Source: Candidatus Magasanikiibacteriota bacterium (GTDB lineage: Bacteria > Patescibacteriota > Patescibacteriia > Magasanikbacterales > GWA2-37-8). From it: 61,634 nucleotides of DNA. Both the position numbers and the translations under genes were made by a program. Below, piece after piece: positions 1 to 61,634 of this stretch (within the stretch, counting starts at the first letter, position 1; the number at the start of each line of letters is the position of its first letter). The notes below the pieces were generated by a model. That model was not told where the DNA came from. It searched no databases and saw only the letters and a program-made list of their open reading frames with translations. The DNA lies in the NCBI GenBank assembly GCA_009694865.1, contig SICD01000002.1, positions 1 to 61,634 on the forward strand, given 5' to 3'.

Positions 1-265
1 AGGGACAAGAATTGTGATCCCGGATTCGTTTGTTCTCCGTCAGGACAATGCATCCATGCCACGTTGCCGGGGCCAGGCGAGCTCCTGTCCCCTCACCCAT
101 AGAAACCTCACGGCCGGCCCTCAACAAGGAGAAACAGGCAAAACAAAACATACCCCTCTCGCGCAGAACGTGAGTCAGGGGTCCCTCGCCAGGTCACCTC
201 ACTCATTATGGTTACAAAAAAATTGTAATTATGGTAAGGGTGATCTGGGGAAAAAAGAAAATAAA

Positions 266-298
266 AACACTTTACAAAAATTGTAGAGTGTTTTTTGT
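266..298. terminator. Bidirectional rho-independent terminator-like hairpin downstream of hppA
   Basis: 10-bp stem AACACTTTAC/GTAGAGTGTT (one G-U) with a 7-nt loop. An A-run precedes it and a T-run follows, so a U-tract follows the hairpin on either strand. Confidence 0.55.
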
Positions 299-382
299 TA
301 AGTGAGTGCTCTCGGTAGCCCACCCACCCCTACCCCCACAGTCATTCGACATGGCAGGCGACCCGAGCGGGGAATTGACGAC

Positions 383-2380
383 TTATTTTATTAGTAATCC
401 GACGATAAGAAGCGCGACGATGTTGGCTACTTTAATCATGGGGTTAATGGCGGGGCCGGCCGTGTCTTTATACGGGTCGCCTACCGTGTCGCCGGTAACA
501 GCCGCTTGGTGGGCGAAAGAACCCTTGCCGCCGTAGTTGCCTTTTTCAATATACTTTTTGGCGTTGTCCCAGGCACCGCCGCCGGTGGTCATGGAAATTG
601 CCATAAATAGACCGGTAACAATAGTACCAACCAACAGACCGCCCAGCGCCTCAACACCGAAAGCCACTCCGACAATAATCGGGACCACCACGGGAAGAAG
701 GGCGGGAACAATCATTTGACGAATAGCGTCTTTGGTAACAATATCTGAACAAGCGCGGTAGTCGGGCTTAGCGGTGCCTTCCATAATGCCAACAATTTCT
801 TTAAACTGGCGGCGCACTTCTTCCACTACTTTACCGGCCACTTTCCCGACTGATTCCATTAATAAAGCGCCAAACAAATAGGGTAAGAGGCCGCCGATGA
901 ACAAACCGGTGAGTACTTTGGGGTCGTTAATTAAAAATTGAACTGAACCGGGAAGTTTGTGTGTGAAATCGGCGAATAAAACGAGTGACGCGAGGCCAGC
1001 CGAAGCAATGGCATAACCTTTGGTGACCGCTTTGGTAGTGTTGCCAACGGCATCCAGCGGGTCGGTAATAGCGCGCACACTCTCGGGCAGATCGGCCATT
1101 TCGGCAATGCCGCCGGCGTTGTCCGTAATGGGGCCGTAGGCATCAATGGTCACCACAATTCCCGCAAGCGAGAGCATGCTCACAGCCGCGATAGCGATGC
1201 CAAACAGACCGGCTAACCAAAAAGAACCAAGCATGGCGGCTAAAATTGCCAACACGGGTAAAGCGGTTGATTTCATTGATAAGGCGAGGCCGGCGATGAC
1301 GTTAGTACCGTGGCCGGTGGCGCTGGCTTTGGCGATTCCTTGCACTGGTCCATAGCTGGTAGAAGTGTAATACTCGGTGAGCCACACCATCACCGCGGTG
1401 AGAACAAGTCCAATGATAGCGGCTCCATATAGTTTATTTACGGAATACCCGGTGAGATTATTTAAAAGCCACTGAGTGAGCGGGTAAAAAGCCAGTAGAG
1501 ATAAAATTGCGGCGGCGGCCAAGCCTTTATACAAGGCTTGCATTACATTTTGGTTTTTGCCCAAGCGAATAGCCATGGTGCCAAGCATACAAGCTACCAG
1601 CGACGCGCCACCGAGTACCAGCGGATAAACAAGCACACGACTATTGCCCGGGAATAATTGGTCGCCTAATACCATGGCCGCGATAATCGTTATGGCGTAT
1701 GTTTCAAAAAGATCCGCTGCCATTCCGGCGCAATCGCCCACATTATCACCGACATTATCGGCAATTACGGCCGGGTTACGCGGATCATCTTCGGGGATGC
1801 CTTTTTCTACCTTGCCAACGAGATCAGCCCCCACATCCGCGGCTTTGGTATAAATTCCGCCGCCAATTCTGGCAAAAACAGAAATAAGGCTGCCGCCAAA
1901 ACCCAAACCAATCAAAGCCGAGACGTCTTTAGTAATTAAATAAAACGCGGATACACTCATAAGACCAAGACCAGCCACAAGCATACCGGTTACCGAACCA
2001 CCACGCACGGCCATGGTCATTGCAGGCACAAAACCTTTGGTCGCGGCCTCGGCGGTGCGGACGTTGGCACGAACGGAAATACTCATACCAATAATACCAA
2101 CAACACCCGAACAAAGCGCGCCCACTAAAAACCCAACGGCTGTCATCCAATCTATTCCCCGCCCCAGCAGAACAAAAATAATCACGGCCACAATCGCTAT
2201 GGTTTTGTATTGGCGTTTAAGATAAGCGGCCGCCCCTTCCTGCACCGCGCGAGCAATGGCTTGCATACGGTCGCTACCGGCCGATTGTTTCATGATCCAA
2301 GCACTCATAAGAATGCCATACACTACCGCGAGCAAAGCTGGAACCAAGGCTCCAACGAGAATAATTATGTTTTCGGTCAT
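383..2380 (-). CDS. hppA: K+-independent H+-translocating membrane pyrophosphatase
   Basis: 665-aa polytopic ORF with motifs [39 protein letters not shown] and GNTTKA (the Lys variant indicates the K+-independent type). Confidence 0.95.
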
Positions 2381-2483
2381 ACGGGTGATAGTTAAAAGTT
2401 GAAAGTTACAAAGGTCAAAGGCGCGGTGTCGCCCCGTTGATTTAGTGGCTATTCTATGCTAAACTATCGTCTACGTCAAGCCT

Positions 2484-3806
2484 ATGAAATACAAAGCTTT
2501 GTTGAATATTTTGCGTTTTTTGGTTTATATTAAACGTAGTATTTGGTGGGTGGGGGGTCGATTGCACCGAACCTTTTCTTTTTTATTGACCCCGTTTTGG
2601 CGAATGGCGCGACGAGGACACTATAAAACCGCCTACTTTTTACGGCGCACCGGCTTTACGCCACGCCGCGAGCTTTTGTTAAAACGGAGTTTTTTGCAAT
2701 TGATTCTAGCGGCCATTATCTTTTGTTTAACCATTCCTCAAACTAAGCTACTGGCTAAACCCGACCCTTTTTTCGCGGGGCAAAAAACCATCGCTTACCG
2801 ATTGTTAACTCCGCCGGAAGAATTTGACACGCAGGAAGTAGTATCGAACGAAAACATGGCTAACACTCCCGTGCCAGCGTGGCGGCTTGGGGCGCTGAAT
2901 GCCGGCACACTGACCGGCGGATCGGCTAATTACATAATTCCCGACCAATTATCCGTAGTGGCCGGCGGCCGATCCATCTCCAAGCCTTTCCTTATTCCCG
3001 GCGGCACGGTTGGCGGAGCAAGCCAACGAACTCAAATCGTGGATTATCAAGTTGAACCAGGTGATTCTTTAAGTACTATCGCGTACGAGTTCGGTGTCAG
3101 CGTAGCCACTATTTTGTGGGAAAATGGTTTAACGGAACGCACACTCATTCGACCCGGTGATATTTTGCGCGTTCCACCCACCACTGGCATCTTTCATAAA
3201 GTTGCAAAAAATGACACCCTCCTAAAAATTGCGAAACGATACGGCGTCTCAGCTGACGATATTATTAATTTTAACCATTTAAAAGAAAATGGTAGCGATT
3301 TATTAGTGGGAGAGCGTTTGATGGTGCCGGGCGGTGTCAAACCCAATGAACAGGCTATTGCCCGGGCGCCGCGCACCACCGGCAGTTTCCAACGCATCGC
3401 CACCTTGCCGCGTTCTTTGGCTTCGGCTTCCGCCCGAGGCTTTGTGTGGCCTTCCGGAGTTAAAACTATTACTCAATACTTTAGCTGGCGCCACCATGCC
3501 ATTGACGTTGCTGGACCATGGCAGACACCCAGCTACGCGGCCAAAGCCGGTGTCATAGAAAAATCTCAATGCGGTTGGAACGGCGGTTATGGCTGCTATG
3601 TTATTATTGATCATGGTGGCGGACTTAAAACGCTCTACGCCCACCACTCTGTGCTTTTGGTGTCTCCCGGTGAACGCGTGGAGGCCGGTCAAACCATTGC
3701 GCTGATGGGTAATACCGGTAATGTGCGCGGTCACACCGGTATTCACTTGCATTTTGAGTTTATGATCAACGGGGTGAGGGTGAATCCGCTGGGATACGTG
3801 AGATAA
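2484..3806 (+). CDS. LysM-domain M23 family peptidoglycan metalloendopeptidase
   Basis: Two LysM-like repeats (YQVEPGDSLSTIAYEFGVS, HKVAKNDTLLKIAKRYGVS) plus M23 motifs HHAIDVAG (HxxxD) and GIHLHFEF. N-terminal TM segment; the start codon is uncertain. Confidence 0.85.
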   Translation: MKYKALLNILRFLVYIKRSIWWVGGRLHRTFSFLLTPFWRMARRGHYKTAYFLRRTGFTPRRELLLKRSFLQLILAAIIFCLTIPQTKLLAKPDPFFAGQKTIAYRLLTPPEEFDTQEVVSNENMANTPVPAWRLGALNAGTLTGGSANYIIPDQLSVVAGGRSISKPFLIPGGTVGGASQRTQIVDYQVEPGDSLSTIAYEFGVSVATILWENGLTERTLIRPGDILRVPPTTGIFHKVAKNDTLLKIAKRYGVSADDIINFNHLKENGSDLLVGERLMVPGGVKPNEQAIARAPRTTGSFQRIATLPRSLASASARGFVWPSGVKTITQYFSWRHHAIDVAGPWQTPSYAAKAGVIEKSQCGWNGGYGCYVIIDHGGGLKTLYAHHSVLLVSPGERVEAGQTIALMGNTGNVRGHTGIHLHFEFMINGVRVNPLGYVR

Positions 3807-3842
3807 TACTTAATTCCTTTGAAATACAAAACACTCGTTTTT

Positions 3843-3970
3843 GTCATCCTGAGCAGAGCGAAGGATCTCTGGCTCACTCGTCAATAGACATATAACACCA
3901 GTAATTGGTTGGTGAGCCAGAGATTCTTCCGGAGTTTACACTGAACGTAGTGAACGTGTCGTCAGAATGA
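3843..3970. repeat. Family A inverted-repeat element (GTCATCCTGA...GGATCTCTGGCTCAC arms)
   Basis: Two arms in inverted orientation: GTCATCCTGAGCAGAGCGAAGGATCTCTGGCTCAC and GTGAGCCAGAGATTCTTCCGG...GTCAGAATGA. Related copies occur at 7 or more other sites in the window. Confidence 0.7.
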
Positions 3971-3999
3971 AAACGGTGCATTTCGTAATTCAAAGTAAT

Positions 4000-4263
4000 T
4001 TATCTTGGCAGATCAACCCCCCCTTTATTCCACGGATTACACCGTAAAATTCTCCACACAGTTTTCGGGAGGCCTACCAACAGGCCTCTTTTTTGTATCA
4101 CCTCAACAGCATATTGACTACAGGATGGATAAAAATGACAATACCCGTGTGGAAAGCGGAATTTAAAAAGCCCGTGGTCGGGCGAAATGGTTTTTTGATA
4201 TATTTTAATTAACCAGATAATTGTATTTTTTGGCAGGGATAAGAGAAAAAATAATGTCTGCAT
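4000..4263 (-). CDS. yidD: Membrane protein insertion efficiency factor YidD
   Basis: 87 aa with the motif [19 protein letters not shown]...RILRCNPW. Lies downstream of rpmH-rnpA as in the canonical operon. Confidence 0.85.
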
Positions 4264-4271
4264 ATACAGCT

Positions 4272-4357
4272 GTCATTCTGAACGAAGCGGGGCGCAGTGA
4301 AGAATCTCTGTCTCAACTACCAAACGGACAGAGATCCTTCGCTGCGCTCAGGATGAC
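4272..4357. repeat. Family A inverted-repeat element
   Basis: GTCATTCTGAACGAAGC...GAAGAATCTCTGTC faces GACAGAGATCCTTCGCTGCGCTCAGGATGAC. It overlaps the last codons of rnpA. Confidence 0.7.
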
Positions 4358-4752
4358 AAATAAATATTTGACCTCTTTAATAATAACATCACTTCTTCGC
4401 TAATCTCGGCGTAATTTTTTTCTAATATATTTTTACGAGCGACAAAAAGCAGATAGCGCCCACCAGTGATACGACCGTCTTTAATAAGGAGGCGAAGCAC
4501 TTCACGAATTTGACGTTTGACGCGATTGCGCTTAACCGCGCTTTTCGACACCTTAAGCCCCACGGTAATGGCCAACTTGAGCTGTTTTTTAAACTTATCC
4601 GGGTCTTCTTTTTTTGGGAAATAATTGGTTATTTTTGCTAATTCTAAATATTTAAGATCCAAAAAAGAACCATTCGCCCAGCGGCCATATTTCATGATGA
4701 GATTAAAATCTCGGACTTTAGTGAGGCGGTTTGATGTTTGGAGCATAATCAC
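4348..4752 (-). CDS. rnpA: Ribonuclease P protein component
   Basis: 134 aa with the RNR-type basic motif VSKSAVKRNRVKRQIREVLR. Located directly downstream of rpmH. Confidence 0.8.
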   Translation of the reverse strand: MIMLQTSNRLTKVRDFNLIMKYGRWANGSFLDLKYLELAKITNYFPKKEDPDKFKKQLKLAITVGLKVSKSAVKRNRVKRQIREVLRLLIKDGRITGGRYLLFVARKNILEKNYAEISEEVMLLLKRSNIYLSS

Positions 4753-4857
4753 TTGGTCTTTAAATTATACACTTTTGCTGTTTTTTTACAATAATAAGGA
4801 ATCTTCTCCGCTCGTTCCGACTCGCTACGAAGTGAATTTTCTCGCGAAAGAAAATTC

Positions 4858-4884
4858 AAACACAAAACCCGCCAACGGCGGGTC
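4858..4884 (-). terminator. Terminator/attenuator-like hairpin between rpmH and rnpA
   Basis: On the minus strand: GACCCGCC-GTT-GGCGGGT followed by TTTGTGTTTG. Confidence 0.4.
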
Positions 4885-4901
4885 TTTGGAAAAATTTGCA
4901 C

Positions 4902-5081
4902 CTAACTCTTAAAGCGGCGTAATTTACCGGTAATTTCATCGGACACGGTGAGCTTTTTGCGACCCTTGGCGCGACGGCGAGCGAGCACTGCTCGGCCTTG
5001 CTTGGTGCTCATGCGCTTCATAAATCCGTGGGAGCGAGCACGTTTACGTTTTTTTGGTTGATAGGTTCGTTTGGTTGACAT
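4902..5081 (-). CDS. rpmH: 50S ribosomal protein L34
   Basis: Hand translation gives [46 protein letters not shown]... (59 aa, below the ORF-track cut-off). Divergent from dnaA. Confidence 0.9.
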
Positions 5082-5183
5082 ACATCTAAATTATGGTATT
5101 TTATATAATAATGTATTATTTCAAAAGTAGCAAGAAGTATATAATATTAGAGTGAGTTTGTCAAGTTTAAATGTCAACAGGGT

Positions 5184-5214
5184 TTATTCACAGCTTATTC
5201 ACAGCTTATTCACT
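5184..5214 (+). promoter_or_regulatory. Three tandem DnaA-box-like 9-mers with 11-bp periodicity
   Basis: TTATTCACA, TTATTCACA and TTATTCACT start at 5184, 5195 and 5206. Each is a one-mismatch variant of TTATCCACA, about 90 bp upstream of dnaA. Confidence 0.6.
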
Positions 5215-5304
5215 TTTCTTTTGTTTTAGAACTGTGTTGCCACCCCCGCGCTTGTGTTATAATGAGCGAACGCTTTAAGGCAAAAAAGTATCTACCATTT
5301 AATT

Positions 5305-6696
5305 ATGCAGAATTACGAAATTTGGCAGGCCGTCCTTGGTGAATTAGAACTCTCTATTTCAAAAGCCAACTTCATTACATGGTTTAAAAACACTGGTATT
5401 ATTTCTTATCAAGAAGGTATGGTGGTTTTGTGCGTTCCTAATGCTTTTACCAAAGCCTGGATGGAAAAAAAATACCACCACACCATTATTACATCACTAG
5501 AACGCGTTACCGGCAAACCACTAAAGCGCGTGGAGTATAAAATTGAAAGTCTTAAAAATTTAGCAATTGAGCTGGTTATAACTAACAAGCCGCTGGAGGT
5601 GGCCTTACCGTCGTTTGCTGACCTAACACCAGCTGTACCTGTACAACTTTTCAATAATAATGGTGGTTTTACAGTAAATACTAAGTACCGTTTTGAAAAT
5701 TTTGTTGTCGGAAAAGGAAATGAGCTTGCCTATGCTGCGGCTCAGGCAGTGGTAAATCGACCGGGCACCGCTTATAATCCGTTGTTTATTTATGGCGGCG
5801 TTGGTCTTGGCAAAACGCACCTTATTCAAGCGGTAGGCAACGAATTGCGCAAAAATAATCCCGATATTTCCATTTTATACGTTAGCGCTGAAAAATTTTC
5901 CAACGATTTTATATCTTCAATTAGAGAAAAAACCGTTAAGGATTTTCAAAATCGCTACCGCACCATTGACCTTCTGCTCATTGATGATATCCAATTTATT
6001 GCTGGCAAGGAGGGCACCCAGGAATCGTTTTTCCATACCTTTAACGAGTTGCACCAACAAAATAAGCAGGTTATTCTGACGTCGGACCGGCCCCCCAAAG
6101 CTATCCCGGCCTTGGAAGATCGCTTAAAATCACGCTTTGAGTGGGGGATGATCGCGGATATCGCGGCGCCGGATTTTGAAACACGCGTGGCTATTTTAGA
6201 CCGTAAGTGTCAAGAAAAATTTTTTTTGTTGCCTGTGAAAATTTTGGAAAGCATTGCCACTTCGGTGCAAAGTAATATTCGCGAGTTAGAGGGGGCGCTT
6301 AACAAAATTATTGTGTATCACCAGCTTAAAAATCTGCCACCGAGCCTAGAATCGGTTAAAATGCTTTTGACGAGCTGGGCGGGCACCCCAGTGCGCCAAT
6401 CTTTGACCCCCCGCCAGCTTCTAGAGACGGTTAGCCAATTTTATTCTTTAAATGTTGAGGATATTATTAGTAAAAATCGTGAAAAAAAGATTTCTCTGCC
6501 GCGCCAGGTGATTATGTTTTTAATGCGTGAAGAACTTAAAATGTCTTACCCCGCGATTGGTGGTGAGTTGGGGGGTCGCGACCACACCACCGCGATGCAC
6601 GCCCACGAAAAAATTCGAAGAGAGTTGAACAACGACCTAAAATTAAAACAAGAGGTGGATTTAATTAAGCAAAGAGTCTATGTGAATAACTTGTAA
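5305..6696 (+). CDS. dnaA: Chromosomal replication initiator protein DnaA
   Basis: 463 aa with Walker A GGVGLGKTHL, LLIDDIQF, an AAA+ sensor region, and the C-terminal DNA-binding motif GGRDHTTAMHA. Confidence 0.97.
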   Translation: MQNYEIWQAVLGELELSISKANFITWFKNTGIISYQEGMVVLCVPNAFTKAWMEKKYHHTIITSLERVTGKPLKRVEYKIESLKNLAIELVITNKPLEVALPSFADLTPAVPVQLFNNNGGFTVNTKYRFENFVVGKGNELAYAAAQAVVNRPGTAYNPLFIYGGVGLGKTHLIQAVGNELRKNNPDISILYVSAEKFSNDFISSIREKTVKDFQNRYRTIDLLLIDDIQFIAGKEGTQESFFHTFNELHQQNKQVILTSDRPPKAIPALEDRLKSRFEWGMIADIAAPDFETRVAILDRKCQEKFFLLPVKILESIATSVQSNIRELEGALNKIIVYHQLKNLPPSLESVKMLLTSWAGTPVRQSLTPRQLLETVSQFYSLNVEDIISKNREKKISLPRQVIMFLMREELKMSYPAIGGELGGRDHTTAMHAHEKIRRELNNDLKLKQEVDLIKQRVYVNNL

Positions 6697-6954
6697 GTTA
6701 AGAGTGGATAAGCTTCCTGATTTACAGCTTTTTAATTAACACTCTATTCACGGTTTTTCCCCTGACACGAGACGAGGTGTGCATAAAAAAAATATTTAAA
6801 AATCTTTTCCACCGCGCGCCGTTTTTTCTCCACTTTTCGTAGCGCTTCTTTCCACTGTGTTTTTCTCTAAAACAAAACGTTTTTGCCACTTATCCAGTTC
6901 GCTCACACCCCTTATTACTATTATTAAAATATTTATATATAGTAAACAATAATT
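6681..6954. promoter_or_regulatory. Candidate oriC: DnaA-box cluster plus AT-rich unwinding segment
   Basis: TGTGAATAA (6681), AGTGGATAA (6703), CTATTCACG, TTTTCCACC, TTCTCCACT and TTATCCAGT, followed by an AT-rich tract from about 6914 to 6954 immediately before dnaN. Confidence 0.55.
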
Positions 6955-8082
6955 ATGAGGTTCTCGTGCACCAAGGAAAACTTATCCCTCGCCCTATCAC
7001 TCACTAGTGGTTTAACCGGGAAAAATAGCAACCTACCAATTCTGGGAAGTGTTTTGCTTAAAGCCGATCAGCAAAAAGTTGATGTGATCGCGACTAATTT
7101 AGAGCTGGCTATTGTAGTAAGTGTGCGCGCCAAAATTGACTTGCCGGGCACGTTTACAGTGCCTTCTCGAACCCTCGCTGAATTTGTAGCGCTTCTCCCA
7201 AACGAAAAAGTTGATGTGGAATTAGTGGGAAACGAGCTATTAATACATTGCGCAAAATCAACCACTAAAATTAAAGGCGGACCGGCCGACGAGTTTCCTA
7301 TTATTCCGACTCTCGAGGATGGAAAAGGTTTTTCGGTTGGCAGAAACGATCTTAAATCCGCTTTGTCCCAAGTGCTACCAGCAGTGGCTAAAAACGAAAT
7401 TAGGCCCGAGTTGGCCGGAGTGTTTTTTGGTTTTACCAGCGAAGCCGATGGTGGCAACAAACTTACGTTGGCCTCAACCGACAGCTACCGCTTGGCAGAG
7501 CGGGTGGTGCCGGTGACACAAGCCACCGAGGAGTGTCGGGTGGTAGTGCCTGGTCGCACCGCTCAGGAAATTAATCACTGTTTGCTGGCGAGCGGTGACC
7601 AAGGCGACCCAACGGTTAGCTTGATTTTAACAGACAATCAAATTTCCGTGCGCCACGAAGGGGTGCAAATTATTTCTCGTTTAGTTGAAGGTAATTATCC
7701 CGACTATGCTCAAATTATTCCCACCCAATTTAAAACCACCGCGGTTATCTCGGTTGATAAATTAAACAAAGAGCTTAAGGCGGCAGGAGTTTTTACTACA
7801 AGCGGTGTTAACGCGGCCACCCTGACTTTTAAGCCAACCACCGGGGTTGTAGAAATTACCTCCGCCTCACTTCAAACTGGCGATTATCATTCCGAATTCC
7901 CGGCCGAAATTACCGGCGCCGAAGTCACTGTTTTTCTTAATCACCGCTATGTGCTGGACGGTCTTAGCGCTGCCGGATCCGATACGGTTGAAATTAAAAT
8001 TGTTGACGGTGATAGTCCGTGCCTGATAACAGTGCCGGGAAATAATAATTTTCGTTACGTGGTGATGCCGATTCGGCAATAA
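6955..8082 (+). CDS. dnaN: DNA polymerase III beta subunit (sliding clamp)
   Basis: 375 aa in the canonical position after dnaA. It has a three-domain clamp-like sequence (LASTDSYRLAE, RLVEGNYPDY, MPIR C-terminus). Confidence 0.95.
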   Translation: MRFSCTKENLSLALSLTSGLTGKNSNLPILGSVLLKADQQKVDVIATNLELAIVVSVRAKIDLPGTFTVPSRTLAEFVALLPNEKVDVELVGNELLIHCAKSTTKIKGGPADEFPIIPTLEDGKGFSVGRNDLKSALSQVLPAVAKNEIRPELAGVFFGFTSEADGGNKLTLASTDSYRLAERVVPVTQATEECRVVVPGRTAQEINHCLLASGDQGDPTVSLILTDNQISVRHEGVQIISRLVEGNYPDYAQIIPTQFKTTAVISVDKLNKELKAAGVFTTSGVNAATLTFKPTTGVVEITSASLQTGDYHSEFPAEITGAEVTVFLNHRYVLDGLSAAGSDTVEIKIVDGDSPCLITVPGNNNFRYVVMPIRQ

Positions 8083-8130
8083 TACGAATTACACGGATTG
8101 ACGGGGGCCGATAGGGAAGGAGCAGGGTGC

Positions 8131-8159
8131 TTGACAGACATGTGAAAGTAAAGTATGCT
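8131..8159 (+). promoter_or_regulatory. Sigma70-like promoter, possibly giving a near-leaderless mRNA
   Basis: TTGACA (8131-8136), 17-nt spacer, TATGCT (8154-8159). The preferred ATG at 8166 follows only about 7 nt later. Confidence 0.4.
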
Positions 8160-8165
8160 TTATAT

Positions 8166-9398
8166 ATGCAAGGTAAAAATAAACCACTATTTTCACGTCT
8201 TCTTGAAACAACCCTAACACGCGCTCTGCGTCAACAGCAGTCGTGTCTTATTTTGGGTCCTCGCCAGAGTGGCAAAACTACGCTGGTCAAAAAGGCCTTA
8301 GCGGGCCGGGCGTCAGTTTTGGAGTATCCGCTCCAAAATCCGGCTGTGCGCCAAGGGCTTGAAATCGACCCAGAAAAAATTATTCGCGAGGTTCGGGCTT
8401 TTAAAAAAAATCCTACGGTTTTTATTGATGAGGCGCAGAAGGTTACCACCGTGTTCGATGCGGCGCAATATCTAATTGACGAACATCGAGCGAATTTTAT
8501 ATTGACCGGCTCATCGGCTCGTCAGTTGCGGCGGCGAGGGGCCAATCTTTTACCCGGACGCATCCGTCACTTTTATTTGGATCCTTTGCTTTGGGCTGAG
8601 CTAGGCTATCTTCGTGGTGCGACCATTCAACCCCTGGCAGTTAAAAACATCAATCCACTTTCGACCTACACGTTTTTTGATTCGCTGGTTTATGGAACCC
8701 TGCCGCGGGTAGCGCAGCTTCCTCGCGGCGAGCGCGCCGCGTATTTGCGGTCGTACGCCGAATTATATCTTGAAGAAGAAATCCGCGCCGAGGCGTTGAG
8801 TAGGAACCTTGGCGCTTTTGCCCGATTTTTAGAGTTGGCCGGGGCTGAATCTGGCACCGCGCCTAATTTGAGCAAGCTGTCACAAGAGACCGGCGTGAGT
8901 CAACCAGCTATTAAAGAGTTTTATCGGGTTTTAGAAGATACGCTAATCGCGATTCGCGTTGATCCCTATATCAAAAACGCTCGCAAGCGCATACTGTCTT
9001 CTTCGCGATATTATCTGTTTGATCTTGGGGTGCGTAACGCCGTGGCGCGTTTGCCACTTACCCCGCGTCTTATTAATGCCCAAAAAGGAATTTTGTTCGA
9101 ACACGCCGTGGTACTGGAATTGGTGCGCCGGGTGCGTGCGCTGAATAAAAATTATCGCATCTGCTACTGGCGCACCAGCGGCGGCGCCGAAGTGGATTGC
9201 GTAGTGGACATGGGAGCGCGCCTTATTCCTATTGAAATAAAAGCCTCCGAGCGGGTAAAACTCTCGGAGCTTACTGGACTGAAACATTTTTTGCTTGATT
9301 ATAAAAAATATGCCCGTCATGGCTACGTTATTACTTTAGGCAATCGTCCCGAGCAGTTGGCTGAAAACATAACGGCCGTGCCGTGGAACTATCTTTAA
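8166..9398 (+). CDS. AAA+ ATPase with C-terminal DUF4143-like domain
   Basis: Walker A LGPRQSGKTTL, Walker B VFIDEAQ, and a C-terminal pattern GGAEVDCVV...IPIEIK typical of AAA_14/DUF4143 proteins. The start was trimmed from the track ORF at 8127. Confidence 0.75.
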   Translation: MQGKNKPLFSRLLETTLTRALRQQQSCLILGPRQSGKTTLVKKALAGRASVLEYPLQNPAVRQGLEIDPEKIIREVRAFKKNPTVFIDEAQKVTTVFDAAQYLIDEHRANFILTGSSARQLRRRGANLLPGRIRHFYLDPLLWAELGYLRGATIQPLAVKNINPLSTYTFFDSLVYGTLPRVAQLPRGERAAYLRSYAELYLEEEIRAEALSRNLGAFARFLELAGAESGTAPNLSKLSQETGVSQPAIKEFYRVLEDTLIAIRVDPYIKNARKRILSSSRYYLFDLGVRNAVARLPLTPRLINAQKGILFEHAVVLELVRRVRALNKNYRICYWRTSGGAEVDCVVDMGARLIPIEIKASERVKLSELTGLKHFLLDYKKYARHGYVITLGNRPEQLAENITAVPWNYL

Positions 9399-9478
9399 GA
9401 GCCACCTCATTTTTGTGGCACGCGGTGGAGGAGCTTTGGTGGAAGGGGAAAAAAGAAAGGGAGTTTAAATTATTTCTT

Positions 9479-10927
9479 ATGGAAAATAAAAATCCAAAAT
9501 GGGTGCAAATTGTTAGTCGTCGTTTTACCCCTTTTCGTATTTATATTACGGCCTTGGGGTGCCGCGATGAAGTGCGCAGGTATTTGGGGCAGGGTTGCGA
9601 TTCTTTGGTAATTACCAAAGATGAACTCGGAAGCTATTATTTATTTACGGAAGATACAAAACGTTTGAGTGGATTAGTGCAAAAAAAGGTGCAAGACAGC
9701 CCAAATTTTTCGTCCGAACTCGCGGCAGAATGCCGTCGTGCCTGCGGCGAACTTGTTTACGTCAGCCAAAATAGCGCCGGCAATATTTCTCAACAAACAA
9801 ACCTTGATTTAAAAAATAATTTGCAGGCATATTGTGAGAGTTATATTAAATTTGCCAAGTTTATGGCAATTCCCGTGGCGCTGGAACGTACCCTTACTGC
9901 TAGTATTGAAAACGCTCTTGGCGGCGTAGTCGGCACAGAAAAAGTTAAGGAGAGTTTGGCAAAATTAATGACAACGCCAGCCTTGGCTGATTCCCAGAGA
10001 GAATCAGCCGACCTTTTACGTTTAGCTGTTGGGGTGAAAAAGAACGGTGTCGATGTTAGCGCCCTTGTTCACCATGCTGAAAAATATCGCTGGCTCTCTT
10101 GTTATAATATAGACGAGACGGCCTATGCAAATACATATTTTTCCGATCGTTTGGCCCTGCTGACAACAAAAAATGTTGATGAGCTGGCGAGAGAGCTGAC
10201 AGAAGTGGAGCAAAGACTACCGCACGATATCCAAATCTATCATCAAACAATCGAGGCGCTGTCTTTGCCAACGCAGCAGGCAAAAGAAACTGAATTATTG
10301 CGTGAGTTGGTATATTTGCGAACGTTTCGCGTAGAAATGCAATCCAAGGCTAATTATTATATTCAGCCCCTTTTTGAAGCCGTTGCTAGCCGATTAAAAA
10401 TTTCTTTACGTCACGTCTGCGCGCTTTTCCCAACTGAATTATCCGGGGCTTTGAGTGGTACGCCAGTACCTTCGGAAGCGGATCTAGAAGATCGTTGTCA
10501 AAATTATGCTTTTCGTTACGACGCTAACGGCGTGTTATTTAAAGTTGGTCAAAAAGAAACTGCGGCGATTGAAGAACAGGAGCTGGGAGTACAAATAACC
10601 GATGAAATTGCCGAGCTACGCGGTACTACCGCCTATCAGGGAGTTGTGCGCGGTCAAGTGCGCGTAGTGATTACCAAAGAAGAAATTCAACAATTTAAAA
10701 CCGGAGAAATTTTAGTCACCACCATGACCACGCCGGAGTTTGTACCGGCTATGAAAAAAGCCGCCGCAATTGTGACAAATGAGGGTGGTGTCCTTTGTCA
10801 CGCCGCCATTATGGCTCGGGAATTAAAGGTGCCGTGTGTGATTGCCACCGAGCGAGCTACCACCGTGTTTAAAAATGGCGACCAGGTTATTGTTGATGCT
10901 ACTAATGGCGTTGTAAAAAAAGTATGA
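9479..10927 (+). CDS. PEP-utilising-enzyme mobile (phosphohistidine swivel) domain protein with an unassigned N-terminal region
   Basis: C-terminal motif GEILVTTMTTPEFVPAMKKAAAIVTNEGGVLCHAAIMARELKVPCV. No ATP-grasp motif was recognised in the first roughly 400 aa. The start was trimmed to MENKNPKW. Confidence 0.7.
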   Translation: MENKNPKWVQIVSRRFTPFRIYITALGCRDEVRRYLGQGCDSLVITKDELGSYYLFTEDTKRLSGLVQKKVQDSPNFSSELAAECRRACGELVYVSQNSAGNISQQTNLDLKNNLQAYCESYIKFAKFMAIPVALERTLTASIENALGGVVGTEKVKESLAKLMTTPALADSQRESADLLRLAVGVKKNGVDVSALVHHAEKYRWLSCYNIDETAYANTYFSDRLALLTTKNVDELARELTEVEQRLPHDIQIYHQTIEALSLPTQQAKETELLRELVYLRTFRVEMQSKANYYIQPLFEAVASRLKISLRHVCALFPTELSGALSGTPVPSEADLEDRCQNYAFRYDANGVLFKVGQKETAAIEEQELGVQITDEIAELRGTTAYQGVVRGQVRVVITKEEIQQFKTGEILVTTMTTPEFVPAMKKAAAIVTNEGGVLCHAAIMARELKVPCVIATERATTVFKNGDQVIVDATNGVVKKV

Positions 10928-11697
10928 CTTCAGGGGGTGAGACAGTAACATTTTTAAGCCAGGGCAAAAAAATTGTCGGGGTGATTGAATGTCCTGAACA
11001 ATTAACAGCCCGAGCGGTTGTTTTCGCGCACGGGTTAAGCAATTCCAAAGATCCGGTGGATATTCCATTATTATACCGGATTAATAATGCATTACTTGCC
11101 GCTGGGTATATAACAATGCGTTTTGATTTTTTTGGTAGCGGCGAGAGCGACGGGCAGTTTTGTGACAAGACAATAAGCGCGATGAGAGAAAATTTTTTAG
11201 ATGCTCTGACATTTTTAAAAATTAAACACCCCGAAATAAATTGGATTGGAACGGTTGGGAAAAGTATCGGTGGAACGGTTTTAGCGCTCATCGGAGGCGA
11301 TCCGCGCCTGTCAGCCAGCGTGCTCATGACGATGCGTTATTCTCTTGCTCCATTTTTTGCAAAGTTTTGGAGTGGGCAGGACGAGGTGAATTTAAGTGGA
11401 AAAGTGCCGCCAACTGGAGCGGTAAAAGGAAAGTTTTCTTTAAGTAAAAATTTTTTCGCGGAGCTTCCGCAAATTGATGCGGACGTTGCCAAAGGTTTAA
11501 AACAAATGGCCAGGACGTTAGTTGTTATAAACGAAGGTGATGAAAAAATTTCTTTGGAAAGCGGCCGGGAAGTTTATGATAATTTAAGTGGTATTAAAGA
11601 GCTAATAACTATTCCAGGGCACGATCATGAATTAGCGGAAAATGAGGCGCAAATTACAATAAAGGTTGTTGATTTTTTTAACCAGCTAAACTCATAA
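10924..11697 (+). CDS. Alpha/beta hydrolase (dienelactone-hydrolase-like)
   Basis: 257 aa with nucleophile elbow GKSIGG and a late HDH motif. Overlaps the upstream gene by 4 nt. Confidence 0.7.
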   Translation: MTSGGETVTFLSQGKKIVGVIECPEQLTARAVVFAHGLSNSKDPVDIPLLYRINNALLAAGYITMRFDFFGSGESDGQFCDKTISAMRENFLDALTFLKIKHPEINWIGTVGKSIGGTVLALIGGDPRLSASVLMTMRYSLAPFFAKFWSGQDEVNLSGKVPPTGAVKGKFSLSKNFFAELPQIDADVAKGLKQMARTLVVINEGDEKISLESGREVYDNLSGIKELITIPGHDHELAENEAQITIKVVDFFNQLNS

Positions 11698-11704
11698 AAT
11701 TTTT

Positions 11705-12715
11705 ATGGTCATACTCACTTCTAAAAACGTAAAAAAATATGTGAACTCTCGGCAAAGTGATCTTCCCTTTACGTATAAAGGCATTTCTCAAATAGAGGAG
11801 ATTACCGAAGAGACTTACGTAAATTGGATTTTTCGTGTCGTATTTAAAACCGCCACCGGGCCTTTAGTGGTATATCTGCGCCAGTCTAGAAACTTTGTAA
11901 AGAAGAAACCAGAATATAAATTGCCGGCCGAGCGGATTGCGTATGAAGAAAAGATTTTGGGTACGCTCCAACAACTGGTGCCGGGCGTGGTGCCGGAAGT
12001 GATTTATTTTGATGCCACTAATAATGTGCTCTGGCTCGCAGATATTAAACAAGGGTGTCCTCTGTTGGTAAAAGAGCTGGTGGCGGGTCGGGTACACCCA
12101 GAAGCGGCCGCCTATTTTGGAAAAATTGTTGCAACCATTCATGGTAAAACTTTTGGGATAAAGCATAGCGTGGTTCGTGGCAGTGCGAGCCTTAACAAAG
12201 CGGCAGTGGATTTTCATTTGGGCATGCGTTTGGCGCCGGCCATTAAAATGTTCCCAAGCGAAGCTAAAAAGTTTTTAGCAGAGAGTCAAAAAGCTTCTAC
12301 CTGTTTGGTTCTCGGTGATTTAGCCTCAAAGAATATTTTTGTGGATGGCGATAAAGTTCGTTTTTTGGATCTGGAACGTTCGTTTATTGGTGACCCGGCT
12401 TTTGATTCCGCTTTTTTATTCTGTCATTTCTTACTAGAGGTTCCGCCGCGCTCATTATCTCAATCAATTAAGTTTGTTAAACAGTTTGTGGTTTCGTATT
12501 TACGAACGATTGGAAAATATATTCCTAAATCTAAAGCGAATCAGCTGGAAAAAAGAATTAGTAAATTTTTAGGCATCACGATTTTGTATCGGTTATTTGG
12601 ATTTTATTTGGTCGTTGGTATTTCTCCCGATAAAGATCGTTGGACGGAACTCGCCAAACGTCTTTTGGCCGGGACTCTTAGTATTAATAAGCTGTCGAGC
12701 AAGTTGCTTGAGTAA
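11705..12715 (+). CDS. APH/choline-kinase-fold phosphotransferase (methylthioribose-kinase-like)
   Basis: Catalytic-loop-like LGDLASKNIFVDGDKVRFLDLERSFIGDPAFD, 336 aa. Confidence 0.6.
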   Translation: MVILTSKNVKKYVNSRQSDLPFTYKGISQIEEITEETYVNWIFRVVFKTATGPLVVYLRQSRNFVKKKPEYKLPAERIAYEEKILGTLQQLVPGVVPEVIYFDATNNVLWLADIKQGCPLLVKELVAGRVHPEAAAYFGKIVATIHGKTFGIKHSVVRGSASLNKAAVDFHLGMRLAPAIKMFPSEAKKFLAESQKASTCLVLGDLASKNIFVDGDKVRFLDLERSFIGDPAFDSAFLFCHFLLEVPPRSLSQSIKFVKQFVVSYLRTIGKYIPKSKANQLEKRISKFLGITILYRLFGFYLVVGISPDKDRWTELAKRLLAGTLSINKLSSKLLE

Positions 12716-12736
12716 ATATTATTAAAAAATATTAGT

Positions 12737-13213
12737 ATGGAAAATATACACTCACAATCGCGAGAAGTGCTGGCAAGAACAAAAACAAAGAGTGGCAGGT
12801 TTGCGGATTTTTTGACCAATTCTTTCGGTACGATTGCGTTTTTGATTTTGAACGCGGTTTTCTTTTTGGTTTGGATATTACTTAACTCTAGCCTCATCCC
12901 CGGTGTTCACGCCTTTGATCCGTTTCCGTATGGCCTCTTAACTATGGCAGTATCGCTAGAGGCGATATTTTTGAGTATTATTGTTTTAGTGAGTCAGAAT
13001 CGCGCCGGGAAATTGGCGGATTTGCGCGAAGAATTGGATTTAAAAATTAATATTCAAGCCGAAAATGAAATCACTCGTCTTATTATTATGGTTGATGAAA
13101 TTCATGATCATTTGGGCTTGAACCCAGAAGATGACGACGAGCTAAAAGCGATGAAAATCAAAACCAATATAGAGATGATGGAAAAAGATTTGGAAAAGGG
13201 AAAAAATAATTAG
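12737..13213 (+). CDS. DUF1003-like membrane protein
   Basis: Two TM helices with FDPFPYGLLTMAVSLEAIFLSIIVLVSQNR and a C-terminal coiled segment. Confidence 0.65.
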   Translation: MENIHSQSREVLARTKTKSGRFADFLTNSFGTIAFLILNAVFFLVWILLNSSLIPGVHAFDPFPYGLLTMAVSLEAIFLSIIVLVSQNRAGKLADLREELDLKINIQAENEITRLIIMVDEIHDHLGLNPEDDDELKAMKIKTNIEMMEKDLEKGKNN

Positions 13214-13227
13214 GAGATTTTGTTTAT

Positions 13228-14337
13228 ATGGGTAGGGAGGAAAATAGAGAAAATGGTTTGGCAAGCTTGGCCGAAGAGTTGGGAAGTCGGATTGATGCCG
13301 CCTTAAAAAATAATCGGCTAATAAGCGAGCTAACACCGGATAGTTTTAAGGACTTTGACCGTGGTTTGCACGACGCGGTTTTGGAAATGCTTCCTTCAAA
13401 ATTGAACGGAAAGAGAGTAGAAAAAAATTGGGAACCATTCGTCCAAACCTTTCGAGAGACGCGACGGGATTTAGCGGCGCTCTGGCCAACTCCAGGCGAG
13501 CGAGCTGAACGCGACTTGGCGAGTGTTGTGAACGAACTTTTAGAATTGTTGGAAATAGAAAAGCCGGCAGCGTTTTCTTCGGCTTGGATAAAAGAAAAAA
13601 ATAAAGATTTATTTTATAGAGTTCGTTTTCAATGTACTGATGAAAATGGGCAACGCGACTGGAACAAAGTTTTAAAGCACCCCCTTTTTCCAAAATATTG
13701 GGTAGATCGTTGGCGCAATAAGCGTGGTGAAAAGAGCCTTCACCCGGCCGATGTAGAGGCCGCGCGTGAGGCTGTAAAAAAAGCCGTGCTGGGAGACAAG
13801 ATAAGTCCCGTATTTTTTCAAAAAAATCTCGACGCGGCTACTTTTCGTCGTATTAATGATGCTTTGCCAAAAACTGAAGAGGGTCGCGATTGGGAGCCTC
13901 TTTTTAGTCTTATAGACGACTGCTTGTCACGAGAAGATCGGGAGGAAAGAAAGCAGGCCCAAAGAAAAAAGGAGACAAAAGTAATAGCTTCGCCACGGAT
14001 AAAAAAAGATATACCGGCGCAAGATTCGAAAAAAAGTTTGTCTTTATTTTTAGAAGCTAGAGAAGAAATAGAACGGAAACTGCCGGAGAAGGCCCTTCTA
14101 AGTTTGGTTTTTGGAGCGAAGCGCGGAGACCAAGCCGCGGGTCGCGATTTAGAAAAATTGTTGACCCCACTGGTAATGGAGTGGAGCTCCTTAAAAATAG
14201 AATTTAAACGATACAGGTCAGACAATGGAGCGGCCATGGCGGTGCTGCGATGGTGTGTCGAAAGATATTCCGAAGGGATCCCAATGCCATTTATTGAATA
14301 TTTTAAGCTACATTTGCAACGGGCGGCTCGAAGATAA
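13228..14337 (+). CDS. Hypothetical protein with a C-terminal segment resembling sigma-70 region 1.2/2
   Basis: 369 aa, charged and helical. The last roughly 80 aa (AKRGDQAAGRDLEKLL...FIEYFKLHLQRAARR) follow the sigma region-2 pattern, but the ORF ends before regions 3/4. Confidence 0.5.
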   Translation: MGREENRENGLASLAEELGSRIDAALKNNRLISELTPDSFKDFDRGLHDAVLEMLPSKLNGKRVEKNWEPFVQTFRETRRDLAALWPTPGERAERDLASVVNELLELLEIEKPAAFSSAWIKEKNKDLFYRVRFQCTDENGQRDWNKVLKHPLFPKYWVDRWRNKRGEKSLHPADVEAAREAVKKAVLGDKISPVFFQKNLDAATFRRINDALPKTEEGRDWEPLFSLIDDCLSREDREERKQAQRKKETKVIASPRIKKDIPAQDSKKSLSLFLEAREEIERKLPEKALLSLVFGAKRGDQAAGRDLEKLLTPLVMEWSSLKIEFKRYRSDNGAAMAVLRWCVERYSEGIPMPFIEYFKLHLQRAARR

Positions 14338-14368
14338 AAAATCTCCCTTAGGTTAGGGAGATTTTTTA
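14336..14368. terminator. Bidirectional rho-independent terminator
   Basis: AAAAA-ATCTCCCT-TAGGTT-AGGGAGAT-TTTTTT between convergent genes (the 13228 ORF and nrdB). Confidence 0.7.
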
Positions 14369-14383
14369 TATTTTAATTGAGCG

Positions 14384-15418
14384 TTACCAGTCAAGCGTGC
14401 CACCGACTTTATATTCAGTGACGCGGGTTTCGAAAAAGTTTTTTTCTTTGTTTAAATCAATCGCTTCGCTCATCCAGGGGAACGGGTTGGGGGTGTTGAA
14501 TTGGGCGGGTAGGCCGACCCTGGCCAGGCGACGGTCGGCAATGTGTTCAATGTATTTGCGGAAGCCTTCGGCGTTCATGCCAAAAATTCCTTTGGGAAAA
14601 ACTTCGGCGGCAAATTTGGCTTCGAGGTCTACGGCTTGCTTTACCAAGTCGATAGCGTGGGTTTGGAATTCCGGGGTCCAGAGTTCGGGCTGTTCTTCTT
14701 TAATGGTGTTTATAATGTTAATGCCAAAGTTAAGATGTTGGCTTTCGTCCCTCATGATATATTGAATTTGTTCGGAAGCGCCAATCATTTTGTTTTGGCG
14801 TTGGAATCCAAACATAACGGCGAACGAACTGTAAAAGAAAATGCCTTCCAGTACGAGCGAGAACACAATCATGTTTTCCAGAAATTTTTGATCGGCATCA
14901 AAGGTGCCTGTTTTAAATTCGGAATTAAAAATACCTTCGTTGAAACTTAAAATAAAAGCGTCTTTGTTGTAGATAGCATCCACTTCGCGGTACATGTTGA
15001 AAATCTCGCCTTCGTCGAGGCCGAGCGACTCCACAATGTACTGGTAGGCGTGCGTGTGAATGGCTTCTTCGTAGGCTTGGCGCAAAATGTACATGCGACA
15101 TTCGGGAGAGGTAACATGCTTATACATGGCCAGAACAACGTTGTTGGCCGCAATGGAGTCGGCGGTGGTAAAGAAGCCCAGAACGGTTTTAAGGGCCTTA
15201 CGTTCGTCTTCCGTGAGCACCGTGGGTGAATTCCACTGTTCAATATCTTTCTGCATGCTAATTTCGGTAGGGAGCCAGTGGTTGGCGTTGCCCACGTTGT
15301 AAGCTTCCCATGCCCAGTGGTGTTTCATGGGGTAGAGCTGGATAACATCAGCATCCGCGCCGTTGATGACGCGGCGGGCGTTGATGTCGACTTTTGCGGA
15401 AGTTTTTGTTATGGGCAT
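14384..15418 (-). CDS. nrdB: Class Ia ribonucleotide reductase beta subunit
   Basis: 344 aa with diiron/tyrosyl-radical region motifs EEAIHTHAYQYI, FYSSFA and RDESQHLNF. Confidence 0.93.
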   Translation of the reverse strand: MPITKTSAKVDINARRVINGADADVIQLYPMKHHWAWEAYNVGNANHWLPTEISMQKDIEQWNSPTVLTEDERKALKTVLGFFTTADSIAANNVVLAMYKHVTSPECRMYILRQAYEEAIHTHAYQYIVESLGLDEGEIFNMYREVDAIYNKDAFILSFNEGIFNSEFKTGTFDADQKFLENMIVFSLVLEGIFFYSSFAVMFGFQRQNKMIGASEQIQYIMRDESQHLNFGINIINTIKEEQPELWTPEFQTHAIDLVKQAVDLEAKFAAEVFPKGIFGMNAEGFRKYIEHIADRRLARVGLPAQFNTPNPFPWMSEAIDLNKEKNFFETRVTEYKVGGTLDW

Positions 15419-15520
15419 AGGTGAATAATTAGGTGAGTAGGACGGTAGGGTGGTAGGCGAGTAGGAAGATTTTGGTTTTCGTTAATCACCCTACAATCCT
15501 ACCATCCTACTTACCTTCAA

Positions 15521-18346
15521 TTACCCTTGGCATGATTCACAACTGGGGTCGTTGATGGCGCAGGCTTTGGGGGTGGATGTTTGGGGGGAAACAAAAGTTG
15601 CAGCCATAATCGTTTCGGGGGTGGACATGGCAACAGTCTCGTCTTTGTTATTTTGCATGCCACGGGTGTGGGTTGAGCCGTATTCACTGGTATTAACAGT
15701 GGATTTTTCTACTTGCGAGGCGGCCAGAGAACGTAGGTAGTAGGTGGTTTTGAGGCCGAGTTCCCAGGCGTACATATAAATGTCGCTGAGTTCTTTGCCA
15801 GAGGTGCCGCTGAAGAAAATATTGATGGATTGAGATTGGTCAATCCATTTGCCGCGATAGGCGGCGGATTTTATAATCCAGCGCGAATCAATTTCAAACA
15901 CTTCTTTGTATTTAGCGCGAATGGCGGCGGGAATTTCGTTGATCGCGGAAATTTTACCATCGTTATATTTTATTTTGCCGAGCATTTCAAAATCCCACAG
16001 ACCTAATTTTTTAAGATCCTCAACCAAGTAAGAGTTGATGATGACGAAGTCGCCGGCTTGGTTGGATTTGACGTAAATATTTTTGTAGATTGGTTCCACA
16101 GTGGGGATACAGCCAACAATATTGGCGGTTGTCGCGGTTGGAGCGACAGCCATGCAGTTGGAATTTCTCATGCCATATTGTTTGATGGCGCCGCGGACCA
16201 CATCCCAATTTAGGGTAGTGGAACGATCCACGGGAATAACGATGCCGCGTTCTTTTTCTAATAGTTCAATGGTATCGACTGGTAAAATTCCCCGATCCCA
16301 CTTGGAGCCACGGAAGGTTTCGTAAGCCCCGCGTTCGCGGGCAAGTTCGGTGGAGGCAAGAATAGTGTGGTAGGAAACCACCTCCATGCTGTAGTCGGAG
16401 AATTTTACGCATTCGTCAGAATCAAAGTTAATACCCAAGAGATAGAGGGCGTCTTGGAAGCCGCGGATGCCGAGACCCACGGGGCGGTGGCGGAGGTTGG
16501 AGCGGCGAGCATCGTCGGTGGGGTAATAGTTAATGTCGATGACGTTGTCGAGCATGCGCATGGCAATATCGGTCACTTCTTTTACCAACGCTGTATCAAA
16601 CTGTCCGTTGGTGACAAATTTAGCAAAATTTAGTGAACCCAAGTTGCAAACAGCGGTTTCGTTATCGGAGGTGTTGAGGGTAATTTCGGTGCAGAGGTTG
16701 GAATTGTGAACAACGCCGATGTGGTCTTGGGGGCTACGGACATTGGCCGGATCTTTAAAGGTGATCCAAGGATGGCCTGTTTCAAATAGCATGGCTAACA
16801 TTTTTTTCCAGAGATCGCGCGCTTTGAGGCGTTTGAATAAAACAATTTTTCCTTCGTCGGCCATTTTTTCGTAGCGGGCGTATTGAGTTTCAAATCGTTG
16901 GCCGTAGATGTGGTGCAGATTGGGGGTTTCATCGGGGGAGAAAAGTGTCCAGTCGCCGTCTTCTTTGATGCGTTTCATGAATAAATCTGGAATCCAGTTG
17001 GCGGTGTCCATATCGTGTGTGCGAAGGCGTTCATCACCGGTGTTTTTGCGGAGCTCAAGGAAGCGTTCAACATCGTAATGCCAAGTTTCTAAGTAAACAC
17101 AGGCGGCGCCGCGGCGGCGGCCGCTCCGGTTGATGGCGACCGTGACATCGTTGGCAATTTTAAGGAAGGGAATAACACCTTGGGATTCCACGCCCGTGCC
17201 TTTAATAAAGGCGCCGGTGCCACGTAAGTTCGTCCAATCGGTGCCAATACCTCCGCTCCACTTGGAGAGCTGGGCGTTATCGCCGTAGGTTTTGAAAATG
17301 TTGTCGAGGGAATCGGAAACGGTGTTTAAATAGCAGGAAGAGAGTTGTGGTTTGGGTGTGCCGGCGTGGAAGAGGGTGGGGGTGGATGGAGTGTAAAGCA
17401 ATTTTGACATGATGTCATAAAATTTGATCGTCCACTCAGTTTTGTTTTGGCGTTCCTGAATAGCAGAACCCATGGCAATACGCATCCAGAACATTTGCGG
17501 AGTTTCAAGGGTTTGTTTGGTGTCATGATCGTTTACAAAATAGCGATCATACAAGGTTTGCAGTCCCAGATACACAAAAAGGTCATCGCGTTCAATTACG
17601 AGCGACCGACTCAACTCGTCTAAATCAAAGGCTAAAAGTCGCGGGTCGAGTCGCTCGATTTCTACGCCGCGGCGAATATTGCGAATGAAAGCGGCACGGT
17701 AGCTTTGTTCTAAATTTGCATAATCCAGCGTACCGCCAATAGTGTCTTTGTAGTTGGTGAAGAGTAATAAGCGGGCGGCCACTTTGGCATAACCGGGGTC
17801 TTGTTCAATCATCGCCCGTGTAGTCATGATAAGGGCGCGAGCGATGTTAGTGGTGGAAATTCCTTCATGTAATTCCGATCGGCACTGATTAAGAATTGCC
17901 TCTAAATTAACAACAGTCTCCAATCCTTTAACAGCAAATGTTAGCGACTTGCGAAGTTTTTCAATAGAGAAAGCTTCTTTGGCGCCGGAGCGTTTGGTAA
18001 TGATTAAAGCGTTTTTTTCAATTTTTTCTAACGTTGCTTTTTTCTTTTCGGCGCGCTCTTTGGCGTGTTCATAGCGATAAATAATATAAGATTTGGCAAC
18101 ATCATAAAATCCGCCCAACATCAATTCTCGTTCTACTAAATCCTGAATATTTTCTACGGCTGGGGTGGCGCTGGCAAAGAAAGTGGCAACATTCTGGACG
18201 ACTTGGTCGGTGAGTGTTTTTACTTTTTCCACTTCAAAACCGCTTCTTGCCTCCACAAATGCTTTTTGAATAGCAACCCCAATTTTTACCGGGTCAAAAT
18301 CCACAATACTGCCATCGCGTTTTTTTATTTTGGTAAGTGCCCCCAT
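15521..18346 (-). CDS. nrdA: Class Ia ribonucleotide reductase alpha subunit with N-terminal ATP-cone
   Basis: 941 aa with an ATP-cone-like N-terminus (IKKRDGSIVDFD), NLCTEI active-site motif, GGIG, and a C-terminal Cys pair CESC. Confidence 0.95.
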   Translation of the reverse strand: MGALTKIKKRDGSIVDFDPVKIGVAIQKAFVEARSGFEVEKVKTLTDQVVQNVATFFASATPAVENIQDLVERELMLGGFYDVAKSYIIYRYEHAKERAEKKKATLEKIEKNALIITKRSGAKEAFSIEKLRKSLTFAVKGLETVVNLEAILNQCRSELHEGISTTNIARALIMTTRAMIEQDPGYAKVAARLLLFTNYKDTIGGTLDYANLEQSYRAAFIRNIRRGVEIERLDPRLLAFDLDELSRSLVIERDDLFVYLGLQTLYDRYFVNDHDTKQTLETPQMFWMRIAMGSAIQERQNKTEWTIKFYDIMSKLLYTPSTPTLFHAGTPKPQLSSCYLNTVSDSLDNIFKTYGDNAQLSKWSGGIGTDWTNLRGTGAFIKGTGVESQGVIPFLKIANDVTVAINRSGRRRGAACVYLETWHYDVERFLELRKNTGDERLRTHDMDTANWIPDLFMKRIKEDGDWTLFSPDETPNLHHIYGQRFETQYARYEKMADEGKIVLFKRLKARDLWKKMLAMLFETGHPWITFKDPANVRSPQDHIGVVHNSNLCTEITLNTSDNETAVCNLGSLNFAKFVTNGQFDTALVKEVTDIAMRMLDNVIDINYYPTDDARRSNLRHRPVGLGIRGFQDALYLLGINFDSDECVKFSDYSMEVVSYHTILASTELARERGAYETFRGSKWDRGILPVDTIELLEKERGIVIPVDRSTTLNWDVVRGAIKQYGMRNSNCMAVAPTATTANIVGCIPTVEPIYKNIYVKSNQAGDFVIINSYLVEDLKKLGLWDFEMLGKIKYNDGKISAINEIPAAIRAKYKEVFEIDSRWIIKSAAYRGKWIDQSQSINIFFSGTSGKELSDIYMYAWELGLKTTYYLRSLAASQVEKSTVNTSEYGSTHTRGMQNNKDETVAMSTPETIMAATFVSPQTSTPKACAINDPSCESCQG

Positions 18347-18391
18347 AGAGTTGTTAGTAGTGGTTAGTAAATGGTTATTAATGTGGCAGTT

Positions 18392-18550
18392 GTCATTCCG
18401 AGCGAGGCGCCGCAGCCGACGAGGGATCTCTGCCCGTCGTTTGTCATTCCGACCGGAGCGGAGGAATCTCGCGAACCGTTAACGAGATCTCTCGACTGCG
18501 CTCGAGATGACAGGTGAGTGAGCCAGAGATTCCTCCTTCGTCGGAATGAC
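18392..18550. repeat. Composite Family A element (four arms) in the nrdA leader
   Basis: GTCATTCCGAGCGAGG..., GTCATTCCGACCGGAGCGGAGGAATCTC, ...CGAGATGAC, and GTGAGCCAGAGATTCCTCCTTCGTCGGAATGAC. Confidence 0.7.
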
Positions 18551-18649
18551 AATTAATTCCAAAGCGCCAAACATTTCGCAGCAGAGGGGTCCCTCAGCTT
18601 GTAGTGAGGAACCATTCGTCTCGAGATGTTCAGCGCCATGGAATTAATT
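18551..18649. repeat. Roughly 100-nt long imperfect palindrome (nested stems) in the nrdA leader
   Basis: AATTAATTCCA pairs with TGGAATTAATT, AACATTTCG with CGAGATGTT, and an apical stem GGTCCCTCA/TGAGGAACC has an 8-nt loop. Confidence 0.6.
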
Positions 18650-18760
18650 TTTGTAGAGAATAAAAATCTCATACCATTTTTAGTATGAGAGCGTCCCATG
18701 GCCCCGCAGTTGCGGGGAGGAGCATTGTAAAAGGTCTAACACCAGTATAGCACAGCCTAA

Positions 18761-18776
18761 ATACTATATGTAGTGG
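18761..18776 (-). promoter_or_regulatory. NrdR-box-like palindrome overlapping a possible -10 element
   Basis: ATACTATATGTAGTGG matches about 13/16 of the acaCwAtATaTwGtgt consensus. On the minus strand it overlaps TATAGT. Confidence 0.35.
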
Positions 18777-18830
18777 TAAAGCCTGTGGATAACTACTACC
18801 CGTTGATAAATTGTGTTTATTGGTTTTTGT

Positions 18831-19529
18831 TTATTTCCCCAACCGACGTTCAGTTTGGGCGTAAAATTGCAGGGCTTTTTCGAGGTCGAGGGGAGAAAAA
18901 TCGGGATACATTTTGGGGCTAAAAAACAGTTCTGCTTCGGCGGCGTCCCACATCATAAAGCCGGTAGACAAGTGGGGGTCGTTGCCCGTACGGATAATTA
19001 GGTCAACTGGTGGGAGGTTTTTGGTATAGAGGTGTTGTTTGATGCTCTTTTCGGTAATTTCGCTGGGTGCGGGCTTGATGGCCGCTATGTTTTGTATGGC
19101 TCGAACCATTTCGGCGGTGCCATTATAAGCTAAAAGGAAGGTTAGCTCAAAATTGTGGTAATTTTTTGTGGCATCGAGCGCGGTTTTAAGCGCGGCCTTG
19201 GTTTCGGAAGGGAAGTAGTCTTCCCATTCGCCAAAAGCGTTGATATGAACCTTGTTTTGGTGAACTAGTTTGGCTTTGGCGATTTTTTTAAAGTAGGCGG
19301 TAAAGATTTTAAAAAGAAATTGGACTTCTTTATTGTCTCGTTTGGTAACATTGTTTATAGATGCCCCCCAAAAAGTAAGGTTTTTAATGCCAGCCTCAAG
19401 CGCGGCAGTTAAAATTTTCTCGGTGGTTTTGGCGCCGGCGCGGTGCCCCATAAAAGTGGGCAGGCCCTTGGCCTTTGCCCAGCGGCGGTTGCCGTCCGGT
19501 ATGATGGCGATGTGAGCGGGGAGAGACAT
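18831..19529 (-). CDS. uppS: Undecaprenyl diphosphate synthase (cis-prenyltransferase)
   Basis: 232 aa with motifs HIAIIPDGNRRWA and LIIRTGN..R.S.F..W. Confidence 0.92.
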   Translation of the reverse strand: MSLPAHIAIIPDGNRRWAKAKGLPTFMGHRAGAKTTEKILTAALEAGIKNLTFWGASINNVTKRDNKEVQFLFKIFTAYFKKIAKAKLVHQNKVHINAFGEWEDYFPSETKAALKTALDATKNYHNFELTFLLAYNGTAEMVRAIQNIAAIKPAPSEITEKSIKQHLYTKNLPPVDLIIRTGNDPHLSTGFMMWDAAEAELFFSPKMYPDFSPLDLEKALQFYAQTERRLGK

Positions 19530-19578
19530 AAAGCCCGATTATGATAGCAGAAATTTTGGAGAACGGCAATTATACTAG

Positions 19579-19651
19579 TGGACCGATGGGGATTCGAACC
19601 CCAGACCCCCGCGTTGCAAACGCGGTGCTCTACCAGCTGAGCTATCGGCCC
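19579..19651 (-). tRNA. tRNA-Ala (anticodon UGC)
   Basis: Hand-folded cloverleaf GGGCCGATAGCTCAGCTGGTAGAGC...TTTGCAA...GGTTCGAATCCCCATCGGTCCA. Has the G3:U70 identity pair; no encoded CCA. Confidence 0.9.
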
Positions 19652-19860
19652 TCCTTCGTCCCGACCAAGTCGGCACTACGGAGGGCAAGCCCCCGTAGTT
19701 TTTACGAAATTAAGCTATTGTTGACTACAAGAATATACCAAAAATTTATCGAAAGGTCAATTGTGTGATATAATATTTACGATGAAATTAGGAAATTGAG
19801 AAATTTATAGAGAGAGGGTGGCAATTTCTTTATTTCTTAGTTTCCTTATTTCTTTTCTCT

Positions 19861-20271
19861 ATGGAGGAACTTTATTTTCTTGCCCAGGTGGTTATTGCCG
19901 CGTTCCTTGGGGCCGTTATTGGTTTTCAGCGGGAGCGGTCGGGTAAAGCCGCGGGTCCGCGCACCTATGCTTTGGTTACGGCCGGGGCGACGTTGTTTAC
20001 TATTTTATCGCTCCATGGGTTTGGCCCAGCCGAGGGCGGGCGCATTGCCGGTAATGTGGTAGTGGGCATTGGGTTTTTAGGCGCCGGGCTTATTTTCCAC
20101 AAGGGCAACCACGTGGAAAATTTAACTACGGCGGCAGGGCTTTGGACGGCGGCGGCGGTGGGTTTGGCGGTGGGTGTGAGATTTTATATTTTGGCCGTTG
20201 GTGTCACGCTTATTATGCTTTTGCTTTTGGCTATTAATGACAAGGCCTTTAAGAAGAAAACCAAGGGTTAG
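19861..20271 (+). CDS. MgtC/SapB family membrane protein
   Basis: 136 aa, four TM segments, motif GFQRERSGKAAGPRTYALV. Confidence 0.8.
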   Translation: MEELYFLAQVVIAAFLGAVIGFQRERSGKAAGPRTYALVTAGATLFTILSLHGFGPAEGGRIAGNVVVGIGFLGAGLIFHKGNHVENLTTAAGLWTAAAVGLAVGVRFYILAVGVTLIMLLLLAINDKAFKKKTKG

Positions 20272-20786
20272 ATTTTGAGGTAGAAACGGCCGAGCCAAAA
20301 GAGAATGGCGACGTAGACAAAATCAAAGTGGATACGTTTTAGGAGGTTTAAAATGTATAAAAGAAGGATGAAGGGGTAGCCAATAAGAATAAGGGGATTG
20401 TGGAGAACGCGACCGTTGGTGGTTTGGAGAAGAGATTTAGCGTCGCCGGTTGAAGGAATGGCGTGGAGGCCAATGGCGATACCGAGCCAAACATAGACCA
20501 GACGGTGCCATTCGGCATACGGCGGGGTGACTTTGGCGAAAAGGAATAACGTAAGAAGTGTGTTAAGCAAAAGCGGGCCAAACGAGATTAGAATTGCTTG
20601 AAAAAAATACCGCGGTTCTTCGTGTGTTACGAAACCCGCGGTTTTTTTATCGAATTGAAATAGTTTTACTTTATAAATTTTAACGCCGGCGAGGAGACAA
20701 AAAAATAAGTGGCCAAGTTCGTGTACGGCAACGCCTGGGGCGGTTAAGAGAGAGTAGAGATAGAACACAAGGTTTAATAGCGTCAC
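20268..20786 (-). CDS. Membrane-embedded HExxH zinc-metallopeptidase-like protein
   Basis: 172 aa, polytopic, with VAVHELGHLFF near the N-terminus. Confidence 0.55.
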   Translation of the reverse strand: MTLLNLVFYLYSLLTAPGVAVHELGHLFFCLLAGVKIYKVKLFQFDKKTAGFVTHEEPRYFFQAILISFGPLLLNTLLTLFLFAKVTPPYAEWHRLVYVWLGIAIGLHAIPSTGDAKSLLQTTNGRVLHNPLILIGYPFILLLYILNLLKRIHFDFVYVAILFWLGRFYLKI

Positions 20787-20787
20787 C

Positions 20788-22143
20788 TTAAGTTAGGGGG
20801 TTGCGGCGTTCGCCTGGAGGCTCACTCGCAATGACGCACGCAGCCAAAATCCAGAATAAAATCGCAAGATCGTTTTTAAAATAAGGCACATCAATTAGGC
20901 CATGTACTAAGAATACCACAAGAGCCGCCAAGAGACTAGCGCCGAGTATTTTATTGGAGTGTTTGTAAATCCTCCAGCCAATAGCCAATAGCCAATAGTA
21001 CATAGCGAAAAATGAGAGCATACCAATGAGGCCGATTTCCGTCCAGAAGTTGAGGAAGATGTTGTGGGGGTAGATGAGGCGTTCCATTTCGCGAACGTTA
21101 TAGTAAGGTTTTTGGATTTTGCGGAAAAATTGACCGATGCCGGCGCCGAAAACGAAATTTTTGGGAGATTTGCTTAGAAAGGTTTCGGTGTACGTCCAGA
21201 GGGTAAGGCGGTTAGCGGACGACTGCGATTTGTTTTGCAGAAGTCCTAAGCGATAAGTACTAAGCACTAAGCAAATACCAATAAAAACCCCGACCAAAGC
21301 GGTCTTTTTGCGTCCGATGAGAAAGAGAAAGAGCAACGTTCCGACAGCGACCGCAACGAGTGCGCCAAGGGATTTAGTGAGAAGGAGAGTGGCGACCGCC
21401 AAAAGCGTCATTACGAGGAGACCGAGGAACGAGGGCGACGTCGTAATCCCTTTGTTGTGGGAAGTTTGTAAGCTGGGGGATCGCGACGCTCGTACCTCGC
21501 TCGCGATGACGCCTAGTAGCAACATCACAATCGGTCCCAGGTAGAGCCCGACGGCATTGGGTGAGAGAAAAAAAGAAGTGACACGGTGGGTTTGGATGGC
21601 AATCCAGTCTACATTGCCAATGTGCCAGCCGGTGAAGTATTGGAGGATTCCGAAAATATTTATGCTCACGGTGGACAAGGCCAGAAACCAAATGAGGTCG
21701 GACGGGGTTAGCATTCCCCGCTTGGGCGGGGTAGGGGTGGGTGAGGATGCTTGCGGGGCGATTCGTCCCACCAACATCACAAACACCAACGTTGGTTCCA
21801 AAAAATACGCGCGCCATTGGCCAAGCGAGTAGTACCACATGTCGGAGATGAAGATGCTGGCGATTGAGGTTAGAAAAAAAAGAAGCAGGGAAATAAAGAA
21901 ATATTTGTGATTGGTGATTGTGGATTTAATATGCGGCCAGTCGGCGCGGGCGAATTTGATGATCCAGATTAAAAATAAAATTCCAAACATTACCTCTAGA
22001 ATAGTAGAGGGGAGCGGGCCAAGGCGGAGACGGATGAGATAGGCGGGGAGGGCAATAATAAATAAGCCCGTGGCGAGGCGGAAGTTGGTCCAGGCGAAGT
22101 GGGCGAAGGCCAGGCTGAAGAGGGTGAGTAACAAATAAGTCAT
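20788..22143 (-). CDS. O-antigen ligase (Wzy_C)-like polytopic membrane protein carrying an internal Family A repeat
   Basis: 451 aa with 10 or more TM segments and the Wzy_C-like motif YPHNIFLNFWTEIGLIGMLSF. The segment encoded by 21407-21510 is the repeat. Confidence 0.7.
   Translation of the reverse strand: MTYLLLTLFSLAFAHFAWTNFRLATGLFIIALPAYLIRLRLGPLPSTILEVMFGILFLIWIIKFARADWPHIKSTITNHKYFFISLLLFFLTSIASIFISDMWYYSLGQWRAYFLEPTLVFVMLVGRIAPQASSPTPTPPKRGMLTPSDLIWFLALSTVSINIFGILQYFTGWHIGNVDWIAIQTHRVTSFFLSPNAVGLYLGPIVMLLLGVIASEVRASRSPSLQTSHNKGITTSPSFLGLLVMTLLAVATLLLTKSLGALVAVAVGTLLFLFLIGRKKTALVGVFIGICLVLSTYRLGLLQNKSQSSANRLTLWTYTETFLSKSPKNFVFGAGIGQFFRKIQKPYYNVREMERLIYPHNIFLNFWTEIGLIGMLSFFAMYYWLLAIGWRIYKHSNKILGASLLAALVVFLVHGLIDVPYFKNDLAILFWILAACVIASEPPGERRNPLT
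21407..21510. repeat. Family A inverted-repeat element inside a CDS
   Basis: GTCATTACGAGGAGACCGAGGAACGAGGGCGACGTCGTAATCCC faces GGGATCGCGACGCTCGTACCTCGCTCGCGATGAC. It is read through as ...ASEVRASRSPSLQTSHNKGITTSPSFLGLLVMT... Confidence 0.65.
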
Positions 22144-22149
22144 AGGTGG

Positions 22150-22914
22150 TTAGGCGGTAATCATGGGGCGGCTGATGCTCCAGAGAAGGTCGAATAGTTG
22201 TTTAAACATTTCGCTGAATACTGGGCTGGTGATAGTTACTGCGGAACCTTCTGTTTTGGTAGCAAATATTGCTACGGTAGTGTCCCAAAAAAGAATAGTG
22301 GCTTGAAACGTAAGTTCACGTGGTAAAAATTTTGCTTCGCGGAGTTCGCGCGTATGGATAACGGGGGAATATTTTTTTATTTCGTGGCTTTCAACGCGGA
22401 GACTTTTTAGTTTAATGCCATGCTCTAAGCGGCGTTTTGTAAAGTGATATTTTTCGCCTAATATTTCTTGAAAATTTTTAGGTGAAACTATTTCATAAAT
22501 TATCTTGCTTTTACAGTTCATGGCTGATTCAAAAATATCGGTGAGGCGATCGCGGTAATAAATTTTTACTTTTGTTGAGGTAGTATAATCCTTTTTAATA
22601 GTTTGGAGTAGGGGGATGGCGGCGGCTACTTCGCGAAGTTTTTTTTCTAATAATCGTTTCAAAACTGTGGGGTCATGCGCTTCGTACACGTGGCGGGATT
22701 TGTGTTTGGACGCGCTAATAAGTCCATACTCGAGTAAGCGTTGGAGAATGGATTCGGTGGTGGTGGGTGGAAGTTCTGCTAAGCGGGCAAGCGGCGTAGC
22801 GGTGGTTTGCCCCGCCCGGAGGAGGGCTATATATACCCGCTGTTCTTTTTCTTTTAAACCAAACGACAACAATACTTCGGCGAGCTCTTGTTTTTGGAGG
22901 GGAGTTAAATTCAT
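22150..22914 (-). CDS. TrmB-family HTH transcriptional regulator
   Basis: N-terminal winged-helix pattern LKEKEQRVYIALLRAGQTTATPLARLAELPPTTTESILQRLLEYGLI, 254 aa. Confidence 0.7.
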   Translation of the reverse strand: MNLTPLQKQELAEVLLSFGLKEKEQRVYIALLRAGQTTATPLARLAELPPTTTESILQRLLEYGLISASKHKSRHVYEAHDPTVLKRLLEKKLREVAAAIPLLQTIKKDYTTSTKVKIYYRDRLTDIFESAMNCKSKIIYEIVSPKNFQEILGEKYHFTKRRLEHGIKLKSLRVESHEIKKYSPVIHTRELREAKFLPRELTFQATILFWDTTVAIFATKTEGSAVTITSPVFSEMFKQLFDLLWSISRPMITA

Positions 22915-23069
22915 ATCAACGATAATTTTCGTAGTTTTAATATACTTATTTTTATTATACTTTAGCTAAAATTTAATAGCAACATAGCTTATCCACAAAA
23001 AATTATGTTTTTAATTAAGGTGGTGCGGTAAGATGGACATGTTCGAACAACCACTAACGGAGGGAGATC

Positions 23070-23534
23070 ATGCAGAGAAAAATCCAAACACAGCCGATCA
23101 TTAGAACTGTCGATGCGGTGCTCACAGACTTTGAACGGGTGCTGCTTATTCGGCGAGCGAAGCCGCCGTTTATGGACAAGCTGGTTTTGCCCGGCGGACA
23201 CGTTGAGCGCTCGGACAAAAATCTCATCGAAGCGTGTCGGCGCGAGGTGCGCGAAGAAGTGGGGCTCGATTTGGCCGCTGGGCGATTCGAGTTTCTCTGT
23301 CGGCTCAGCACGCCGGGGCGTGACCCGCGACCGGGACGGCGTGTCTCTACTGTCTTTAAGGTTGAGCTGGATCGGTCGGAGTTCGACATGGCCAAAGCCG
23401 GAAGCGACGCGACGCAAATTGTCATTGTAGATAGGATCTTGCACCGCGAGGAAATGGGGTTTGACCACTTCGACGCGCTTGCGAAAATCGACTTCTATTG
23501 GGAGCAGATGATTCGTGACGACGATTTTTTCTAG
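23070..23534 (+). CDS. NUDIX hydrolase in a GC-rich island
   Basis: Nudix box GGHVERSDKNLIEACRREVREEVGL. Good RBS (GGAGGGA). Local GC is clearly above its flanks. Confidence 0.8.
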   Translation: MQRKIQTQPIIRTVDAVLTDFERVLLIRRAKPPFMDKLVLPGGHVERSDKNLIEACRREVREEVGLDLAAGRFEFLCRLSTPGRDPRPGRRVSTVFKVELDRSEFDMAKAGSDATQIVIVDRILHREEMGFDHFDALAKIDFYWEQMIRDDDFF

Positions 23535-23610
23535 CATTCAGTCGTTCTTTCACAGCCTTACCGAGCGGCTCACAATAGCTCGGAATCCACAAAGTGCATT
23601 TTGTCAGAAT

Positions 23611-23645
23611 AAAAAATCATCCCGAGCGTTTGGGATGATTTTTTG
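23611..23645 (+). terminator. Rho-independent terminator
   Basis: ATCATCCC-GAGCGTTT-GGGATGAT followed by TTTTT. Confidence 0.65.
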
Positions 23646-23929
23646 CGTATGTATCGATTTATATGCATTGTGTTCGTCGCCATTCAACAGGAGGGTGCCG
23701 AAGGCCATTATGCAGAAGAGTGGGGGCGATTTCGCCTAACGTTCGCGTATAGCCAAAGTCGCGCCCCGATCTAAGTAATATATTACATCAATTAGAGAGG
23801 GTCCAGTCCATCCACTCAATTAATAAAATCCCCGCGCAATTTGGGCGAAAAAATGCTACCTTATAAAATATATACTCAAGCATTTTTGAGCTGGCTATAC
23901 GCTGTTAAGTGATGTTTGAACAAAAAATT

Positions 23930-24286
23930 TTATGTCAGCTCATTTATCATGACATCTAAAATTCTGTTTAGAATGTCTATATCATCTTGTGTAGAAAATC
24001 TGGACCAATCTCTTGTTGTCATATATTCATTAAATTCTTTTATCTTTGCCAGGGTAACAGGATTCGATATTATCCCTTGTTCAACTAATGCGTTGATTCG
24101 TGCTCTGACCCCGACAAAACAGCTGCCGCGGCATTTATATAATAGATAGTTCGGATCTACAGGCATTAATTTTTTAGGAGGTAGATCCTCTAAATAATCA
24201 TTTCTATATGCAACAAAAGCAGCAAGATATTTTTTCCTTGTCTCTAGAGATTGGACAAGATTTTCGATTCTATTTTCCGGTGTCAT
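23930..24286 (-). CDS. Hypothetical protein
   Basis: 118-aa ORF with AT-rich codon usage like the host genome. No motif recognised. Confidence 0.45.
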   Translation of the reverse strand: MTPENRIENLVQSLETRKKYLAAFVAYRNDYLEDLPPKKLMPVDPNYLLYKCRGSCFVGVRARINALVEQGIISNPVTLAKIKEFNEYMTTRDWSRFSTQDDIDILNRILDVMINELT

Positions 24287-24402
24287 AAAATTTTTTGGCC
24301 AAATTTCACTTAACTACTTATATACCAACTCATTAAAAGATTAGCTAAGGTATAATAAAATTTTTCATAAAAGGTGGTTATAGACTGGTGGTATATAAAA
24401 GT

Positions 24403-24951
24403 TTACCACCTGAACTCCTTATTTCTCAACATCTCATTAAATCTAATAATATTATAGGCGATAAATTCGTTTTCAATGGTGCCATCAAGGGCCATTTTTA
24501 CTGCTTTTTTGAAAGGGATAAAGTGTGGTGTGATGAGTTCGCCGGGGTCGGGGGGGAGTGGAGACGAAAATAAATTTTTGGCGGCAAAAATATAAATGTT
24601 CCAGAGCAGTGTGTCGGAGGGGGATTTTTTGTGAATAAGTTTTATAGTTTTGGCACTGTAGCCGGTTTCTTCGCGTAGTTCGCGCAAGGCGGCTTTTTTG
24701 GGTGTGTCGTTTTTGTTATCGATACGGCCGCCGGGGAGAAACCAGACACTTTTTTTGTACTCGTGGCGGCGTTCTTTAATCATCAGCAATTCATTTTTTT
24801 CGTTGAAGGCTAAAATGGAAACACTGCCGGGGCGGGCGCAGTATTCAAACATCGTCTGACTACCATTTGGAAAAGTTACCGGGCGTTGTTTGATAGTGAA
24901 GATTTTTCCGTGGTATATGGTGGTGAGCGGGCCAAGTTTGAGTTTTTTCAT
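24403..24951 (-). CDS. NUDIX hydrolase (ADP-ribose pyrophosphatase-like)
   Basis: Nudix box LPGGRIDNKNDTPKKAALRELREETGY. Confidence 0.85.
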   Translation of the reverse strand: MKKLKLGPLTTIYHGKIFTIKQRPVTFPNGSQTMFEYCARPGSVSILAFNEKNELLMIKERRHEYKKSVWFLPGGRIDNKNDTPKKAALRELREETGYSAKTIKLIHKKSPSDTLLWNIYIFAAKNLFSSPLPPDPGELITPHFIPFKKAVKMALDGTIENEFIAYNIIRFNEMLRNKEFRW

Positions 24952-24992
24952 ACTAATTTTAAAACTTTTTTGAGAGAGTCATAGTATGAATT

Positions 24993-25307
24993 TCATGTCT
25001 CTTCTGCTAGCGATTTTATTGCTTTAGTTCGAGCTGCTTCATCGACGTTCTGTTGTACTGTTTTCACCACTTCTGCTAGCGCGATTAATTTTGGTAAATA
25101 TTCAACATACATAATCTCGCTATTTAATTTGCTTGATTGAGTAAGAATTAATTTTACAAGACGACTAATATCTCCAAAATCAACAAACCCACCGTCGGAT
25201 TGTAGAATGGTGGTAACTCTTTTTAGGACGTAACTTTCTAAGTCGTCTATTTCAGGTGTTAAATTTTTAATATCGGGTGGAAGTGTTTTTTCCAAGAAAT
25301 CTGGCAT
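24993..25307 (-). CDS. Hypothetical protein
   Basis: 104-aa ORF between NUDIX and ahcY on the same strand. No motif recognised. Confidence 0.45.
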   Translation of the reverse strand: MPDFLEKTLPPDIKNLTPEIDDLESYVLKRVTTILQSDGGFVDFGDISRLVKLILTQSSKLNSEIMYVEYLPKLIALAEVVKTVQQNVDEAARTKAIKSLAEET

Positions 25308-25326
25308 ATTCTTAATACAGGGTAAT

Positions 25327-26628
25327 TTAATATCGATAATTTTCCGGTTTAAATGGTCCGTTGACTGACGTGCCCAAATAATCCGCCTGTTTTTTTGTTA
25401 GCTTGGTTAATTTAACACCGAGTTTAGGAAGATGGAGACGAGCGACTTCTTCGTCGAGTTCTTTGGGCAGTACGTACACTTTGCCCGATTCGTAGATACC
25501 TTTGTTATTCCAGATGGCGAGTTGGGCGAGCACTTGGTTAGTGAACGAGGTGCTCATAACAAAGCTGGGGTGGCCGTGGGCGTTGCCGAGGTTGACGAGG
25601 CGGCCACGGGATAGGAGAACTAGGCATTTGCCATTGGCCCACACAAATTTATCTACCTGCGGTTGAATATTTTCTTCTTTAATATTGGTTTGACTCGTGA
25701 GCCAAGCCACGTCAATTTCCGAATCAAAGTGGCCGATGTTGCACACAATGGCGCCGTCTTTCATGGCGGTCATGTGTTTGCCGGTGATAATGTCGCAACA
25801 GCCAGTGGCGGTTACAAAGATATCACCGATTTTGGCAGCTTCATCCATGGTGGTAACTTCGTATCCTTCCATGGCGGCTTGCAGGGCATTGATGGGGTCA
25901 ATTTCGGTTACGAGCACGCGGGCGCCGAAGCCGTGCATGCTTTGGGCACAGCCTTTGCCTACATCACCAAAGCCGGCGACGACCACGACCTTGCCCGCGA
26001 TCATAATATCGGTGGCACGTTTGATGCCGTCGGCGAGGGATTCGCGACAGCCGTATTTATTGTCGAATTTTGATTTGGTGACGGAGTCATTCACGTTAAT
26101 GGCCACGGTGCCGAGGGTGCCTTTTTCCATCATTTGGTACAGCCGATGCACGCCAGTGGTGGTTTCTTCGGAAACGCCTTTTATTTCTTTTAACATTTCC
26201 GGGTGTTTGTCGTGCACAAGCACGGTCAAATCGCCGCCGTCGTCGAGTAGTAAATTCGGGCCTCGTCCGTTGGAAAATTTGAGGCTTTCTTCCACACACC
26301 ACCAGTATTCTGGTTCCGTTTCGCCTTTCCAGGCAAATACCGGGATACCCGCCTCGGCCACGGCAGCCGCCGCATGGTCTTGGGTAGAGAAAATGTTACA
26401 ACTACTCCAGCGCACTTCGGCGCCTAGTTCGGTGAGGGTTTCGATGAGGACAGCCGTTTGGATGGTCATGTGGAGACAGCCGGCAATGCGGGCGTCTTTC
26501 AATGGCTTTTGACCCTTATACTTTTCCCGTAGAGACATGAGGCCGGGCATTTCTTTTTCCGCGAGAATTATTTCCTTGCGGCCCCAGGCGGCGAGGGTAG
26601 TGTCGGCGACTTTGTAATCTGAATTCAT
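25327..26628 (-). CDS. ahcY: Adenosylhomocysteinase
   Basis: 433 aa with a strongly conserved SAHH pattern ([19 protein letters not shown]-binding [20 protein letters not shown]). Confidence 0.96.
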
Positions 26629-26643
26629 AATTTATATTTAATT

Positions 26644-27303
26644 TTATTTTAAATTTCCCTTAATCTCTTTGGGGGAATTATAATATTGTAAGTAAAATTC
26701 CCTGTCTGGTACCGCCAGAGGGAGCCCCGCTTCAATAATAGTATGTAATGTTAATTGAGCAAATTTATTTGGGGAATTTATTGCTCGACCATCTCCAAAG
26801 TGTATTGCCCCAAAGCGAACAAAAAATTCATATCGTCCTTTTGCCTCATTGATTTGGGCAATGAGTCCGGAGTGGTGGGCGTTAGGAACAAGATCAATTT
26901 CTGTGCCGTATGCGCTGTCCATTTCCGGTATTGCTATTGTACTCTGTTCCTGATTTCTGTCATCCCAAGCCACACGCGCTCCCTTAATATGTTCAATTGT
27001 AAGTTTAGTATCTATTAGTAAAACAATACGGTCCTCTTCGCCAACTCCAAATGAGCGTACACCGCCATCTTCCAGATCAGATATTAAAGCCGAAATATCA
27101 GATAGAGTTCCCACCGTAAGATCGTCTTGGGTTAGGCCGGGGAGCTCATTAGAAGGGATGGCTGGATTTAGCTGGTCGCTAAAACGATCGCCAAATTTTT
27201 CTTTAAGTCTGTCCCCAAAAAGTTTTTTGGCTCGTTCAACACGAGCGCTGCGTTCCCGCTCGCGCAGAGCTTCCACGGCTGCTAAGGAATCATATTTGAT
27301 CAT
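26644..27303 (-). CDS. Hypothetical protein, downstream partner of XRE regulator 1
   Basis: 219-aa ORF, 81 nt downstream of the XRE gene on the same strand. No motif recognised. Confidence 0.55.
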   Translation of the reverse strand: MIKYDSLAAVEALRERERSARVERAKKLFGDRLKEKFGDRFSDQLNPAIPSNELPGLTQDDLTVGTLSDISALISDLEDGGVRSFGVGEEDRIVLLIDTKLTIEHIKGARVAWDDRNQEQSTIAIPEMDSAYGTEIDLVPNAHHSGLIAQINEAKGRYEFFVRFGAIHFGDGRAINSPNKFAQLTLHTIIEAGLPLAVPDREFYLQYYNSPKEIKGNLK

Positions 27304-27384
27304 AGTTATAGCCCTTTTTCGTTATACGTCTTCGCATATCTCTAACCAAACCCCTCTTTCGTAAACGTGCGTACTTGCATTCCA

Positions 27385-27642
27385 CTACCTTAAATTAACT
27401 TCCAACCGTTTACCAAACGCACCCGCCACCTTTACTAACATGGCTAGGGAAAAATTTTGATTGCCTGCTTCCATGCGGGCCACGTTGCTTTGGGTGGTAC
27501 CGAGACGCTTGGCTAAGGCGGATTGGGAAAGTTTTTTTTGTTTACGGAGGCGAAGGATGTCCCCAGCAATTTTTAATTGGAGGCTTTTGAATTTTGTAGT
27601 GACGGTATTAGAAAATTTTTTCATATACTGTGTATATATCAT
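27385..27642 (-). CDS. XRE-family HTH protein (paralog 1)
   Basis: LSQSALAKRLGTTQSNVARMEAGNQNFSLAML. About 80% identical over about 66 aa to the ORF at 28164-28403. Confidence 0.85.
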   Translation of the reverse strand: MIYTQYMKKFSNTVTTKFKSLQLKIAGDILRLRKQKKLSQSALAKRLGTTQSNVARMEAGNQNFSLAMLVKVAGAFGKRLEVNLR

Positions 27643-27684
27643 TTGCGATATATATTGTCAAGTTAATTGTCCAGTCCGTCGTTC

Positions 27685-27852
27685 TTATAAAAGACGGTCG
27701 AGGTCGCGTTTGAGCTTCGCAGGGAGCACATCTTTTGTAATAAGCCGCTCGATTTCCAAAATATTTAGCAGGCCGGGCATTTCTTTTTCGGCGAGAATTA
27801 TTTCTTTGCGGCCCCAGGCGGCGAGGGTAGTGTCGGCGACTTTGTAGCTCAT
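27685..27852 (-). pseudogene. Chimeric remnant: duplicated first 27-28 codons of ahcY fused to 27-28 unrelated codons
   Basis: Hand translation gives [28 protein letters not shown] + [27 protein letters not shown]. Nucleotides 27771-27846 are 74/76 identical to 26541-26616. Its ATG overlaps the upstream stop codon (ATGA). Confidence 0.6.
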
Positions 27853-28148
27853 AACGCAGATTTAGTAAATGATTTAGACAGATTTTTATGCTCAAGTTTT
27901 TTCCCAATTAAAAAGCCAGCAAAAGCTAAGATTGTTGCATAAAAAAATGGTAAAAGTATAATTACTCCAGGCGCAATTCCACCACGGTATCCAAGCGCCA
28001 CGACTATTTTAATCAGGAGTGCTGGAAGAAGCATCGGCCAAGCAAGAATATAGGAGGGCTCTTGTCCCGAATTTAAAAATGGAAGAATACCAACGAATAT
28101 TCCTACCATTAATCCGACGAACAAACCGATCCATTTTTTATTGATCAT
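27849..28148 (-). CDS. Small membrane protein (3 predicted TM), downstream partner of XRE regulator 2
   Basis: 99-aa hydrophobic ORF, 15 nt downstream of the XRE paralog. Confidence 0.5.
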
Positions 28149-28163
28149 ACTATTTTATTTGTG

Positions 28164-28403
28164 TTACCCAAAATTCACTTCTAATCGTTTCCCAAACGTG
28201 TACGCTAGTTTGCCCAGCATGGCGAGGGAAAAATTTTGGTTGCCGGCCTCCATGCGGGCCACGTTGCTTTGGGTGGTGCCGAGTTTTTTGGCGAGCGTTT
28301 GTTGCGACATTTTTTTACTTTTGCGAAGTCGAAGTATATCGCCAGTAATTTTTAATTGGAGACGTTTGAATTCCGTGGCAGTGGTATGAGAAACATTTTT
28401 CAT
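28164..28403 (-). CDS. XRE-family HTH protein (paralog 2)
   Basis: MSQQTLAKKLGTTQSNVARMEAGNQNFSLAML. Confidence 0.85.
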   Translation of the reverse strand: MKNVSHTTATEFKRLQLKITGDILRLRKSKKMSQQTLAKKLGTTQSNVARMEAGNQNFSLAMLGKLAYTFGKRLEVNFG

Positions 28404-28419
28404 AGAGATCTGATTGACG

Positions 28420-28521
28420 ATACCCCTCTCTGCGTCTCTCCCCTAATGTAGGAGAGAGCAATTTGATCACCGCCCAACGTTCCCCTCCCCGCTTTTAGGG
28501 GGAGGACGGAAGAGGGGGTAT
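28420..28521. repeat. Family B GC-rich element: outer stem enclosing two hairpins (intergenic copy)
   Basis: ATACCCCTCT...AGAGGGGGTAT outer stem. Inner hairpins are TCTCTCC-CCTAATGTA-GGAGAGA and CCCCTCCCC-GCTTTTA-GGGGGAGG. Confidence 0.65.
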
Positions 28522-28584
28522 TCGGCACCACGTGAATTCGTCTGCAAGCCTACCATATCATTTATGATATGTTATGTCAAATTG

Positions 28585-29607
28585 TTAGAGTGCCATTTTT
28601 TCTTTATACGTCTTCTCATACCTCTCCCCAAACTCCTCTTTCGTGAAACTGTGTTCCTGCGTGCCGTAGGTCTCAATCGCGTAACTCGCCGCTACACTGC
28701 CAATTTGGGCGCAGATTTTGAGGTGCAAGCCTTTTTCGTAGCCTACTAAAAAACCAGCCCGAAAGGCATCGCCGGCGCCGGTGGGGTCATCAACAGACTT
28801 TGGGGGGCAGGGGGCGACTTCAATTATCTCTCCGTCGCTCGTGCTAATAATGGAGCCTTTTTCTCCAAGCGTGGTGATGAGTGTTTTGGTTTCTTTTAAA
28901 ATATTTTGGGCATCCCAGCCGGTTTTATCTTGAATCAGTTTAATTTCATAGTCGTTGCCAATTAAAAACTGGCTTTGGCTAATGAGGTGTTTGAGTTCAA
29001 CGTCCGTAAACGCTGTGATTTGCTGGCCCGGGTCAAACATTACCGGAATCCCGCGGCTATGACACTCATTACTATGCTTAATCATGGCGCGTTTGTCGGT
29101 AGGAGCGATTATTGCGAGCGACACGCTCCCACCACCCCCCACGGCTGTGGCCGCCCCTCCTCGGGCAGGAGGGGACACCAGCGCCTCCCCTCCTTTCCAA
29201 GGAGGGGTAGGGGTGGTTGCCGACGCTATATCTGCCGTGTCGTTGAGTGGCCCGCTGTAAAACGCGGTTACTTGGTTGTCGTCCATATCGGTGGTGATGT
29301 AGGCGGAGGCGGAGAGTTTGGTGGCATCTTGAAAAATGTGGTCGGTGGCGATGTTAAATTTTTTAAAATGATCGAGGTAATCTTTGGCATCTCGTCCGAC
29401 GGCAGAAACGATGAGTGGGTCGGCGCCGAGCATTTTCATGGTATAGCCAATGTTGCCGGCCGTGCCGCCCCAACTTCTCTCAAGTTTATCCACCACAAAA
29501 CAGACGTTTAAGATGTGCAATTGTTCCGGCATGATGTGATTTTTAAAACTGTCCGGAAAATTCATGATGTAATCGTAGGCCAACGATCCTGATACTAAAA
29601 TGGACAT
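28585..29607 (-). CDS. PfkB-family sugar/nucleoside kinase (adenosine-kinase-like) carrying an internal Family B repeat
   Basis: PfkB signature DPTGAGDAFRAGF and N-terminal GG motif WGGTAGN. The roughly 30-aa Pro/Gly-rich insert is encoded by 29128-29219. Confidence 0.85.
   Translation of the reverse strand: MSILVSGSLAYDYIMNFPDSFKNHIMPEQLHILNVCFVVDKLERSWGGTAGNIGYTMKMLGADPLIVSAVGRDAKDYLDHFKKFNIATDHIFQDATKLSASAYITTDMDDNQVTAFYSGPLNDTADIASATTPTPPWKGGEALVSPPARGGAATAVGGGGSVSLAIIAPTDKRAMIKHSNECHSRGIPVMFDPGQQITAFTDVELKHLISQSQFLIGNDYEIKLIQDKTGWDAQNILKETKTLITTLGEKGSIISTSDGEIIEVAPCPPKSVDDPTGAGDAFRAGFLVGYEKGLHLKICAQIGSVAASYAIETYGTQEHSFTKEEFGERYEKTYKEKMAL
29128..29219. repeat. Family B element inside the pfkB-family CDS
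   Basis: CCACCACCCC...GGGGTGG outer stem with hairpins CCCCTCCT-CGGGC-AGGAGGGG and CCCCTCCTT-TCC-AAGGAGGGG. Translated as TTPTPPWKGGEALVSPPARGGAATAVGGGG. Confidence 0.65.
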
Positions 29608-29653
29608 ATTGGGAAAGTTATCGCTGAAATAAGCGGGGTCTCGCGGGGAGGTG

Positions 29654-29794
29654 TTACATTGTTCAATTGCTACATTGTTAGTGAGTTTGTGACCTTACTG
29701 TATCAAAAAGTCTTGCCATTGTCTACAGTCCTTTAATGGCGTATAATCGTCAACAACTGGTTAACAATGTAGCCATGTAACAATTTAACAATTT
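29654..29794. promoter_or_regulatory. Five copies of an ACATTGTT/AACAATGT motif in the pfkB / transporter-kinase divergent region
   Basis: TTACATTGTT (29654), CTACATTGTTA (29670), TTAACAATGTAG (29761), CATGTAACAAT (29774) and TTAACAATTT (29785). The left and right groups are in inverted orientation. Confidence 0.45.
29719..29747 (+). promoter_or_regulatory. Sigma70-like promoter for the transporter-kinase gene
   Basis: TTGTCT, 17-nt spacer, TATAAT (29742-29747), about 55 nt before the ATG. Confidence 0.45.
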
Positions 29795-29802
29795 AAAGAA
29801 TT

Positions 29803-31053
29803 ATGAAATCCTCAAATAAAATTCTAGTTGGCTCCATTGCCATAGTCGTCGCAGCTCTTTTGTGGAGTTTGGACGGACTCTTTTTGCGGCCACATTTGTA
29901 TGTGCTACCACCGCCCTTAGTGGTATTTTTGGAGCATTCGTTAGGGTTTATTGTTTTGGCTCCGTGGTTATGGTTAAAGCGCAAGGAATTTAAACTGATT
30001 ACCAAAAAACAGTGGTTGACGGTTGGTTGGGTAGCACTTTTTGGTGGGGCTTTGGGGACTACGTTTTTTACTAAGGCGCTTTTCCTCACAGGGTTTAAAG
30101 ATATTTCTGTGGTGCTCCTCTTACAAAAACTTCAGCCCATTTTTGCAATGGTTTTAGCGGCAATTTTTTTGCGGGAACGCTTTTCGGCTCGTTTTTATGT
30201 GTATGCGGCTCTCGCTCTTCTCGGAGGATACTTAGTTGCGTTTAAAGATCCGCTGACGTTGACTGCAGTTGCCAAGACATCAATGACGATTGCCGGGTTT
30301 TCCGTTTTAGCTGCCTTTGCCTGGGGGTCATCTACCGCGTTTGGCAAATACTCGCTCAAAAATATTCACTATGGATTACTCGCCGCGCTTCGCTTTGGTT
30401 TTACAGTTTTAATTATGTTGGCTTTGGCCGCGAGCAGTTTAAAACAAATTCCGAGCGTGGGCGGCGAACAGTGGCGCACGCTTTTGATTATTGTATTCTC
30501 GTCCGGAGCGGTGGCCATGTATTTATATTATTTTGGTTTGAAAAAAGTTACTGCATCATTATCATCGCTCTGCGAATTAGCGTGGCCGTTCTCGGCCGTG
30601 ATTTTAGATTATATTTTGAACCATACCGTTTTAAGCTGGACACAGTACCTCGGCGGGCTGTTGCTAGTCGCGTCAGTCACCCATGTTACGTGGCTTAGCA
30701 GGTCGCGGACAATTGTGGGCAAGGTGCAGACAGGCCATGGGCAGGGCGATAAAATTGGGGCGCGGACGGCGAATTTAGATTTGGCGCTCGCCAAAAATTT
30801 ACCTAAAGGCTTGTATACTTGTGCGGTAATTGTCGATAGTAAAGAATACCGCGGGCTGCTATATTACGGTATTAATATGTTATCGAATAAAGATTGTTTG
30901 GAGGTACATTTACTAAATTTTAGCGGCGATTTGTACGGCAAAGAAATTAAAGTGATGACCGAGCAGTATGTGCGTTTCCCCAAAAAGTTCGCGTCAATTG
31001 GAGAATTGACGAAGCAAGTCAGCAAGGATTTGAAGTTGGCAACAGAGATTTAG
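29803..31053 (+). CDS. Fusion protein: EamA/DMT-family 10-TM transporter plus C-terminal riboflavin kinase domain
   Basis: About 300 aa of paired EamA-like TM repeats, then VGKVQTGHGQGDKIGARTANLDL...LEVHLLNFSGDLYGKEIKV...VRFPKKFASIGELTKQVSKD (RibF C-terminal/flavokinase pattern). Confidence 0.75.
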   Translation: MKSSNKILVGSIAIVVAALLWSLDGLFLRPHLYVLPPPLVVFLEHSLGFIVLAPWLWLKRKEFKLITKKQWLTVGWVALFGGALGTTFFTKALFLTGFKDISVVLLLQKLQPIFAMVLAAIFLRERFSARFYVYAALALLGGYLVAFKDPLTLTAVAKTSMTIAGFSVLAAFAWGSSTAFGKYSLKNIHYGLLAALRFGFTVLIMLALAASSLKQIPSVGGEQWRTLLIIVFSSGAVAMYLYYFGLKKVTASLSSLCELAWPFSAVILDYILNHTVLSWTQYLGGLLLVASVTHVTWLSRSRTIVGKVQTGHGQGDKIGARTANLDLALAKNLPKGLYTCAVIVDSKEYRGLLYYGINMLSNKDCLEVHLLNFSGDLYGKEIKVMTEQYVRFPKKFASIGELTKQVSKDLKLATEI

Positions 31054-31151
31054 ACCTGCCTGCGCTGAAGCTTCGGCAAGGCAGGCTGTTTGGTAAATGA
31101 TTTAGACAGATTAAACAGAAAATCCGCTGATGAGGCGGAGTTTTTTGTATG

Positions 31152-31754
31152 TTATTGTTTAAACAATTTTTTTTTAAATATATATCCTACTAACCCAGCA
31201 CCAGCAAGAATAAGCAGGCCGACTTTAGCATGTTCAATAATGGGACCCACGCGACCCCAGGCTTCGCCAAAGAAGTAGCCGATGAGGAGATAGGCGGTGG
31301 CGGCGGCAAAGGCGCCGATAATGTTAAAGACGAGAAATTTTTTATACCGCATTTTTACCATCCCAGCGACAAATGGCACCACCGGCCGCAGGGGCCCCAC
31401 AAAACGAGCCAGAATAACACTAAAATCTCCGTAACGATGGAAAAAAGCTTCGCCCTTGGCTTCATACTCTGGTTTAAATAGCCTGCTTGTTTTAATGCGC
31501 TCCGCGCTGTGCTTGCCAATGTAGAAGCTGGCGGCGTCACCTAAAACTCCTCCAATTGCGGCAAACCAAATGAGGTCGCCAATATCAATAATGCCTTGGC
31601 TCGCCATGAAGCCGGCAAAAATAAGCGCGGTCGTACCCGGAACGAAGAGCCCGACAAACGCTAAGGACTCCAGTAGAGACACAAGTAGTATTATCCAGTA
31701 TATCCAAACGCCCAAATTCTGAATTTTAGGGAGTAGAACGAGAAGATAATCCAT
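31152..31754 (-). CDS. DedA-family membrane protein
   Basis: 200 aa with motifs FVGLFVPGTTALIFAGFMA and RFVGPLRPVVPFVAG. Confidence 0.8.
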   Translation of the reverse strand: MDYLLVLLPKIQNLGVWIYWIILLVSLLESLAFVGLFVPGTTALIFAGFMASQGIIDIGDLIWFAAIGGVLGDAASFYIGKHSAERIKTSRLFKPEYEAKGEAFFHRYGDFSVILARFVGPLRPVVPFVAGMVKMRYKKFLVFNIIGAFAAATAYLLIGYFFGEAWGRVGPIIEHAKVGLLILAGAGLVGYIFKKKLFKQ

Positions 31755-31772
31755 ATCTTGAGAATACCATTA

Positions 31773-33158
31773 TTACAAAATTTTTTCTCCAATGGTAAAC
31801 AAACTAAACCCAGCAAAAATGCAGAAAATAACTATAATGACGATACGCCTCGCCAGGCGCGGCTGGAGGGCTTTGGGCAGTAGTTTGTAGTTCATAATAT
31901 TGACGAGCGCGATATGCACGGTCATGGCCATGGCGTTAAGAATTGCACCGAGAATAATAAGCGTCTTTGGCTCGTAAATGTTAAGCAGAAACAAAATAAT
32001 CCCGAATGCAATTTGCGCCCAAAGGAAGACAAAATAAATTTTAGACAGATTAATGGATCCGGTTTCGTCGGCGCCTAATTTTTTAAGCGCGTAATTTTCC
32101 GCCATAATGCGCGAGGTGGAATCGAGTACGCCTAATTGGGTTTGGAAGAGCATTATCGATACGACCAATAGAAAAAGCGAGCCAACGAGAGGGGCGATTT
32201 TTTGTCCAATAATTATTCCTTCATTAATAACAAAGTGAATGCCAGTGGTGTTGTCCGGCAGGCCATAAGCGGTGGAGTAGGCAAGAAGCATCAAAAGCCC
32301 CATAGCCAAAGAACCAACGAACCAAAAAATTATGAGATGTTCCAGGTTAATGCGGCGCCACCAAACGCGGAATTGTTTAATATTTTCGGGATTTAGAGTA
32401 AAATGTTCGCCGGTAAGTTTAATGGTTTGTGTTTGTTTGAGATTGGTAAAGAGTCCGGAAATTTTTTGGGCGTACCGGCCCATGCCGTAGCCTTTTTCTT
32501 TAATATAAATAGATTGGGTGAGATTTAAATTACCGCCCGCACCGGAATACGCAAAAGCGGCGAGGAATGTGGCCAGACTAATTCCGGCGGGAAACCACGA
32601 GAAATTTTTGCCGCGTCCGATAAGACCAGTGGCCAGTTCTGTCCAAGCGCTAGGTTGGCTTACAAGCACCGCCAGGATAAGTATGAATGGCACGCCGAGC
32701 AAAAGAACGATTTTGGTAATTTTCTCCATGGTGGCATAGACTGTTTTGCCGACGCTTAAAATTGTCCCAACGAGAACAAGTAAGAGCATGGCCAACCATT
32801 TAAATTGAGCAATGCCGAAGATTGCGGCAAATGCTTGGGCGGCGGCGGCAATAATACCAGGCAGGCCGAAACCGACAAAAGTTGAGATAATGAACCAGTA
32901 CGGCGCCCAGGGGAATATTTTGTTAAGACCAACAAAAACACTTTCGCCCTTAATAAGAGCGTAACGTTCAATTTCCATGTTAATAAAAAATTGGCAGGAG
33001 ATGCCCAGAATTGCCGCCCAAACAAGGCCCAAGCCGTAGTTGGAAGCGAGATATGGCCACAAAATTATTTCTCCCGATCCCAGGCCCAGGGCGAGAATAA
33101 TAAAACTGGGACCAAGGAGTCTGGCGAGGGGGATGGCTCTGGGAAATGGTTTGGACAT
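31773..33158 (-). CDS. Nramp-related metal-ion transporter family protein
   Basis: 461 aa, about 11 TM, Nramp-like N-terminal pattern GPSFIILALGLGSGEI. The canonical DPGN motif was not seen. Confidence 0.55.
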   Translation of the reverse strand: MSKPFPRAIPLARLLGPSFIILALGLGSGEIILWPYLASNYGLGLVWAAILGISCQFFINMEIERYALIKGESVFVGLNKIFPWAPYWFIISTFVGFGLPGIIAAAAQAFAAIFGIAQFKWLAMLLLVLVGTILSVGKTVYATMEKITKIVLLLGVPFILILAVLVSQPSAWTELATGLIGRGKNFSWFPAGISLATFLAAFAYSGAGGNLNLTQSIYIKEKGYGMGRYAQKISGLFTNLKQTQTIKLTGEHFTLNPENIKQFRVWWRRINLEHLIIFWFVGSLAMGLLMLLAYSTAYGLPDNTTGIHFVINEGIIIGQKIAPLVGSLFLLVVSIMLFQTQLGVLDSTSRIMAENYALKKLGADETGSINLSKIYFVFLWAQIAFGIILFLLNIYEPKTLIILGAILNAMAMTVHIALVNIMNYKLLPKALQPRLARRIVIIVIFCIFAGFSLFTIGEKIL

Positions 33159-33159
33159 G

Positions 33160-33504
33160 CTATTTTTTTAATTCCGGTGGAAGATTTTTTAGTAGAAATC
33201 CATTTTTGACGGTGGAGAGAGAAAGAGATCCGTTTCTGTCAGTGGCTTTATCTTTTATAATCATAACTGGCTCAAAGCCTTCCGGCGCCTCGGGGTTTTC
33301 TTCAAAATCAAAGTCAATAATTTGCCAGTGTTCAGCCTGGTCTTCAGCCGGGCTCACTTCGTCGTTGATTGTAAACCTGAGCTTGTTAAACTCCACCGTG
33401 GCTCGATGGCGATTAGTTTGGTTATCGATGTCGTTATATAACCCGCGTGTAAAATGTTCCGCTCCCCGAGGTCGAAATGTTCCCATAGTGATTGTTTTAT
33501 ACAT
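33160..33504 (-). CDS. Hypothetical acidic protein
   Basis: ORF trimmed to the first ATG that does not overlap trhO. No motif recognised. Confidence 0.45.
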   Translation of the reverse strand: MYKTITMGTFRPRGAEHFTRGLYNDIDNQTNRHRATVEFNKLRFTINDEVSPAEDQAEHWQIIDFDFEENPEAPEGFEPVMIIKDKATDRNGSLSLSTVKNGFLLKNLPPELKK

Positions 33505-33527
33505 TATTAATAGTGTTTTAATATTGT

Positions 33528-34571
33528 TTAAACGCATTCTGTCCCGCAAAACACTCGCCCATTACTTTCATAACATTGCTCGCAACAAATAAAATGGGCG
33601 TTGCAGCTTTTAAGATTACAGTTGACGTAGTTTTCACTTGAGGCATTGCATTTGTCACAACGGCCGACGATTTCATGGGGCGTGGCGGGTGAGTTGAAGG
33701 CCATAGTAACGCGGCCGTCGAAAACGTAGAGTTTGCCTTTAAAATCTTCTTCGGGATATTTTTCCATGTAGGTAACGATGCCATTTTCCAGTTGGTACAC
33801 GTCGTTGAATCCATTTTGGAGAAGGAAGCCAGAGGCTTTTTCACAGCGCACGCCGCCGGTGCAAACCGTCACCACTGTTTTATTTTTAAGAGGCTCAAGA
33901 ATCGGTAAGATTTGAGACAAGTTGCGGAAATTTTTTAAGGGCGGCAGAATGGAATTTTGGAAAAAACCAATTTTGTGTTCGTAGTCGTTGCGCATGTCCA
34001 CAATATAAAATTCTTTTGGTTCACGAGAGATCAGACATTCCTCAATTCCCCCCTCGCAGGGGGGCACACGGGGGGTGTTGGTCGTTGGTTCGTTTGTTGT
34101 TGAGTGGTGAAGGCCGCCAACACCCCCCACGTCGCCCCCTTGCGAGGGGGGATTAGTAAAGCAGTTGTTACAGACCGTCTTGTTTGATCCATGAATCCAA
34201 CTATGTAGTTCTTCTGCTTTGATGTATTTCCCCGTTATTTGCGTTGGGTTTATATCGGCGTCGCCTAAGTGTCCGCTGACAATTTCTTTGCGTGCTTTAA
34301 TGGAGAGCCGAGGGAAAGCTTCTCCAGTACCCACACTTTTTTTGAAATCAATGTCCGCAAAGCGTAGGTCGAGCCGCGTCGCTTGAATATATTTTTCAGT
34401 ATCGTCTACCAAGCCTTCCACGGTTCCGTTAATGCCTTCTTCGGCAATAATAATACGGCCTTTAAGGTTGAGGCGTTCGCACAGCTCACGCTGAGTAGTG
34501 ACGAGTTCGGCTGGATTATTGATGTGGGTGTATTTGTAGTAGAGGAGAATTTGGAACATATTATGTGTCAT
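33528..34571 (-). CDS. trhO: Rhodanese-domain tRNA uridine(34) hydroxylase-like protein (UPF0176/YceA) carrying an internal Family B repeat
   Basis: N-terminus ILLYYKY...LKGRIIIAEEGINGTVEG, rhodanese active-site loop CTGGVRCEKAS, C-terminal Cys cluster. The insert is encoded by 34047-34151. Confidence 0.85.
   Translation of the reverse strand: MTHNMFQILLYYKYTHINNPAELVTTQRELCERLNLKGRIIIAEEGINGTVEGLVDDTEKYIQATRLDLRFADIDFKKSVGTGEAFPRLSIKARKEIVSGHLGDADINPTQITGKYIKAEELHSWIHGSNKTVCNNCFTNPPSQGGDVGGVGGLHHSTTNEPTTNTPRVPPCEGGIEECLISREPKEFYIVDMRNDYEHKIGFFQNSILPPLKNFRNLSQILPILEPLKNKTVVTVCTGGVRCEKASGFLLQNGFNDVYQLENGIVTYMEKYPEEDFKGKLYVFDGRVTMAFNSPATPHEIVGRCDKCNASSENYVNCNLKSCNAHFICCEQCYESNGRVFCGTECV
34047..34151. 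repeat. Family B element inside the trhO CDS (105 nt)
   Basis: CCCCCCT-CGC-AGGGGGG, a 12-bp stem GGGGGGTGTTGG/CCAACACCCCCC, and CCCCCT-TGCG-AGGGGG. Translated as NPPSQGGDVGGVGGLHHSTTNEPTTNTPRVPPCEGG. Confidence 0.65.
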
Positions 34572-34588
34572 TGTGAGGAGCGGCGGTT

Positions 34589-34738
34589 TCCCCTCCTTAC
34601 CAAGGAGGGGTTTACGGGGTGGTTAGCCGTCCTCTGCGCAAGCGTGACTGGCCAACGTTGGCTCACGGCTGGTCAAACGATGGCAAACCACCCCCGCCCC
34701 GATGCGAATCGGGTCGCCCCTCCTTGGTAAGGAGGGGA
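34589..34738. repeat. Family B element, large intergenic copy
   Basis: Terminal hairpins CCCCTCCTT-ACC-AAGGAGGGG and CCCCTCCTT-GGT-AAGGAGGGG flank the long-range stem GGGGTGGTT...AACCACCCC. A Family A arm (GTCATTGTGAGGAGCGGCGG) abuts at 34568. Confidence 0.65.
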
Positions 34739-34752
34739 AGCCAGCTAGCGAC

Positions 34753-35202
34753 TTATTGTTTCATCGGGTGCAAATGGGCGGCCACACCGGCGGCCAGGGC
34801 GATGATGGCGATGTTTTTGATAATGTATTGGCCTTCGAGAGTGGGAATTAAAAAACCATTCCACGTGACGGAACGAAGTAGTATAAGAGGTAGAATGGTT
34901 GTAATCATGTGAACGACAAGAAATAGAATGGCGACTCGTTCGGCGTTGGGAATAAGGAAAAGGGCGCCGATGATCATTTCAAAGATGCCAAAGAGGATGA
35001 TAAAGGTATTAAACGTAATAAAGGGCAAGGTTTTGGTTAACAAATCCGCTACCAGCGGGTTGGCAGGGCTTTGGCCAATTATTTTTAAGGCGCCAAACCA
35101 AAAAAAGACAATAAAAATTGCGGTTCGAGCGAGTGGGCCGTTGTATTTTTTTAAGAAACGGATAATGGTGTGATCGGTTTGAAAAAGGAATTTGAAACTC
35201 AT
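34753..35202 (-). CDS. Membrane protein (DoxX/DUF417-like, tentative)
   Basis: 149 aa, four TM helices. Family assignment rests on weak pattern recognition only. Confidence 0.4.
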   Translation of the reverse strand: MSFKFLFQTDHTIIRFLKKYNGPLARTAIFIVFFWFGALKIIGQSPANPLVADLLTKTLPFITFNTFIILFGIFEMIIGALFLIPNAERVAILFLVVHMITTILPLILLRSVTWNGFLIPTLEGQYIIKNIAIIALAAGVAAHLHPMKQ

Positions 35203-35208
35203 GGGGGT

Positions 35209-35523
35209 TTATTTTTTATTCGCGTATTTGGTGTACGTTTTGTCGGCAAAAGCGGCGACCTTAACTACTTTTTCGCCTGTTTCTTTTAGGTTTTTTATTT
35301 TACTTTTTACTAACCATATTTTTAGAAGAATGATGCCACTGGGGATGAGGAAGCAAAAACCAAGTACGGCGGGGAGCGCGGGGAGTAGGTAGAGGCGAGC
35401 CCACGAGCTGGAATCATCGGCAGTTAAGAAGAGCCCCCCACCAACACCAATAAGCCCGAGGCCGATGGCGACGAGCGTTTTTAAGAGACTGGCGATTTTG
35501 TGGGAGATTTGCTTCAGTTCCAT
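35209..35523 (-). CDS. Small membrane protein
   Basis: 104 aa with 2-3 hydrophobic helices. No motif recognised. Confidence 0.4.
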   Translation of the reverse strand: MELKQISHKIASLLKTLVAIGLGLIGVGGGLFLTADDSSSWARLYLLPALPAVLGFCFLIPSGIILLKIWLVKSKIKNLKETGEKVVKVAAFADKTYTKYANKK

Positions 35524-35583
35524 GGGGCTATAATAGCGGATTGTGAGGTTTTGGGCAAGGGGTGTTATACAAAAAACTAGCCG

Positions 35584-35970
35584 TTATTTAGTGGCTAGTT
35601 TTTTAATTGCGCGGGCGAGTTGTTTATCAAAGGTTATGACGGTGTAGTCGCGGGCGAGGTAGAGGAGGGCCGTGTCGGGGAAAGATAGTGTCGCTGGTGC
35701 CTCGGTTTTAAAGAAGTTAATCACTCGTCTCGCCCATACTTCGTTTGAGAAAAGGATATCACAATTATTGTTGTCGCTAATAAAATTAAGAAAAAATACA
35801 GCTAATTCTTTGTTTGCTTTTGCGGTGAGCACCGTGCACGTTTCTACCATAATATATTCCGGCACCACCACGGGGAGGATAACCTCGGTCATTACTTTTG
35901 CCGCGGCGGCGTGCTGATTATCGAGCTCATTCATATAGGCCACCCAAACACTTGAGTCTAAAATAATCAT
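35584..35970 (-). CDS. vapC: PIN-domain toxin VapC
   Basis: 128 aa, N-terminus MIILDSSVWVAY (catalytic Asp), and a 4-nt overlap with the upstream small gene. Confidence 0.8.
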   Translation of the reverse strand: MIILDSSVWVAYMNELDNQHAAAAKVMTEVILPVVVPEYIMVETCTVLTAKANKELAVFFLNFISDNNNCDILFSNEVWARRVINFFKTEAPATLSFPDTALLYLARDYTVITFDKQLARAIKKLATK

Positions 35971-36203
35971 AGACCGTAGACGATTTTATCAATATCTCGG
36001 CTTAAATTTTTGTCACCACCCTTGAATTGAAGATTTTTTAGGTCAGCCCAGCTGTATTTTTTTTGTGGCGGCGTGGGCGGCTCAATTCGAAACATGGTGG
36101 TAGTATGATTGAGTACCACAAAAGAGGCGCCCCGAAAGGCCTCTTTGGCGATTTTGGATAAATTACGGTGGAGTTCTTTAAGACCGATGGTTTTTTCTCG
36201 CAT
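35967..36203 (-). CDS. Antitoxin of the VapBC pair (Phd/YefM-like)
   Basis: 78 aa, IGLKELHRNLSKIAKEA...FVVLNHTTTMFRIEP. Overlaps the vapC start. Confidence 0.65.
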   Translation of the reverse strand: MREKTIGLKELHRNLSKIAKEAFRGASFVVLNHTTTMFRIEPPTPPQKKYSWADLKNLQFKGGDKNLSRDIDKIVYGL

Positions 36204-36269
36204 AGGATATGATGTTAAAAATAGTTATAACTTTAGTATAACAAAAGTTATACTTTTTGTCAAAGTTGT

Positions 36270-36656
36270 TTAATGTCGTAACCAGTATAAAATAATCATC
36301 CCAACCAGGGGCGGAACAAAGACGACAGGGAAAAACAGTAACGCGCCAACAAGTTCTATCCAGCGATCGCGGGGGTTATTACTGCCCACCGCTTGCCAGC
36401 TGTACCAGGGATCAACCGAGGTCGGTGAAGGTTTAAGGGTAATACCATAGTGGCGGCCAATAATTTTGCGCAGCCCCCGATCGATGGTAAGCAGATAGAA
36501 AATAACCCACAGGAGTTCGAGAAGAATGGCGCCGATGATGATGGCGTAGATTGGTAAATGGATAAACCACGGGGACAGGAAATTTTTTATGGTGGTGAGA
36601 AAAAATAACAGGTTCATAATGGTAGATGGGTATTTTAGTTTATATTTTTTAGGCAA
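36270..36656 (-). CDS. Membrane protein, unknown function
   Basis: 128 aa with three TM segments. Overlaps the upstream ORF by 8 nt. Confidence 0.45.
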   Translation of the reverse strand: MPKKYKLKYPSTIMNLLFFLTTIKNFLSPWFIHLPIYAIIIGAILLELLWVIFYLLTIDRGLRKIIGRHYGITLKPSPTSVDPWYSWQAVGSNNPRDRWIELVGALLFFPVVFVPPLVGMIILYWLRH

Positions 36657-36975
36657 ATTTTTTAAGCAACAACACTGAAATTATCGCGAGACCCAGACCA
36701 AGCAGCTCCCACGCGTTTAATTTTTCTTTAAAATAAAAAACGCCGACTAACGTAAGCGCGGTGATAGTGGTAAGAGCGTAGATGACGCCGAGGCTCCCCA
36801 GTTTGGTGTGTTTAAACGCGTAGAACCAACCAACAGCAGTGGAAGCATACACCACAAAACCTATTATAAACCAGCGTACGTTAATATAGCCAGGCCCTTG
36901 GCCGGCATATTTAAGGATAGCGTCGCCAAGGACGCCGACCAGGCTCATGAGAATTATAACTAAGAACACTCCCAT
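36649..36975 (-). CDS. Small 4-TM DMT/SMR-superfamily-like membrane protein
   Basis: 108 aa, four helices, half-EamA-like pattern. Confidence 0.5.
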   Translation of the reverse strand: MGVFLVIILMSLVGVLGDAILKYAGQGPGYINVRWFIIGFVVYASTAVGWFYAFKHTKLGSLGVIYALTTITALTLVGVFYFKEKLNAWELLGLGLAIISVLLLKKFA

Positions 36976-36977
36976 AT

Positions 36978-37199
36978 TTATTCGGCGTTGGTTTGGTAGG
37001 CGGGCATCTCCTCGGAGATAATGCCATGATCGGGATACTTCTCTTTAATTGCGTCCACAATAATTTTATTGGCAATTAAATCAGCTTCGGTAACCACGTC
37101 CCCGAGATTTTCTTTGGTATATTTAACACCAATTTTTCCGAATTGTTCCAGCACCGCCGCTCCGGATTCAAGTGTAATTTTTTTAATAAATTCTTCCAT
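36978..37199 (-). pseudogene. N-terminal fragment of an inositol-monophosphatase-family gene
   Basis: The 73 aa end with DVVTEADLIANKIIVDAIKEKYPDHGIISEE. The ORF stops just before the expected WxxDPxDGT motif, whereas full-length relatives are about 260 aa. Confidence 0.55.
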
Positions 37200-37290
37200 A
37201 AAATTATGCTATTTTTGTGATCACTCTTACTGGCAAGGCTTCAGCTTCTAGTTTTAGAGATAGAGCGATGATTTCGAAGTGTTGACTAAA

Positions 37291-37869
37291 TTATTGTAAT
37301 GGTGCCCAGCTCCAGGGCACATTAAAGGCCTCGCAGTGGATGGTGATAGCGTTATAATCGGTCAGGGTTAGATTGGCCGGGAGTTCGTAGGTTTGTTGGC
37401 CGGTGATGCTTTTGAGTTTGCCCAAATTCAATCCGGCTTTAATATCGGCGCGCGAACTCGGCGCGGTATTTTTGGTAAGATAGATTTGCAGATCCGGTCC
37501 GTTTGGAGTTTTAAAATCATCGCCCAGTACTACGTAATTTTTTCCGTCTTTAATCATTAGGCTCGCGTTTCCATCGGTCATGTAGTTAAGACGCGTAAAC
37601 TTTCCTGCTCGGGCCACGGCGCCAGTAAAATTTTTATCGGCCGTGACCCTAGCGGTCGGGACATTTGAGGCGGACGGATTATTTTTCATTGAGTCAACCA
37701 TTTTTTGGGTTGCGACTTCAACCGGGTCTTCGGCCGGCCCGGCAGTTGGTGATGGTGTGGCGGGGGCGGTTGGGACAGCCGTTGACGACGGGGCGGTTGG
37801 GGCGCTGGCGCAACCAGCGCCCAGGAACAGGAGGGCGGCGAGACTGAAAAGAGCGGTGCGAGTTTTCAT
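37291..37869 (-). CDS. DM13-domain lipoprotein
   Basis: Lipobox LFLGAGC, a Pro/Ala/Thr linker, and a DM13-like pattern GNASLMIKDGKNYVVLGDDFKTPNGPDLQIYL. Confidence 0.7.
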   Translation of the reverse strand: MKTRTALFSLAALLFLGAGCASAPTAPSSTAVPTAPATPSPTAGPAEDPVEVATQKMVDSMKNNPSASNVPTARVTADKNFTGAVARAGKFTRLNYMTDGNASLMIKDGKNYVVLGDDFKTPNGPDLQIYLTKNTAPSSRADIKAGLNLGKLKSITGQQTYELPANLTLTDYNAITIHCEAFNVPWSWAPLQ

Positions 37870-37919
37870 AGAGAATACGTTAATCCCGATTTTGCTTCGC
37901 GCAAAATCGAGGAGAATAA

Positions 37920-40172
37920 TTATTTTAAAAATTTACTTTTCACTAATACATACCCTATCACTAGTGCCGCAATAATGATGACCGCGCCGATATACGTCCC
38001 AATTGATTGGAATTTTCGCTTCGCGGAGATTTTAAAATACCAATAGAGCTGGCCGAGGAGAGCGAGGGCGGTTATGGAAAGGAGGAGATAGCCGGCGGGA
38101 TTTTTAAGGAGATCGGGGTTAATGAACACAAAGTGAAAGATGGCGGAGAGATAAGCGATATATACTAAGCGATGCAAGTTTTTCCATCTCCGGGCGCCCA
38201 GTTTTTCTACTGCCCAATCGGTAGAGGTTAACGCCATTGCCAAAAAAATTGGCAGGGCAATGGAGCCAAAGATAATGGGGTTTTTGATGGGGTTAAAAGA
38301 ATAGTAGGCAAACTGAATTTGCCAGTTAAATAAGTAGTGCGATACGCTTAATACGTGTACCACGACTAGGACCAGGCCAGACACCCCAAGATAGCGCCTA
38401 ATACGCCAGTACTGCGCCAAGCGCGGCCACCATTTAAAAATAGCGCTCGTGAACAGGGCCGCGCCAATGAGTGTCGCGCCGCTTAAAGCCGCGCTGCGCA
38501 GAAGCGCGCCACCAAATTCTTTGGGAATTAAATAATAGTATTGGTATAAAAATTCCAGGGCCCAGAGCACAGTTGGAATTGGCAGAAATATTAGCAGTTG
38601 TTTCCAGTGCCTCGACCGCTGGGTAGAAGAGGAGTTTGGCGCGGGCGCGTCAGTAAGAGCGACTTCAATTTCAATATTGTTACCAACAATGCGGAGCGGA
38701 TATTTGGTTTGGGGGCGAGTAGCCGGCGGACCAACTACGGCACCACTGGTTACGTCAAAGCGCGCGCCATGCAAGGGGCACTGAATAATTTTGCCTTCAA
38801 ATTCTCCATCGCAGAGCGAACCGCCGGCGTGCGAGCAGGTATTATTAATAGCGTGGAACTCGGCGCCGACTTTAAAAATGGCAATTTTTTGTCCTCGCAC
38901 CAGGCGGCAGAGCGGACGGCTGGTAGAGATATCGCTGGTTTTGGCAAGAGCGATCCATTGTTTTACACTCGGCGCTCGGCGCGCGCTTCGGTCCACGACT
39001 GCAATTGTGGTACCAGTGCGAGAGAGTCCCAGCAGTGGCGCGGCTTCGTTGGCCATGTTGTTAATTAGGTCGGCAATTACGCGGGCCGCGAGCGTGCTAA
39101 AAATTAAGCCGTTCCCGCCAAAGCCAGTGGCGACAAATACTTTGTTGTTAGTATGGGGATGAGAGAAGACATAAGGTAGGCCATCTTCGGTATGAAATAA
39201 ACTGCCCGACCACTGGTGTGTAATTTCATGCTTTCCCGCGAGACGCTCCTTAAGAAAACTGTCTAATTTTGGAAATGGCTGATGAGCGCCAGCTTCTTTA
39301 AAATCAACATCAGCGCCGCCGAGAATTATGGTATTCGCATCAATGCGGCGATAGTAAAAATAGGGGTCATAGGTGTCCCAGAACAAGTCATTACTTAATG
39401 GCGGGTTATCGTAACGGGCGGCGGCCACATAGGATACTTTGGGGTGTATTAGCTGTTGGAGTTCGGAAAAATAATCGAGCGGCCGGCCGGTGGCAATGAC
39501 GATTTGTTTGGCTTGGATTGTGCCGGAGGTGGTTATAACGCTTACAAGCCCTTGGCTCAGGTCAAGATCGGTTACCTCGGATTCTTCAAATATTTTTATT
39601 TTATTTTTATCAAGCCGTTCGAGCAGGGCTAGCAGTAATTTGCGGATATTGGTCTTGCCTTCGCCGGAGAATTTAATGGCTTGCGTGTAGGGGGCGGCCA
39701 AGCCAGTGGGACGAGTTACCAGCGAGGCCAGGGGGTCAGCCGCTTGAATTGCTTCCCAGGTAGCAATAAGTTCGGGATTATTCTCGGCGTAGCTGGAATA
39801 ATACGAATCACAGGGAGTAAAATCACAGGCGATGTTTTCTGATTTGATAAGGGTAAATAATTGTTCTTGGGTGGCGCGCGTGGCGGTAAGCAGTTGTTTT
39901 AAGAAATCCGTTCCGTATTTCTCCTTTATCATCGGGAGCGAGGTGTCTGGTACCCGGGTTAAGAAGCCGGTAGTGGCGGCGCTGTCGCCGGTCGCGATGT
40001 GGTTTTTTTCGAGGAGCACCACAGATTTACCCGCCCGCACCAAATTCCAGGCGGTCATGACCCCGGCAATTCCGCCGCCAATAACGCATACGTCAGTTTC
40101 AACACTACCCATGAGCGCGGGGTAACGCTTTTCGTCTGGTACGCTGTCCATCCAGGGGGAAGTTGGTTTCAT
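37920..40172 (-). CDS. Three-module redox protein: FAD-dependent oxidoreductase (DAO) + Rieske [2Fe-2S] + C-terminal ferric-reductase-like 6-TM domain
   Basis: VIGGGIAGVMTAW dinucleotide fold; Rieske CSHAGGSLCDG...CPLHGARF; a C-terminal roughly 230-aa TM region with His pairs (HVLSVSH; HRLVYIAYLSAIFH at 13-residue spacing). Confidence 0.75.
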   Translation of the reverse strand: MKPTSPWMDSVPDEKRYPALMGSVETDVCVIGGGIAGVMTAWNLVRAGKSVVLLEKNHIATGDSAATTGFLTRVPDTSLPMIKEKYGTDFLKQLLTATRATQEQLFTLIKSENIACDFTPCDSYYSSYAENNPELIATWEAIQAADPLASLVTRPTGLAAPYTQAIKFSGEGKTNIRKLLLALLERLDKNKIKIFEESEVTDLDLSQGLVSVITTSGTIQAKQIVIATGRPLDYFSELQQLIHPKVSYVAAARYDNPPLSNDLFWDTYDPYFYYRRIDANTIILGGADVDFKEAGAHQPFPKLDSFLKERLAGKHEITHQWSGSLFHTEDGLPYVFSHPHTNNKVFVATGFGGNGLIFSTLAARVIADLINNMANEAAPLLGLSRTGTTIAVVDRSARRAPSVKQWIALAKTSDISTSRPLCRLVRGQKIAIFKVGAEFHAINNTCSHAGGSLCDGEFEGKIIQCPLHGARFDVTSGAVVGPPATRPQTKYPLRIVGNNIEIEVALTDAPAPNSSSTQRSRHWKQLLIFLPIPTVLWALEFLYQYYYLIPKEFGGALLRSAALSGATLIGAALFTSAIFKWWPRLAQYWRIRRYLGVSGLVLVVVHVLSVSHYLFNWQIQFAYYSFNPIKNPIIFGSIALPIFLAMALTSTDWAVEKLGARRWKNLHRLVYIAYLSAIFHFVFINPDLLKNPAGYLLLSITALALLGQLYWYFKISAKRKFQSIGTYIGAVIIIAALVIGYVLVKSKFLK

Positions 40173-40250
40173 AATTTTTTAAGTGCGGCGGCCACGGCTT
40201 TTTTGGTGATTTTTTTGATGAATTCTTCCATACTATACTATTCTATCTAA

Positions 40251-40625
40251 TTATCTAACAATTTCGTGTTTAAAAAATTTTTCAACAAAATTTACCGCAT
40301 TTTCAATTTCTTCGTCGGATAAATATTTTCCTTCCGGCACAATGATTAGTTTGTCATCGTCGTCTTCTAAGCGGTGAATGATTGCGACACATATTCCGCC
40401 CGCTTCTTTTAGCGGCTCCTGCGGACCAATAAAGTAGGCGTCGAGCGCGTCTCCATCGGAGGCAGTAGTGCCTGGAATAAATCCATAGTTATATTGATAC
40501 ATGATATTTTTATACACGGTGCCGTAGGGTTGGTCGATTATAATTTTTACCTTTTTTCCAAGATATTCTAGGCACATTTCTAGACTGATTGATTTATTGT
40601 TTTTGAGGGGCGTCAGTCCATCCAT
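40251..40625 (-). CDS. Short family-I inorganic-pyrophosphatase-like protein
   Basis: YNYGFIPGTTASDGDALDAYFIG...RLEDDDDKLIIVP resembles the PPase active-site region. Only 124 aa. Confidence 0.55.
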   Translation of the reverse strand: MDGLTPLKNNKSISLEMCLEYLGKKVKIIIDQPYGTVYKNIMYQYNYGFIPGTTASDGDALDAYFIGPQEPLKEAGGICVAIIHRLEDDDDKLIIVPEGKYLSDEEIENAVNFVEKFFKHEIVR

Positions 40626-40744
40626 ACTGCTTGCTTATGTAGTTAAATTTTGTTATTGTTAGTCAATAGAATTGCTCGTATCATAGCAGAAATTGATTAG
40701 AATTACCAGATGTTCACATTATTACAGTGTTGGCTCTCAATCAA

Positions 40745-40799
40745 GGGGATTGCCACGCCTGCCTGCCGGTAGGCAGGTCGCTACGCTCCTCGCAATGAC
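40745..40799. repeat. Family A arm upstream of and overlapping the glycosyltransferase start
   Basis: The reverse complement reads GTCATTGCGAGGAGCGTAGCGACCTGCCTACCGGCAGGCAGGCGTGGCAATCCCC. Confidence 0.6.
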
Positions 40800-42114
40800 A
40801 CTTGTGCAGCCAAAAATTCTCATCCTCCACGACTATTTTTTGTATAAAGGCGGCGGGGAGCGGCTGGTGATTAGCCTTGCCAAAAATTTGGGAGCAGATG
40901 TAGCCACGGCGTTTATTGCCAAGGACGCGTTTGACCCGCGTGAGCACGGAATAAAGACGATTGAACTGTATAAAGAAAAACCCTGGTCGCGAGTGCCGGG
41001 GTTTAGGTATTTGCAGGTGCAGTTGTCGTTTTTGTTTAAGACGAAATTTGTACGGAATTATGATGTAGTGATTTATAGTGGGGATTGTTTGGTGGCGGTG
41101 ATAAGGGCGTTGGGGTGGCGTGGATTGTGGCGAACCAGCGAGACCTCTCCCCAACCCTCCCCCCTGCGGTGGGGAGGGGGGCCAATCACACCTCCTCCAC
41201 CGCAGGGGAGGAGGCAGGAGGAGGATTCACATCATCTACGCAACATCGCCTATATGCATTCACCGCCCAGGCATTTGTATGATTTGTACAAGGAACGACT
41301 GGCGGCCTATCCTTGGTGGAAGAAAATTATTTTTGTGCCGTTTGTTTGGTTTAACCGCTGGCGATTTGAGTGGTTGTGTCGGAAATTGGATACAATTGTA
41401 ACTAATTCGGAGAATACGCGTAAAAGAATACAGCAGTATTTGGGTTTAGACTCAGTGGTGGTGTATCCACCGTGCGATACGTTGGTGTTGAAGAATGGGA
41501 GCGAGACCTCTCCCCAACCCTCCCCCCTGCGGTGGGGAGGGGGGCCAATCACACCTCCTCCACCGCAGGGGAGGAGGCAGGAGGAGGACTCGTCACCGGT
41601 CCACCCTTATTTTTTCTCCTGGGCACGATTGTATGATGTTAAGCGCGTGCCAATGATTGTGGAGGCCTTTATTAAAATGCCGGATAAACAGTTGATAGTG
41701 GCATCGGGTGGCCCGGATTTAGAAAAAATCCAAAAAATGGCGGCAGGACATTCGAATATAAAAATTTTAGGTTGGATTAATGACGAGCAGTTGATTGAGT
41801 ATTTAGGGAAATGTTTGGCAACGATTTATATCCCGATGCAGGAAGATTTTGGTATGACGGCGGTGGAGAGTATGCAAGCGGGGAAGCCGGTGATTGGGGT
41901 GGCGGAGGGCGGGCTCCTTGAAATTATTGAAGATAATAAAAATGGATTGATGTTAGAATCAAATTTTACGGTGGATGATTTGTGCGCGGCGGTGCAGTCA
42001 CTTACGCCGGATCGAGCCAGTGTAATGGAGAGTGTGTGCGAAGAAACCGCAAAGAAATTTTCCGAAAAAAGTTTTATTGAGGGGATGAAGAAAGTGATTG
42101 AAGGTGTTTGTTGA
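40795..42114 (+). CDS. GT4-family glycosyltransferase carrying two identical internal Family B repeats
   Basis: Start trimmed to MTLVQPKILILHDYF. C-terminal GT1/GT4 pattern EDFGMTAVESMQAGKPVIG. Inserts lie at 41137-41225 and 41500-41588. Confidence 0.85.
   Translation: MTLVQPKILILHDYFLYKGGGERLVISLAKNLGADVATAFIAKDAFDPREHGIKTIELYKEKPWSRVPGFRYLQVQLSFLFKTKFVRNYDVVIYSGDCLVAVIRALGWRGLWRTSETSPQPSPLRWGGGPITPPPPQGRRQEEDSHHLRNIAYMHSPPRHLYDLYKERLAAYPWWKKIIFVPFVWFNRWRFEWLCRKLDTIVTNSENTRKRIQQYLGLDSVVVYPPCDTLVLKNGSETSPQPSPLRWGGGPITPPPPQGRRQEEDSSPVHPYFFSWARLYDVKRVPMIVEAFIKMPDKQLIVASGGPDLEKIQKMAAGHSNIKILGWINDEQLIEYLGKCLATIYIPMQEDFGMTAVESMQAGKPVIGVAEGGLLEIIEDNKNGLMLESNFTVDDLCAAVQSLTPDRASVMESVCEETAKKFSEKSFIEGMKKVIEGVC
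41137..41225. repeat. Family B element, copy 1 inside the glycosyltransferase CDS
   Basis: 89/89 nt identical to 41500-41588. Hairpins are CCCTCCCC-CCTGCGGT-GGGGAGGG and CCTCCTCC-ACCGCAGG-GGAGGAGG. Confidence 0.85.
41500..41588. repeat. Family B element, copy 2 inside the glycosyltransferase CDS
   Basis: Identical to copy 1, offset by 363 nt (same reading frame). Both encode SETSPQPSPLRWGGGPITPPPPQGRRQEEDS. Confidence 0.85.
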
Positions 42115-42251
42115 TACTTTTTGGTAGCAAAAAGTATCCAAAAAACCATTGGGGCGCCATAACTCCCGCCAAAGGCGGGCAGGCGCCTCTATCTCGGTGG
42201 CTCCTTGCCCCGTCGAATGACGGGGGAACAAGGCCGCCCCCAAACCCCCAG
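42113..42251 (+). repeat. Family C structured repeat, copy 1
   Basis: GATACTTTTTGGTAGCAAAAAGTATC hairpin + CAAAAAACCATTGGGGCGCC...variable...AACAAGGCCGCCCCCAAACCCCCAG. Overlaps the glycosyltransferase stop codon. Confidence 0.7.
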
Positions 42252-42273
42252 ATGTGCGCGAATTAAATTTATT

Positions 42274-43614
42274 ATGACAATGCGAAAGCTTGTTTCTGTA
42301 TTATTTATCATTCTAATGATTGGGTTATTTGGAACTCATTTTTTTGTTGTTCCAGCGCGGGCAGATGACACGGGGGCGACGCAGCAGCAATTGGAACAGC
42401 AGCTCCAAGATATTGAAAAGCAGATTTTGGTTTTAGAAAAACAGCTGGCAACTACCGCGAGCCAAAAGAAAACGCTGGCGAGTCAGATTAAAAAATTGCA
42501 GACCAAGCAAGACCAGTTGCGGCTTCAGATTAAGGCGACTAATTTAAAACTCAATAAAATTGCTAAAAATATTGCTGTTACCGAAGTGGCAGTTGCGTCA
42601 ACACGCGCGACGATTCAGGATCAACAGCGCCAAGTGGCGGTGTTTCTACGGCTAATGAACCAGCAGGATGAAACGCCATGGTTAGTGCTCATAACCGAAG
42701 CGGGGGGTCTTAATAAAATTTTTACTGAAATTCAAAATTATATTATTATCTCGTCGGAGCTCGGGCGTTTAACCAAAGCTGCCAAGACAAGCCAAGTTAA
42801 ATTGGAGGGACAAGTCGCGAGTTTAACTGACGCGAAGAACGATACAACGGAACTATTGCAAATAAAAATCGTGCAACAGGCGGCGCTGGGTGGTCAGCTC
42901 ACGGAGCAGAGTGATTTGCTGGTTGAAACCAAAGGCAAAGAGAGCAATTTTCAATCCCTGCTCACAGATAGCAGGAAAGCCGCTGCCGAAATTCGCGGAC
43001 GCATTTATGAGCTATTTGGCACCACCAAGAATATTGATTTTGGCCAGGCCGTGGCAATTGCGGAATTTGTGGCGGCAAAAACTGGTATTAGACCGGCGTT
43101 TCTTTTGGCGATTCTTACACAGGAGTCGAATCTTGGTAAAAATGTAGGTACATGTAACCGAATTGGAGATCCGCCTGAGAAAAGTTGGAAAGTTGTTATG
43201 AAACCGGAGCGCGACCAGGAACCGTTTTTAAAAATTACCCAGGATTTAGGTTTGGACACGGATACGACTCCAGTCTCATGTCCGCTAAAAGATAAAAAAG
43301 GGAAGCAATTTGGGTGGGGCGGGGCGATGGGGCCGGCTCAGTTTATTCCGTCTACGTGGATGGGGTACACGGCGAAAGTGAGCGCGCTCACGGGGAAGAC
43401 GCCAGCCAACCCGTGGGATATTCGTGACGCGTTTGCGGCGTCAGCGATAAAGTTAACTCATGATGGAGCGGACGGTACCAGCGAGGGGGAGTGGAAGGCG
43501 GCGATGAAGTATTTTTCTGGCTCAACCAATACGCGGTATCGGTTTTATGGCGATAATGTCCTCACAATTGCGGAGGGGTATGAAAAAGATATACAAGCAT
43601 TGAAGAATCAGTGA
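42274..43614 (+). CDS. Secreted coiled-coil protein with C-terminal lytic-transglycosylase-like domain
   Basis: Start trimmed out of the repeat to MTMRKLVSVLF (signal/TM). Long Gln/Leu coiled coil, and a C-terminus AILTQESNLGKNVGTC...GAMGPAQFIPSTW. Confidence 0.7.
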   Translation: MTMRKLVSVLFIILMIGLFGTHFFVVPARADDTGATQQQLEQQLQDIEKQILVLEKQLATTASQKKTLASQIKKLQTKQDQLRLQIKATNLKLNKIAKNIAVTEVAVASTRATIQDQQRQVAVFLRLMNQQDETPWLVLITEAGGLNKIFTEIQNYIIISSELGRLTKAAKTSQVKLEGQVASLTDAKNDTTELLQIKIVQQAALGGQLTEQSDLLVETKGKESNFQSLLTDSRKAAAEIRGRIYELFGTTKNIDFGQAVAIAEFVAAKTGIRPAFLLAILTQESNLGKNVGTCNRIGDPPEKSWKVVMKPERDQEPFLKITQDLGLDTDTTPVSCPLKDKKGKQFGWGGAMGPAQFIPSTWMGYTAKVSALTGKTPANPWDIRDAFAASAIKLTHDGADGTSEGEWKAAMKYFSGSTNTRYRFYGDNVLTIAEGYEKDIQALKNQ

Positions 43615-43625
43615 CGATAGTGGCT

Positions 43626-43745
43626 GATACTTTTTTGATGGCAAAAAAGTATCCAAAAAACCATTGGGGGCGGCTAACTCGCTTCAGGAATATCTTTTCA
43701 CCGCGTGTTGAGTTAGCTCAAACAAGGCCGCCCCCAAACCCCCAG
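43626..43745 (+). repeat. Family C structured repeat, copy 2
   Basis: GATACTTTTTTGATGGCAAAAAAGTATC + CAAAAAACCATTGGGGGCGGCTAACTC...GAGTTAGCTCAAACAAGGCCGCCCCCAAACCCCCAG. Confidence 0.7.
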
Positions 43746-43784
43746 GGTGGCGTGGACAAAGTTTTTAGAAAGTGACAGTGATTA

Positions 43785-44345
43785 TTATTGCTTTTTGAGA
43801 AGTACGGACAACTTTTGTTTTATTTTGGCAAGTTTTGGATTAATCACCGCCGCGCAGTAAGCCTGGTCGGGGTTGCGGGCGAAATAATTGTGGTGGTATT
43901 CTTCGGCTTCGTAGAATTTGGTGAGTGGCTCCACAGTAGTGACGGCGTTAACGCCGTCTTTTTGTAACTCCGCAATATATTTTTCCGCGGCGATTTTTTG
44001 TTCATCGTTTGAGCATAAAATGGTGGAGCGATATTGCGTGCCCATGTCATTGCCTTGGCGGTTGAGGGTGGTGGGGTCGTGGCTGCCAAAAAAGACGGTT
44101 AAAATTTCTTCCAATGAAATAATGGCGGGGTCAAATTCTACGCGCACTACTTCGGCATGGCCGGTGGCGCTACCGCAGACGGATTCGTAGGTTGGGTTTG
44201 GTATTGTGCCACCGGCATAACCGGGCACAACGGAAATGACGCCGCGGATCTTTTTTCCGCCCGAGGCGGATCCACCTAGGGTGGAAAAAACGGCTTCGGT
44301 GCACCAGAAGCAGCCGGAGCCGAGGACGATAGATTGGGTGGGCAT
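43785..44345 (-). CDS. msrA: Peptide methionine (S)-sulfoxide reductase
   Basis: [10 protein letters not shown] active-site motif, [28 protein letters not shown]. Confidence 0.92.
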
Positions 44346-44357
44346 GGGGATTATTTG

Positions 44358-44750
44358 TTATTGATGTCGGGGGTGGGCATCTGGGTACAGGAGTGGCTCC
44401 TCTTTTTCTCCAATTGTGTCTACCCCCGGGTAAGTATCGTTTTCTCCAAGTAAATCATCACGCCGTGCACGCATCGCGCTGGTGCGCTCATTTTCTTGTG
44501 CTCGTTTATTTAATTCACGCAGCTCCTCCCGTTCAGCCAGTTCAGTCCGTAGTTGTTGTATAGCCACTTTAAAATAAGCATTGTTTCGTTTTTCAACATA
44601 ATTTGGTTCGCCGCGTTTACCATAAAATTTTTCCAGCGCTTTTCCGACGGAAAATTGTAACGTGTAACCACTGTCAACCCACGTTAAGGCTTCAGCAACT
44701 ATTTTGTTGATTATGACGGTTTCTAAGCCGTTGCGTTTTGGTAGTGTCAT
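44358..44750 (-). CDS. Hypothetical protein
   Basis: 130-aa ORF overlapping the upstream gene by 4 nt. No motif recognised. Confidence 0.5.
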   Translation of the reverse strand: MTLPKRNGLETVIINKIVAEALTWVDSGYTLQFSVGKALEKFYGKRGEPNYVEKRNNAYFKVAIQQLRTELAEREELRELNKRAQENERTSAMRARRDDLLGENDTYPGVDTIGEKEEPLLYPDAHPRHQ

Positions 44751-45580
44751 AGTGGGCGGGCGTTTATATAATGGCGCCGTTCTTTTTTGTTTAATTTTTC
44801 AATCGCGTATCGCAACATCGTGCGGGGCATGGTTGGATGATGTTGATTGAGAAATTTTTTCAGTAGGGGTGTATTGCCATACGCCAGCATTTCGCGTTTG
44901 CCAACTTCACGGAGCATCCAGCCGGTGGCTTTGTGAATTAAATCATGTTTGTCGTTAAGAAGCAAGGTGGCGAGGTGAATGGTTTCTTTGAAACGATTGG
45001 CGCGGATGAAGGCGAAGGTGGCGACGATGGCGATGCGGCGTTCCCAGAGGTTTGGGGAGCGGGCGAGGGTGGTGAGAAGAGCCAGCCGTGACTGAACCCC
45101 CCTCTCTGTCTCCCCCCTTATAGGGGGGAGAGGAATACGTTTGCCCTCCCCTATAAGGGGAGGGACGGAGGGTGGGGTTTTCGTTTCGCGTTCATCGTTC
45201 ACAAGATATTCCCCCACAATCTGCGAGGCGGATGCGTCCACTAAATCCCAATTATTAACGCGTTTGGCATTTTTGAGGTAGAAAGAAAATATTTTTTTCT
45301 TTTGAGATCCAGTACCTGTTTGAAATTGATGTACCAAGATGACGAGCGCGATGAAACGTCCCTCATGAATTTTTGATTTGAGTAGTTTTTGGATGTCGGG
45401 GAGGGGTAGAGTATAAAAATTTTTAGCAATTTTTCTTCGTTCGGGCACGGTGAGACCTAAAAATTTGTCGCCTTCGCCGTATTCGCCATGGCCGGTTTTG
45501 TAAAATCCACTGTATATTTTGGCTTTAGCGGGGTTGGCGTGGGAGTGGAGGATTTTTTTGAGTTGGGATAATGTCGGCAT
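44747..45580 (-). CDS. DNA alkylation repair (AlkD-like HEAT-repeat) protein carrying an internal Family B repeat
   Basis: Start trimmed out of a Family A arm to MPTLSQLKK. Motif VNNWDLVDASASQIVGEYL. The insert is encoded by 45095-45179. Confidence 0.8.
   Translation of the reverse strand: MPTLSQLKKILHSHANPAKAKIYSGFYKTGHGEYGEGDKFLGLTVPERRKIAKNFYTLPLPDIQKLLKSKIHEGRFIALVILVHQFQTGTGSQKKKIFSFYLKNAKRVNNWDLVDASASQIVGEYLVNDERETKTPPSVPPLIGEGKRIPLPPIRGETERGVQSRLALLTTLARSPNLWERRIAIVATFAFIRANRFKETIHLATLLLNDKHDLIHKATGWMLREVGKREMLAYGNTPLLKKFLNQHHPTMPRTMLRYAIEKLNKKERRHYINARPL
45095..45179. repeat. Family B element inside the alkD-like CDS
   Basis: Hairpins TCTCCCCCC-TTATA-GGGGGGAGA and CCCTCCCC-TATAA-GGGGAGGG within an AACCCC...GGGGTT outer stem. 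Translated as TPPSVPPLIGEGKRIPLPPIRGETERG. Confidence 0.65.
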
Positions 45581-45587
45581 ACATATA

Positions 45588-45623
45588 GTGAGCCAGAGAT
45601 TCCTCCTGCGACGTCGGAATGAC
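45588..45623. repeat. Family A arm
   Basis: GTGAGCCAGAGATTCCTCCTGCGACGTCGGAATGAC, nearly identical to the arm at 18517-18550. Confidence 0.65.
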
Positions 45624-45628
45624 AATGT

Positions 45629-46495
45629 CTATTCCTGACTCGGATAAATTAAGCTTCCGTCATACGTTCCCCCGGCGATGTCGGGTCTGCGATCGACTTT
45701 GGTGTTGTTGGTGCCGGGGCCGCAATCTGGGTTCAGTGGGGCGGCTTCGAAGTGGTTATTTTCGATGGTTGGTTTGGCGCCTTGTTCGCAGTTTATTGAG
45801 AGCTGCGCATCGTGGAGAAAATTGTTGGTGACGATATTGTCATTTCCAGCCTTAAGGCCAATAGCTTGGTGCCAGCAGTGGTAAACTTCGTTGTGATCAA
45901 TACGGTTGCCGGAGGAGAAAATATCAATGCAACTCCAGAGTGAATCATGTACTCGGCTGTTGGTGACAGACACATTATTGCCCTGCACATTGATGCCATT
46001 GTGGGCGTAGCTCACCTCAACATGATCGAGCTTGCTTCCGCTCGCGAGCACAAGTTCATCCCAATCGGCGTACTCGGGTTTGGCCTGTGCGGACGTAAAA
46101 ATAATTGGTTGTACGGCGGTGCCGATGGCGAGTATTCTTCCGTAAATTTCAAAATGCGATTTATTGTAACCGGTGTGGCCGGTGGGATCGTTGTGTTTGG
46201 TGATGAAATCGTCCGCGTATTTTGTCCACGGGGTGTTGGGAGCATTGGGATTTTTTTCAAATAGAATTTTCGTGCCGGGTTCGATCGTCAATGGTGCCCA
46301 TGGGGCGAAGTAGGTATCGCCAGTGATGTGGATGGTGCCACCCCAAATTTCGGAGCGAAGATGAATACCGGAGCGGGTAGTATTGAAAATGTTTTGGGGA
46401 GGAAGGAAGAGAAAAATTTTGAAAAAAATTAGAATCGTGAGGGGGGCGGCGATCAAAGTGGTGAGAATTTTATAGTGGGAGATGAATTGAAACAT
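45629..46495 (-). CDS. Membrane-anchored right-handed parallel beta-helix repeat protein
   Basis: N-terminal TM segment, then PbH1-like repeats (HNGINVQGNNVSVTNSRVHDS, NRIDHNEVYHC, DNIVTNNFLHD). Confidence 0.7.
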   Translation of the reverse strand: MFQFISHYKILTTLIAAPLTILIFFKIFLFLPPQNIFNTTRSGIHLRSEIWGGTIHITGDTYFAPWAPLTIEPGTKILFEKNPNAPNTPWTKYADDFITKHNDPTGHTGYNKSHFEIYGRILAIGTAVQPIIFTSAQAKPEYADWDELVLASGSKLDHVEVSYAHNGINVQGNNVSVTNSRVHDSLWSCIDIFSSGNRIDHNEVYHCWHQAIGLKAGNDNIVTNNFLHDAQLSINCEQGAKPTIENNHFEAAPLNPDCGPGTNNTKVDRRPDIAGGTYDGSLIYPSQE

Positions 46496-46529
46496 GTAAT
46501 TATTTTTGTAACGTGTTTTTATTTTTTAA

Positions 46530-47177
46530 CTATTTTTTCCCCAACACAAAATTATTCCACCAGTATGTTTTTATTTGGATAATTGAAAAACCAGCGTTTA
46601 GCAAAAATTGAGCCAGTTCGTCTCGGCTATAATACGCGTGGGCGTATTCGAGCGGTTTGATTATTTTGGTGACGAGATATTTGAGGACACGATTGTTGAA
46701 AGCGATGTCGGCAAGAAGGAAGAGACCGCCCGGTTTGAGGACGCGATGAATTTCGCGGAGGGTGTTTCCAGGTTCGGAAAAATGGTGGAAGGCTTCGGAG
46801 CACAGGATAATATTAAAAGTTTGATCGGGGAATGGGAGGCTGCTTGCGTTGCCTTCGCGAAATGTTAGGTTGGTTAATTTGTTTGTTTTGGAGCGGGCGG
46901 TGGCAATCATTTCTGGCGTTAAATCAAGGCCGGTGAATTGCGTGGCCGGAAATTCGTGGGCGAGGCGATAGAGAACTTCGGCAGTGCCGCAGGCGACGTC
47001 GAGCATAGTGGTGCCGGTGCCTAGAAGTAGAGGTTCAAAATTTTGAACCTCTACTTGTTTGAGAAGGGAAATAATTTTTCGATAGAGTGGTTCAAAAAAT
47101 AACCGTGAACGCAGGCGGTCATATTTTTTGGCCCAGCGGCCAAAGAAGGCGCGGTTGTGAGATTCGTGGGTGTTCAT
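46530..47177 (-). CDS. Class I SAM-dependent methyltransferase
   Basis: Motif I MLDVACGTAEV, FNIILCSEAFHHF, and LKPGGLFLLAD. Confidence 0.85.
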   Translation of the reverse strand: MNTHESHNRAFFGRWAKKYDRLRSRLFFEPLYRKIISLLKQVEVQNFEPLLLGTGTTMLDVACGTAEVLYRLAHEFPATQFTGLDLTPEMIATARSKTNKLTNLTFREGNASSLPFPDQTFNIILCSEAFHHFSEPGNTLREIHRVLKPGGLFLLADIAFNNRVLKYLVTKIIKPLEYAHAYYSRDELAQFLLNAGFSIIQIKTYWWNNFVLGKK

Positions 47178-47222
47178 AATGTGCCTTTAGTATATCATGC
47201 CGGGTGGGTGGAGGAAATTGTG

Positions 47223-47255
47223 AAAATAAAAACAGCCTTATGAAAAAGCTGTTTT
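47223..47255 (-). terminator. Rho-independent terminator of the GC-rich-island gene
   Basis: AAAACAGC-(11 nt)-GCTGTTTT with a U-run on the minus strand. About 22/28 nt are shared with the hairpin at 56301-56328. Confidence 0.55.
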
Positions 47256-47319
47256 ATAGGGACCTCGATGATAGCGCCCCCTCGACGCACCTCGAGGTAG
47301 AATGCGTCGGATTGGTCCC

Positions 47320-47667
47320 CTAGAGGCCGTGGCGAAGCAGGAAAGCCTCGACCGCCCTAACGACCGCATGATCGGCGGTACCGTCGGCGAGGATGTGCTC
47401 GTCTCGGTAGAAGCAGAACCAGCCGTTGTCGGCGCACACCTGCGCCAACTTTTCCCGGGCACAGTCCATGCGAGAAGATGCCCGCACCATCACCGGACCC
47501 TCCGACCAGTCCTTCTTCGGAAGCGAATCGATGGTGCCGCCCCAGTGCTGCTCGTCCAGCATTACCCCACGATCACTGAGGAACTGGAGCAGGTTTTGGG
47601 AACTCATCGCCGCGTCGATGCTTTCCAGGCTGACGTAGCCTGGAAAGAGATACACTTTTACCTTCAC
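47320..47667 (-). CDS. Hypothetical protein in a GC-rich island
   Basis: 115-aa ORF with a GTG start 6 nt after AAGGAGG. GC content is far above its flanks. Competing overlapping ORFs lack an RBS. Confidence 0.55.
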   Translation of the reverse strand: MKVKVYLFPGYVSLESIDAAMSSQNLLQFLSDRGVMLDEQHWGGTIDSLPKKDWSEGPVMVRASSRMDCAREKLAQVCADNGWFCFYRDEHILADGTADHAVVRAVEAFLLRHGL

Positions 47668-47804
47668 GATGATCCTCCTTTCTCCCGCGCCAGTGCGGGA
47701 GTGGCAGAACCATAGCAGAGAGAGAGAGTTGTAAAGGCCTGTGGGGTGGATAAAAAAACAGAAATTCGTGGAGAATTTCTATAAGTGTTTTTGATTGTGT
47801 GATT

Positions 47805-47899
47805 GATACTTTTTGGTGGCAGAAAGTATCGCAAAAACCACTGGGTGGCCAGAACTCGTCGCTTCACTCCTCAAACAGCTGGCCCCCCAGACCCCCAAG
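47805..47899 (+). repeat. Family C structured repeat, copy 3 (diverged)
   Basis: GATACTTTTTGGTGGCAGAAAGTATC + GCAAAAACCACTGGGTGGCCAG...CTGGCCCCCCAGACCCCCAAG. Confidence 0.6.
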
Positions 47900-47913
47900 G
47901 AAACAATTTTTTC

Positions 47914-47975
47914 TTATTTTACTTTTCGTTCGCGTTTGGGGATTTTGAAGGAGATGAGGTTGCGCTGTTGGTTTA
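47914..47975 (-). pseudogene. Remnant of a recQ 3' end
   Basis: The reverse complement encodes ...NLISFKIPKRERKVK*, compared with the recQ C-terminus ...NLQTKISLKIPKRERKIK*. Nucleotides 47897-47955 match 50010-50068 at about 54/59. Confidence 0.6.
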
Positions 47976-48137
47976 GTAAATTATAGTGGCTAAAGTAAGG
48001 TGCTGTTTTGATTTTAGCCTTGATAAGAACAAGCCCGCTCTCTTGACATTTTTAACCACAAGGTTTATAGTTATGGCATAGAGTATGAAATGTTACATAC
48101 TACAACATACTAGACTAATAAATTACAATTGCCCAAG

Positions 48138-48162
48138 ATCCCGACCAAGTCGGGATTTTTTA
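48138..48162 (+). terminator. Terminator-like hairpin 14 nt upstream of the helicase start
   Basis: ATCCCGAC-CAA-GTCGGGAT followed by TTTTT. Shares the CCCGACCAAGTCGG core with 19661-19676. Confidence 0.4.
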
Positions 48163-48175
48163 ATGTAATAACACT

Positions 48176-50008
48176 ATGCAAGAAAAATTAAAGAAGACAA
48201 TTCTTGACCAGTCTCGTAAGCATATTGCAGACATTCGTCAAAAAATTGATGATACTATTAAGCGTCGTGAGGCTAAAACAGCTGTTATGAAAAAATCGGC
48301 AATCTCAATGTTGCCCGGCGACGCAATGGCCCAGTATAAAATTGCGGCCAACAACCAAGAGCAAGTCGAAAATCTTAAACAACTTTATCCGTCGCCCTAT
48401 TTTACCCGTTGTGAATTTGAAATTAACGGTGAGAAAAAAATAATGTATTTTGCTAAGTTTTCTTTTAGCGACGAAAAAATATATTCATGGATTACCCCAG
48501 CCTCGACGCTCCGTTTTGAGAACCCTGGCCCCGCTTCTTACGCTCGACCAGACGGAAAAGTACAATCAGGGGTATTGCTGAGTAAAAATCAGTACATGAT
48601 TGTTGACGGCAAGCTATTATTTCTTTCGACCGAAAGTACGGAACACAGAAGGGAGCTGATCTACCAAGAACATTTTACCCGTCAAAAGTCCGGTTTTATT
48701 TTGCCAGAAGTAGTGGAGCAAATGGAAAAAGCACAAGACCAAGTGGTGCGTGCTCCGTATCGTGGGCCTTTTCTCATTTCTGGCCCGGCTGGTTCAGGAA
48801 AAACAACATTGGCGCTCCATCGCGTTGCCTACTTAATGCAATCGCCGGAAACCGCTGAGCTATTTCCGACTAATTCTATATTGGTTTTAGTCCAAGATAT
48901 CGGCACTAAAGAATATTTTTCGCACTTGCTTCCCGAGTTAGGTATACGAGGAGTGGAAATTATCACGTTTGCGGAATGGGCTTTGACTATACTGGATTTA
49001 AGTAACAATTACCACGTTATTGTTCGCTATGGCACCAACGAGCAAGAAAGAAATTTGTATGAGTATAGCAAGATTATTGCTTTAAAACAGTTACCGAACG
49101 ACACAAATTTTAACAAAAATATTTGGGGGTTGCTTCAAAAAATTTATAAAAATGTTTTTAACAAAGCCCAACAAGAGCTATTCGTTCAACAAAAAAACGA
49201 GCTCGCGCTAGACCGTTTTGATCTAACCATTTTATTGAAGTACTATTTCAAAACGTATGGACAGTTTACGATACGTAAAGATTATTATGAGGAATTGGCC
49301 AGTGGGTCTTATCGTAAAAAGAACAACGCCTTTCAAGTAGAGTATAATTTAACAATTATTGATGAGTTCCAAAATTATTTGCCCGAACAACTGGCCTTGC
49401 TTAAAACGTGCCTTAATCATCGGTTGGAGTCAATAGTATACGTTGGCGATTTGGCACAACAAACGCAATTAGGAACGGTGAGAGATTGGGATAGTATTGG
49501 AGAAAAAATCGAAAGCAATAGACTGGTTACTCTTCAAAAGGTATATCGCAACACGAAACAAATTTTGAACTTTATTCGTGAGCTTGGTTATGCTGTCCAA
49601 ATACCGCAAGGAGTTAAAGAAGGTCGGTTGGTAATGGAGTATGTGTTTGAATCAAAACAAGAGGAGATAGCCAAAATTAACAAAATTTTATTGGACTCTA
49701 GTGGTGGTGCCATTGGGATTCTTGCGAAAGATAGAGAATACCTCGATGAATTTAAGAGGGAGTTTGGCGAGAACCCAAATGTGCACTGTCTAAACATGCT
49801 GGAAGCGCAGGGTGTAGAATTTGAAACGGTTTGTCTTGTTGGTATTGATAAAAGTTCTTTTGGCGTTGATGGGTTGCCACAGGCGGCGCTAGAAGAAATA
49901 AAAAAAGTTCAGCGAGATTTATTATATGTGGCACTTACTCGTGCCATGTCGGAATTGCACATTATGGGCAAGACGAGATTAAAAGATATTTATGATAGCA
50001 GTTTTTAA
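48176..50008 (+). CDS. UvrD-superfamily helicase, HelD (helicase IV)-like
   Basis: N-terminal coiled coil, then PYFTRCEFEI...MYFAKFS...SWITPASTLRF. Walker A GPAGSGKTT, Walker B IIDEFQN, C-terminal LLYVALTRAMSELHIMG. Confidence 0.75.
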   Translation: MQEKLKKTILDQSRKHIADIRQKIDDTIKRREAKTAVMKKSAISMLPGDAMAQYKIAANNQEQVENLKQLYPSPYFTRCEFEINGEKKIMYFAKFSFSDEKIYSWITPASTLRFENPGPASYARPDGKVQSGVLLSKNQYMIVDGKLLFLSTESTEHRRELIYQEHFTRQKSGFILPEVVEQMEKAQDQVVRAPYRGPFLISGPAGSGKTTLALHRVAYLMQSPETAELFPTNSILVLVQDIGTKEYFSHLLPELGIRGVEIITFAEWALTILDLSNNYHVIVRYGTNEQERNLYEYSKIIALKQLPNDTNFNKNIWGLLQKIYKNVFNKAQQELFVQQKNELALDRFDLTILLKYYFKTYGQFTIRKDYYEELASGSYRKKNNAFQVEYNLTIIDEFQNYLPEQLALLKTCLNHRLESIVYVGDLAQQTQLGTVRDWDSIGEKIESNRLVTLQKVYRNTKQILNFIRELGYAVQIPQGVKEGRLVMEYVFESKQEEIAKINKILLDSSGGAIGILAKDREYLDEFKREFGENPNVHCLNMLEAQGVEFETVCLVGIDKSSFGVDGLPQAALEEIKKVQRDLLYVALTRAMSELHIMGKTRLKDIYDSSF

Positions 50009-50026
50009 GAAGGAAACAATTTTGTT

Positions 50027-51871
50027 TTACTTTATTTTTCGTTCGCGTTTGGGGATTTTGAGGGAGATTTTGGTTTGGAGATTGTGCGACTGACAGTAAG
50101 TGGAAATCGCGGAGATAAATTGTTGCCCGTATTTTGAAGTTTTTAAATCGCCGAAGCCGGAGATTTTGCGGATGTCCTCAAGAGACATAGGGAGATAGGT
50201 GGCGAGTTCGAGAATGGTGGCGTCGGAAAAAATAAGATAAGGCGGGACGTTTTCGGCGCGGGCGAGATTCGTACGGATGAGTTTGAGATTGGTGAATAAT
50301 TCTGGTTCAGAGGGGACGTCTTCTTGTTGAGGTGCCACTGGCTGTGACCGTACGGCAGTTTTTATTAACATTACGATTTCTTTGCCTTGGAGCACGGGCA
50401 CGCTTTTTTCGGTGAGTTTTAAAACGGGGTACTCCAGGCCGCCGACGCGGAGGTAGCCGAGGCCGACGAGGTCTTTGAGGTAGCGGAGCCAGAGTTCTTT
50501 GGGGAGGTCGGCGCCGGCGCCGTAGGTTTTGAGGGCGCGATGTTCGTCTTTCATTTTTTCTGATTTGGAACCGCGCAAAAAATCTGTCACGTAGTGGCGG
50601 CCGTACTGGCCTTCCAGGCGCGCGACGGCGGAGAGGGCTTTTTGGGCAATGAGTGTGCCGTCGAATCGTTCCACTTCGGTGAGACAGGAGTCGCAACTGG
50701 CGCAGGCAGCGGAAGTTTCTTCCCCAAAATAGTTTAAGAGCAGTTTTCTACGGCAGTCACGACTTTCGCCGTAGGCCATCATTTGGTTAAGTTTTTTGAG
50801 GAGGATGGTGTTTTGTTCCGGATTATTTTCAATTTGTATAAATTTTTTTAATTTCATTACATCGCCGGCGCCGTAAAAAAGCAAGGCGTCACTTCTTAAG
50901 CCATCGCGACCCGCTCGCCCGGTTTCTTGGTAATAGCTTTCAATATTTTTGGGGAGATCGACGTGGATAACAAAACGCACGTTGGATTTGTTGATGCCCA
51001 TGCCAAAGGCAATCGTGGCCACGATAATTTTTACGTCATCTTTAATAAAAAGTTCTTGATTTTCTCGGCGCGTCTCCGGGTTAAGGCCCGCATGATATGG
51101 GCGCACGGAAAAACCTTGGAGATCCAGATTTTCGGCCAGGTCCTCGGCGGATTTTCGGGATAAAGTGTAGATGATACCAGAGTCATCGCGGTGTTTTTCT
51201 AAATAATTGCCGAGGCGATTGGTGAGGCTGTTTTTTGGTTCCACAAAATAGTGAATATTGGGGCGGTTGAAGCTGGAGAGAAAAACTTCGGCTTTTTGGA
51301 GGCCAAGTTTCTCCATAATGTCGCGGCGAGTGGTTTCGTCGGCCGTGGCGGTGAGGGCGATGGTGGGCGCGCGCGGGAATAATTCTTTGAGGCGGGCGAG
51401 CAGGCGATACTCGGGTCGGAAGTCGTGGCCCCAGGCGGAGATGCAGTGGGCTTCGTCAATGGCGAACAGTGAGACGTTGAGCGTTTGTAAGAATTGCAAA
51501 AATTCGCCGCTACCGCCGAGGAGTCGTTCGGGGGCGACGTAAAGGAGTTTGAGTTTGTTTTGTCGGAGTTCGTTCATTACCCACGTGCGGTCGTCGGTCG
51601 AGAGGGTAGAATTTAAAAAAGCGGCCGGGATGCCGTTCAAGCGCAGGGCGTCCACCTGATCTTTCATGAGGGCGATGAGAGGAGAAATGACGACGGTGAG
51701 GCCGGGGAAGAGAAGCGCGGGAATTTGGTAACAAAGCGATTTGCCACCGCCGGTTGGCATTACGGCAAGGGCATCACGCCCCTCGAGCACAGCGTTAATG
51801 GCGCCCTCTTGCTCGTGGCGGAATGAGTCGTAGCCGAATTTGGTTTTGAGGAGGTCGAGAGCGGAGGGCAT
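50027..51871 (-). CDS. recQ: ATP-dependent DNA helicase RecQ
   Basis: TGGGKSLCYQIPA, DEAHCISAWGHDFRPEY, Zn-binding Cys cluster, and a C-terminal HRDC-like segment. Confidence 0.95.
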   Translation of the reverse strand: MPSALDLLKTKFGYDSFRHEQEGAINAVLEGRDALAVMPTGGGKSLCYQIPALLFPGLTVVISPLIALMKDQVDALRLNGIPAAFLNSTLSTDDRTWVMNELRQNKLKLLYVAPERLLGGSGEFLQFLQTLNVSLFAIDEAHCISAWGHDFRPEYRLLARLKELFPRAPTIALTATADETTRRDIMEKLGLQKAEVFLSSFNRPNIHYFVEPKNSLTNRLGNYLEKHRDDSGIIYTLSRKSAEDLAENLDLQGFSVRPYHAGLNPETRRENQELFIKDDVKIIVATIAFGMGINKSNVRFVIHVDLPKNIESYYQETGRAGRDGLRSDALLFYGAGDVMKLKKFIQIENNPEQNTILLKKLNQMMAYGESRDCRRKLLLNYFGEETSAACASCDSCLTEVERFDGTLIAQKALSAVARLEGQYGRHYVTDFLRGSKSEKMKDEHRALKTYGAGADLPKELWLRYLKDLVGLGYLRVGGLEYPVLKLTEKSVPVLQGKEIVMLIKTAVRSQPVAPQQEDVPSEPELFTNLKLIRTNLARAENVPPYLIFSDATILELATYLPMSLEDIRKISGFGDLKTSKYGQQFISAISTYCQSHNLQTKISLKIPKRERKIK

Positions 51872-52019
51872 ATGTACGAAATACGAAAGCTACGAAAGTA
51901 CGAAATGCAATGGACGCGCTCTCATGATAGCTAAAATGTGGGGCGGAGGCAATGAGTTGTGTCCTTTGAAGCGCGACGGTTTTATATTTAATGTGGCCAC
52001 ATCTATATTTTTATTTCTG

Positions 52020-52104
52020 CGGAGAGGGTGAGATTCGAACTCACGGTCCCTTGCGGGACACGGCTTTTCGAGAGCCGCACTTTAGACCACTCAGACACCT
52101 CTCC
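52020..52104 (-). tRNA. tRNA-Ser (anticodon CGA)
   Basis: GGAGAGGTG...anticodon arm CGGCT-CTCGAAA-AGCCG, long variable arm, T-arm GTGAGTTCGAATCTCAC. No encoded CCA. Confidence 0.88.
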
Positions 52105-52152
52105 AATTAGATTTGAGATAATACTAGAGGAAAATTTGATTTTTAGCAAGGG

Positions 52153-53172
52153 TTATTGGTGTGGCGCGTAGTATTCGATGGTATCCGCGCCGATTTGATT
52201 AGTGTGGTCAAGTAAAAATTTTTCTGTGAGCCTCTGCGGTTCCTTGATGAAATCAACGCCCGCATTAAATATTTTTGGTGAGCGGATAATGATCCATTCA
52301 TTTACCAAACCACTTTTAAAAAAATGTTGGAGCAGGCGCGCGCCACCTTCCACGAGGACGCTGGTGATATTGCGGCGCGCTAGTTCTCTAAGAATGGTGG
52401 CGACGGTAATTTGGGCGTTACTGGTAAGGACGAGGGTGTTTTTGTCATTAAAAATTTTAGCATCTGGTGGAATAGTTGCCTGGCCAGAAATGATGACGCG
52501 GAGAGGATTACGTGGTCGTGTTATTTTTTGGGAGCGGACGGTTAATTCAGGATTATCAATTTTAACTGTTCGCGCGCCGACCATAATGGCATCACAGCGT
52601 TGGCGCAGTGTCTGAACAAATTCCCAAGCTTCGGGGCCGCTGATGGCGGTGCGGGCGCCCTCGCGCGCGGTTAGTTTATTATTTTTACTCACGGCAACTT
52701 TTGCCACGACGTAGGGTTTGTGATGGGCAATCCAATGGAAATAAATTCTATTTTGATAGCGCGCTTCGGTTACTAACATTCCATCTTCGACGATTAATTC
52801 AGCCGAGCGGAGTTTTACGGCGCCACCACCAGCTACGTCCTGGTTGGGGTCAGGGGCGGCGAAGACGACGTGCGCGATTTTTGATTCAAGAATGGCTTTG
52901 GTGCACGGCGGTTGCTTACCGGTGTGGTTGCAGGGTTCCAAGGTGACATAGAGTGTAGCGCCGGCGACATTTTCGCCACGAGCGGCAGCGTTTTTTAGTG
53001 CGATGACTTCGGCGTGGGCTTCGCCGTACGTGGCGTGGTAGCCCTCGCCGATTATTTGTCCATCCTTAACTATGACCGCACCAACCAGTGGGTTAGGCGC
53101 GACCCAACCCGCTCCCTGCTCGGCGAGTTCGAGGGCACGGGACATGTAGTGTTGGTCGATGGGGGAGGGCAT
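52153..53172 (-). CDS. ribD: Bifunctional riboflavin biosynthesis deaminase/reductase
   Basis: CMP/dCMP deaminase motifs HAEVIAL and PCNHTGKQPPC, plus a C-terminal RibD_C reductase-like half. Confidence 0.92.
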   Translation of the reverse strand: MPSPIDQHYMSRALELAEQGAGWVAPNPLVGAVIVKDGQIIGEGYHATYGEAHAEVIALKNAAARGENVAGATLYVTLEPCNHTGKQPPCTKAILESKIAHVVFAAPDPNQDVAGGGAVKLRSAELIVEDGMLVTEARYQNRIYFHWIAHHKPYVVAKVAVSKNNKLTAREGARTAISGPEAWEFVQTLRQRCDAIMVGARTVKIDNPELTVRSQKITRPRNPLRVIISGQATIPPDAKIFNDKNTLVLTSNAQITVATILRELARRNITSVLVEGGARLLQHFFKSGLVNEWIIIRSPKIFNAGVDFIKEPQRLTEKFLLDHTNQIGADTIEYYAPHQ

Positions 53173-53217
53173 TTACGGTATGTTAGAGGATGAAATTTAC
53201 TATTTGGCTGGGCTAAC

Positions 53218-53437
53218 CAAATTTCTAAGTACCTAATATCTAATTTCTAATAAAATGTCAAAGGCACGACTGTCATTCCGACCGAGCGTCACAGCGAGTG
53301 GAGGAATCCCTTGACCCCTGCGACTCAATGGTCAAGCGATTTCTCGACTTCGTCCCGAGCGACTCTGGACTACGCTCGAAATGACAACTGGACATTGGGA
53401 ATTATATTAGAAATTAGGAATTAGAATTTAGAAATTT
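53218..53437. repeat. Roughly 220-bp composite palindrome (AT-rich outer arms enclosing a Family A element) between ribA and ribD
   Basis: AAATTTCTAA...CTAATTTCTAATA...ATGTC faces GACAT...TATTAGAAATTAG...TTAGAAATTT. The core at 53272-53385 is GTCATTCCGACCGAGCG...CGCTCGAAATGAC. Confidence 0.65.
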
Positions 53438-53483
53438 ATAATAAAACCTACCACCTTACCCCGCCCCCGGTGAGAGGTTGGTG

Positions 53484-54149
53484 TTATTTATCGCTCTGGA
53501 GAAAATCAATAAGATGCCCTAATTTATTTTTTTTGGTTTCTAAATAGCGGCGGTTGTGAATATTTAGGGTGCTACCAAGTGGTAAGCGTTTGGTGACAGT
53601 GATGCCGTTTTTGGTGAGGTCTTTAATTTTTTCGGGGTTGTTGGTTAACAGGCGAATTTTGGTAAATCCTAATTTTTTAAGAATGGTGGCGGCGTCGGCG
53701 TAGTCGCGATCGTCTACCGGTAAATGGAGTTTGAGTTGGGCTTCCACGGTATCAAGGCCTTGGTCTTGGAGTTGGTAGGCTTTGAGTTTGTTGACGAGTC
53801 CACTGCCACGCCCTTCTTGGCGCAAGTAAATGAGTATGCCGCCCTCAGCGCCAATTTTTTTGAGGGAGAGGTGAAGTTGTTCTCCACAATCGCACCGGAG
53901 TGAACCTAAAATATCGCCGGTAAAACATTCGGAGTGGATGCGCACGAGGGGCGGTGCTTTTACCCGATTTCCTTTCGAGGAAATCGAGGATCCTCGATTT
54001 TGCGCCATAGTAAAATCGGGATTGTTTGGTCGTTTTATTAAAACAACATGCGGCGCGTCCGAGCGTTTTCCTGATACGGTGAAGATGTCAAAAATTCCCC
54101 AGGGGGTGGGGAGGTGGGCGGAATGGGTGGGGAGGGTGATTGTTGGCAT
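53484..54149 (-). CDS. ribA: GTP cyclohydrolase II
   Basis: VRIHSECFTGDILGSLRCDCGEQL, RQEGRGSGL. Start trimmed to MPTITL. No DHBP-synthase (RibB) half is present. Confidence 0.88.
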   Translation of the reverse strand: MPTITLPTHSAHLPTPWGIFDIFTVSGKRSDAPHVVLIKRPNNPDFTMAQNRGSSISSKGNRVKAPPLVRIHSECFTGDILGSLRCDCGEQLHLSLKKIGAEGGILIYLRQEGRGSGLVNKLKAYQLQDQGLDTVEAQLKLHLPVDDRDYADAATILKKLGFTKIRLLTNNPEKIKDLTKNGITVTKRLPLGSTLNIHNRRYLETKKNKLGHLIDFLQSDK

Positions 54150-54241
54150 GCGATTTTTTGTGTGGTTATGAGGTCGATGATAGCATTGGTTGCGGCGGTT
54201 AGTAAAGGGATTTGAGGCCAAATTGTTGGTTCCTTCCACTG

Positions 54242-54400
54242 TTAGAGAGGGAGTGAATCGTACTTGTCTTCGAACAAGGCAATTTTTTTTGACAGGTAGG
54301 TCTTACCAGCAGAAGTTTTGCCGGTGAGAAAAATAAGCCTGGTGACTTCTTCTTGGATATCTATTTGCACGTCTTCTTTATTGGAATATAGTTTTTCATA
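54242..54400 (-). pseudogene. Short fragment encoding only a P-loop NTPase/kinase N-terminus
   Basis: Hand translation gives ...EEVTRLIFLTGKTSAGKTYLSKKIALFEDKYDSLPL* (Walker A), about 45 codons with no good ATG. The frame differs from both neighbours. Confidence 0.35.
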
Positions 54401-54401
54401 C

Positions 54402-54845
54402 TTACCAACCAAATTCTGAATACGCTACGCCTGCTTGGAAATTTTCAAGAGCCGAGTGTACATACGGAATAACATTCATTGGTAAATTACTCAGCGGAAA
54501 CCATTTTAACTCATCGCATTTATTTGGTTCTTGTATGGAGGGCTCTCCGCTCCACGAATTAGCCGTTAGAAAAAAATCAATACGCTCTCCATCAAATTTT
54601 ATGCGGTGCATGACGTGCACAACCCGGATATTTTTTGGATCAATCGTAATGCCAGTTTCTTCTTTGGTTTCACGCACCACCGCTGTAATAACTGATTCGT
54701 CGCCATCCAAATGGCCAGCGGGGACGCTATAGTTACCATCCTCGTAACCTGTGTTGAATCGGCGGAGCAATAAAATTTTATTACTCTTAATCAAGAATAA
54801 GTGTACCGCGGGAATTAATTTAAATCTTTCTTTTGGCATATACAT
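54402..54845 (-). CDS. NUDIX hydrolase
   Basis: Nudix box AGHLDGDESVITAVVRETKEETGI. Confidence 0.85.
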   Translation of the reverse strand: MYMPKERFKLIPAVHLFLIKSNKILLLRRFNTGYEDGNYSVPAGHLDGDESVITAVVRETKEETGITIDPKNIRVVHVMHRIKFDGERIDFFLTANSWSGEPSIQEPNKCDELKWFPLSNLPMNVIPYVHSALENFQAGVAYSEFGW

Positions 54846-54850
54846 TACAA

Positions 54851-55576
54851 TTAAAATTCAAGCAACAACGCCATGTGGTCAGACACCTCTTCGGGTAGCA
54901 CCTCAAATTTTTTTACAGTTACATCAGGTGATACAAAAATATAGTCAGCAAACTTTCCTTCCTTGGTATAAAAAGAGCTGCGAGTAGATTTAATGTTGTA
55001 CGTTTTGATAAGATTTTTCATTCCGCCCCCAAGCATCGCGATACTGGTTGTGTCGGGGTTCAAATTAAAATCACCGCAGAGTATTTTGGGGGAAGGAACG
55101 GTGTCCATGAAGCTTTTAATTTTTTCCGACTGGGTAATTCTCGTTGGAGTATCATTTTTGTCGATGCCCGTCCAGAGACCGTGTACGTTGAGGATAGTAT
55201 ATGTGGTGCCTTGCAATTCGCACCGCATCCATTGAAGATTTCGAGAATGGTCTCCGCCACTACCGGAATAATTTAGAACCTCACAAATCCACAATGCCCC
55301 TTCTTCTATAACCGGTATTTCTTTTTTTATAAAAATCCCGATGCCGTAAATATTTTTTATAACTGGTCTAAAAAATGATTGGTGATCGGGAAGTAATTTC
55401 TGTAAGTCCGTATATAAATTAAGATTGGGTGGTCGCCGGTTATCGGACATTTTTTCTGGCGAGTTATGATAGATTTCTTGGAAACAAAATACGTCAGTGT
55501 CCTGATTGTTTTTAATAAAATGAAATAACGGCTCCCGAATTCTTCCGCCCCACAAATTAAGGGTTATTAATTTCAT
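54851..55576 (-). CDS. Endonuclease/exonuclease/phosphatase (EEP) family protein
   Basis: MKLITLNLWGG..., CFQE, GDFN, and C-terminal SDHMAL. Confidence 0.8.
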   Translation of the reverse strand: MKLITLNLWGGRIREPLFHFIKNNQDTDVFCFQEIYHNSPEKMSDNRRPPNLNLYTDLQKLLPDHQSFFRPVIKNIYGIGIFIKKEIPVIEEGALWICEVLNYSGSGGDHSRNLQWMRCELQGTTYTILNVHGLWTGIDKNDTPTRITQSEKIKSFMDTVPSPKILCGDFNLNPDTTSIAMLGGGMKNLIKTYNIKSTRSSFYTKEGKFADYIFVSPDVTVKKFEVLPEEVSDHMALLLEF

Positions 55577-55854
55577 ATTTTGAAGTGATATTTTATAAAT
55601 GCTCGGCCAGAACCCGATTTTAGGTATTTTTCAAAATTGAAAGCTATATATTTATCTTTAAAAGCAAAATATGCGACAAGTTCTAAGGGCAGTCGTTTGG
55701 TGGTGGCAGGCACTAAGCCTTTTTGGTGGCGGCCCACCCTTTCCTTAAGGTCGGACGTACAACCAATATAATACCCATTTTTACATTTTAAGCTGTAAAC
55801 ATAAAACATAGTCCCTCTCTTAAAAACAAAACCATTTACTGCGGACTTTGTCAC
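55573..55854 (-). CDS. GIY-YIG domain nuclease-family protein
   Basis: FYVYSLKCKNGYYIGCTSDLKERVGRHQKG. Overlaps the EEP gene by 4 nt. Confidence 0.8.
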   Translation of the reverse strand: MTKSAVNGFVFKRGTMFYVYSLKCKNGYYIGCTSDLKERVGRHQKGLVPATTKRLPLELVAYFAFKDKYIAFNFEKYLKSGSGRAFIKYHFKI

Positions 55855-56038
55855 GCTGAAACCTCGCCTTAACTCGAGAGAATTTAGGTAGTAAAATTAT
55901 TCCTAAAATTACTCCCCGCCTTCGCTACGGCTACGGCGAGGTGAAAGCGGGCTTGGCGAGACTACGTGGAAACCCAGATTACTTCTGTTCGTCTCGTGGA
56001 TGAGGATAGTCTAACTGAATGTTAGACCAGTGTAAAGA

Positions 56039-56242
56039 TCACGAACCGTCTCTTTCTCTTGGATCTTTCAGAAGAACACCACGCCCCACTCGTGCACGAG
56101 CTATATTGTATAGAGTGGCAACGTAGTCGAGCGTCTCTTTGCCAATTACCACGATCTCTTCGTCGGAAAGTTCGTCGTTAGGGATGCCGCTGTCAGTGAG
56201 TGCCTGGCGTAGCGAAGGATGTCTTCCGGAGTAATGTTCCAC
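56039..56242 (-). CDS. Hypothetical small protein
   Basis: 67-aa ORF with a GTG start after AGGAG. GC content is above the host average. Confidence 0.4.
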   Translation of the reverse strand: MEHYSGRHPSLRQALTDSGIPNDELSDEEIVVIGKETLDYVATLYNIARARVGRGVLLKDPRERDGS

Positions 56243-56437
56243 ATTGCTCCTATTTGCAATTCTTGGGAAAAGGACATAGAAATAAACATCTTAGTTAAAC
56301 AAAAACAGCCTTTACGAAAGCTGCTTTTGATGAGGCCGCGGTACGTTGCTGTCGCCCCACCAGCCCGCGGCGGCGCTTAATGTGGTGGCGAATGATTCGT
56401 GTGTTTCTCCTTGGCAGGTAGTCAGCCTTGAAGAAGA

Positions 56438-56779
56438 CTACTCCCGCATCAACTTCATGGCCTGCTTGAAGAAGCTCTGGCTGACGGTGTGGGCGATCAT
56501 ATGCTCGAGCATCGCCGCGATCCAGCCGTCCAGGCTGGCGTCGTTCGTACCCGCGCTCAGCTTCAAGAGCGCGGTAACGAGCTGTCGGGCGTCCTCATCT
56601 TCCGGCAACGGCATATCCAGGAAGAGGAGGATGACGCTGTCGGGACCCTTGCCCGCTTCGTGGTCCGCCCGGATGCGCTCTTCTGAATCGCCATAGTCGA
56701 GGCTCACCTTGAACCCCTTGCCCTTTTCCCCATTCTTCTTCCAGTAAACGATGATGAACCAACGCTCCTTATTATTCAT
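56438..56779 (-). CDS. Hypothetical protein in a GC-rich island
   Basis: 113-aa ORF with an ATG 6-7 nt after GAAGGAGAG. GC-rich relative to its flanks. A terminator-like hairpin lies at 56301-56328. Confidence 0.55.
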   Translation of the reverse strand: MNNKERWFIIVYWKKNGEKGKGFKVSLDYGDSEERIRADHEAGKGPDSVILLFLDMPLPEDEDARQLVTALLKLSAGTNDASLDGWIAAMLEHMIAHTVSQSFFKQAMKLMRE

Positions 56780-56806
56780 GAGATCTCTCCTTCACGGTTT
56801 TACCGT

Positions 56807-56860
56807 TTTTTGGGCCAGAACAATGTTGTCTATTCTGACGACATTGTTCTGGCCCAAAAA
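56807..56860. repeat. Perfect 20-bp inverted repeat with a 14-nt spacer upstream of the island gene
   Basis: TTTTTGGGCCAGAACAATGT (56807-56826) and ACATTGTTCTGGCCCAAAAA (56841-56860). Confidence 0.8.
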
Positions 56861-57162
56861 TCTGGGAAGGTGACTCACGCTTAAGAGCGAGTAAATATTT
56901 TATACATCTTAATCAACAAAATGTCAATAGTTTAGTGTGAATCTGGCAATTGGCCAGGTTAAGCGAAAACGGTGAGCCTGAACAGAAGACGAGATTAGAA
57001 CAAATGACTTGGCTAACCCAACCGCAATTATTGGTCAGGATTGAAAGCGTCTCGGGTTGTGTGCGATTTGATTCAACCGCAACTTTTACTTGATTCGAAA
57101 ATGTCGCTTTGTTGAGAGCAATTTCCGAGGTGCAACGGTTGAAAGAAATTGCGCGCTATCAT

Positions 57163-57210
57163 GCGGAAAAAATAAGATTCGAACTCACGGTACCTTGCGG
57201 TACGACAGTT
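57163..57210 (-). pseudogene. Decayed 3' half of a second tRNA-Ser(UGA)-like gene
   Basis: AGATTCGAACTCACGGTACCTTGCGGTACGACAGTTTT is identical to the intact gene, but the acceptor 3' strand GAGGGTG is replaced by AAAAATA, which disrupts the T stem. Confidence 0.6.
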
Positions 57211-57267
57211 TTTCCCCCTCGCGGGGGATCACCCGAGCTGTGGCTCTGGCGAGAGGGTGACAAGACT
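57207..57267. repeat. 61-nt direct repeat, copy 1 (anticodon-loop flanks plus 48-nt GC-rich Family-B-like insert)
   Basis: AGTTTTTCCCCCTCGCGGGGGATCACCCGAGCTGTGGCTCTGGCGAGAGGGTGACAAGACT, 60/61 identical to 57458-57518. Confidence 0.8.
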
Positions 57268-57278
57268 TACCACTACAG

Positions 57279-57363
57279 CGGAGAGGGTGAGATTCGAACT
57301 CACGGTACCTTGCGGTACGACAGTTTTCAAGACTGTTGGTTTCAACCGCTCACCCACCTCTCC
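57279..57363 (-). tRNA. tRNA-Ser (anticodon UGA), intact
   Basis: GGAGAGGTGGGTGAGCGGTTGAAACC..., anticodon arm ACAGT-CTTGAAA-ACTGT, long variable arm CGTACCGCAAGGTACCG, T-arm GTGAGTTCGAATCTCAC. Confidence 0.88.
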
Positions 57364-57457
57364 GCTCTCGTGATAAATTTTAATTTTCTACGCTGAAATT
57401 TTTTATTCTTCTTTTTTAATTTACTTTCAATAAAGTAGACTACTCCCATACGTGTAA

Positions 57458-57518
57458 AGTTTTTCCCCCTCGCGGGGGATCACCCGAGCTGCGGCTCTGG
57501 CGAGAGGGTGACAAGACT
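57458..57518. repeat. 61-nt direct repeat, copy 2
   Basis: Same sequence as 57207-57267 with one C/T difference. Confidence 0.8.
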
Positions 57519-57570
57519 GTTGGTTTAAACCGCTCACCCACCTCTCCGCTCTCGCGATAAATTTAATTTT
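57512..57570 (-). pseudogene. 5' half of the interrupted tRNA-Ser(UGA)-like gene plus duplicated upstream flank
   Basis: CAAGACTGTTGGTTTAAACCGCTCACCCACCTCTCC + GCTCTCGCGATAAATTTAATTTT, compared with the intact ...TTTCAACCGC...GCTCTCGTGATAAATTTTAATTTT. Confidence 0.6.
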
Positions 57571-57607
57571 CGGGTTTTTTTGGGTAACTCTTTGTTGAAA
57601 GAGGGAG

Positions 57608-58366
57608 TTATCTCGTGTCCGATAGTTTTCCTTCCCTAAATTTTTCCTCTGCCTCGCGCTTTAATGATAGGAGCAGTTCCATATTTTTTGGAACGGTCAA
57701 CCATGCTTCCATTTGTGTTAAGAACATAGTCGCGTCGGCATCAGTTTGGTTTGTTTTACCGACCAATTTTTCTACAAATAATTTGGCCATTTCCTGAATA
57801 TTAATTCCAGAAAAATCGGTTTCTCGCAACGCTTTTAGTAATAAATCATGTACCAGAGACCTCCCGCTAAAAAGCCTTTTATGAACCATAGGATTACGCG
57901 CAATTTCGAGTCTGTTCAATATCACTGGCGCATCTGCCAGAGAGAATTGCTGTGTAGCGTCTAGCCGCGTTTCTCTTTTGTCTATTAGCGCGTTTCGTAT
58001 TATTGGATTAGTAAGTAAATACGAAACCCCATCGGAGTATTTTTTTAGCGCCGCATATACTAAGTTAGTTCGGCGGCGTATTTTTTCTGCGTCAACAGTT
58101 AAATCTTTTTTTGTTATTATATAATCAATAGTACCTGTGGCTAGTTCTCCTATTATTTTATCGGTCAATTCGTAGCCGTTTGCAGTTTTTAATTTTACCA
58201 AAGAGGCTTCATCCATGTTTGAAACGATAGTTCTTAATACTCTCGATATTGCCGCACAAACAGCTTCGGGAGTATCGGAACTGTGGGTTCTGTATAAAGC
58301 TCGTTCGATAATACTATCCACATAGTCATCGTTCTCATGTTCAATAAGTTTACTTTCGTATGACAT
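57608..58366 (-). CDS. Hypothetical protein
   Basis: Track ORF trimmed to MSYESKLIEH (ATG at 58366) because the upstream part overlaps the end of the 1003-aa ORF. No motif recognised. Confidence 0.5.
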   Translation of the reverse strand: MSYESKLIEHENDDYVDSIIERALYRTHSSDTPEAVCAAISRVLRTIVSNMDEASLVKLKTANGYELTDKIIGELATGTIDYIITKKDLTVDAEKIRRRTNLVYAALKKYSDGVSYLLTNPIIRNALIDKRETRLDATQQFSLADAPVILNRLEIARNPMVHKRLFSGRSLVHDLLLKALRETDFSGINIQEMAKLFVEKLVGKTNQTDADATMFLTQMEAWLTVPKNMELLLSLKREAEEKFREGKLSDTR

Positions 58367-58473
58367 ATAATTCTGTTGTTTGTTTACTTTTGGCAAAAGC
58401 GTCAAATTGAAATTAAACTTGGCGAGGGTTTGGTAATTTTGTGCCTCTAAAATATCACAAATCGTGATATAAA

Positions 58474-61422
58474 TCAAGTGGTCGGAGGTTTTTTTAAGAA
58501 TCGGGCCGTGAGTGATAAAATTCGTTTTTTGCCGATGGCGGCGAGCCCCATGAGAGAGAGGCCGCTGACAGTTACTAGGGTGTAGGCCGTAGTAGTGTTG
58601 GGTGAGGAGTTGGCGGTGGCGACTGGTTTTGTAAAAATAATTTCTATGTCGTTTTGGCTTCGGGGCCAAAGTTGCGCGCCGGATTCCGGATGTTCCAGAA
58701 TGCCGGTAACTTTTATTTGGTCACCGACGTTAAAGGCTTGTTTGTCAATTTTCGCGCCGGCTTTAAAATACACGGGAATTTCGCCGCGGCCGTCATCCAC
58801 GTACATAAGATTGTTGGTGAGTTTGGTAATTTCGCCTTGCGCGCTCATGAGGGAACCAGCGTTAACATTTTCCATTTCATCGAGGGCGATGGGCTCGGCG
58901 ACGAGAATGCCATTGGTAGAGAGAATATCAACATCGTCTGACCGCGAGATATTGATTCGGGGAATGCTATTAGCCGCCGAGGTTTTACCGGCAATGGCCA
59001 CTCGGTCGCCTAGCGCCAATTCGGGAAAAGTTTTTTTGTTGGAATATATTTGGATGCCAGCCGAGCCATCATCGACATAAAAATATTGCGCGGAGAACGT
59101 GCCGGGGAGAGCGGTAACGAGGCCAGTGAAGCGCACGTAAGCGCCTTTGGCTAAATCACGAATCGCAGCGATGTCTCGACCGGTATTGACGACAAAATTT
59201 TGAACTGATTGTTTGATCGCAGGAGCTACAATTTTTTGTCCTAAAACAATTTGCGGTGCTAATGAGGGCGCAGTCACTCGCCCTGGTGTTGGCAGAGTCC
59301 ACACCCAACCTTTATCGCCTTTGGTATAACTCCGTCCAGCCACGCTTCGCAGATAGTTGACCCTAACAACACTTTGACCAGAGGCGGTGAGGAGCTCGAC
59401 AATGTCAGCGCTGTTGAGGAGCGAGAGGTGTGTTACCAGGCGATAAAATACCAGTGTCTCGTGTGCCTGGATGCGGGTATCATTTGGCAGGGTAAATGTT
59501 TTGTCCGAAGAGAGTTTTAGCTGCCACAGCGAAATATCGGCGGGGTTGGACGCAGAGTTATAGAGTTCAATAAATTCACTGGTGTCCGGGCCGGTGGGGT
59601 TTGGGAAAATTTCACTAATCACGATGCTCCGGTTATCTGTGGCTAATCCCGGAGCAAGAGACAGCGTTAATTTTTTTTGCCCGATTGTTCCGGCAGTGCT
59701 GGAAGTGGAGAGGGTAATTGTGTACGTCCCTTGCACAATAAACACATGCGACGCAGTTTCGCCTTGGCCGCTCGTACCATCGCCAAAATTCCAACTGTAG
59801 TGCAGGGTGCCACCACGCGGGTCAGCCGAGCCGAGAGCGGAAAATTCTACTACGTCGCCGGGCGCGGCAAATTTTGGCGCGTTAATTTTCCAAATAATTT
59901 CGACGCTATCCACGGTTTCAATGTTATTAGCGAATCCTTTGGTGATAGCAGTCGTCCAGTGCCAGGTTCCGTCCGTACTGCGACTATAACTTGCCTTGGG
60001 CTCGGCGCTGTCGTAACTGACATTGTCCGCAATCGCGCCGCTGGCACTAGACAGGCGAATTTCTTCGTCTGTCGTGTTATTAAGCGAAATGCCAGTGAGC
60101 GGGCGCGTGAAGACGGCCAATTCACCCGGGCCAATTGTTCCGGTTAAGTTAAAATTTTTGGTGGTGTCGGATAATTTCCAGCCCGATAAATTGACCGCGC
60201 TACTGGTAATATTTTTAATCTCAATAAATTCATCGGTTAAGTCCGAGCCTTCCGGGTCGGGCAGTAGTTCGTTAATAATGAGGGGTGAAGTGGAGGTGGC
60301 CCACACAAGTGAAGTTATTGGTGGTTGGTTATTAGTTGTTGGCGCCGAAGCATTTGTGTCAGTAATTTTAGCGGGTGGAACAATGATAATGTTAGTGCTG
60401 CCAGCGGTTGGTTGTGTTGTCACAGCCCAGTCGGCGTTATCGGAATTTGAATCCACGCCGTCGGCTTTGCGCGCCAGGGCTTGGCCGGTTTTAGGAAGCA
60501 GTGAATTGTTATAAGCAACCTGGTCAACGCTGGTTCCCGCGAAATCTTTTAGAATAACGATATCGCCAGAATTATTTAAGTGGTCGTTTGTGAGGGTAAT
60601 GACGCGCCAGCCAAAGGCCGGAATAGAGCCGTTAATACTCGCGATTGTGCACGAGGAGTTGGCGCGGCCATCACACAGTGTGCCGCCCGTTAAGTCCAAA
60701 TCGCTCGCGGACGGATTGTAGAGCTCAATCCACTCTGCACCGTTTCCCGGGTCAACCATAATTTCGTTTAATTTTATTTTCGACCAAAAAAATACCGCGT
60801 CGGAACCAGTTGGCCCGGTGGCTTTGCCAACGCTTGCCGAAGCTCCTCCGCCACCAATATCGGGAGACGGAGAGCTACCACCGCCAATCACATTGCTATT
60901 TTGGCTTCCCACCGTATCGCCGCTGACATGTTCCTGCCAATTACTACTCGTGTAATCGGCCAAGGTGGCATTTTTGCGCTCCAACGAATGGTGGTTGGGG
61001 GTAGCAAGATAGGTAAATTGTTCAATAAAAATATTCGCAGAATCTTTAAGACCAATTTCTTCGCCGCTTTCGCTTAAACTAGTCCATGATGAGTCAAATA
61101 TTGAACCAGCAAAACTAGGATGATCGGCCAAAAATTGTGTATTATCCTGCGTAATGGCGGCGTATTCACCGGGTTGGAGAATAGAATCGCTGCTATTTAC
61201 GGTTAAACCATGGTTAGTGGATGCTTCCCAAAATTTCCAACCGGTTATATCCACCGAAGCGCTTCCCTTATTATATATTTCCACCCATTCGTGCGTGCTC
61301 GTTGGGGACGCGCCAATTTCGTTAATGATGATATCCGTGTTTGTCGCGTGAATATTTTTTACAATAAAAAAATTACTAGCGAGAAGCATGAATACTAGTA
61401 AGTAAAAATAATTTTTTCGCAT
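58474..61422 (-). CDS. Large surface protein with multiple lamin-tail (LTD) domains, a PKD domain and a C-terminal TM anchor
   Basis: Start trimmed to MRKNYFYLLVF (RBS GGGAGGG). Four LTD-like repeats (IIINEIGASP..EWVEIYN, LNEIMVDP..EWIELYN, INELLPDP..EFIEIKN, ISEIFPNP..EFIELYN). PKD motif WNFGDGTSGQGETASHVF. Hydrophobic tail. Confidence 0.8.
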   Translation of the reverse strand: MRKNYFYLLVFMLLASNFFIVKNIHATNTDIIINEIGASPTSTHEWVEIYNKGSASVDITGWKFWEASTNHGLTVNSSDSILQPGEYAAITQDNTQFLADHPSFAGSIFDSSWTSLSESGEEIGLKDSANIFIEQFTYLATPNHHSLERKNATLADYTSSNWQEHVSGDTVGSQNSNVIGGGSSPSPDIGGGGASASVGKATGPTGSDAVFFWSKIKLNEIMVDPGNGAEWIELYNPSASDLDLTGGTLCDGRANSSCTIASINGSIPAFGWRVITLTNDHLNNSGDIVILKDFAGTSVDQVAYNNSLLPKTGQALARKADGVDSNSDNADWAVTTQPTAGSTNIIIVPPAKITDTNASAPTTNNQPPITSLVWATSTSPLIINELLPDPEGSDLTDEFIEIKNITSSAVNLSGWKLSDTTKNFNLTGTIGPGELAVFTRPLTGISLNNTTDEEIRLSSASGAIADNVSYDSAEPKASYSRSTDGTWHWTTAITKGFANNIETVDSVEIIWKINAPKFAAPGDVVEFSALGSADPRGGTLHYSWNFGDGTSGQGETASHVFIVQGTYTITLSTSSTAGTIGQKKLTLSLAPGLATDNRSIVISEIFPNPTGPDTSEFIELYNSASNPADISLWQLKLSSDKTFTLPNDTRIQAHETLVFYRLVTHLSLLNSADIVELLTASGQSVVRVNYLRSVAGRSYTKGDKGWVWTLPTPGRVTAPSLAPQIVLGQKIVAPAIKQSVQNFVVNTGRDIAAIRDLAKGAYVRFTGLVTALPGTFSAQYFYVDDGSAGIQIYSNKKTFPELALGDRVAIAGKTSAANSIPRINISRSDDVDILSTNGILVAEPIALDEMENVNAGSLMSAQGEITKLTNNLMYVDDGRGEIPVYFKAGAKIDKQAFNVGDQIKVTGILEHPESGAQLWPRSQNDIEIIFTKPVATANSSPNTTTAYTLVTVSGLSLMGLAAIGKKRILSLTARFLKKPPTT

Positions 61423-61634
61423 ACCCTCCCTATTGAAGTAAAATAATATTAGGTAGTGTAGCAAAAGACACACCGTTGTCAACAAATGTACTGTTGCAGC
61501 GATAAAGTTACCTTCTGTGGATAAAATCTTGAAATGCCGTTAAGCAAGCTCAGAGCGAGCTTTTGCGCCGGCGTCAGCCGGTGCATGCCAAAGCCGCTAT
61601 GGCGGCGTTTACTGTTGTAGATCGTGAGCCACTG

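Follow-up and report, generated by a model that had tools for sequence, protein, structure and literature searches.

In the chromosome of Candidatus Magasanikbacteria, a bacterium of the CPR, the 5′ end of the housekeeping gene ahcY stands twice, on the two sides of about 1.15 kb of other DNA, and this raises the question of how such an arrangement could arise with a complete ahcY retained. The original prediction saw a small cassette inserted with a long target duplication, and in its XRE gene and a gene for a 219-aa protein a candidate toxin-antitoxin or defence-like module. In the present study, the locus was analysed within its window, i.e., the whole stretch of 61.6 kb (61,634 nt), and was compared with the corresponding loci of related genomes. 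The account considered probable here is that homology-anchored recombination left a scar in the pfkB–ahcY gap.

Structure of the locus

All genes at the locus lie on the minus strand (Table 1). A repeat search of the window confirmed the duplication of the ahcY 5′ end, previously given as 76 bp (74/76), as a direct repeat of 77 nt with 75 identical positions (97%). The two differences are each synonymous third-position changes, the longest exact run is 41 nt, and, judged by its length and identity, a repeat of this kind cannot have arisen by chance. The homology of the two gene starts runs from TTATGA onward and includes the start codon, with a 6-nt indel between the copies (MS-YKV in the distal and MNSDYKV in the proximal one).

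The distal copy belongs to an ORF of 55 aa, residues 3–32 of which match Pfam AdoHcyase (E = 4.7e-8) and are followed by 27 unrelated codons, designated Z′, in agreement with the earlier description of an ATG and ahcY codons fused to foreign ones. The coordinates also bear out the overlap of its ATG with the TGA of the upstream 99-aa membrane ORF (ATGA). The junction at 27769/27770, where codon 28 of the old ahcY is joined to Z′, is abrupt and probably illegitimate; the Z′ peptide had no Pfam match and no relative among the loci and sequences compared. Between the repeats lie, as had been noted, an XRE gene (XRE1) and a 219-aa ORF without a Pfam match. Three further repeat pairs were found, formed by the pfkB 3′ relic, the XRE1/XRE2 genes, and the XRE promoter/operator, so that the order of repeats along the locus is pfkB end, XRE, ahcY start, XRE, pfkB end, ahcY start.

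Table 1 Features of the ahcY locus (coordinates within the window)
Feature	Location	Strand	Basis
Working ahcY, S-adenosylhomocysteine hydrolase, 433 aa, N-terminus MNSDYKV	25327..26628	-	Pfam AdoHcyase, E = 3e-135, and AdoHcyase_NAD
Proximal 77-nt repeat copy, ahcY codons 5–30	26540..26616	-	Repeat search and alignment
New AT-rich 15-nt leader, 219-aa stop to ahcY ATG	26629..26643	-	Alignment: unrelated to the ancestral leader
219-aa near-orphan gene	26644..27303	-	One distant homologue
pfkB relic, last 25 codons and stop, decayed, with in-frame stop	27306..27383	-	55/69 nt identical to 28597–28665
XRE1, HTH_3/HTH_37 regulator	27385..27642	-	Pfam HTH_3/XRE, E = 5.5e-13
Putative XRE1 promoter/operator: TTGACA, 17 nt, TATATA; 7-bp inverted repeat ATATATC-N6-GATATAT	27625..27672	-	Sequence reading
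Z′, 27 codons continuing the old ahcY start in frame	27688..27769	-	Sequence reading and alignment
Distal 77-nt repeat copy, within the 55-aa relic ORF (27685–27852)	27770..27846	-	Repeat search and alignment
99-aa predicted membrane protein, stop overlapping the old ahcY ATG	27849..28148	-	ORF list and Pfam scan
Ancestral ahcY leader, doubling as the final 11 codons of the 99-aa ORF	27853..27884	-	32/35 nt match to the L090 ahcY leader
XRE2, paralogue or allele of XRE1	28164..28403	-	Repeat search, Pfam, alignment
GC-rich palindromic insertion, XRE2 promoter to XRE2 ATG	28404..28531		Gap in the XRE1/XRE2 alignment
Putative XRE2 promoter/operator: TTGACA, 17 nt, TATGGT; palindrome ATATCAT-AA-ATGATAT	28552..28583	-	Repeat search and promoter scan
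Intact pfkB-family nucleoside kinase	28585..29607	-	Pfam PfkB, E = 2e-35

Origin of the two ahcY starts

The leader in front of the distal copy matches the non-coding sequence that precedes ahcY in L090, the closest relative (its positions 7969–8000), and the proximal leader does not match it; by this alignment, the distal copy represents the original start of ahcY. At the same time, the N-terminus MNSDYKVAD of the working gene is found in P0066, and MSDYKVAD in P0054 and P0062. Both N-termini are thus natural ahcY variants, which indicates that the insert brought a genuine gene start rather than a fortuitous in-frame ATG. The distinct leaders, together with these natural N-termini, argue that a genuine ahcY 5′ end came in with the inserted DNA, and the proposed long target duplication by an insertion machinery is not supported, with the distal copy standing behind an L090-like leader and the proximal one behind an unrelated leader with an MNSD start.

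A transposon-like insertion, with widely staggered cuts giving a 77-bp target-site duplication, would explain why the insert is directly flanked by direct repeats, but is extremely unlikely. Apart from the differences in start codons, N-terminal codons, and leaders, with the proximal start being a natural ahcY variant, no pair of inverted repeats was found at the insert ends (26617–26660 against 27730–27769), and Pfam detected no transposase, integrase, or tyrosine/serine recombinase domain in the 56 ORFs of the window. The insert itself encodes only XRE1 and the 219-aa protein, neither with a transposase domain, and it contains a relic of pfkB. We know of no transposase that makes 77-bp duplications.

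The content of the pfkB–ahcY gap varies among close relatives. In L090 (91% identical in ahcY and 72% in pfkB), the gap is a 129-nt spacer without a gene, and in L093 and L095 it holds a tightly packed MFS-like gene, to which the resident 99-aa gene showed no similarity when considered as its kin. The earlier claim that DNA was inserted at the ahcY start with an intact ahcY kept is upheld. The comparison of synteny gave a divided answer to the alternative that had been set against this claim: the distal fragment is indeed the ancestral start, but simple tandem duplication is rejected, since there is a single copy of the insert and the position of the pfkB relic relative to XRE1 is the wrong one.

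A more elaborate origin within a single lineage and without any donor, namely an old rearrangement or duplication of the interval followed by deletions and then by gene conversion of the ahcY starts, is likewise unlikely. The interleaved order of the repeats, which resembles two tandem interval units, would suit it, as would the ahcY copies being far more alike (97%) than either is to any relative (~77%); against it, the pfkB relic follows XRE1 instead of preceding it as in a duplicated unit, the two leaders and N-termini differ, and the supposed units carry unrelated cargo genes (99 aa and 219 aa). Given the same similarity of the copies, under the preferred explanation by homology-anchored recombination the putative donor must have been a very close strain, or else the copies must have been homogenised by gene conversion.

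The pfkB relic follows XRE1 and stops 2 nt short of the ATG of the 219-aa gene, an arrangement that mirrors the tight packing of pfkB, gene, and ahcY in L093/L095 and suggests that the 219-aa gene once lay in the same gap of another genome. Because the relic directly precedes the 219-aa gene, the insert looks like a slice of a related genome's own pfkB–219aa–ahcY interval rather than a dedicated cassette. When read codon by codon, the relic shows changes at all codon positions, and its pair differs at 14 of 69 positions against 2 of 77 for the ahcY pair (Fisher p = 9e-4); XRE1 and XRE2 share 76% nucleotide identity (dN/dS ~0.15, dS ~1.1). The near-identical ahcY pair, the decayed pfkB pair, and the XRE divergence point to successive events that left relics of different age, with the ahcY event as the most recent one.

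Donor arrangement, assembly, and other scars in the window

As regards an additive insertion, a homologous flank is present on one side (77 nt at 97%), and its homology ends where natural ahcY alleles diverge. No pfkB–219aa–ahcY genome was found in protein, homologue, and metagenome searches, and the support for such a donor arrangement is indirect, coming from the pfkB relic inside the insert. When metagenomes were scanned with a degenerate pattern based on the ahcY N-terminus of this lineage, the single match was an unrelated TARA contig, and exact-protein look-ups for ahcY, the 99-aa protein, and XRE2 returned no record.

The only other occurrence of the insert was L001, from the Logan assembly of SRR8561390, i.e., an identical sequence from the same population. 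It matches window positions 26587–27679 at 100% and ends precisely 30 nt into the proximal repeat, consistent with a branch at k = 31; the distal junction 27769/27770 lies outside it, without independent read or assembly support. An assembly artefact, in which the gap alleles of two strains were joined in a chimeric contig, is a further alternative, to which we assign little probability. The locus does look like two gap alleles in series, the tRNA-Ser and recQ sites described below are similar, and L001, which ends unexpectedly at 27679, shows two left-hand repeat contexts in the sample but not their linkage. However, the 27769/27770 junction could not result from an assembler crossing wrongly from a strain with intact ahcY to one with 219aa-ahcY, so the ahcY fragment must be fused to Z′ in some real molecule. 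Moreover, the longest exact run of 41 nt is shorter than the largest k of common metagenome assemblers, although the assembler used for this contig may differ.

Scars with a repeat–insert–repeat layout occur three times in the window, at ahcY (77 nt), recQ/helD (59 nt), and tRNA-Ser (61 nt), and in all of them the targeted gene is retained in functional form next to a stranded remnant of the old one; the resemblance of the recQ/helD case, pointed out in the original prediction, was thus borne out. No similar scars were found in ~100 kb of related genomes. It is conceivable, though improbable, that this lineage gains DNA at gene ends via 60–80-nt homologies by an unusually active and possibly dedicated route.

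These scars also bear on a quite unlikely alternative, a non-autonomous integrative element with the ahcY 5′ end as its att site, the 77-nt repeat as attL/attR, and the integrase encoded elsewhere. Recombination at att sites yields a repeat–insert–repeat layout with an element-borne replacement gene end, as seen here, and two more scars with 59–61-nt repeats lie in the same window. Against such an element, no integrase was detected by Pfam in the insert or the window ORFs, the repeats of the three scars share no common motif on inspection, and the insert holds relics of both neighbours (pfkB 3′ and ahcY 5′), i.e., chromosomal DNA of the same gap. Additionally, no second copy or relative of the inserted unit was found in a 5.8-billion-protein collection (word-index search) or in viral collections.

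Transcription and the toxin-antitoxin question

An ATG at 27624 (giving 79 aa) aligns with the XRE2 start and is most likely the true start of XRE1. The putative promoter/operator of this gene is homologous to 28555–28583, and its −10 box ends 8 nt before that ATG, so that the XRE1 mRNA is probably leaderless. The GC-rich palindromic insertions were also considered as one family, without support from blastn. No promoter-like site was found in the 15-nt leader of the working ahcY, which is therefore probably co-transcribed with the 219-aa gene, the source of transcription probably being the auto-repressed XRE1 promoter or read-through. An SAH riboswitch or another known RNA was sought at the locus and dismissed; Rfam gave only three tRNAs in the window.

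The profile search and structure prediction recommended for the 219-aa protein yielded no significant family and models too poor for a fold search (AlphaFold2, two runs, pLDDT 34 and 38). No match was found in Pfam, PADLOC, NCBIfam, or PDB sequences, and no relatives in viral contigs, phages, or plasmids (tblastn for the latter two); PHROGs gave one weak sub-threshold match, phrog_21322 (E = 0.006). Exhaustive searching of 1.8 billion representatives with HMMER returned a single distant homologue, P0002 (29% identity), in a different gene context, without an XRE gene within the 255 nt upstream of it to the contig end. In related CPR genomes, the XRE1 family provides the antitoxin directly downstream of, and overlapping, a Gp49 (PF05973)/HigB-like toxin gene, and no such gene or remnant was found near XRE1/XRE2 by tblastn of the window with the toxins of three relatives. 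The reading of XRE and the 219-aa gene as a toxin-antitoxin or defence module is not supported: a pfkB relic separates the two genes, known toxin or defence families give no match, the homologue has no neighbouring XRE gene in the stretch available, and the Gp49/HigB partner is absent.

Proposed mechanism

The preferred explanation by homology-anchored recombination would start from a resident order of pfkB, XRE2, 99-aa gene, ancestral leader, and ahcY (MSYKV...). A piece of ~1.2 kb would have come from a related genome with Z, XRE1, pfkB relic, 219-aa gene, and ahcY (MNSDYKV...) in this gap, and would have included the first ~90 nt or so of the donor ahcY, this short homology serving as the anchor. 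Two routes could then be taken: a single (Campbell-type) crossover of the circularised fragment, or homologous recombination at the ahcY end with an illegitimate join at ahcY codon 28 (homology-facilitated illegitimate recombination, HFIR), a type of join that usually involves microhomology of 3–10 bp. Either would leave the old start, the insert, and the new start joined to the remaining ahcY, i.e., a direct repeat. Only events restoring a complete ahcY would survive selection, which would give the appearance of gene regeneration without dedicated machinery; afterwards, the old start would persist as the 55-aa fusion ORF, and ahcY would be without its native leader. Note that the source of Z′ and the placement of XRE1 upstream of the pfkB relic are not accounted for by this model.

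Entry of the DNA by natural transformation is plausible. Saccharibacteria, a different group of the CPR, are naturally competent (PMC10633639). Single crossover of a circularised fragment duplicates a homologous segment of 109–950 bp in E. coli, and competent bacteria provide documented cases of HFIR (PMC3240628). For T6SS and Rhs arrays, a model of additive displacement has been put forward in which gene ends are left orphaned (PMC5361080).

The ahcY locus is probably an ordinary recombination scar rather than a mobile element or toxin system of a new kind, and its value lies in offering a clean and dated case of additive gene acquisition within a variable core-gene gap of a CPR bacterium, with two successive events readable from relics of unequal age. 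An essential gene has lost its native leader, and its transcription now probably depends on acquired DNA. For annotation, the 55-aa ORF and the pfkB-like stretch should be treated as relics, and the pair of XRE and unknown gene should not be labelled toxin-antitoxin. The wider value depends on whether the three scars of the contig reflect a lineage-specific recombination habit; if so, they would represent a distinct additive mode of gene gain in ultra-small CPR genomes, perhaps tied to competence and reduced repair.

Comparison with known systems

XRE1 and XRE2 belong to the HTH_3/HTH_37 antitoxin family of the Gp49/HigB–HigA type II modules, but to a shorter subfamily (79–85 aa) with its own promoter and operator and no Gp49 partner, and the genes downstream of XRE2 and XRE1 (99 aa and 219 aa, respectively) are unrelated to known toxins. 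With elements that generate attL/attR at gene ends, e.g., tRNA 3′ ends, the locus shares a repeat-bracketed insert and a gene kept by the incoming copy; it differs from them in having no integrase and no conserved core motif, and in containing relics of both flanking genes.

The likeness to Campbell-type integration and HFIR lies in the short homology that anchors foreign DNA, in inserts of ~1 kb, and in the independence from a dedicated recombinase, and, for the Campbell type, in a duplicated stretch of homology flanking the insert on either side. However, the duplicated homology is only ~77–90 nt here against 109–950 bp in E. coli (PMC3240628). Moreover, the usual outcome of classical HFIR is a loss of recipient DNA instead of a duplication, and the event is read from a scar in an uncultivated CPR genome. 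In the displacement arrays of Rhs, CDI, and T6SS (PMC5361080), modules enter via homology in a conserved neighbour and orphan the old gene end. The anchors of the present locus are, in contrast, the housekeeping genes ahcY and pfkB, and its cargo bears no sign of a toxin-immunity pair, but the likeness to these arrays is seen in its two successive relics, the pfkB end and the ahcY start, and its two XRE modules.

Repeats and gene order around ahcY

Every gene of the ahcY region is carried by the minus strand, and a repeat search bore out the duplication claimed in the original prediction, a 77-nt direct repeat with 97% identity whose copies share a longest exact run of 41 nt and differ at two third-position, synonymous sites (GCG/GCC and AAG/AAA). 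A 55-aa ORF, whose start codon overlaps (ATGA) the stop codon of a membrane ORF of 99 aa, contains the distal copy; the 1.15 kb separating the two copies carries one HTH_3/XRE gene (XRE1) and one 219-aa ORF without a Pfam family match. Three other repeat pairs had been overlooked: XRE1 and a second gene of its kind, XRE2 (76% identity in the same search); a 29-nt promoter/operator block upstream of both; and the 3' end of the kinase gene pfkB, of which a 69-nt copy separates the XRE1 stop from the 219-aa start. In the pfkB frame, this copy is a relic of the final 25 pfkB codons and stop; an internal stop codon interrupts it, all three codon positions show changes, and its end lies 2 nt before the 219-aa ATG. 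The minus-strand order is pfkB; promoter, GC-rich insertion, XRE2; the 99-aa gene; the old leader; the old ahcY start (28 codons) fused to 27 foreign codons; promoter, XRE1; the pfkB relic; the 219-aa gene; a 15-nt leader; and ahcY.

Features of the ahcY region and of the other repeat-bearing loci
Feature	Position	Strand	Remark
ahcY repeat, proximal / distal	26540-26616 / 27770-27846	minus	
55-aa ORF	27685-27852	minus	residues 3-32 match Pfam AdoHcyase, E = 4.7e-8
Old ahcY leader	27853-27884	minus	final 11 codons of 99-aa ORF
XRE1 / XRE2	27386-27625 / 28165-28404	minus	
Promoter/operator block	27636-27664 / 28555-28583		
pfkB 3' end / relic	28597-28665 / 27315-27383	minus	
104-aa ORF	24993-25307		between ahcY and NUDIX gene
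GC-rich palindromic insertion	28404-28531		between XRE2 promoter and XRE2 ATG
GC-rich palindromic insertion	29154-29217		in frame within pfkB
GC-rich palindromic insertions	41137-41228 / 41500-41591		in frame, glycosyltransferase ORF 40693-42114
Intergenic element	42111-42270 / 43626-43764 / 47803-47857		three copies
SLT-like gene	42205-43614		
recQ	50027-51871	minus	
recQ/helD repeat	47897-47955 / 50010-50068		
recQ/helD insert	47956-50009		2.05 kb; UvrD/HelD-like helicase gene 48176-50008
tRNA-Ser(tga) locus	57163-57570		third scar
61-nt GC-rich region	57207-57267 / 57458-57518		
Intact tRNA-Ser	57278-57363		

Origin of the two ahcY starts

The non-coding ahcY leader of the related locus L090 recurs, with agreement at 32/35 positions, in the 32 nt upstream of the distal ATG, whereas the proximal ATG is preceded by an AT-rich 15-mer unrelated to that leader, which indicates that ahcY originally began with the distal fragment and that this fragment has stayed where it was. 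Since the final 11 codons of the 99-aa ORF correspond to the L090 non-coding leader, its C-terminal tail arose by reading into the old leader. The working ahcY begins with MNSDYKVAD and the distal fragment with MSYKVAD; the former also occurs in P0066, the ahcY protein of a relative, so that the incoming DNA appears to have brought a real ahcY start. As a natural variant, it led us to reject an accidental in-frame ATG, and it likewise speaks against the long target duplication originally proposed, the repeat being no mechanical duplication of a target.

The closest ahcY matches belong to Candidatus Magasanikbacteria (CPR/Patescibacteria). Besides dnaA-dnaN, the window carries a series of core genes in synteny with relatives. 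The pfkB-ahcY gap is variable across the four closest ahcY loci: L090 (ahcY 91% identical) has a 129-nt spacer between the two genes, L093 (90%) and L095 (88%) have a single, tightly packed MFS-like gene, and L094 has another gene upstream of ahcY. No gene-end repeats were found in this gap in L090, L093 or L095. The insert has its 219-aa gene between the pfkB relic on one side and the genuine ahcY 5' end on the other, which is how the gap genes of L093 and L095 are packed; on the simplest reading, the insert would be a piece of the pfkB-ahcY gap as it exists in another genome. The 104-aa ORF, which has no family match, marks another variable spot, without a gene-end repeat, as the NUDIX gene directly follows ahcY in L002 and L095.

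Divergence is unequal among the pairs: differences occupy 2/77 positions in the ahcY pair but 14/69 in the pfkB pair (Fisher p = 9e-4), and for XRE1 versus XRE2 dS is ~1.1 and dN/dS ~0.15. This indicates that the relics differ in age and record successive events, of which the ahcY event is the latest.

An independent Logan contig of run SRR8561390 matches 26587-27679 exactly and breaks 30 nt into the proximal repeat, the behaviour expected of a k=31 graph at a true branch; it shows that the sample holds two left-hand contexts for the repeat, but not their linkage. Its other end misses the distal repeat by ~90 nt and lies 7 nt upstream of the start of the XRE1/XRE2 promoter homology; coverage may be low there, or a strain may vary just upstream of the XRE1 module. 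An assembly artefact is improbable: the distal junction (27769/27770) is not independently supported, but an intact-ahcY strain mis-joined to a 219aa-ahcY strain cannot produce it.

Cargo genes

The proposal that XRE1 and the 219-aa protein form a toxin-antitoxin or defence module found no support. The pfkB relic between them implies that the two genes were brought together secondarily, and the only homologue of the near-orphan 219-aa protein (29% identity, from an unrelated genome of 54% GC) has no XRE gene in the 255 nt upstream. Searches of protein families, PDB, phages and plasmids returned nothing significant for the protein, only a weak PHROG match (E = 0.006), and its structure models were unusable. 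The XRE1/XRE2 family has about 49 detected members, in CPR. Homologues in related CPR genomes (94-97 aa, L083-L088) always lie just downstream of a Gp49 (PF05973) gene of 120-127 aa that overlaps them, as HigB/HigA-like pairs, whereas XRE1 and XRE2 are solo and shorter, each with its own near-consensus promoter and palindromic operator; no Gp49/HigB-like toxin gene or remnant is present in the window. XRE1 probably starts at 27624, leaderless.

Similar scars and other repeats in the window

The recurrence claimed for the recQ/helD locus was confirmed, with the same repeat-insert-repeat layout: a 59-nt direct repeat (92% identical) spans the end of recQ, with its final 13 codons and stop, and the next 17 nt. 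At the third scar, the old tRNA-Ser copy, whose anticodon loop bears a 47-nt GC-rich hairpin element, is split in two, the 61-nt GC-rich element region occurs twice (98% identical), and the 190-nt insert between the copies contains an intact tRNA-Ser with its own upstream flank. The pattern thus recurs in the contig at three scars (ahcY, recQ/helD and tRNA-Ser), whose repeats have no common motif, which fits homology-driven events and not a site-specific system. In about 100 kb from eight related loci, no gene-end repeats of at least 45 nt within 5 kb were found; the sole repeat family there (47 nt, 72% identical, L085) lies in repeated domains of one large protein gene. A lineage-specific habit of additive recombination is improbable.

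GC-rich palindromic insertions (CCCCTCC...GGAGGGG hairpins) stand out in this AT-richer genome and recall Rickettsia-type palindromic elements, which insert in frame; blastn argued against a single family. The two in the glycosyltransferase ORF are 99% identical and 363 nt apart, and L090 pfkB carries a 28-aa insert of different sequence at the position of the pfkB one. The intergenic element (about 55-150 nt), with a hairpin (GATACTTTTTGG..CAAAAAGTATC) and a CCCCCAAACCCCCAG box, has no Rfam match; two copies flank the SLT-like gene, with the third at a distance of 40 nt from the recQ relic.

Proposed route and known systems

No transposase or integrase domain was found in 56 ORFs of the window scanned with Pfam, nor did the repeat search detect inverted repeats at the insert ends. 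The insert could have entered by a single crossover between the chromosome and a circularised fragment sharing only the ahcY 5' end, or through homologous recombination at a single end with an illegitimate join at ahcY codon 28; either would yield the order old start, insert, new start. Selection would keep ahcY intact, because an insertion at codon 28 would be lost unless it brought a replacement start. CPR Saccharibacteria have been shown to be naturally competent (PMC10633639), and competence may extend to the Magasanikbacteria lineage.

The original observation stands, and its interpretation stands in part, in the insertion at the ahcY start and the recurrence at recQ/helD and not in the target duplication or the defence role: the locus is a recombination scar of an already-known kind, in a CPR chromosome's hot spot for gene gain. 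By the single-crossover route, 109-950 bp of the homologous segment are duplicated in E. coli, and homology-facilitated illegitimate recombination is known in naturally competent bacteria (PMC3240628); for T6SS and Rhs arrays, additive displacement stranding old gene ends has been proposed (PMC5361080).

Follow-up and report, generated by a model that had tools for sequence, protein, structure and literature searches.

A probable mobile family of nested palindromic repeats between and inside genes of a Candidatus Magasanikbacteria contig

REPINs are doublets of REP sequences mobilised by RAYTs, Y1/HUH transposases whose genes are usually flanked by the repeats themselves. Integron attC sites are imperfect palindromes, recognised as folded single strands and flanking small promoter-less ORFs, and class C group II introns target both hairpins and attC sites. 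In addition, the G+C-rich palindromic clusters of yeast mitochondria are mobile hairpins that can sit inside coding sequence. In Rickettsia, palindromic elements (RPEs) of ~100–150 bp are found between genes and, unusually often, in frame in unrelated housekeeping genes, where the encoded peptide is compatible with the fold of the protein (PMC10969869). REPINs reportedly replicate as inverted pairs of units, each pair folding into a long hairpin (PMC3116915), and bacterial MITEs (such as Correia, ERIC, and QMITE) occasionally form in-frame fusions (PMC10969869; PMC5896051). Finally, within the PD-(D/E)xK superfamily, one member of the Vsr/DUF559 group is a homing endonuclease of a group I intron (PMC3424549).

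The stretch of DNA analysed here, hereafter the window, is one whole contig of 61.6 kb from Candidatus Magasanikbacteria. By protein comparison, the nearest relatives of its PfkB protein were MAGs labelled Candidatus Magasanikbacteria or Patescibacteria, the best matches among GTDB representatives reaching 73% along the entire length and 83% for a partial gene, and its housekeeping genes include those for RNase P protein, UppS, a NUDIX protein, riboflavin genes, and MsrA. A scan of 37 window ORFs found no gene for a transposase, RAYT, integrase, or DUF559 protein, and Rfam 15 matched only tRNAs in the window. By analogy, the closest counterparts of the repeats described below appear to be RPEs for behaviour and REPINs for anatomy. 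Like RPEs, they occur as in-frame palindromes: four enzyme genes together hold five of the seven copies, and the PfkB insert is predicted to be a disordered loop. Unlike RPEs, whose hosts are obligate intracellular Alphaproteobacteria, they are hosted by Patescibacteria, and their arms are strictly pyrimidine and then purine; since the host belongs to a Magasanikbacteria lineage, the family would be an analogue of RPEs and not a member. A bacterial setting and an unrelated sequence separate it from the yeast mitochondrial clusters, which are organellar and eukaryotic.

Architecture of the seven copies

A search for perfect hairpins in the window returned 18 overlapping calls corresponding to 16 distinct hairpins in which the 5' arm is all C/T and the 3' arm all G/A, 14 of them in the seven copies and the other 2 near 57.2 kb, versus 0–1 such hairpins (about 0.1 on average) in each of 20 Markov-2 shuffles. 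Only 2 purine-first hairpins were present in the window. As a pyrimidine–purine hairpin reads pyrimidine-first on either strand, this orientation is a property of the element without strand bias, and its use as a strand signal was rejected. The basic unit is a module of about 40 nt, named M, in which a hairpin, all pyrimidine in its 5' arm and all purine in its 3' arm, is followed after 1–6 nt by a G-rich half-stem; its canonical form is CCCCTCCTT-NNN-AAGGAGGGG with the half-stem GGGGTGGT. The purine arm of M matches the Shine-Dalgarno sequence perfectly, and its complement, the pyrimidine arm, mimics an anti-Shine-Dalgarno. Each element is composed of two inverted M modules with terminal inverted repeats, so that it constitutes one nested palindrome with dyad symmetry across its whole length. 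In type I, the modules lie tail to tail (Ystem-h-h-Rstem, i.e., ACCACCCC-h-spacer-h-GGGGTGGT), as in the copies starting at 28420, 29128, 41137, 41500, and 45095, and in type II they lie head to head (h-Rstem...Ystem-h, i.e., h-GGGGTGGT...ACCACCCC-h), as in those starting at 34589 and 34047. The right half of the copy at 29128 matches the left end of that at 34589, and its left half the right end of the latter, which makes the two types circular permutations of each other. Folding of the copies was 3 to 10 SD better than that of dinucleotide shuffles. The outer stem enclosing two hairpins that the sequence-only reading had described does exist as a fold, but it is not the only one, as a single long hairpin is an alternative fold of the same sequence.

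All seven copies of this family (Family B) were present where the sequence-only reading had placed them. They measure 85–150 nt and span 17 kb, a clustering with a chance of <1% as roughly estimated from the coordinates. Two copies are intergenic: W1 (28420..28521; type I; fold z = -2.9), where a small ORF (28141-28389, plus strand), without Pfam hit and helix-turn-helix-like by eye, and the PfkB gene face each other with their 3' ends, and W2 (34589..34738; type II; fold z = -9.9), between two minus-strand genes, ending on its left in the exact core block and on its right in the inverted one. The textbook type I copy, W3 (29128..29219), constitutes a 90-nt (30-codon) in-frame insert in the gene of a PfkB-family adenosine/ribokinase (28585..29607, minus strand; Pfam PF00294), with the layout ACCACCCC - [ CCCCTCCT..AGGAGGGG ] - spacer - [ CCCCTCCTT-TCC-AAGGAGGGG ] - GGGGTGGT. 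Copy W4 (34047..34151; 105 nt; fold z = -8.5) is a divergent type II, in frame in a gene identified by domain search and structure alignment as encoding a TrhO/UPF0176 rhodanese-domain protein (33528..34571, minus strand), and its layout is CCCCCCT-CGC-AGGGGGG, GGGGGGTGTTGG ... CCAACACCCCCC, CCCCCT-TGCG-AGGGGG. Two type I copies, W6 (41137..41228; "CCCCAA" subtype; encoded peptide SETSPQPSPLRWGGGPITPPPPQGRRQEED) and W7 (41500..41591), lie in a single GT4 glycosyltransferase gene (40693..42114, plus strand), W6 in frame and W7 363 nt downstream in the same strand and frame; they are 99% identical over 92 nt, which indicates recent copying. The last one, W5 (45095..45179; type I), is in frame in the gene of an AlkD-like DNA alkylation repair protein (44747..45625, minus strand). 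In addition, two more repeats with similar hairpins were found at 57207-57267 and 57458-57518, whose membership of the family is uncertain.

A covariance model (R1), built from 14 metagenome type I elements of unrelated contigs plus W3, was used to search the whole window with filters off. Besides W3 itself (29129-29219; 63 bits, by construction), it recovered W5 (45097-45177; 49.5 bits, E 6e-9), W6 and W7 (41141-41227 and 41504-41590; 31 and 30 bits, E about 1e-4), and W1 (28422-28518; 25.5 bits, E 1e-3), that is, five copies out of seven; no other site in the window was significant, the best unrelated one scoring 15.6 bits (E 0.25). Both end hairpins of W2 were matched with 23 bits, and the match to W4 was weak (15 bits, E 0.28), so that W4 belongs to the family by architecture only. 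Covariation was checked in an alignment of the window copies and their relatives (A5), which was fitted to the model and includes both strands of each element. There, 23 of 25 pairs varied on both sides, versus 14.7 ± 1.8 in shuffles, and 94.9% of cells were paired, versus 77.7% in shuffles and 61–71% in slid controls; none of the 500 shuffles equalled either value. The changes were nearly all from C-G to U-A, so the arms stay pyrimidine-only and purine-only; compensatory changes thus preserve the pairing, and the proposal of building blocks in common without a strict consensus was borne out. A palindrome shows such covariation irrespective of whether RNA, single-stranded DNA, or the duplex is the target of selection. 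A strand test comparing G·T with C·A intermediates was rejected as circular, as the model takes the better-scoring strand.

In-frame insertions in enzyme genes

Comparison with homologues located the intragenic copies at extra segments of their host proteins. The PfkB protein has 340 aa versus the 310–315 aa of nearly all its homologues, and the 30 extra residues fall exactly at W3, which is missing even from the closest PfkB relatives, including the sister genome L080; its alignment to the adenosine kinase of M. tuberculosis (PDB) was split at residues 130/155, exactly at the insert. A glycosyltransferase homologue in L029 showed a 40-residue gap at W6 and a 32-residue gap at W7, AlkD-like homologues in L066, L055, and L070 showed a 33-residue gap at W5, and the TrhO protein contained 57 extra residues with respect to structure 9j5o, with W4 within that segment. 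Conserved domains downstream remained in frame for all five intragenic copies. Judged from these sequence comparisons, all five intragenic copies are Pro/Gly-rich loop insertions that keep the frame and are specific to this lineage. The sequence-only reading had counted five of seven copies inside ORFs that stay open, and this turned out to be not only true but stronger than claimed, given the homologues without inserts. Its argument that the conserved fold does not reflect protein-coding constraint also held, since the inserts are missing from homologues of the four host proteins and some copies are intergenic.

The inserts encode peptides of 30–35 residues rich in Pro, Gly, Ser, and Arg, with PPxxxGG-type motifs in common (for example, the peptide across an insert reads ...TTPTPPWKGGEALV...). 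The intragenic copies have lengths that are multiples of three, a bias for which the sequence-only reading had proposed a test, and they also lack in-frame stops; both properties indicate that the inserts are almost certainly translated, as predicted disordered surface loops rich in these four residues, like those of RPEs. In the AlphaFold model of PfkB, insert residues 133-159 had pLDDT below 50 and no secondary structure, and the fold downstream had values of 82–95. A search with the PfkB insert peptide matched no other protein. Two relatives (L001/L004 and L003/L005) have a palindromic element of another kind, with ends GTCATTCCGAGCG..., at this very position in PfkB, so that this loop is a permissive or preferred site. 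Regarding open frames, 4–5 of the six are open in the intragenic copies and one of six in the intergenic ones; the idea that being stop-free in all six frames was an adaptation was rejected, as composition-matched shuffles were equal (P about 0.2), and the stop-free frames are explained by base composition plus selection on insertions.

Occurrence beyond the window and DUF559 cassettes

The element was also found, with copies at other sites, in the related Patescibacteria L016, L020, L032, L037, L045, L056, L062, L078, L080, and L083. One copy, W1, has an orthologue in L080 (PfkB 83% identical) in which the outer stem and the hairpins are kept and the spacer is entirely replaced, which indicates that some copies are old and their stems maintained. 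Searching 1.22 Mb from 80 related genomes with R1 yielded about 8 elements, versus 5 in the 61.6-kb window, so that this genome, or at least this region, is unusually rich in them. No direct repeats were found flanking W6 or W7, whose flanks have nothing in common, and neither a transposition event nor a conserved target was observed.

The core block M is not lineage-specific but occurs across phyla. An exact scan for its canonical hairpin recovered 40 stretches of viral contigs, several of them with 3–6 hits, nearly all with an outer stem of the form ACC(A/T)CCCC...GGGG(A/T)GGT; two of the contigs with the hairpin were Mu-like phages, and the hairpins of phage contigs were in an intergenic position. 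A BLAST search with W2 gave no match against annotated phage genomes. The 26-base pattern formed by the hairpin plus GGGGTGGT was present in at least 120 stretches of JGI metagenomes, with a flanking G+C content from 28 to 64%. In 123 metagenome copies, only three bases on each side were biased (approximately A-Y-T before and T-R-A after), and no empty site was near enough in DNA sequence to place the ends of the element to the base. Four arrangements were found in the metagenomes (solo M, single enclosed hairpin, type I, and type II), most occurrences being assigned to solo M in a rough classification that overlooks degenerate partners, and about 15 type I elements in unrelated contigs had stems nearly identical to those of W3. 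Metagenome copies were mostly intergenic and without orientation preference, and M also appears in frame in genes elsewhere, such as a MetRS-like ORF in L182 and ORFs in L208 and L169. Across organisms, the stem sequence is conserved, and loops, junctions, and spacers are free. REP/MITE families do not usually show such constancy of the stems over very different G+C backgrounds, and it could indicate a function for the host connected with the Shine-Dalgarno and anti-Shine-Dalgarno character of the arms.

In Rfam 15, searched at gathering and at permissive thresholds, the elements gave only sub-threshold look-alikes of miRNA hairpins, and M in 20 metagenome loci gave nothing. An intrinsic terminator was rejected, as the hairpins have no T-tail, and so was a role of M as ribosome-binding site: the proportion with an ORF start within 40 nt downstream was 0.30 versus 0.26 at random, the sole excess being a GTG inside the motif. 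A GTGCG motif resembling the 5' end of group II introns abuts M in L163, L180, and L205. In the literature on CPR palindromic repeats or MITEs and on DUF559, no description of the element and no link between DUF559 and repeats was found.

Inverted M modules spaced at 350–600 nt enclose DNA that encodes a DUF559 protein (PF04480, E 4e-31). Ten such loci were found (L165, L145, L201, L210, L207, L088, L176, L244, L245, and L247), plus one MazF-like ORF between paired M ends in L220; no transposase was found between such ends. The DUF559 ORF starts 2–50 nt after M (about 90 nt in L145), and its last residues are encoded by the downstream inverted M where that module is present. A 33-nt end, AACCACCCCTACCCCTCCTTGGAAAGGAGGGGA, is common to W3 and the DUF559 cassettes, and in L176 the DUF559 protein ends in ...TTPTPPWKGGD, both this peptide and the 33 nt being identical to those in the PfkB insert. 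Among database homologues of DUF559, M-encoded tails were found in P0121, P0122, P0124, P0221, and P0224, and an M-encoded N-terminal extension in P0172 and P0179. Close cassettes (75–89% identical) with the same end occupied different contexts: the one in L244 follows dnaK and directly precedes dnaJ, and those in L247 and L176 are flanked by ABC-transporter genes. No DUF559 genes were found in 1.28 Mb of control loci or in the window, and no integrase was found at the cassette-bearing loci with gene calls or near any copy examined. DUF559 is a Vsr-like PD-(D/E)xK nuclease and is not known to be a transposase. Its association with M could mean that the nuclease gene targets the palindromes or that it captured them. 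Like the free-standing or intron-borne homing endonuclease genes of PD-(D/E)xK type (for example, I-Bth0305I), the cassettes are small, nuclease-only, and dispersed in varied contexts; unlike genes of that class, they include no intron and are bounded by inverted hairpin modules, and the action of the nuclease on M is putative.

Mobile repeat and rival explanations

We consider it probable that Family B consists of copies of a small, non-autonomous, nested-palindromic mobile repeat of MITE/REPIN-like type that behaves like the palindromic elements of Rickettsia. Of the options raised by the sequence-only reading, the MITE/REP-like one is favoured here. The spread of the repeat would occur at the DNA level, with single-stranded hairpins or cruciforms as probable intermediates and without target duplication; selection would then purge the insertions that break frame or fold and leave the in-frame ones in permissive loops. 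Like REPs and REPINs, Family B has a short G+C-rich hairpin with a conserved flank, forms an inverted doublet, keeps its stem while its loops vary, and has shown no target duplication at W6 or W7. Unlike REPs and REPINs, which are species-specific and extragenic, its block is cross-phylum and five of the seven copies are intragenic; in addition, the gene between its ends encodes a PD-(D/E)xK nuclease and not a Y1 transposase, and no RAYT was found among the 37 window ORFs scanned. With MITEs, it shares a size under ~300 bp, the lack of its own coding capacity, terminal inverted repeats, dispersed copies, and presence or absence among relatives; however, a related insertion sequence encoding a DDE transposase did not turn up in the window or between paired ends elsewhere, and the ends are themselves hairpins, giving a nested palindrome. 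No target-site duplication of the kind that flanks MITE copies was seen at W6 or W7. The cross-phylum core block, its presence in phages, and the recurrent DUF559 nuclease gene also separate Family B from RPEs, which have been described in Rickettsia.

An alternative is that the copies are a functional structured RNA, conserved for its RNA fold as a small RNA, a stability or terminator module, or a hairpin that sequesters Shine-Dalgarno sequences. The strong covariation and the very stable folds agree with it, as do the conservation of W1 between convergent genes at an orthologous intergenic site with its stems conserved and its spacer free, the intergenic position of the phage-contig hairpins, and the Shine-Dalgarno match of the 3' arm with its complement in the 5' arm. 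Nevertheless, palindromic DNA covaries at whatever level selection acts, conserved enzyme genes harbour five of the seven copies, and flanks are unlike beyond three bases. An invariant stem sequence with variable loops and junctions is the reverse of the usual pattern of functional RNAs, and is instead that of a DNA repeat or recognition site; moreover, there was neither an Rfam match nor a T-tract terminator signature, and gene starts were not enriched downstream of M. The small-RNA module that the sequence-only reading had also proposed is therefore disfavoured, and we regard the RNA explanation as a whole as unlikely. We give a similarly low probability to M being a cassette recombination site of the integron attC type, between copies of which small ORFs (DUF559, MazF-like) would move and of which types I and II would be the whole and the split forms. 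This would fit the circular permutation of the two types, the half-sites or whole sites that, like attC, bracket small ORFs, and the group II intron-like 5' end next to M. Unlike integrons, though, no integrase or cassette array was found in the window or in the cassette-bearing loci with gene calls, sequence is conserved besides structure, and the copies occupy sites in housekeeping genes; most metagenome occurrences, under the rough classification, are solo M modules.

The remaining explanations fare worse. It is very improbable that the intragenic copies are removed during expression, as introns, inteins, or by translational bypassing, leaving the proteins unaltered: stable G+C-rich coding hairpins do resemble bypassing elements and the yeast mitochondrial GC clusters, but all five inserts are in frame and stop-free, which by chance, if they were removed, would occur in about (1/3)^5 (~1/243) of cases, and neither a match to an intron family nor intein motifs were found. 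The possibility of a protein-level module, a Pro/Gly-rich linker peptide selected for itself and duplicated among proteins, deserves just as little credit. The common PPxxxGG-type motifs and the TTPTPPWKGG that ends some DUF559 proteins would be expected from it, but W1, W2, and most metagenome copies are intergenic, base-pairing and DNA sequence are conserved instead of the peptide, and the insert is predicted to be disordered and found no other protein in the peptide search. Finally, that low-complexity G/C runs produce the similarity by chance, without a true family, is scarcely credible. The arms are indeed low-complexity C/T and G/A, and the stop-free frame count is the same as in composition-matched shuffles; yet this explanation, which the sequence-only reading had named among the outcomes that would undo the family, was refuted by the hairpin shuffles (~0.1 versus 16), the specificity of R1, and the covariation over 500 shuffles and slid controls, and identical blocks of 26–33 nt recur in at least 120 unrelated contigs.

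If Family B is a mobile repeat as favoured above, its parent or driver may be a ~0.45-kb cassette in which inverted M ends bracket a DUF559 gene, and the short copies of the window would be ORF-less derivatives of this cassette. More tentatively, and with a probability well short of even, M could represent an undescribed cross-phylum mobile element whose autonomous form is a DUF559-only cassette of ~0.45 kb between inverted hairpins, using neither a DDE nor an HUH enzyme nor a recombinase, with ORF-less derivatives in bacteria and phages that in CPR bacteria are in frame in housekeeping genes. The bracketing of DUF559 by M offers a concrete, testable candidate both for the role of DUF559 and for the movement of mini-palindromes.

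At a practical level, such elements interrupt assemblies and lead to inflated or split gene calls and "hypothetical protein" families, and a model such as R1 can flag them. The genomes of CPR/Patescibacteria are small and tightly packed. Selfish palindromes that persist in their core enzyme genes constitute both a route of innovation in protein loops and a burden for genome maintenance, which have so far been documented mainly for Rickettsia. If the nuclease-driven cassette is real, it would mean that CPR proteins gain disordered loops despite their otherwise minimal genomes.

Strand composition and the surroundings of the copy W1

The window shows a strong positive GC skew, sustained on the plus strand from 8000 to 56000, with the cumulative skew going from 0 to 3, and its genes lie mostly on the minus strand downstream of about 14 kb.

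The intergenic family B copy W1 (28420–28521) is adjoined by a patch of gene-fragment duplications, spanning 26536–28671 in the window and 565–2800 in L080, the locus from the sister genome. Within this patch, positions 26540–26616 match 27770–27846 at 97% and positions 27386–27625 match 28165–28404 at 76%, while a copy of the 3′ end of PfkB, the adenosine/ribokinase host gene, was found at 27315–27383; in L080, two copies of this 3′ end are present with a 2.2-kb segment between them. Such duplications are unusual for a compact CPR genome. In addition, a perfect palindrome, ATATCATTTATGATAT (about 28552–28575), conserved in L080 as well, is located just past the PfkB stop and adjoins a small ORF (28141–28389), helix-turn-helix-like by eye and with no Pfam match. 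The palindrome resembles an operator.

Other palindromic and hairpin repeats

Palindromic repeats of a second family, whose ends read GTCATTCCGAGCG...CGCTCGGRATGAC, were detected at 4272–4357, 18392–18511, 20823, 21498, and 53272–53385, as well as near position 10400 in two related genomes (L001/L004 and L003/L005), with 11 matches in the window versus 1.2 expected. In those two genomes, this family forms an in-frame insertion in the same PfkB loop that holds family B in the window. A third repeat, the A/T-rich hairpin TTGATACTTTTTGGTAGCAAAAAGTATCCAAAAAACCATTGGGG..., occurs at 42111–42165, 43626–43680, and 47803–47857, up to about 90 nt downstream of the ends of three genes, and its copies are possibly the real terminators of this Candidatus Magasanikiibacteriota bacterium.

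The tRNA-Ser region

The intact tRNA-Ser(UGA) gene (57278–57363, minus strand) has tRNA-Ser half-copies on both sides (57163–57570). Each half-copy is adjoined by one of two 61-nt repeats, 98% identical (57207–57267 and 57458–57518), positioned exactly in the anticodon loop. The repeat includes a hairpin, TCCCCC-TCGC-GGGGGA, followed by a stem, TCACCC...GGGTGA, and neither of its two copies was matched by R1, the covariance model of family B type I elements. The arrangement has the appearance of a duplication, either rearranged or att-like, or else of a tRNA pseudogene carrying an inserted element.

Cargo and neighbours of the core block in other contigs

In L220 (2444–3125), inverted copies of the core block (the pyrimidine-purine hairpin plus G-rich half-stem) bracket a 131-aa ORF, which is MazF/PemK toxin-like by eye and gave no Pfam match; thus, the nuclease gene DUF559 is not always the cargo between core-block ends. 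In Baltic Sea contigs (L163, 2853–2880 and 7293–7310; L180; L205), GTGCGTAAGGTGAG follows the core block at 1–10 nt, a sequence that resembles the 5′ end of a group II intron, and a true group II intron match was found in L138, 620 nt from the core block of that contig. Core-block elements may be landing sites for hairpin-targeting introns.

What the first reader, a model, noticed from the sequence alone, without database searches (positions are those of the whole stretch)
37291..40172. Candidate trans-membrane electron-transfer module: FAD-oxidoreductase/Rieske/ferric-reductase-TM fusion next to a DM13 lipoprotein
The 750-aa protein joins three modules: a DAO-type flavoprotein (GGGIAGV), a Rieske centre (CSHAGG...CPLHGARF) and a roughly 230-aa six-helix C-terminal domain. 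That domain carries His pairs, one at the 13-residue spacing typical of bis-haem ferric-reductase/NOX-type domains. The next gene, 50 nt downstream on the same strand, encodes a lipoprotein with a DM13 domain. DM13 is a fold proposed to act in extracytoplasmic electron transfer, established mainly from eukaryotic DOMON/cytochrome b561 contexts. The arrangement implies electrons pass from a cytoplasmic substrate through FAD, [2Fe-2S] and haem b to an outward-facing acceptor. That would be notable in an organism that otherwise looks fermentative, with H+-PPase and no respiratory genes in this window.
Basis: partly seen in the sequence, partly recalled or inferred. Interest (0 to 1): 0.65.

Follow-up and report, generated by a model that had tools for sequence, protein, structure and literature searches.

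The report
Fused flavin–Rieske–haem membrane conduit with DM13
A likely Patescibacteria (CPR) bacterium from fresh water encodes a single 750-residue protein that joins a cytoplasmic flavin dehydrogenase, an iron-sulfur domain and an MsrQ-like haem membrane domain, followed by a surface DM13 lipoprotein that many relatives carry fused to the same protein, so together they look like a self-contained wire carrying electrons out of a cell that shows no respiratory genes in this window.

Summary
ORF 40172..37920(-) encodes DAO (E 4.6e-48), Rieske (1.5e-17) and Ferric_reduct (5e-11) domains. ORF 37869..37291(-), 50 nt downstream, encodes a DM13 lipoprotein (9e-17).

- **Ligands:** the Rieske ligands and three TM histidines are invariant in 69/69 relatives.
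- **Co-occurrence:** DM13 is fused to the C-terminus in 13/69 relatives. Every close DM13 homolog with usable flank is fused or adjacent to the same 7-TM domain.
- **Topology:** N-in, C-out.

Two corrections are needed. The membrane domain has seven helices, not six. It is also MsrQ/YedZ/STEAP-type rather than NOX-type bis-haem: Arg592 replaces the fourth histidine, giving one outer haem (H606/H680) and an inner flavin-type pocket (R592, R593, W663, H667).

The modules always occur in the order [DAO]-[Rieske]-FRD7-[DM13]. The subfamily is small (49 cluster representatives at E<=1e-30) and is found in Patescibacteria, DPANN and Thaumarchaeota.

The best reading is a quinone-independent outward electron conduit analogous to MsrQ-MsrP, with new input and output modules. 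The substrate, the terminal acceptor and the DM13 cofactor remain unknown. I found no publication describing it. It is a new variant of a known kind, of moderate to high interest.

The parts
37920..40172 (-). ORF for the 750-aa DAO-Rieske-7TM ferric-reductase-domain fusion protein (stop codon included)
39066..40094 (-). DAO-type FAD-dependent dehydrogenase/oxidase domain (aa 27-369), with the GGGIAGV dinucleotide-binding motif at aa 32-38. It is predicted to be cytoplasmic.
   Evidence: Pfam PF01266 E 4.6e-48. Nearest solved structures are glycine oxidase, L-amino-acid deaminase, D-arginine dehydrogenase and sarcosine oxidase, at about 18% identity.
38658..38960 (-). Rieske-type [2Fe-2S] ferredoxin domain (aa 405-505). 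The ligands are C446, H448, C465 and H468. It lacks the bc1-type CxC disulfide motif.
   Evidence: Pfam PF00355 E 1.5e-17. Ligands are invariant in 69/69. Best PDB matches are dioxygenase ferredoxins, 2qpz at 2.9e-16.
37923..38609 (-). Seven-helix MsrQ/YedZ-type ferric-reductase domain (aa 522-750). Predicted outer haem ligands are H606 (38355-38357) and H680 (38133-38135). Inner flavin-type pocket residues are R592/R593 (38394-38399), S650, W663 and H667 (38172-38174).
   Evidence: Pfam PF01794 5.2e-11 and NCBIfam MsrQ 4.5e-12. Residue-for-residue alignment to E. coli MsrQ R77/R78/H91/S135/W147/H151/H164. Invariance in 69/69. Seven helices in the AF2 model of homolog P0002.
37935..37997 (-). 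Extra seventh TM helix (aa 726-746, with invariant G729). It is absent from E. coli MsrQ and brings the C-terminus to the outside.
   Evidence: In the fused relatives it is followed directly by the linker and DM13.
37870..37919 (-). 50-nt intergenic spacer containing an 8-bp stem-loop GATTTTGC-GCGAA-GCAAAATC (37888-37908). No T-run follows it, so the two genes are probably co-transcribed.
   Evidence: No terminator was called here.
37291..37869 (-). ORF for the 192-aa DM13 lipoprotein (stop codon included)
37810..37869 (-). Sec-type lipoprotein signal peptide with lipobox-like LGAG-C (Cys20). It has no twin-arginine motif. A Pro/Ala/Thr-rich tether (aa 21-48) follows.
   Evidence: Read directly from the sequence. 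The Cys column is conserved among standalone homologs. This stretch has low pLDDT in the AF2 model.
37294..37725 (-). Conserved linker helix (aa 49-63) and DM13 beta-sandwich (aa 84-192). Cys179 (37333-37335) is invariant and His178 is specific to this clade.
   Evidence: AF2 pLDDT >=95 over the domain. Cys179 is present in 104/104 members of the wider family, and His178 in 94% of the FRD-linked clade against Trp elsewhere.

Best explanation
The two genes encode a self-contained, quinone-independent conduit that carries electrons outward across the membrane. The steps below are inferred, not measured. A cytoplasmic DAO-family flavoenzyme oxidises a small substrate that is still unidentified; amine, amino-acid or hydroxy-acid-like compounds are plausible. 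Its FAD passes single electrons to the fused low-potential Rieske-type [2Fe-2S] domain. That domain is tethered by a flexible linker to the cytoplasmic face of a 7-TM MsrQ/YedZ-type domain. There the electrons enter through an inner flavin-type pocket (R592, R593, S650, W663, H667) and reach a single haem b near the outer face (H606/H680). The extra seventh helix brings the chain outside. In this genome the DM13 lipoprotein, and in many relatives a C-terminally fused DM13 domain, sits there as the extracytoplasmic partner, built around an invariant Cys with a neighbouring His. DM13 then either performs or mediates a reductive reaction on the cell surface. The logic matches MsrQ feeding periplasmic MsrP, but the input (a fused dehydrogenase instead of Fre or quinol) and the output (DM13 instead of a molybdoenzyme) are both different. 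Because DM13 is exported by Sec or a signal-anchor in unfolded form, its active site should be a thiol, a metal ion or a haem loaded outside the cell. It should not be a cofactor assembled in the cytoplasm. Outward electron flow dissipates membrane potential, so the purpose is more likely surface redox chemistry (repair of oxidised envelope proteins, or metal reduction) or disposal of reducing equivalents than energy conservation.
For: Domain identities. Cofactor ligands (C446/H448/C465/H468, R592/R593, H606, W663, H667, H680) are invariant in 69/69 relatives. The domain aligns residue for residue with E. coli MsrQ at R77/R78/H91/S135/W147/H151/H164. The roles of those residues were established experimentally or by modelling in PMC12525009, and the Arg-for-His signature is described in PMC3591440. 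Topology: no signal peptide, 7 TM segments, loop K/R counts of 13 versus 3, and an AF2 model of the natural four-domain fusion P0002 (pLDDT 91.3) showing 7 TM helices, a linker helix and a beta-rich DM13 domain. Functional linkage of DM13 rests on several observations. Thirteen of 69 homologs are DAO-Rieske-FRD-DM13 fusions. FRD-DM13 fusions of about 397 aa occur in Thaumarchaeota. Adjacent FRD/DM13 gene pairs occur in either order. No close-clade DM13 with adequate flank lacks the 7-TM FRD. The module order is always [DAO]-[Rieske]-FRD7-[DM13]; the census of 72 representatives gives 46 FRD7 alone, 14 DAO-Rieske-FRD7, 3 with DM13 added, 6 FRD7-DM13 and 3 Rieske-FRD7. Split versions exist with DAO or Rieske as neighbouring genes (L010, L098). 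In the permuted class B (DAO-6TM-Rieske), both soluble domains end up on the same, cytoplasmic, side.
Against: There is no experimental evidence of any kind, and only DNA metagenome runs hold the locus. Seven distinct class-A loci have no DM13 within 5-10 kb where the contig allows, and no consistent alternative partner was found there. The membrane domain may therefore work without DM13. One fused relative (P0047) has Phe-Ser in place of His-Cys in its DM13. DM13 has no solved homolog and no identified cofactor; the best structural matches are weak Cu,Zn-SOD-like sandwiches (E 0.015, TM<0.5), and the SOD metal ligands (six His plus one Asp, from general knowledge) have no counterpart among the conserved DM13 positions. 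The pTM of the fusion model is only 0.60 and no coordinates were available, so neither inter-domain distances nor DM13 docking could be checked. The measured MsrQ potentials (FMN -340 mV, haem about -250 mV; PMC12525009) would make transfer from a typical DAO flavin energetically uphill unless they are tuned differently here. The direction of flow is inferred. Whether this organism can make or acquire haem is unknown.
Confidence: 0.58

Rival explanations
1. The conduit is the same, but DM13 is not a redox carrier. The outer haem of the membrane domain reduces an external substrate directly (Fe3+, Cu2+ or O2, as in STEAP, FRE or NOX). DM13 acts as an accessory that binds or presents the substrate or product, or that stabilises the complex.
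For: Most class-A representatives and most standalone FRD7 proteins have no fused DM13: 14 versus 3, and 46 versus 6. Seven distinct loci have none nearby. P0047 lacks the His-Cys dyad. STEAP-type domains reduce metals directly at the haem (PMC3591440). One homolog (P0010) lies beside a copper P-type ATPase/HMA/CsoR cluster.
Against: Cys179 is invariant in 104/104 members of the wider family, and the dyad is about 95% conserved in the FRD-linked clade. DM13 of this clade is never found away from FRD7. Repeated independent fusion and fission at the exact point where electrons would leave the membrane fits a direct partner.
Confidence: 0.2
2. Electron flow is reversed. DM13 and the haem domain take up electrons from an external donor and deliver them, via Rieske and FAD, to reduce a cytoplasmic substrate.
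For: The cofactor chain is in principle reversible. MsrQ-type haem and FMN potentials are low (PMC12525009). CPR and DPANN organisms are often episymbionts that could tap external reductants (general knowledge).
Against: All characterised FRD-superfamily members move electrons outward (PMC3591440, PMC12525009). Characterised DAO-family enzymes act as substrate dehydrogenases or oxidases, as do the nearest structures found. Inward flow would need a very low-potential external donor.
Confidence: 0.08
3. This is a sensing or regulatory pair rather than a metabolic conduit. The DM13 lipoprotein would modulate a membrane protein, as S. aureus SaeP (DM13-like) does with DoxX-family SaeQ and the kinase SaeS, with the redox domains reporting cellular redox state.
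For: The SaeP/SaeQ precedent (PMC7189620). A distant DM13 gene follows a DUF417 membrane-protein gene in L127, and the window has a weak DUF417-like ORF 2 kb away.
Against: No kinase, regulator or output domain lies in or next to any of the loci examined. A complete catalytic cofactor chain is conserved.
Confidence: 0.05
4. The adjacency is fortuitous and the two proteins are functionally unrelated.
For: DM13 is not adjacent in several homologous loci. The cassette sits in a rearranged region bracketed by fragments of an IMPase-family gene.
Against: There are multiple independent fusions and conserved gene pairs across bacteria and archaea.
Confidence: 0.02

Closest known systems
MsrQ (YedZ) with MsrP of E. 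coli, the periplasmic methionine-sulfoxide reductase system
   Same: The membrane domain has the same fold family (PF01794; NCBIfam MsrQ 4.5e-12; 26% identity). All diagnostic residues match: Arg77/Arg78/Ser135/Trp147/His151 (FMN pocket) and His91/His164 (single outer haem) correspond to R592/R593/S650/W663/H667 and H606/H680 (PMC12525009). The logic is also the same: a small haem membrane protein feeds a dedicated extracytoplasmic partner encoded next to it.
   Different: The score is far below the MsrQ equivalog cut-off (45.9 versus 130 bits). There is an extra seventh helix. The electron input is a covalently fused DAO-Rieske dehydrogenase rather than Fre or quinones. The partner is a Sec-exported DM13 lipoprotein, not the Tat-exported molybdoenzyme MsrP, and no msrP is among the neighbouring genes annotated. 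The hosts are CPR bacteria and DPANN or Thaumarchaeota archaea.
STEAP metalloreductases (eukaryotic YedZ-related proteins)
   Same: The Arg-for-His signature on TM3 is shared, together with a single outer haem and an inner flavin site. A cytoplasmic dehydrogenase domain is fused N-terminally to the TM domain (PMC3591440, PMC12525009).
   Different: STEAP2-4 use an F420H2:NADP+-oxidoreductase-like NADPH domain, have Gln where this protein has His667, have six helices, and have no Rieske and no DM13. They reduce Fe3+/Cu2+ directly.
NOX/DUOX and bacterial NOX (SpNOX)
   Same: They belong to the FRD superfamily, move electrons outward, and have a fused cytoplasmic dehydrogenase. DUOX also adds a seventh helix to place an extra domain outside. 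SpNOX is the nearest solved sequence to the TM region, but only weakly (E 0.33).
   Different: NOX has four haem histidines and two haems, and its dehydrogenase (FAD_binding_8/NAD_binding_1) is C-terminal. Here the fourth His is Arg592. The sister class B (DAO-6TM-Rieske) does have the four-His pattern, but the window protein does not.
Soluble DAO-Rieske proteins (B. subtilis YhfW type)
   Same: They share the same two-domain DAO plus C-terminal Rieske module. Soluble relatives of about 515 aa are 44-46% identical over the first two thirds of the window protein.
   Different: They have no membrane domain, and YhfW itself is of unknown function (PMC7317962).
Eukaryotic DM13-DOMON proteins (Skeletor, Knickkopf) and cytochrome b561-DOMON chains
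   Same: The DM13 domain with its conserved Cys lies outside the cell and is associated with a transmembrane or haem-based electron-transfer module. Its function is unproven and is predicted to be redox (PMC4140639).
   Different: There is no DOMON and no b561 here. The membrane partner is an FRD/MsrQ-type domain. The prokaryotic FRD-linked clade has its own signature, HC[RKE]AFNVPW.
S. aureus SaeP/SaeQ
   Same: A DM13-like surface lipoprotein is paired with a small polytopic membrane protein (PMC7189620).
   Different: SaeQ is a DoxX-family protein, not an FRD. That pair modulates a histidine kinase, and no cofactor chain is involved.

Membership tests
Ferric reductase domain superfamily (Pfam PF01794) | Profile match above the curated gathering score | tested here: met
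   43.1 bits against a cut-off of 28, E 5.2e-11, aa 577-677
YedZ/MsrQ/STEAP subgroup of the FRD superfamily | The first canonical (inner, TM3) haem histidine is replaced by a conserved arginine, while the outer-haem histidines on TM3 and TM5 are kept (PMC3591440) | tested here: met
   R592 lies 14 residues before H606. H606 and H680 are invariant in 69/69 and align to MsrQ R77, H91 and H164.
YedZ/MsrQ/STEAP subgroup of the FRD superfamily | MsrQ inner FMN-pocket residues Arg77, Arg78, Ser135, Trp147 and His151 (PMC12525009) | tested here: met
   R592, R593, S650, W663 and H667 are identical in the alignment and invariant in the family. Leu131 corresponds to M646.
MsrQ proper (NCBIfam NF003831 equivalog; MsrPQ system) | Score above the equivalog cut-off | tested here: not met
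   45.9 bits against a cut-off of 130
MsrQ proper (NCBIfam NF003831 equivalog; MsrPQ system) | An adjacent gene for the periplasmic molybdoenzyme MsrP | tested here: not met
   The neighbours are DM13, an IMPase fragment, small membrane proteins and a pyrophosphatase. No molybdoenzyme appears among the ORFs annotated in the window or in the related loci examined.
MsrQ proper (NCBIfam NF003831 equivalog; MsrPQ system) | Six transmembrane helices | tested here: not met
   There are seven helices. E. coli MsrQ ends after TM6 in the alignment.
NOX-type bis-haem FRD | Four conserved haem-ligating histidines, spaced 14 on TM3 and 13 on TM5 | tested here: not met
   Only three are present and the fourth position is Arg592. 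The sister class B has all four in 33/33.
FRD superfamily (any member) | Actual binding of haem b, and of flavin in the inner pocket | not testable with these tools
   This needs spectroscopy of the purified protein.
DAO family FAD-dependent oxidoreductases (PF01266) | A full-length profile match and a GxGxxG dinucleotide-binding motif | tested here: met
   165 bits against 27.9, covering profile positions 1-353 of 353, with GGGIAGV at aa 32-38
Substrate-defined DAO subfamilies (ThiO, SoxB, pipecolate oxidase, D-amino-acid dehydrogenase, GlpO and others) | Score above the NCBIfam equivalog or subfamily cut-off | tested here: not met
   The best are AmaA at 84 bits against 600 and ThiO at 79 against 251. 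All fall far below their cut-offs.
Rieske [2Fe-2S] domain (PF00355), low-potential ferredoxin type | CxH...CxxH ligand set, without the bc1-type extra disulfide cysteines | tested here: met
   C446-S-H448 and C465-P-L-H468 are invariant in 69/69. The second motif reads CPLH rather than the bc1-type CxCH, so the second disulfide cysteine is absent. The closest PDB sequences are dioxygenase ferredoxins.
DM13 domain (PF10517) | Profile match above the gathering score, and the conserved cysteine | tested here: met
   62.1 bits against 25. Cys179 aligns with a Cys present in 104/104 wider-family members.
DM13 domain (PF10517) | Association with a DOMON domain, as in the founding animal proteins | tested here: not met
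   No DOMON hit was found in either protein or in any homolog architecture listed.
Bacterial lipoprotein | A signal peptide ending in a lipobox with an invariant Cys | tested here: inconclusive
   LFLGAG-C20 fits the loose lipobox pattern, and the Cys column is shared by most standalone homologs, several of which have canonical L-x-A-G-C. No dedicated SPase II predictor was available.

The most novel reading that the evidence does not exclude
DM13 would be a previously unrecognised extracytoplasmic redox domain, with either a Cys/His-ligated metal or haem site or a thiol-based site. It would be the terminal reductase of a minimal one- or two-protein, quinone-free electron-export chain used by ultra-small CPR bacteria and DPANN or Thaumarchaeota archaea. 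That chain would dump or deploy reducing equivalents from cytoplasmic substrate oxidation onto external targets: oxidised surface proteins, metals, or possibly host-derived acceptors. By extension, the animal DM13-DOMON proteins (Skeletor, Knickkopf) would work the same way downstream of b561/DOMON haem carriers.
Probability: 0.2. Interest if true: 0.8.

Novelty: new variant of a known kind. Interest (0 to 1): 0.6.

Why it matters
DM13 has been labelled an 'electron transfer' domain since 2007, purely because it is associated with DOMON in animal proteins. Its function and cofactor are unknown, and it has no solved structure detectable here (PMC4140639).

This locus and its relatives give DM13 a direct prokaryotic redox partner that is fused or adjacent to it. 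The cofactor chain on the other side of the membrane can be read off from conserved ligands. That makes the DM13 question testable with two small genes expressible in E. coli.

It also shows how organisms such as CPR and DPANN, which are generally reported to lack quinones and respiratory chains (general knowledge, not tested here), could still power extracytoplasmic redox chemistry. They would do so by hard-wiring a dehydrogenase and an Fe-S relay onto an MsrQ-type haem domain.

Finally, the strict module order [DAO]-[Rieske]-FRD7-[DM13], seen in every fusion and fission state, is a clean natural example of a modular electron wire. The paired class A (MsrQ-like, three His plus Arg) and class B (NOX-like, four His) architectures offer a natural comparison of mono-haem/flavin and bis-haem solutions.

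Tried and rejected
1. **NOX-type bis-haem reading.** Rejected: the fourth histidine is Arg592 and H612 is not conserved.
2. **True MsrPQ system.** Rejected: the score is below the equivalog cut-off, there is no MsrP, and there is an extra helix.
3. **DM13 as a Cu,Zn-SOD relative.** There is only a weak fold-level resemblance (best E 0.015, TM<0.5, about 10% identity), and none of the SOD metal ligands appears among the conserved positions. Not accepted.
4. **Sequence and profile searches of the PDB for DM13.** Nothing was found.
5. **An alternative conserved extracytoplasmic partner in DM13-less loci.** The neighbours are unrelated: a cyclophilin lipoprotein, an acyltransferase, a DUF5667 protein, TspO, a peroxiredoxin, MauE and a copper ATPase cluster. 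There is no pattern.
6. **Genome-collection scan with the full-length alignment.** It was swamped by Rieske-only hits, and only about 17 of the 80 loci were relevant.
7. **Substrate assignment for the DAO domain.** All specific NCBIfam models score far below their cut-offs, and structural neighbours are only about 18% identical.
8. **Expression evidence.** Only DNA metagenome runs hold the locus.
9. **Cassette mobility.** No contig in four runs joins the flanks without the cassette.
10. **Promoter and terminator scans.** Counts were not above shuffled expectation.
11. **ApbE-type flavinylation of DM13.** Considered, but no ApbE or FMN_bind gene occurs in any locus, and by eye the T-x-G-x-A-[ST] stretch does not fit the flavinylation motif as I recall it.
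12. **Inter-domain distances and DM13 docking.** The AF2 model coordinates are not exposed, so these could not be measured.

Full report
**1. What is in the sequence**

On the minus strand, ORF 40172..37920 encodes a 750-aa protein. After a 50-nt spacer, ORF 37869..37291 encodes a 192-aa protein.

Pfam assigns three domains to the first protein:
- DAO at aa 27-369 (E 4.6e-48, full-length profile match)
- Rieske at aa 405-492 (E 1.5e-17)
- Ferric_reduct PF01794 at aa 577-677 (E 5.2e-11, above the gathering score)

The second protein hits DM13 PF10517 at aa 91-191 (E 9.1e-17). NCBIfam adds weak matches of the C-terminal region to MsrQ (4.5e-12) and to the YedZ-like C-terminus of MamZ. No substrate-specific DAO model comes near its cut-off.

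The DM13 protein begins with MKTRTALFSLAALLFLGAGC, followed by a Pro/Ala/Thr-rich tether. This is a Sec-type lipoprotein signal with no twin-arginine motif, and the Cys column is shared by most standalone homologs.

The arrangement is covered by contigs from four freshwater metagenome runs in two studies.

**2. Organism and context**

The window carries dnaA next to a GC-skew switch, an M23/LysM peptidase, an H+-pyrophosphatase, ribonucleotide reductase and AdoHcy hydrolase. This fits a bacterium, and no respiratory genes were seen among the ORFs I annotated.

The nearest homologs of the fusion (48-52% identity) come from Patescibacteria MAGs such as Kerfeldbacteria, Microgenomates and Peribacteria. 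More distant full-length homologs (39-45% identity) come from DPANN archaea (Micrarchaeota, Aenigmarchaeota, Bilamarchaeum).

The immediate neighbours give no functional clue. They are a soluble pyrophosphatase, small membrane proteins, a PIN protein, a rhodanese-family protein, glycosyltransferases and MsrA 3.6 kb away.

**3. The membrane domain is MsrQ-type with seven helices**

Hydropathy finds seven segments after the Rieske domain. The AF2 model of the 52%-identical natural four-domain homolog P0002 (mean pLDDT 91.3) has seven TM helices.

In an alignment of 69 full-length relatives, the following residues are invariant:
- C446, H448, C465 and H468 (the Rieske ligands)
- R592, R593, H606, S650, D652, W663, K664, H667, Y671 and H680 (TM domain)
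- G729 (in TM7)

I fetched the authentic E. coli msrQ gene and aligned it. MsrQ Arg77, Arg78, His91, Ser135, Trp147, His151 and His164 correspond exactly to R592, R593, H606, S650, W663, H667 and H680.

According to PMC12525009, His91 and His164 ligate the single outer haem b. Arg77, Arg78, Trp147 and His151 form the cytoplasm-facing FMN pocket, and in NOX/DUOX Arg77 is the histidine that ligates the inner haem. PMC3591440 makes this Arg-for-His replacement the signature of the YedZ/STEAP branch.

The window protein is therefore of the MsrQ/YedZ/STEAP type. It is not an MsrQ ortholog for three reasons:
- It scores 45.9 bits against a 130-bit cut-off.
- It has an extra helix.
- It has no MsrP partner.

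**4. Topology**

Four lines of evidence agree.
- There is no N-terminal signal; the Rossmann motif starts at residue 27.
- The loops predicted to be inside carry 13 Lys/Arg, against 3 in the outside loops.
- The domain is homologous to MsrQ, whose Arg-Arg pocket faces the cytoplasm and whose haem faces the periplasm.
- DM13 carries an export signal when it is a separate protein, and it follows the odd, seventh helix when it is fused.

The permuted sister architecture, class B (DAO-6TM-Rieske, about 730 aa), has an even number of helices between the two soluble domains. This places both on the same side. Class B has four invariant histidines spaced 14 and 13 apart in 33/33 sequences, which is the NOX-type pattern.

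**5. Linkage with DM13**

Thirteen of the 69 class-A homologs are about 905-945 aa long and carry DM13 at the C-terminus after TM7.

Searching with the DM13 protein and then with its alignment gave these results:
- One locus has the same split arrangement as the window, with the fusion followed by DM13 (L008).
- Bare 250-283-aa 7-TM FRD genes lie next to DM13 in either order, in clearly archaeal contexts (L009, L010, L011).
- FRD-DM13 fusions of about 397 aa are labelled Thaumarchaeota or Nitrososphaerales.

Every DM13 of the close clade (>=46% identity, signature HC[RKE]AFNVPW) with usable flank is fused or adjacent to the 7-TM FRD. Four short contigs were indeterminate. DM13 proteins at <=40% identity showed no such neighbour. 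My FRD7 HMM would miss NOX-type FRDs, so that negative applies only to MsrQ-type domains.

Conversely, seven distinct class-A loci have no DM13 within 5-10 kb where the contig allows (L014 and L017 are shorter on one side). Their neighbours show no common alternative partner. So DM13 of this clade depends on FRD7, but FRD7 does not depend on DM13.

**6. Census**

I ran an exhaustive phmmer search of 1.84 billion cluster representatives with the TM region alone. It found 49 proteins at E<=1e-30 and 98 at E<=1e-10. This is a small subfamily.

Classifying the best 72 gave the following:

| Architecture | Count |
|---|---|
| FRD7 alone (some are fragments) | 46 |
| DAO-Rieske-FRD7 | 14 |
| DAO-Rieske-FRD7-DM13 | 3 |
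| FRD7-DM13 | 6 |
| Rieske-FRD7 | 3 |

The standalone and FRD-DM13 forms checked keep the RR...H...W...H...H motif. Split versions with DAO or Rieske as adjacent genes also exist (L010, L098).

The order is always [DAO]-[Rieske]-FRD7-[DM13]. That is the order expected for electrons moving from a cytoplasmic substrate to an outside acceptor.

**7. The individual modules**

*DAO.* By sequence and by fold, the nearest solved proteins are glycine oxidase, L-amino-acid deaminase, D-arginine dehydrogenase and sarcosine oxidases, at about 18% identity. No substrate can be assigned.

The soluble DAO-Rieske unit exists on its own at about 515 aa and 44-46% identity. It corresponds to the B. subtilis YhfW type, whose function is still unknown (PMC7317962).

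*Rieske.* It most resembles low-potential dioxygenase ferredoxins and lacks the bc1-type disulfide motif.

*DM13.* The AF2 model of the window protein (pLDDT 88.7, and >=95 over aa 84-192) is a beta-sandwich preceded by a conserved helix at aa 49-63. No solved structure matches it significantly. The top hits are Cu,Zn-SOD sandwiches at E 0.015-0.1 and TM<0.5, and PDB sequence and profile searches find nothing.

Cys179 is invariant in 104/104 wider-family members. His178 is specific to the FRD-linked clade and is Trp elsewhere. Position 96 is Tyr here but His in the wider family. One fused relative, P0047, has Phe-Ser instead of His-Cys.

Because DM13 is exported by Sec or a signal-anchor mechanism, I infer that its site is a thiol, a metal or an externally loaded haem. 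It is unlikely to be a cofactor assembled in the cytoplasm.

**8. Mechanism**

My best-supported reading (confidence about 0.58) is a quinone-independent outward electron conduit. The path is substrate, FAD (DAO), [2Fe-2S] (Rieske), inner flavin-type pocket, outer haem b, DM13, then an unknown external acceptor.

What is shown:
- the domain identities
- invariance of the ligands
- residue equivalence with MsrQ
- the seven-helix N-in/C-out topology (by prediction)
- the genetic linkage with DM13

What is inferred:
- actual cofactor occupancy
- the direction of flow
- DM13 as an electron acceptor
- the physiological role

Outward electron export is electrogenic in the dissipative direction. I therefore favour surface redox chemistry (repair or metal reduction) or redox balancing over energy conservation.

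The main rival (about 0.2) is that the haem reduces an external substrate directly and DM13 is only an accessory. This would explain the many DM13-less members. Reverse flow, a SaeP-like regulatory role and chance adjacency are less likely.

**9. Comparison with the literature and novelty**

PMC3591440 (2013) catalogued a bacterial FRD architecture containing Rieske and a flavin module, without characterising it, and does not mention DM13. PMC8238504 describes MsrQ-like extracytosolic systems linked to flavinylation and mentions neither DM13 nor Rieske.

Searches for DM13 returned only insect Knickkopf/Skeletor work, S. aureus SaeP and incidental annotations. Public annotations call these proteins 'FAD-dependent oxidoreductase' or 'DM13 domain-containing protein'.

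I therefore rate it a new variant of a known kind: an MsrQ/YedZ-type transmembrane electron carrier with a novel fused input and a novel output partner. I found no prior description in the literature available to me.

**10. Verdict**

I score interest at 0.6. The locus turns the long-standing 'DM13 = electron transfer?' conjecture into a directly testable two-gene system. It also suggests how CPR and DPANN cells might power extracytoplasmic redox reactions. However, the substrate, the acceptor and the DM13 chemistry remain unknown, and nothing has been shown experimentally.

Noticed in passing
window 40169-40231 (-) and 36978-37199 (-); L016 9017-9853: The two-gene cassette is bracketed by two copies of the 5' end of an inositol-monophosphatase-family gene. 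One is a 20-codon ORF, MEEFIKKITKKAVAAALKKL*, whose stop overlaps the fusion's ATG (ATGA). The other is a 73-codon truncated N-terminal fragment, MEEFIKKITLESGAAV..., just after DM13. Their first 27 nt differ only at four third-codon positions. The fragment is 49% identical (E 1e-16) to an intact IMPase gene that directly precedes the fusion homolog in L016, and an Inositol_P gene also lies 2.3 kb upstream of the archaeal FRD-DM13 gene in L126. This suggests a rearrangement or insertion at an ancestral IMPase-fusion neighbourhood. No population variant lacking the cassette was seen.
   Followed up: partly
window 41137-41228 and 41500-41591; 34044-34154; 45095-45179: GC-rich palindromic elements of about 90-110 nt are inserted in frame inside coding genes. 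Two 99%-identical 92-nt copies lie in the glycosyltransferase ORF 40693..42114, each adding the peptide ...SETSPQPSPLRWGGGPITPPPPQGRRQEEDS... One inverted repeat lies inside the rhodanese/UPF0176 ORF and another inside the DNA-alkylation-repair ORF.
   Followed up: partly
P0074, P0082 and 31 further proteins; loci L018, L019, L021, L022, L025: A sister architecture (class B, about 730 aa) has the order DAO-6TM-Rieske. Its membrane domain has four invariant histidines (spacings 14 and 13), the NOX-type bis-haem pattern, instead of the MsrQ-type pattern. No DM13 is associated with it.
   Followed up: partly
window 37888-37908 (-): An 8-bp stem-loop, GATTTTGC-GCGAA-GCAAAATC, lies in the 50-nt spacer between the fusion and DM13 genes. 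It is not followed by a T-run. It could be an mRNA stability or processing element, or one that tunes translation.
   Followed up: no
L005/L006 (Patescibacteria contig, 428 kb) 7267-9868: Next to a DM13-less fusion homolog (P0058) lie a MauE-family membrane protein, a complete NOX-like gene (Ferric_reduct + FAD_binding_8 + NAD_binding_1) and a cytochrome b5 gene. At least some CPR genomes therefore encode several haem-dependent membrane redox proteins.
   Followed up: no
L001/L002 7234-12244: The fusion homolog P0010 converges on a copper-homeostasis cluster: a P-type ATPase with HMA, HMA chaperones, a DsbD_2 protein and a CsoR-type repressor. This is a single case, but it is compatible with a metal-reductase role.
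   Followed up: no
window 34753-35202 (-); L127 4114-5870: A 149-aa membrane ORF 2 kb downstream of DM13 has a weak DUF417 hit (E 2.7e-4). In an unrelated contig (L127), a DUF417 gene sits directly upstream of a distant 289-aa DM13 gene. Together with S. aureus SaeP (DM13-like) and SaeQ (DoxX family), this hints that other DM13 clades pair with small membrane proteins of that kind (PMC7189620).
   Followed up: no
window 43785-44345 (-); L010 8331-8717; L009 3355-4416; L016 7369-8688: Oxidative-repair or thiol-redox genes recur loosely near these systems. MsrA lies 3.6 kb from the window cassette. SelR/MsrB lies near the archaeal FRD-DM13 pair. A DsbA/thioredoxin-like gene lies directly upstream of DM13 in L009. 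A peroxiredoxin and TspO lie near the fusion in L016. Each is a single observation and none is conserved.
   Followed up: no
window 5305-6696 and about 6000-9000: dnaA lies where GC skew turns from about zero or negative to strongly positive. The chromosomal replication origin is probably near the left end of the window.
   Followed up: no
window 39967-39999: In all four metagenome runs, a 33-nt stretch inside the DAO N-terminal region also matches an unrelated, longer contig with unlike sequence on both sides. This is probably a conserved FAD-motif stretch in a paralog or in another organism's homolog.
   Followed up: no
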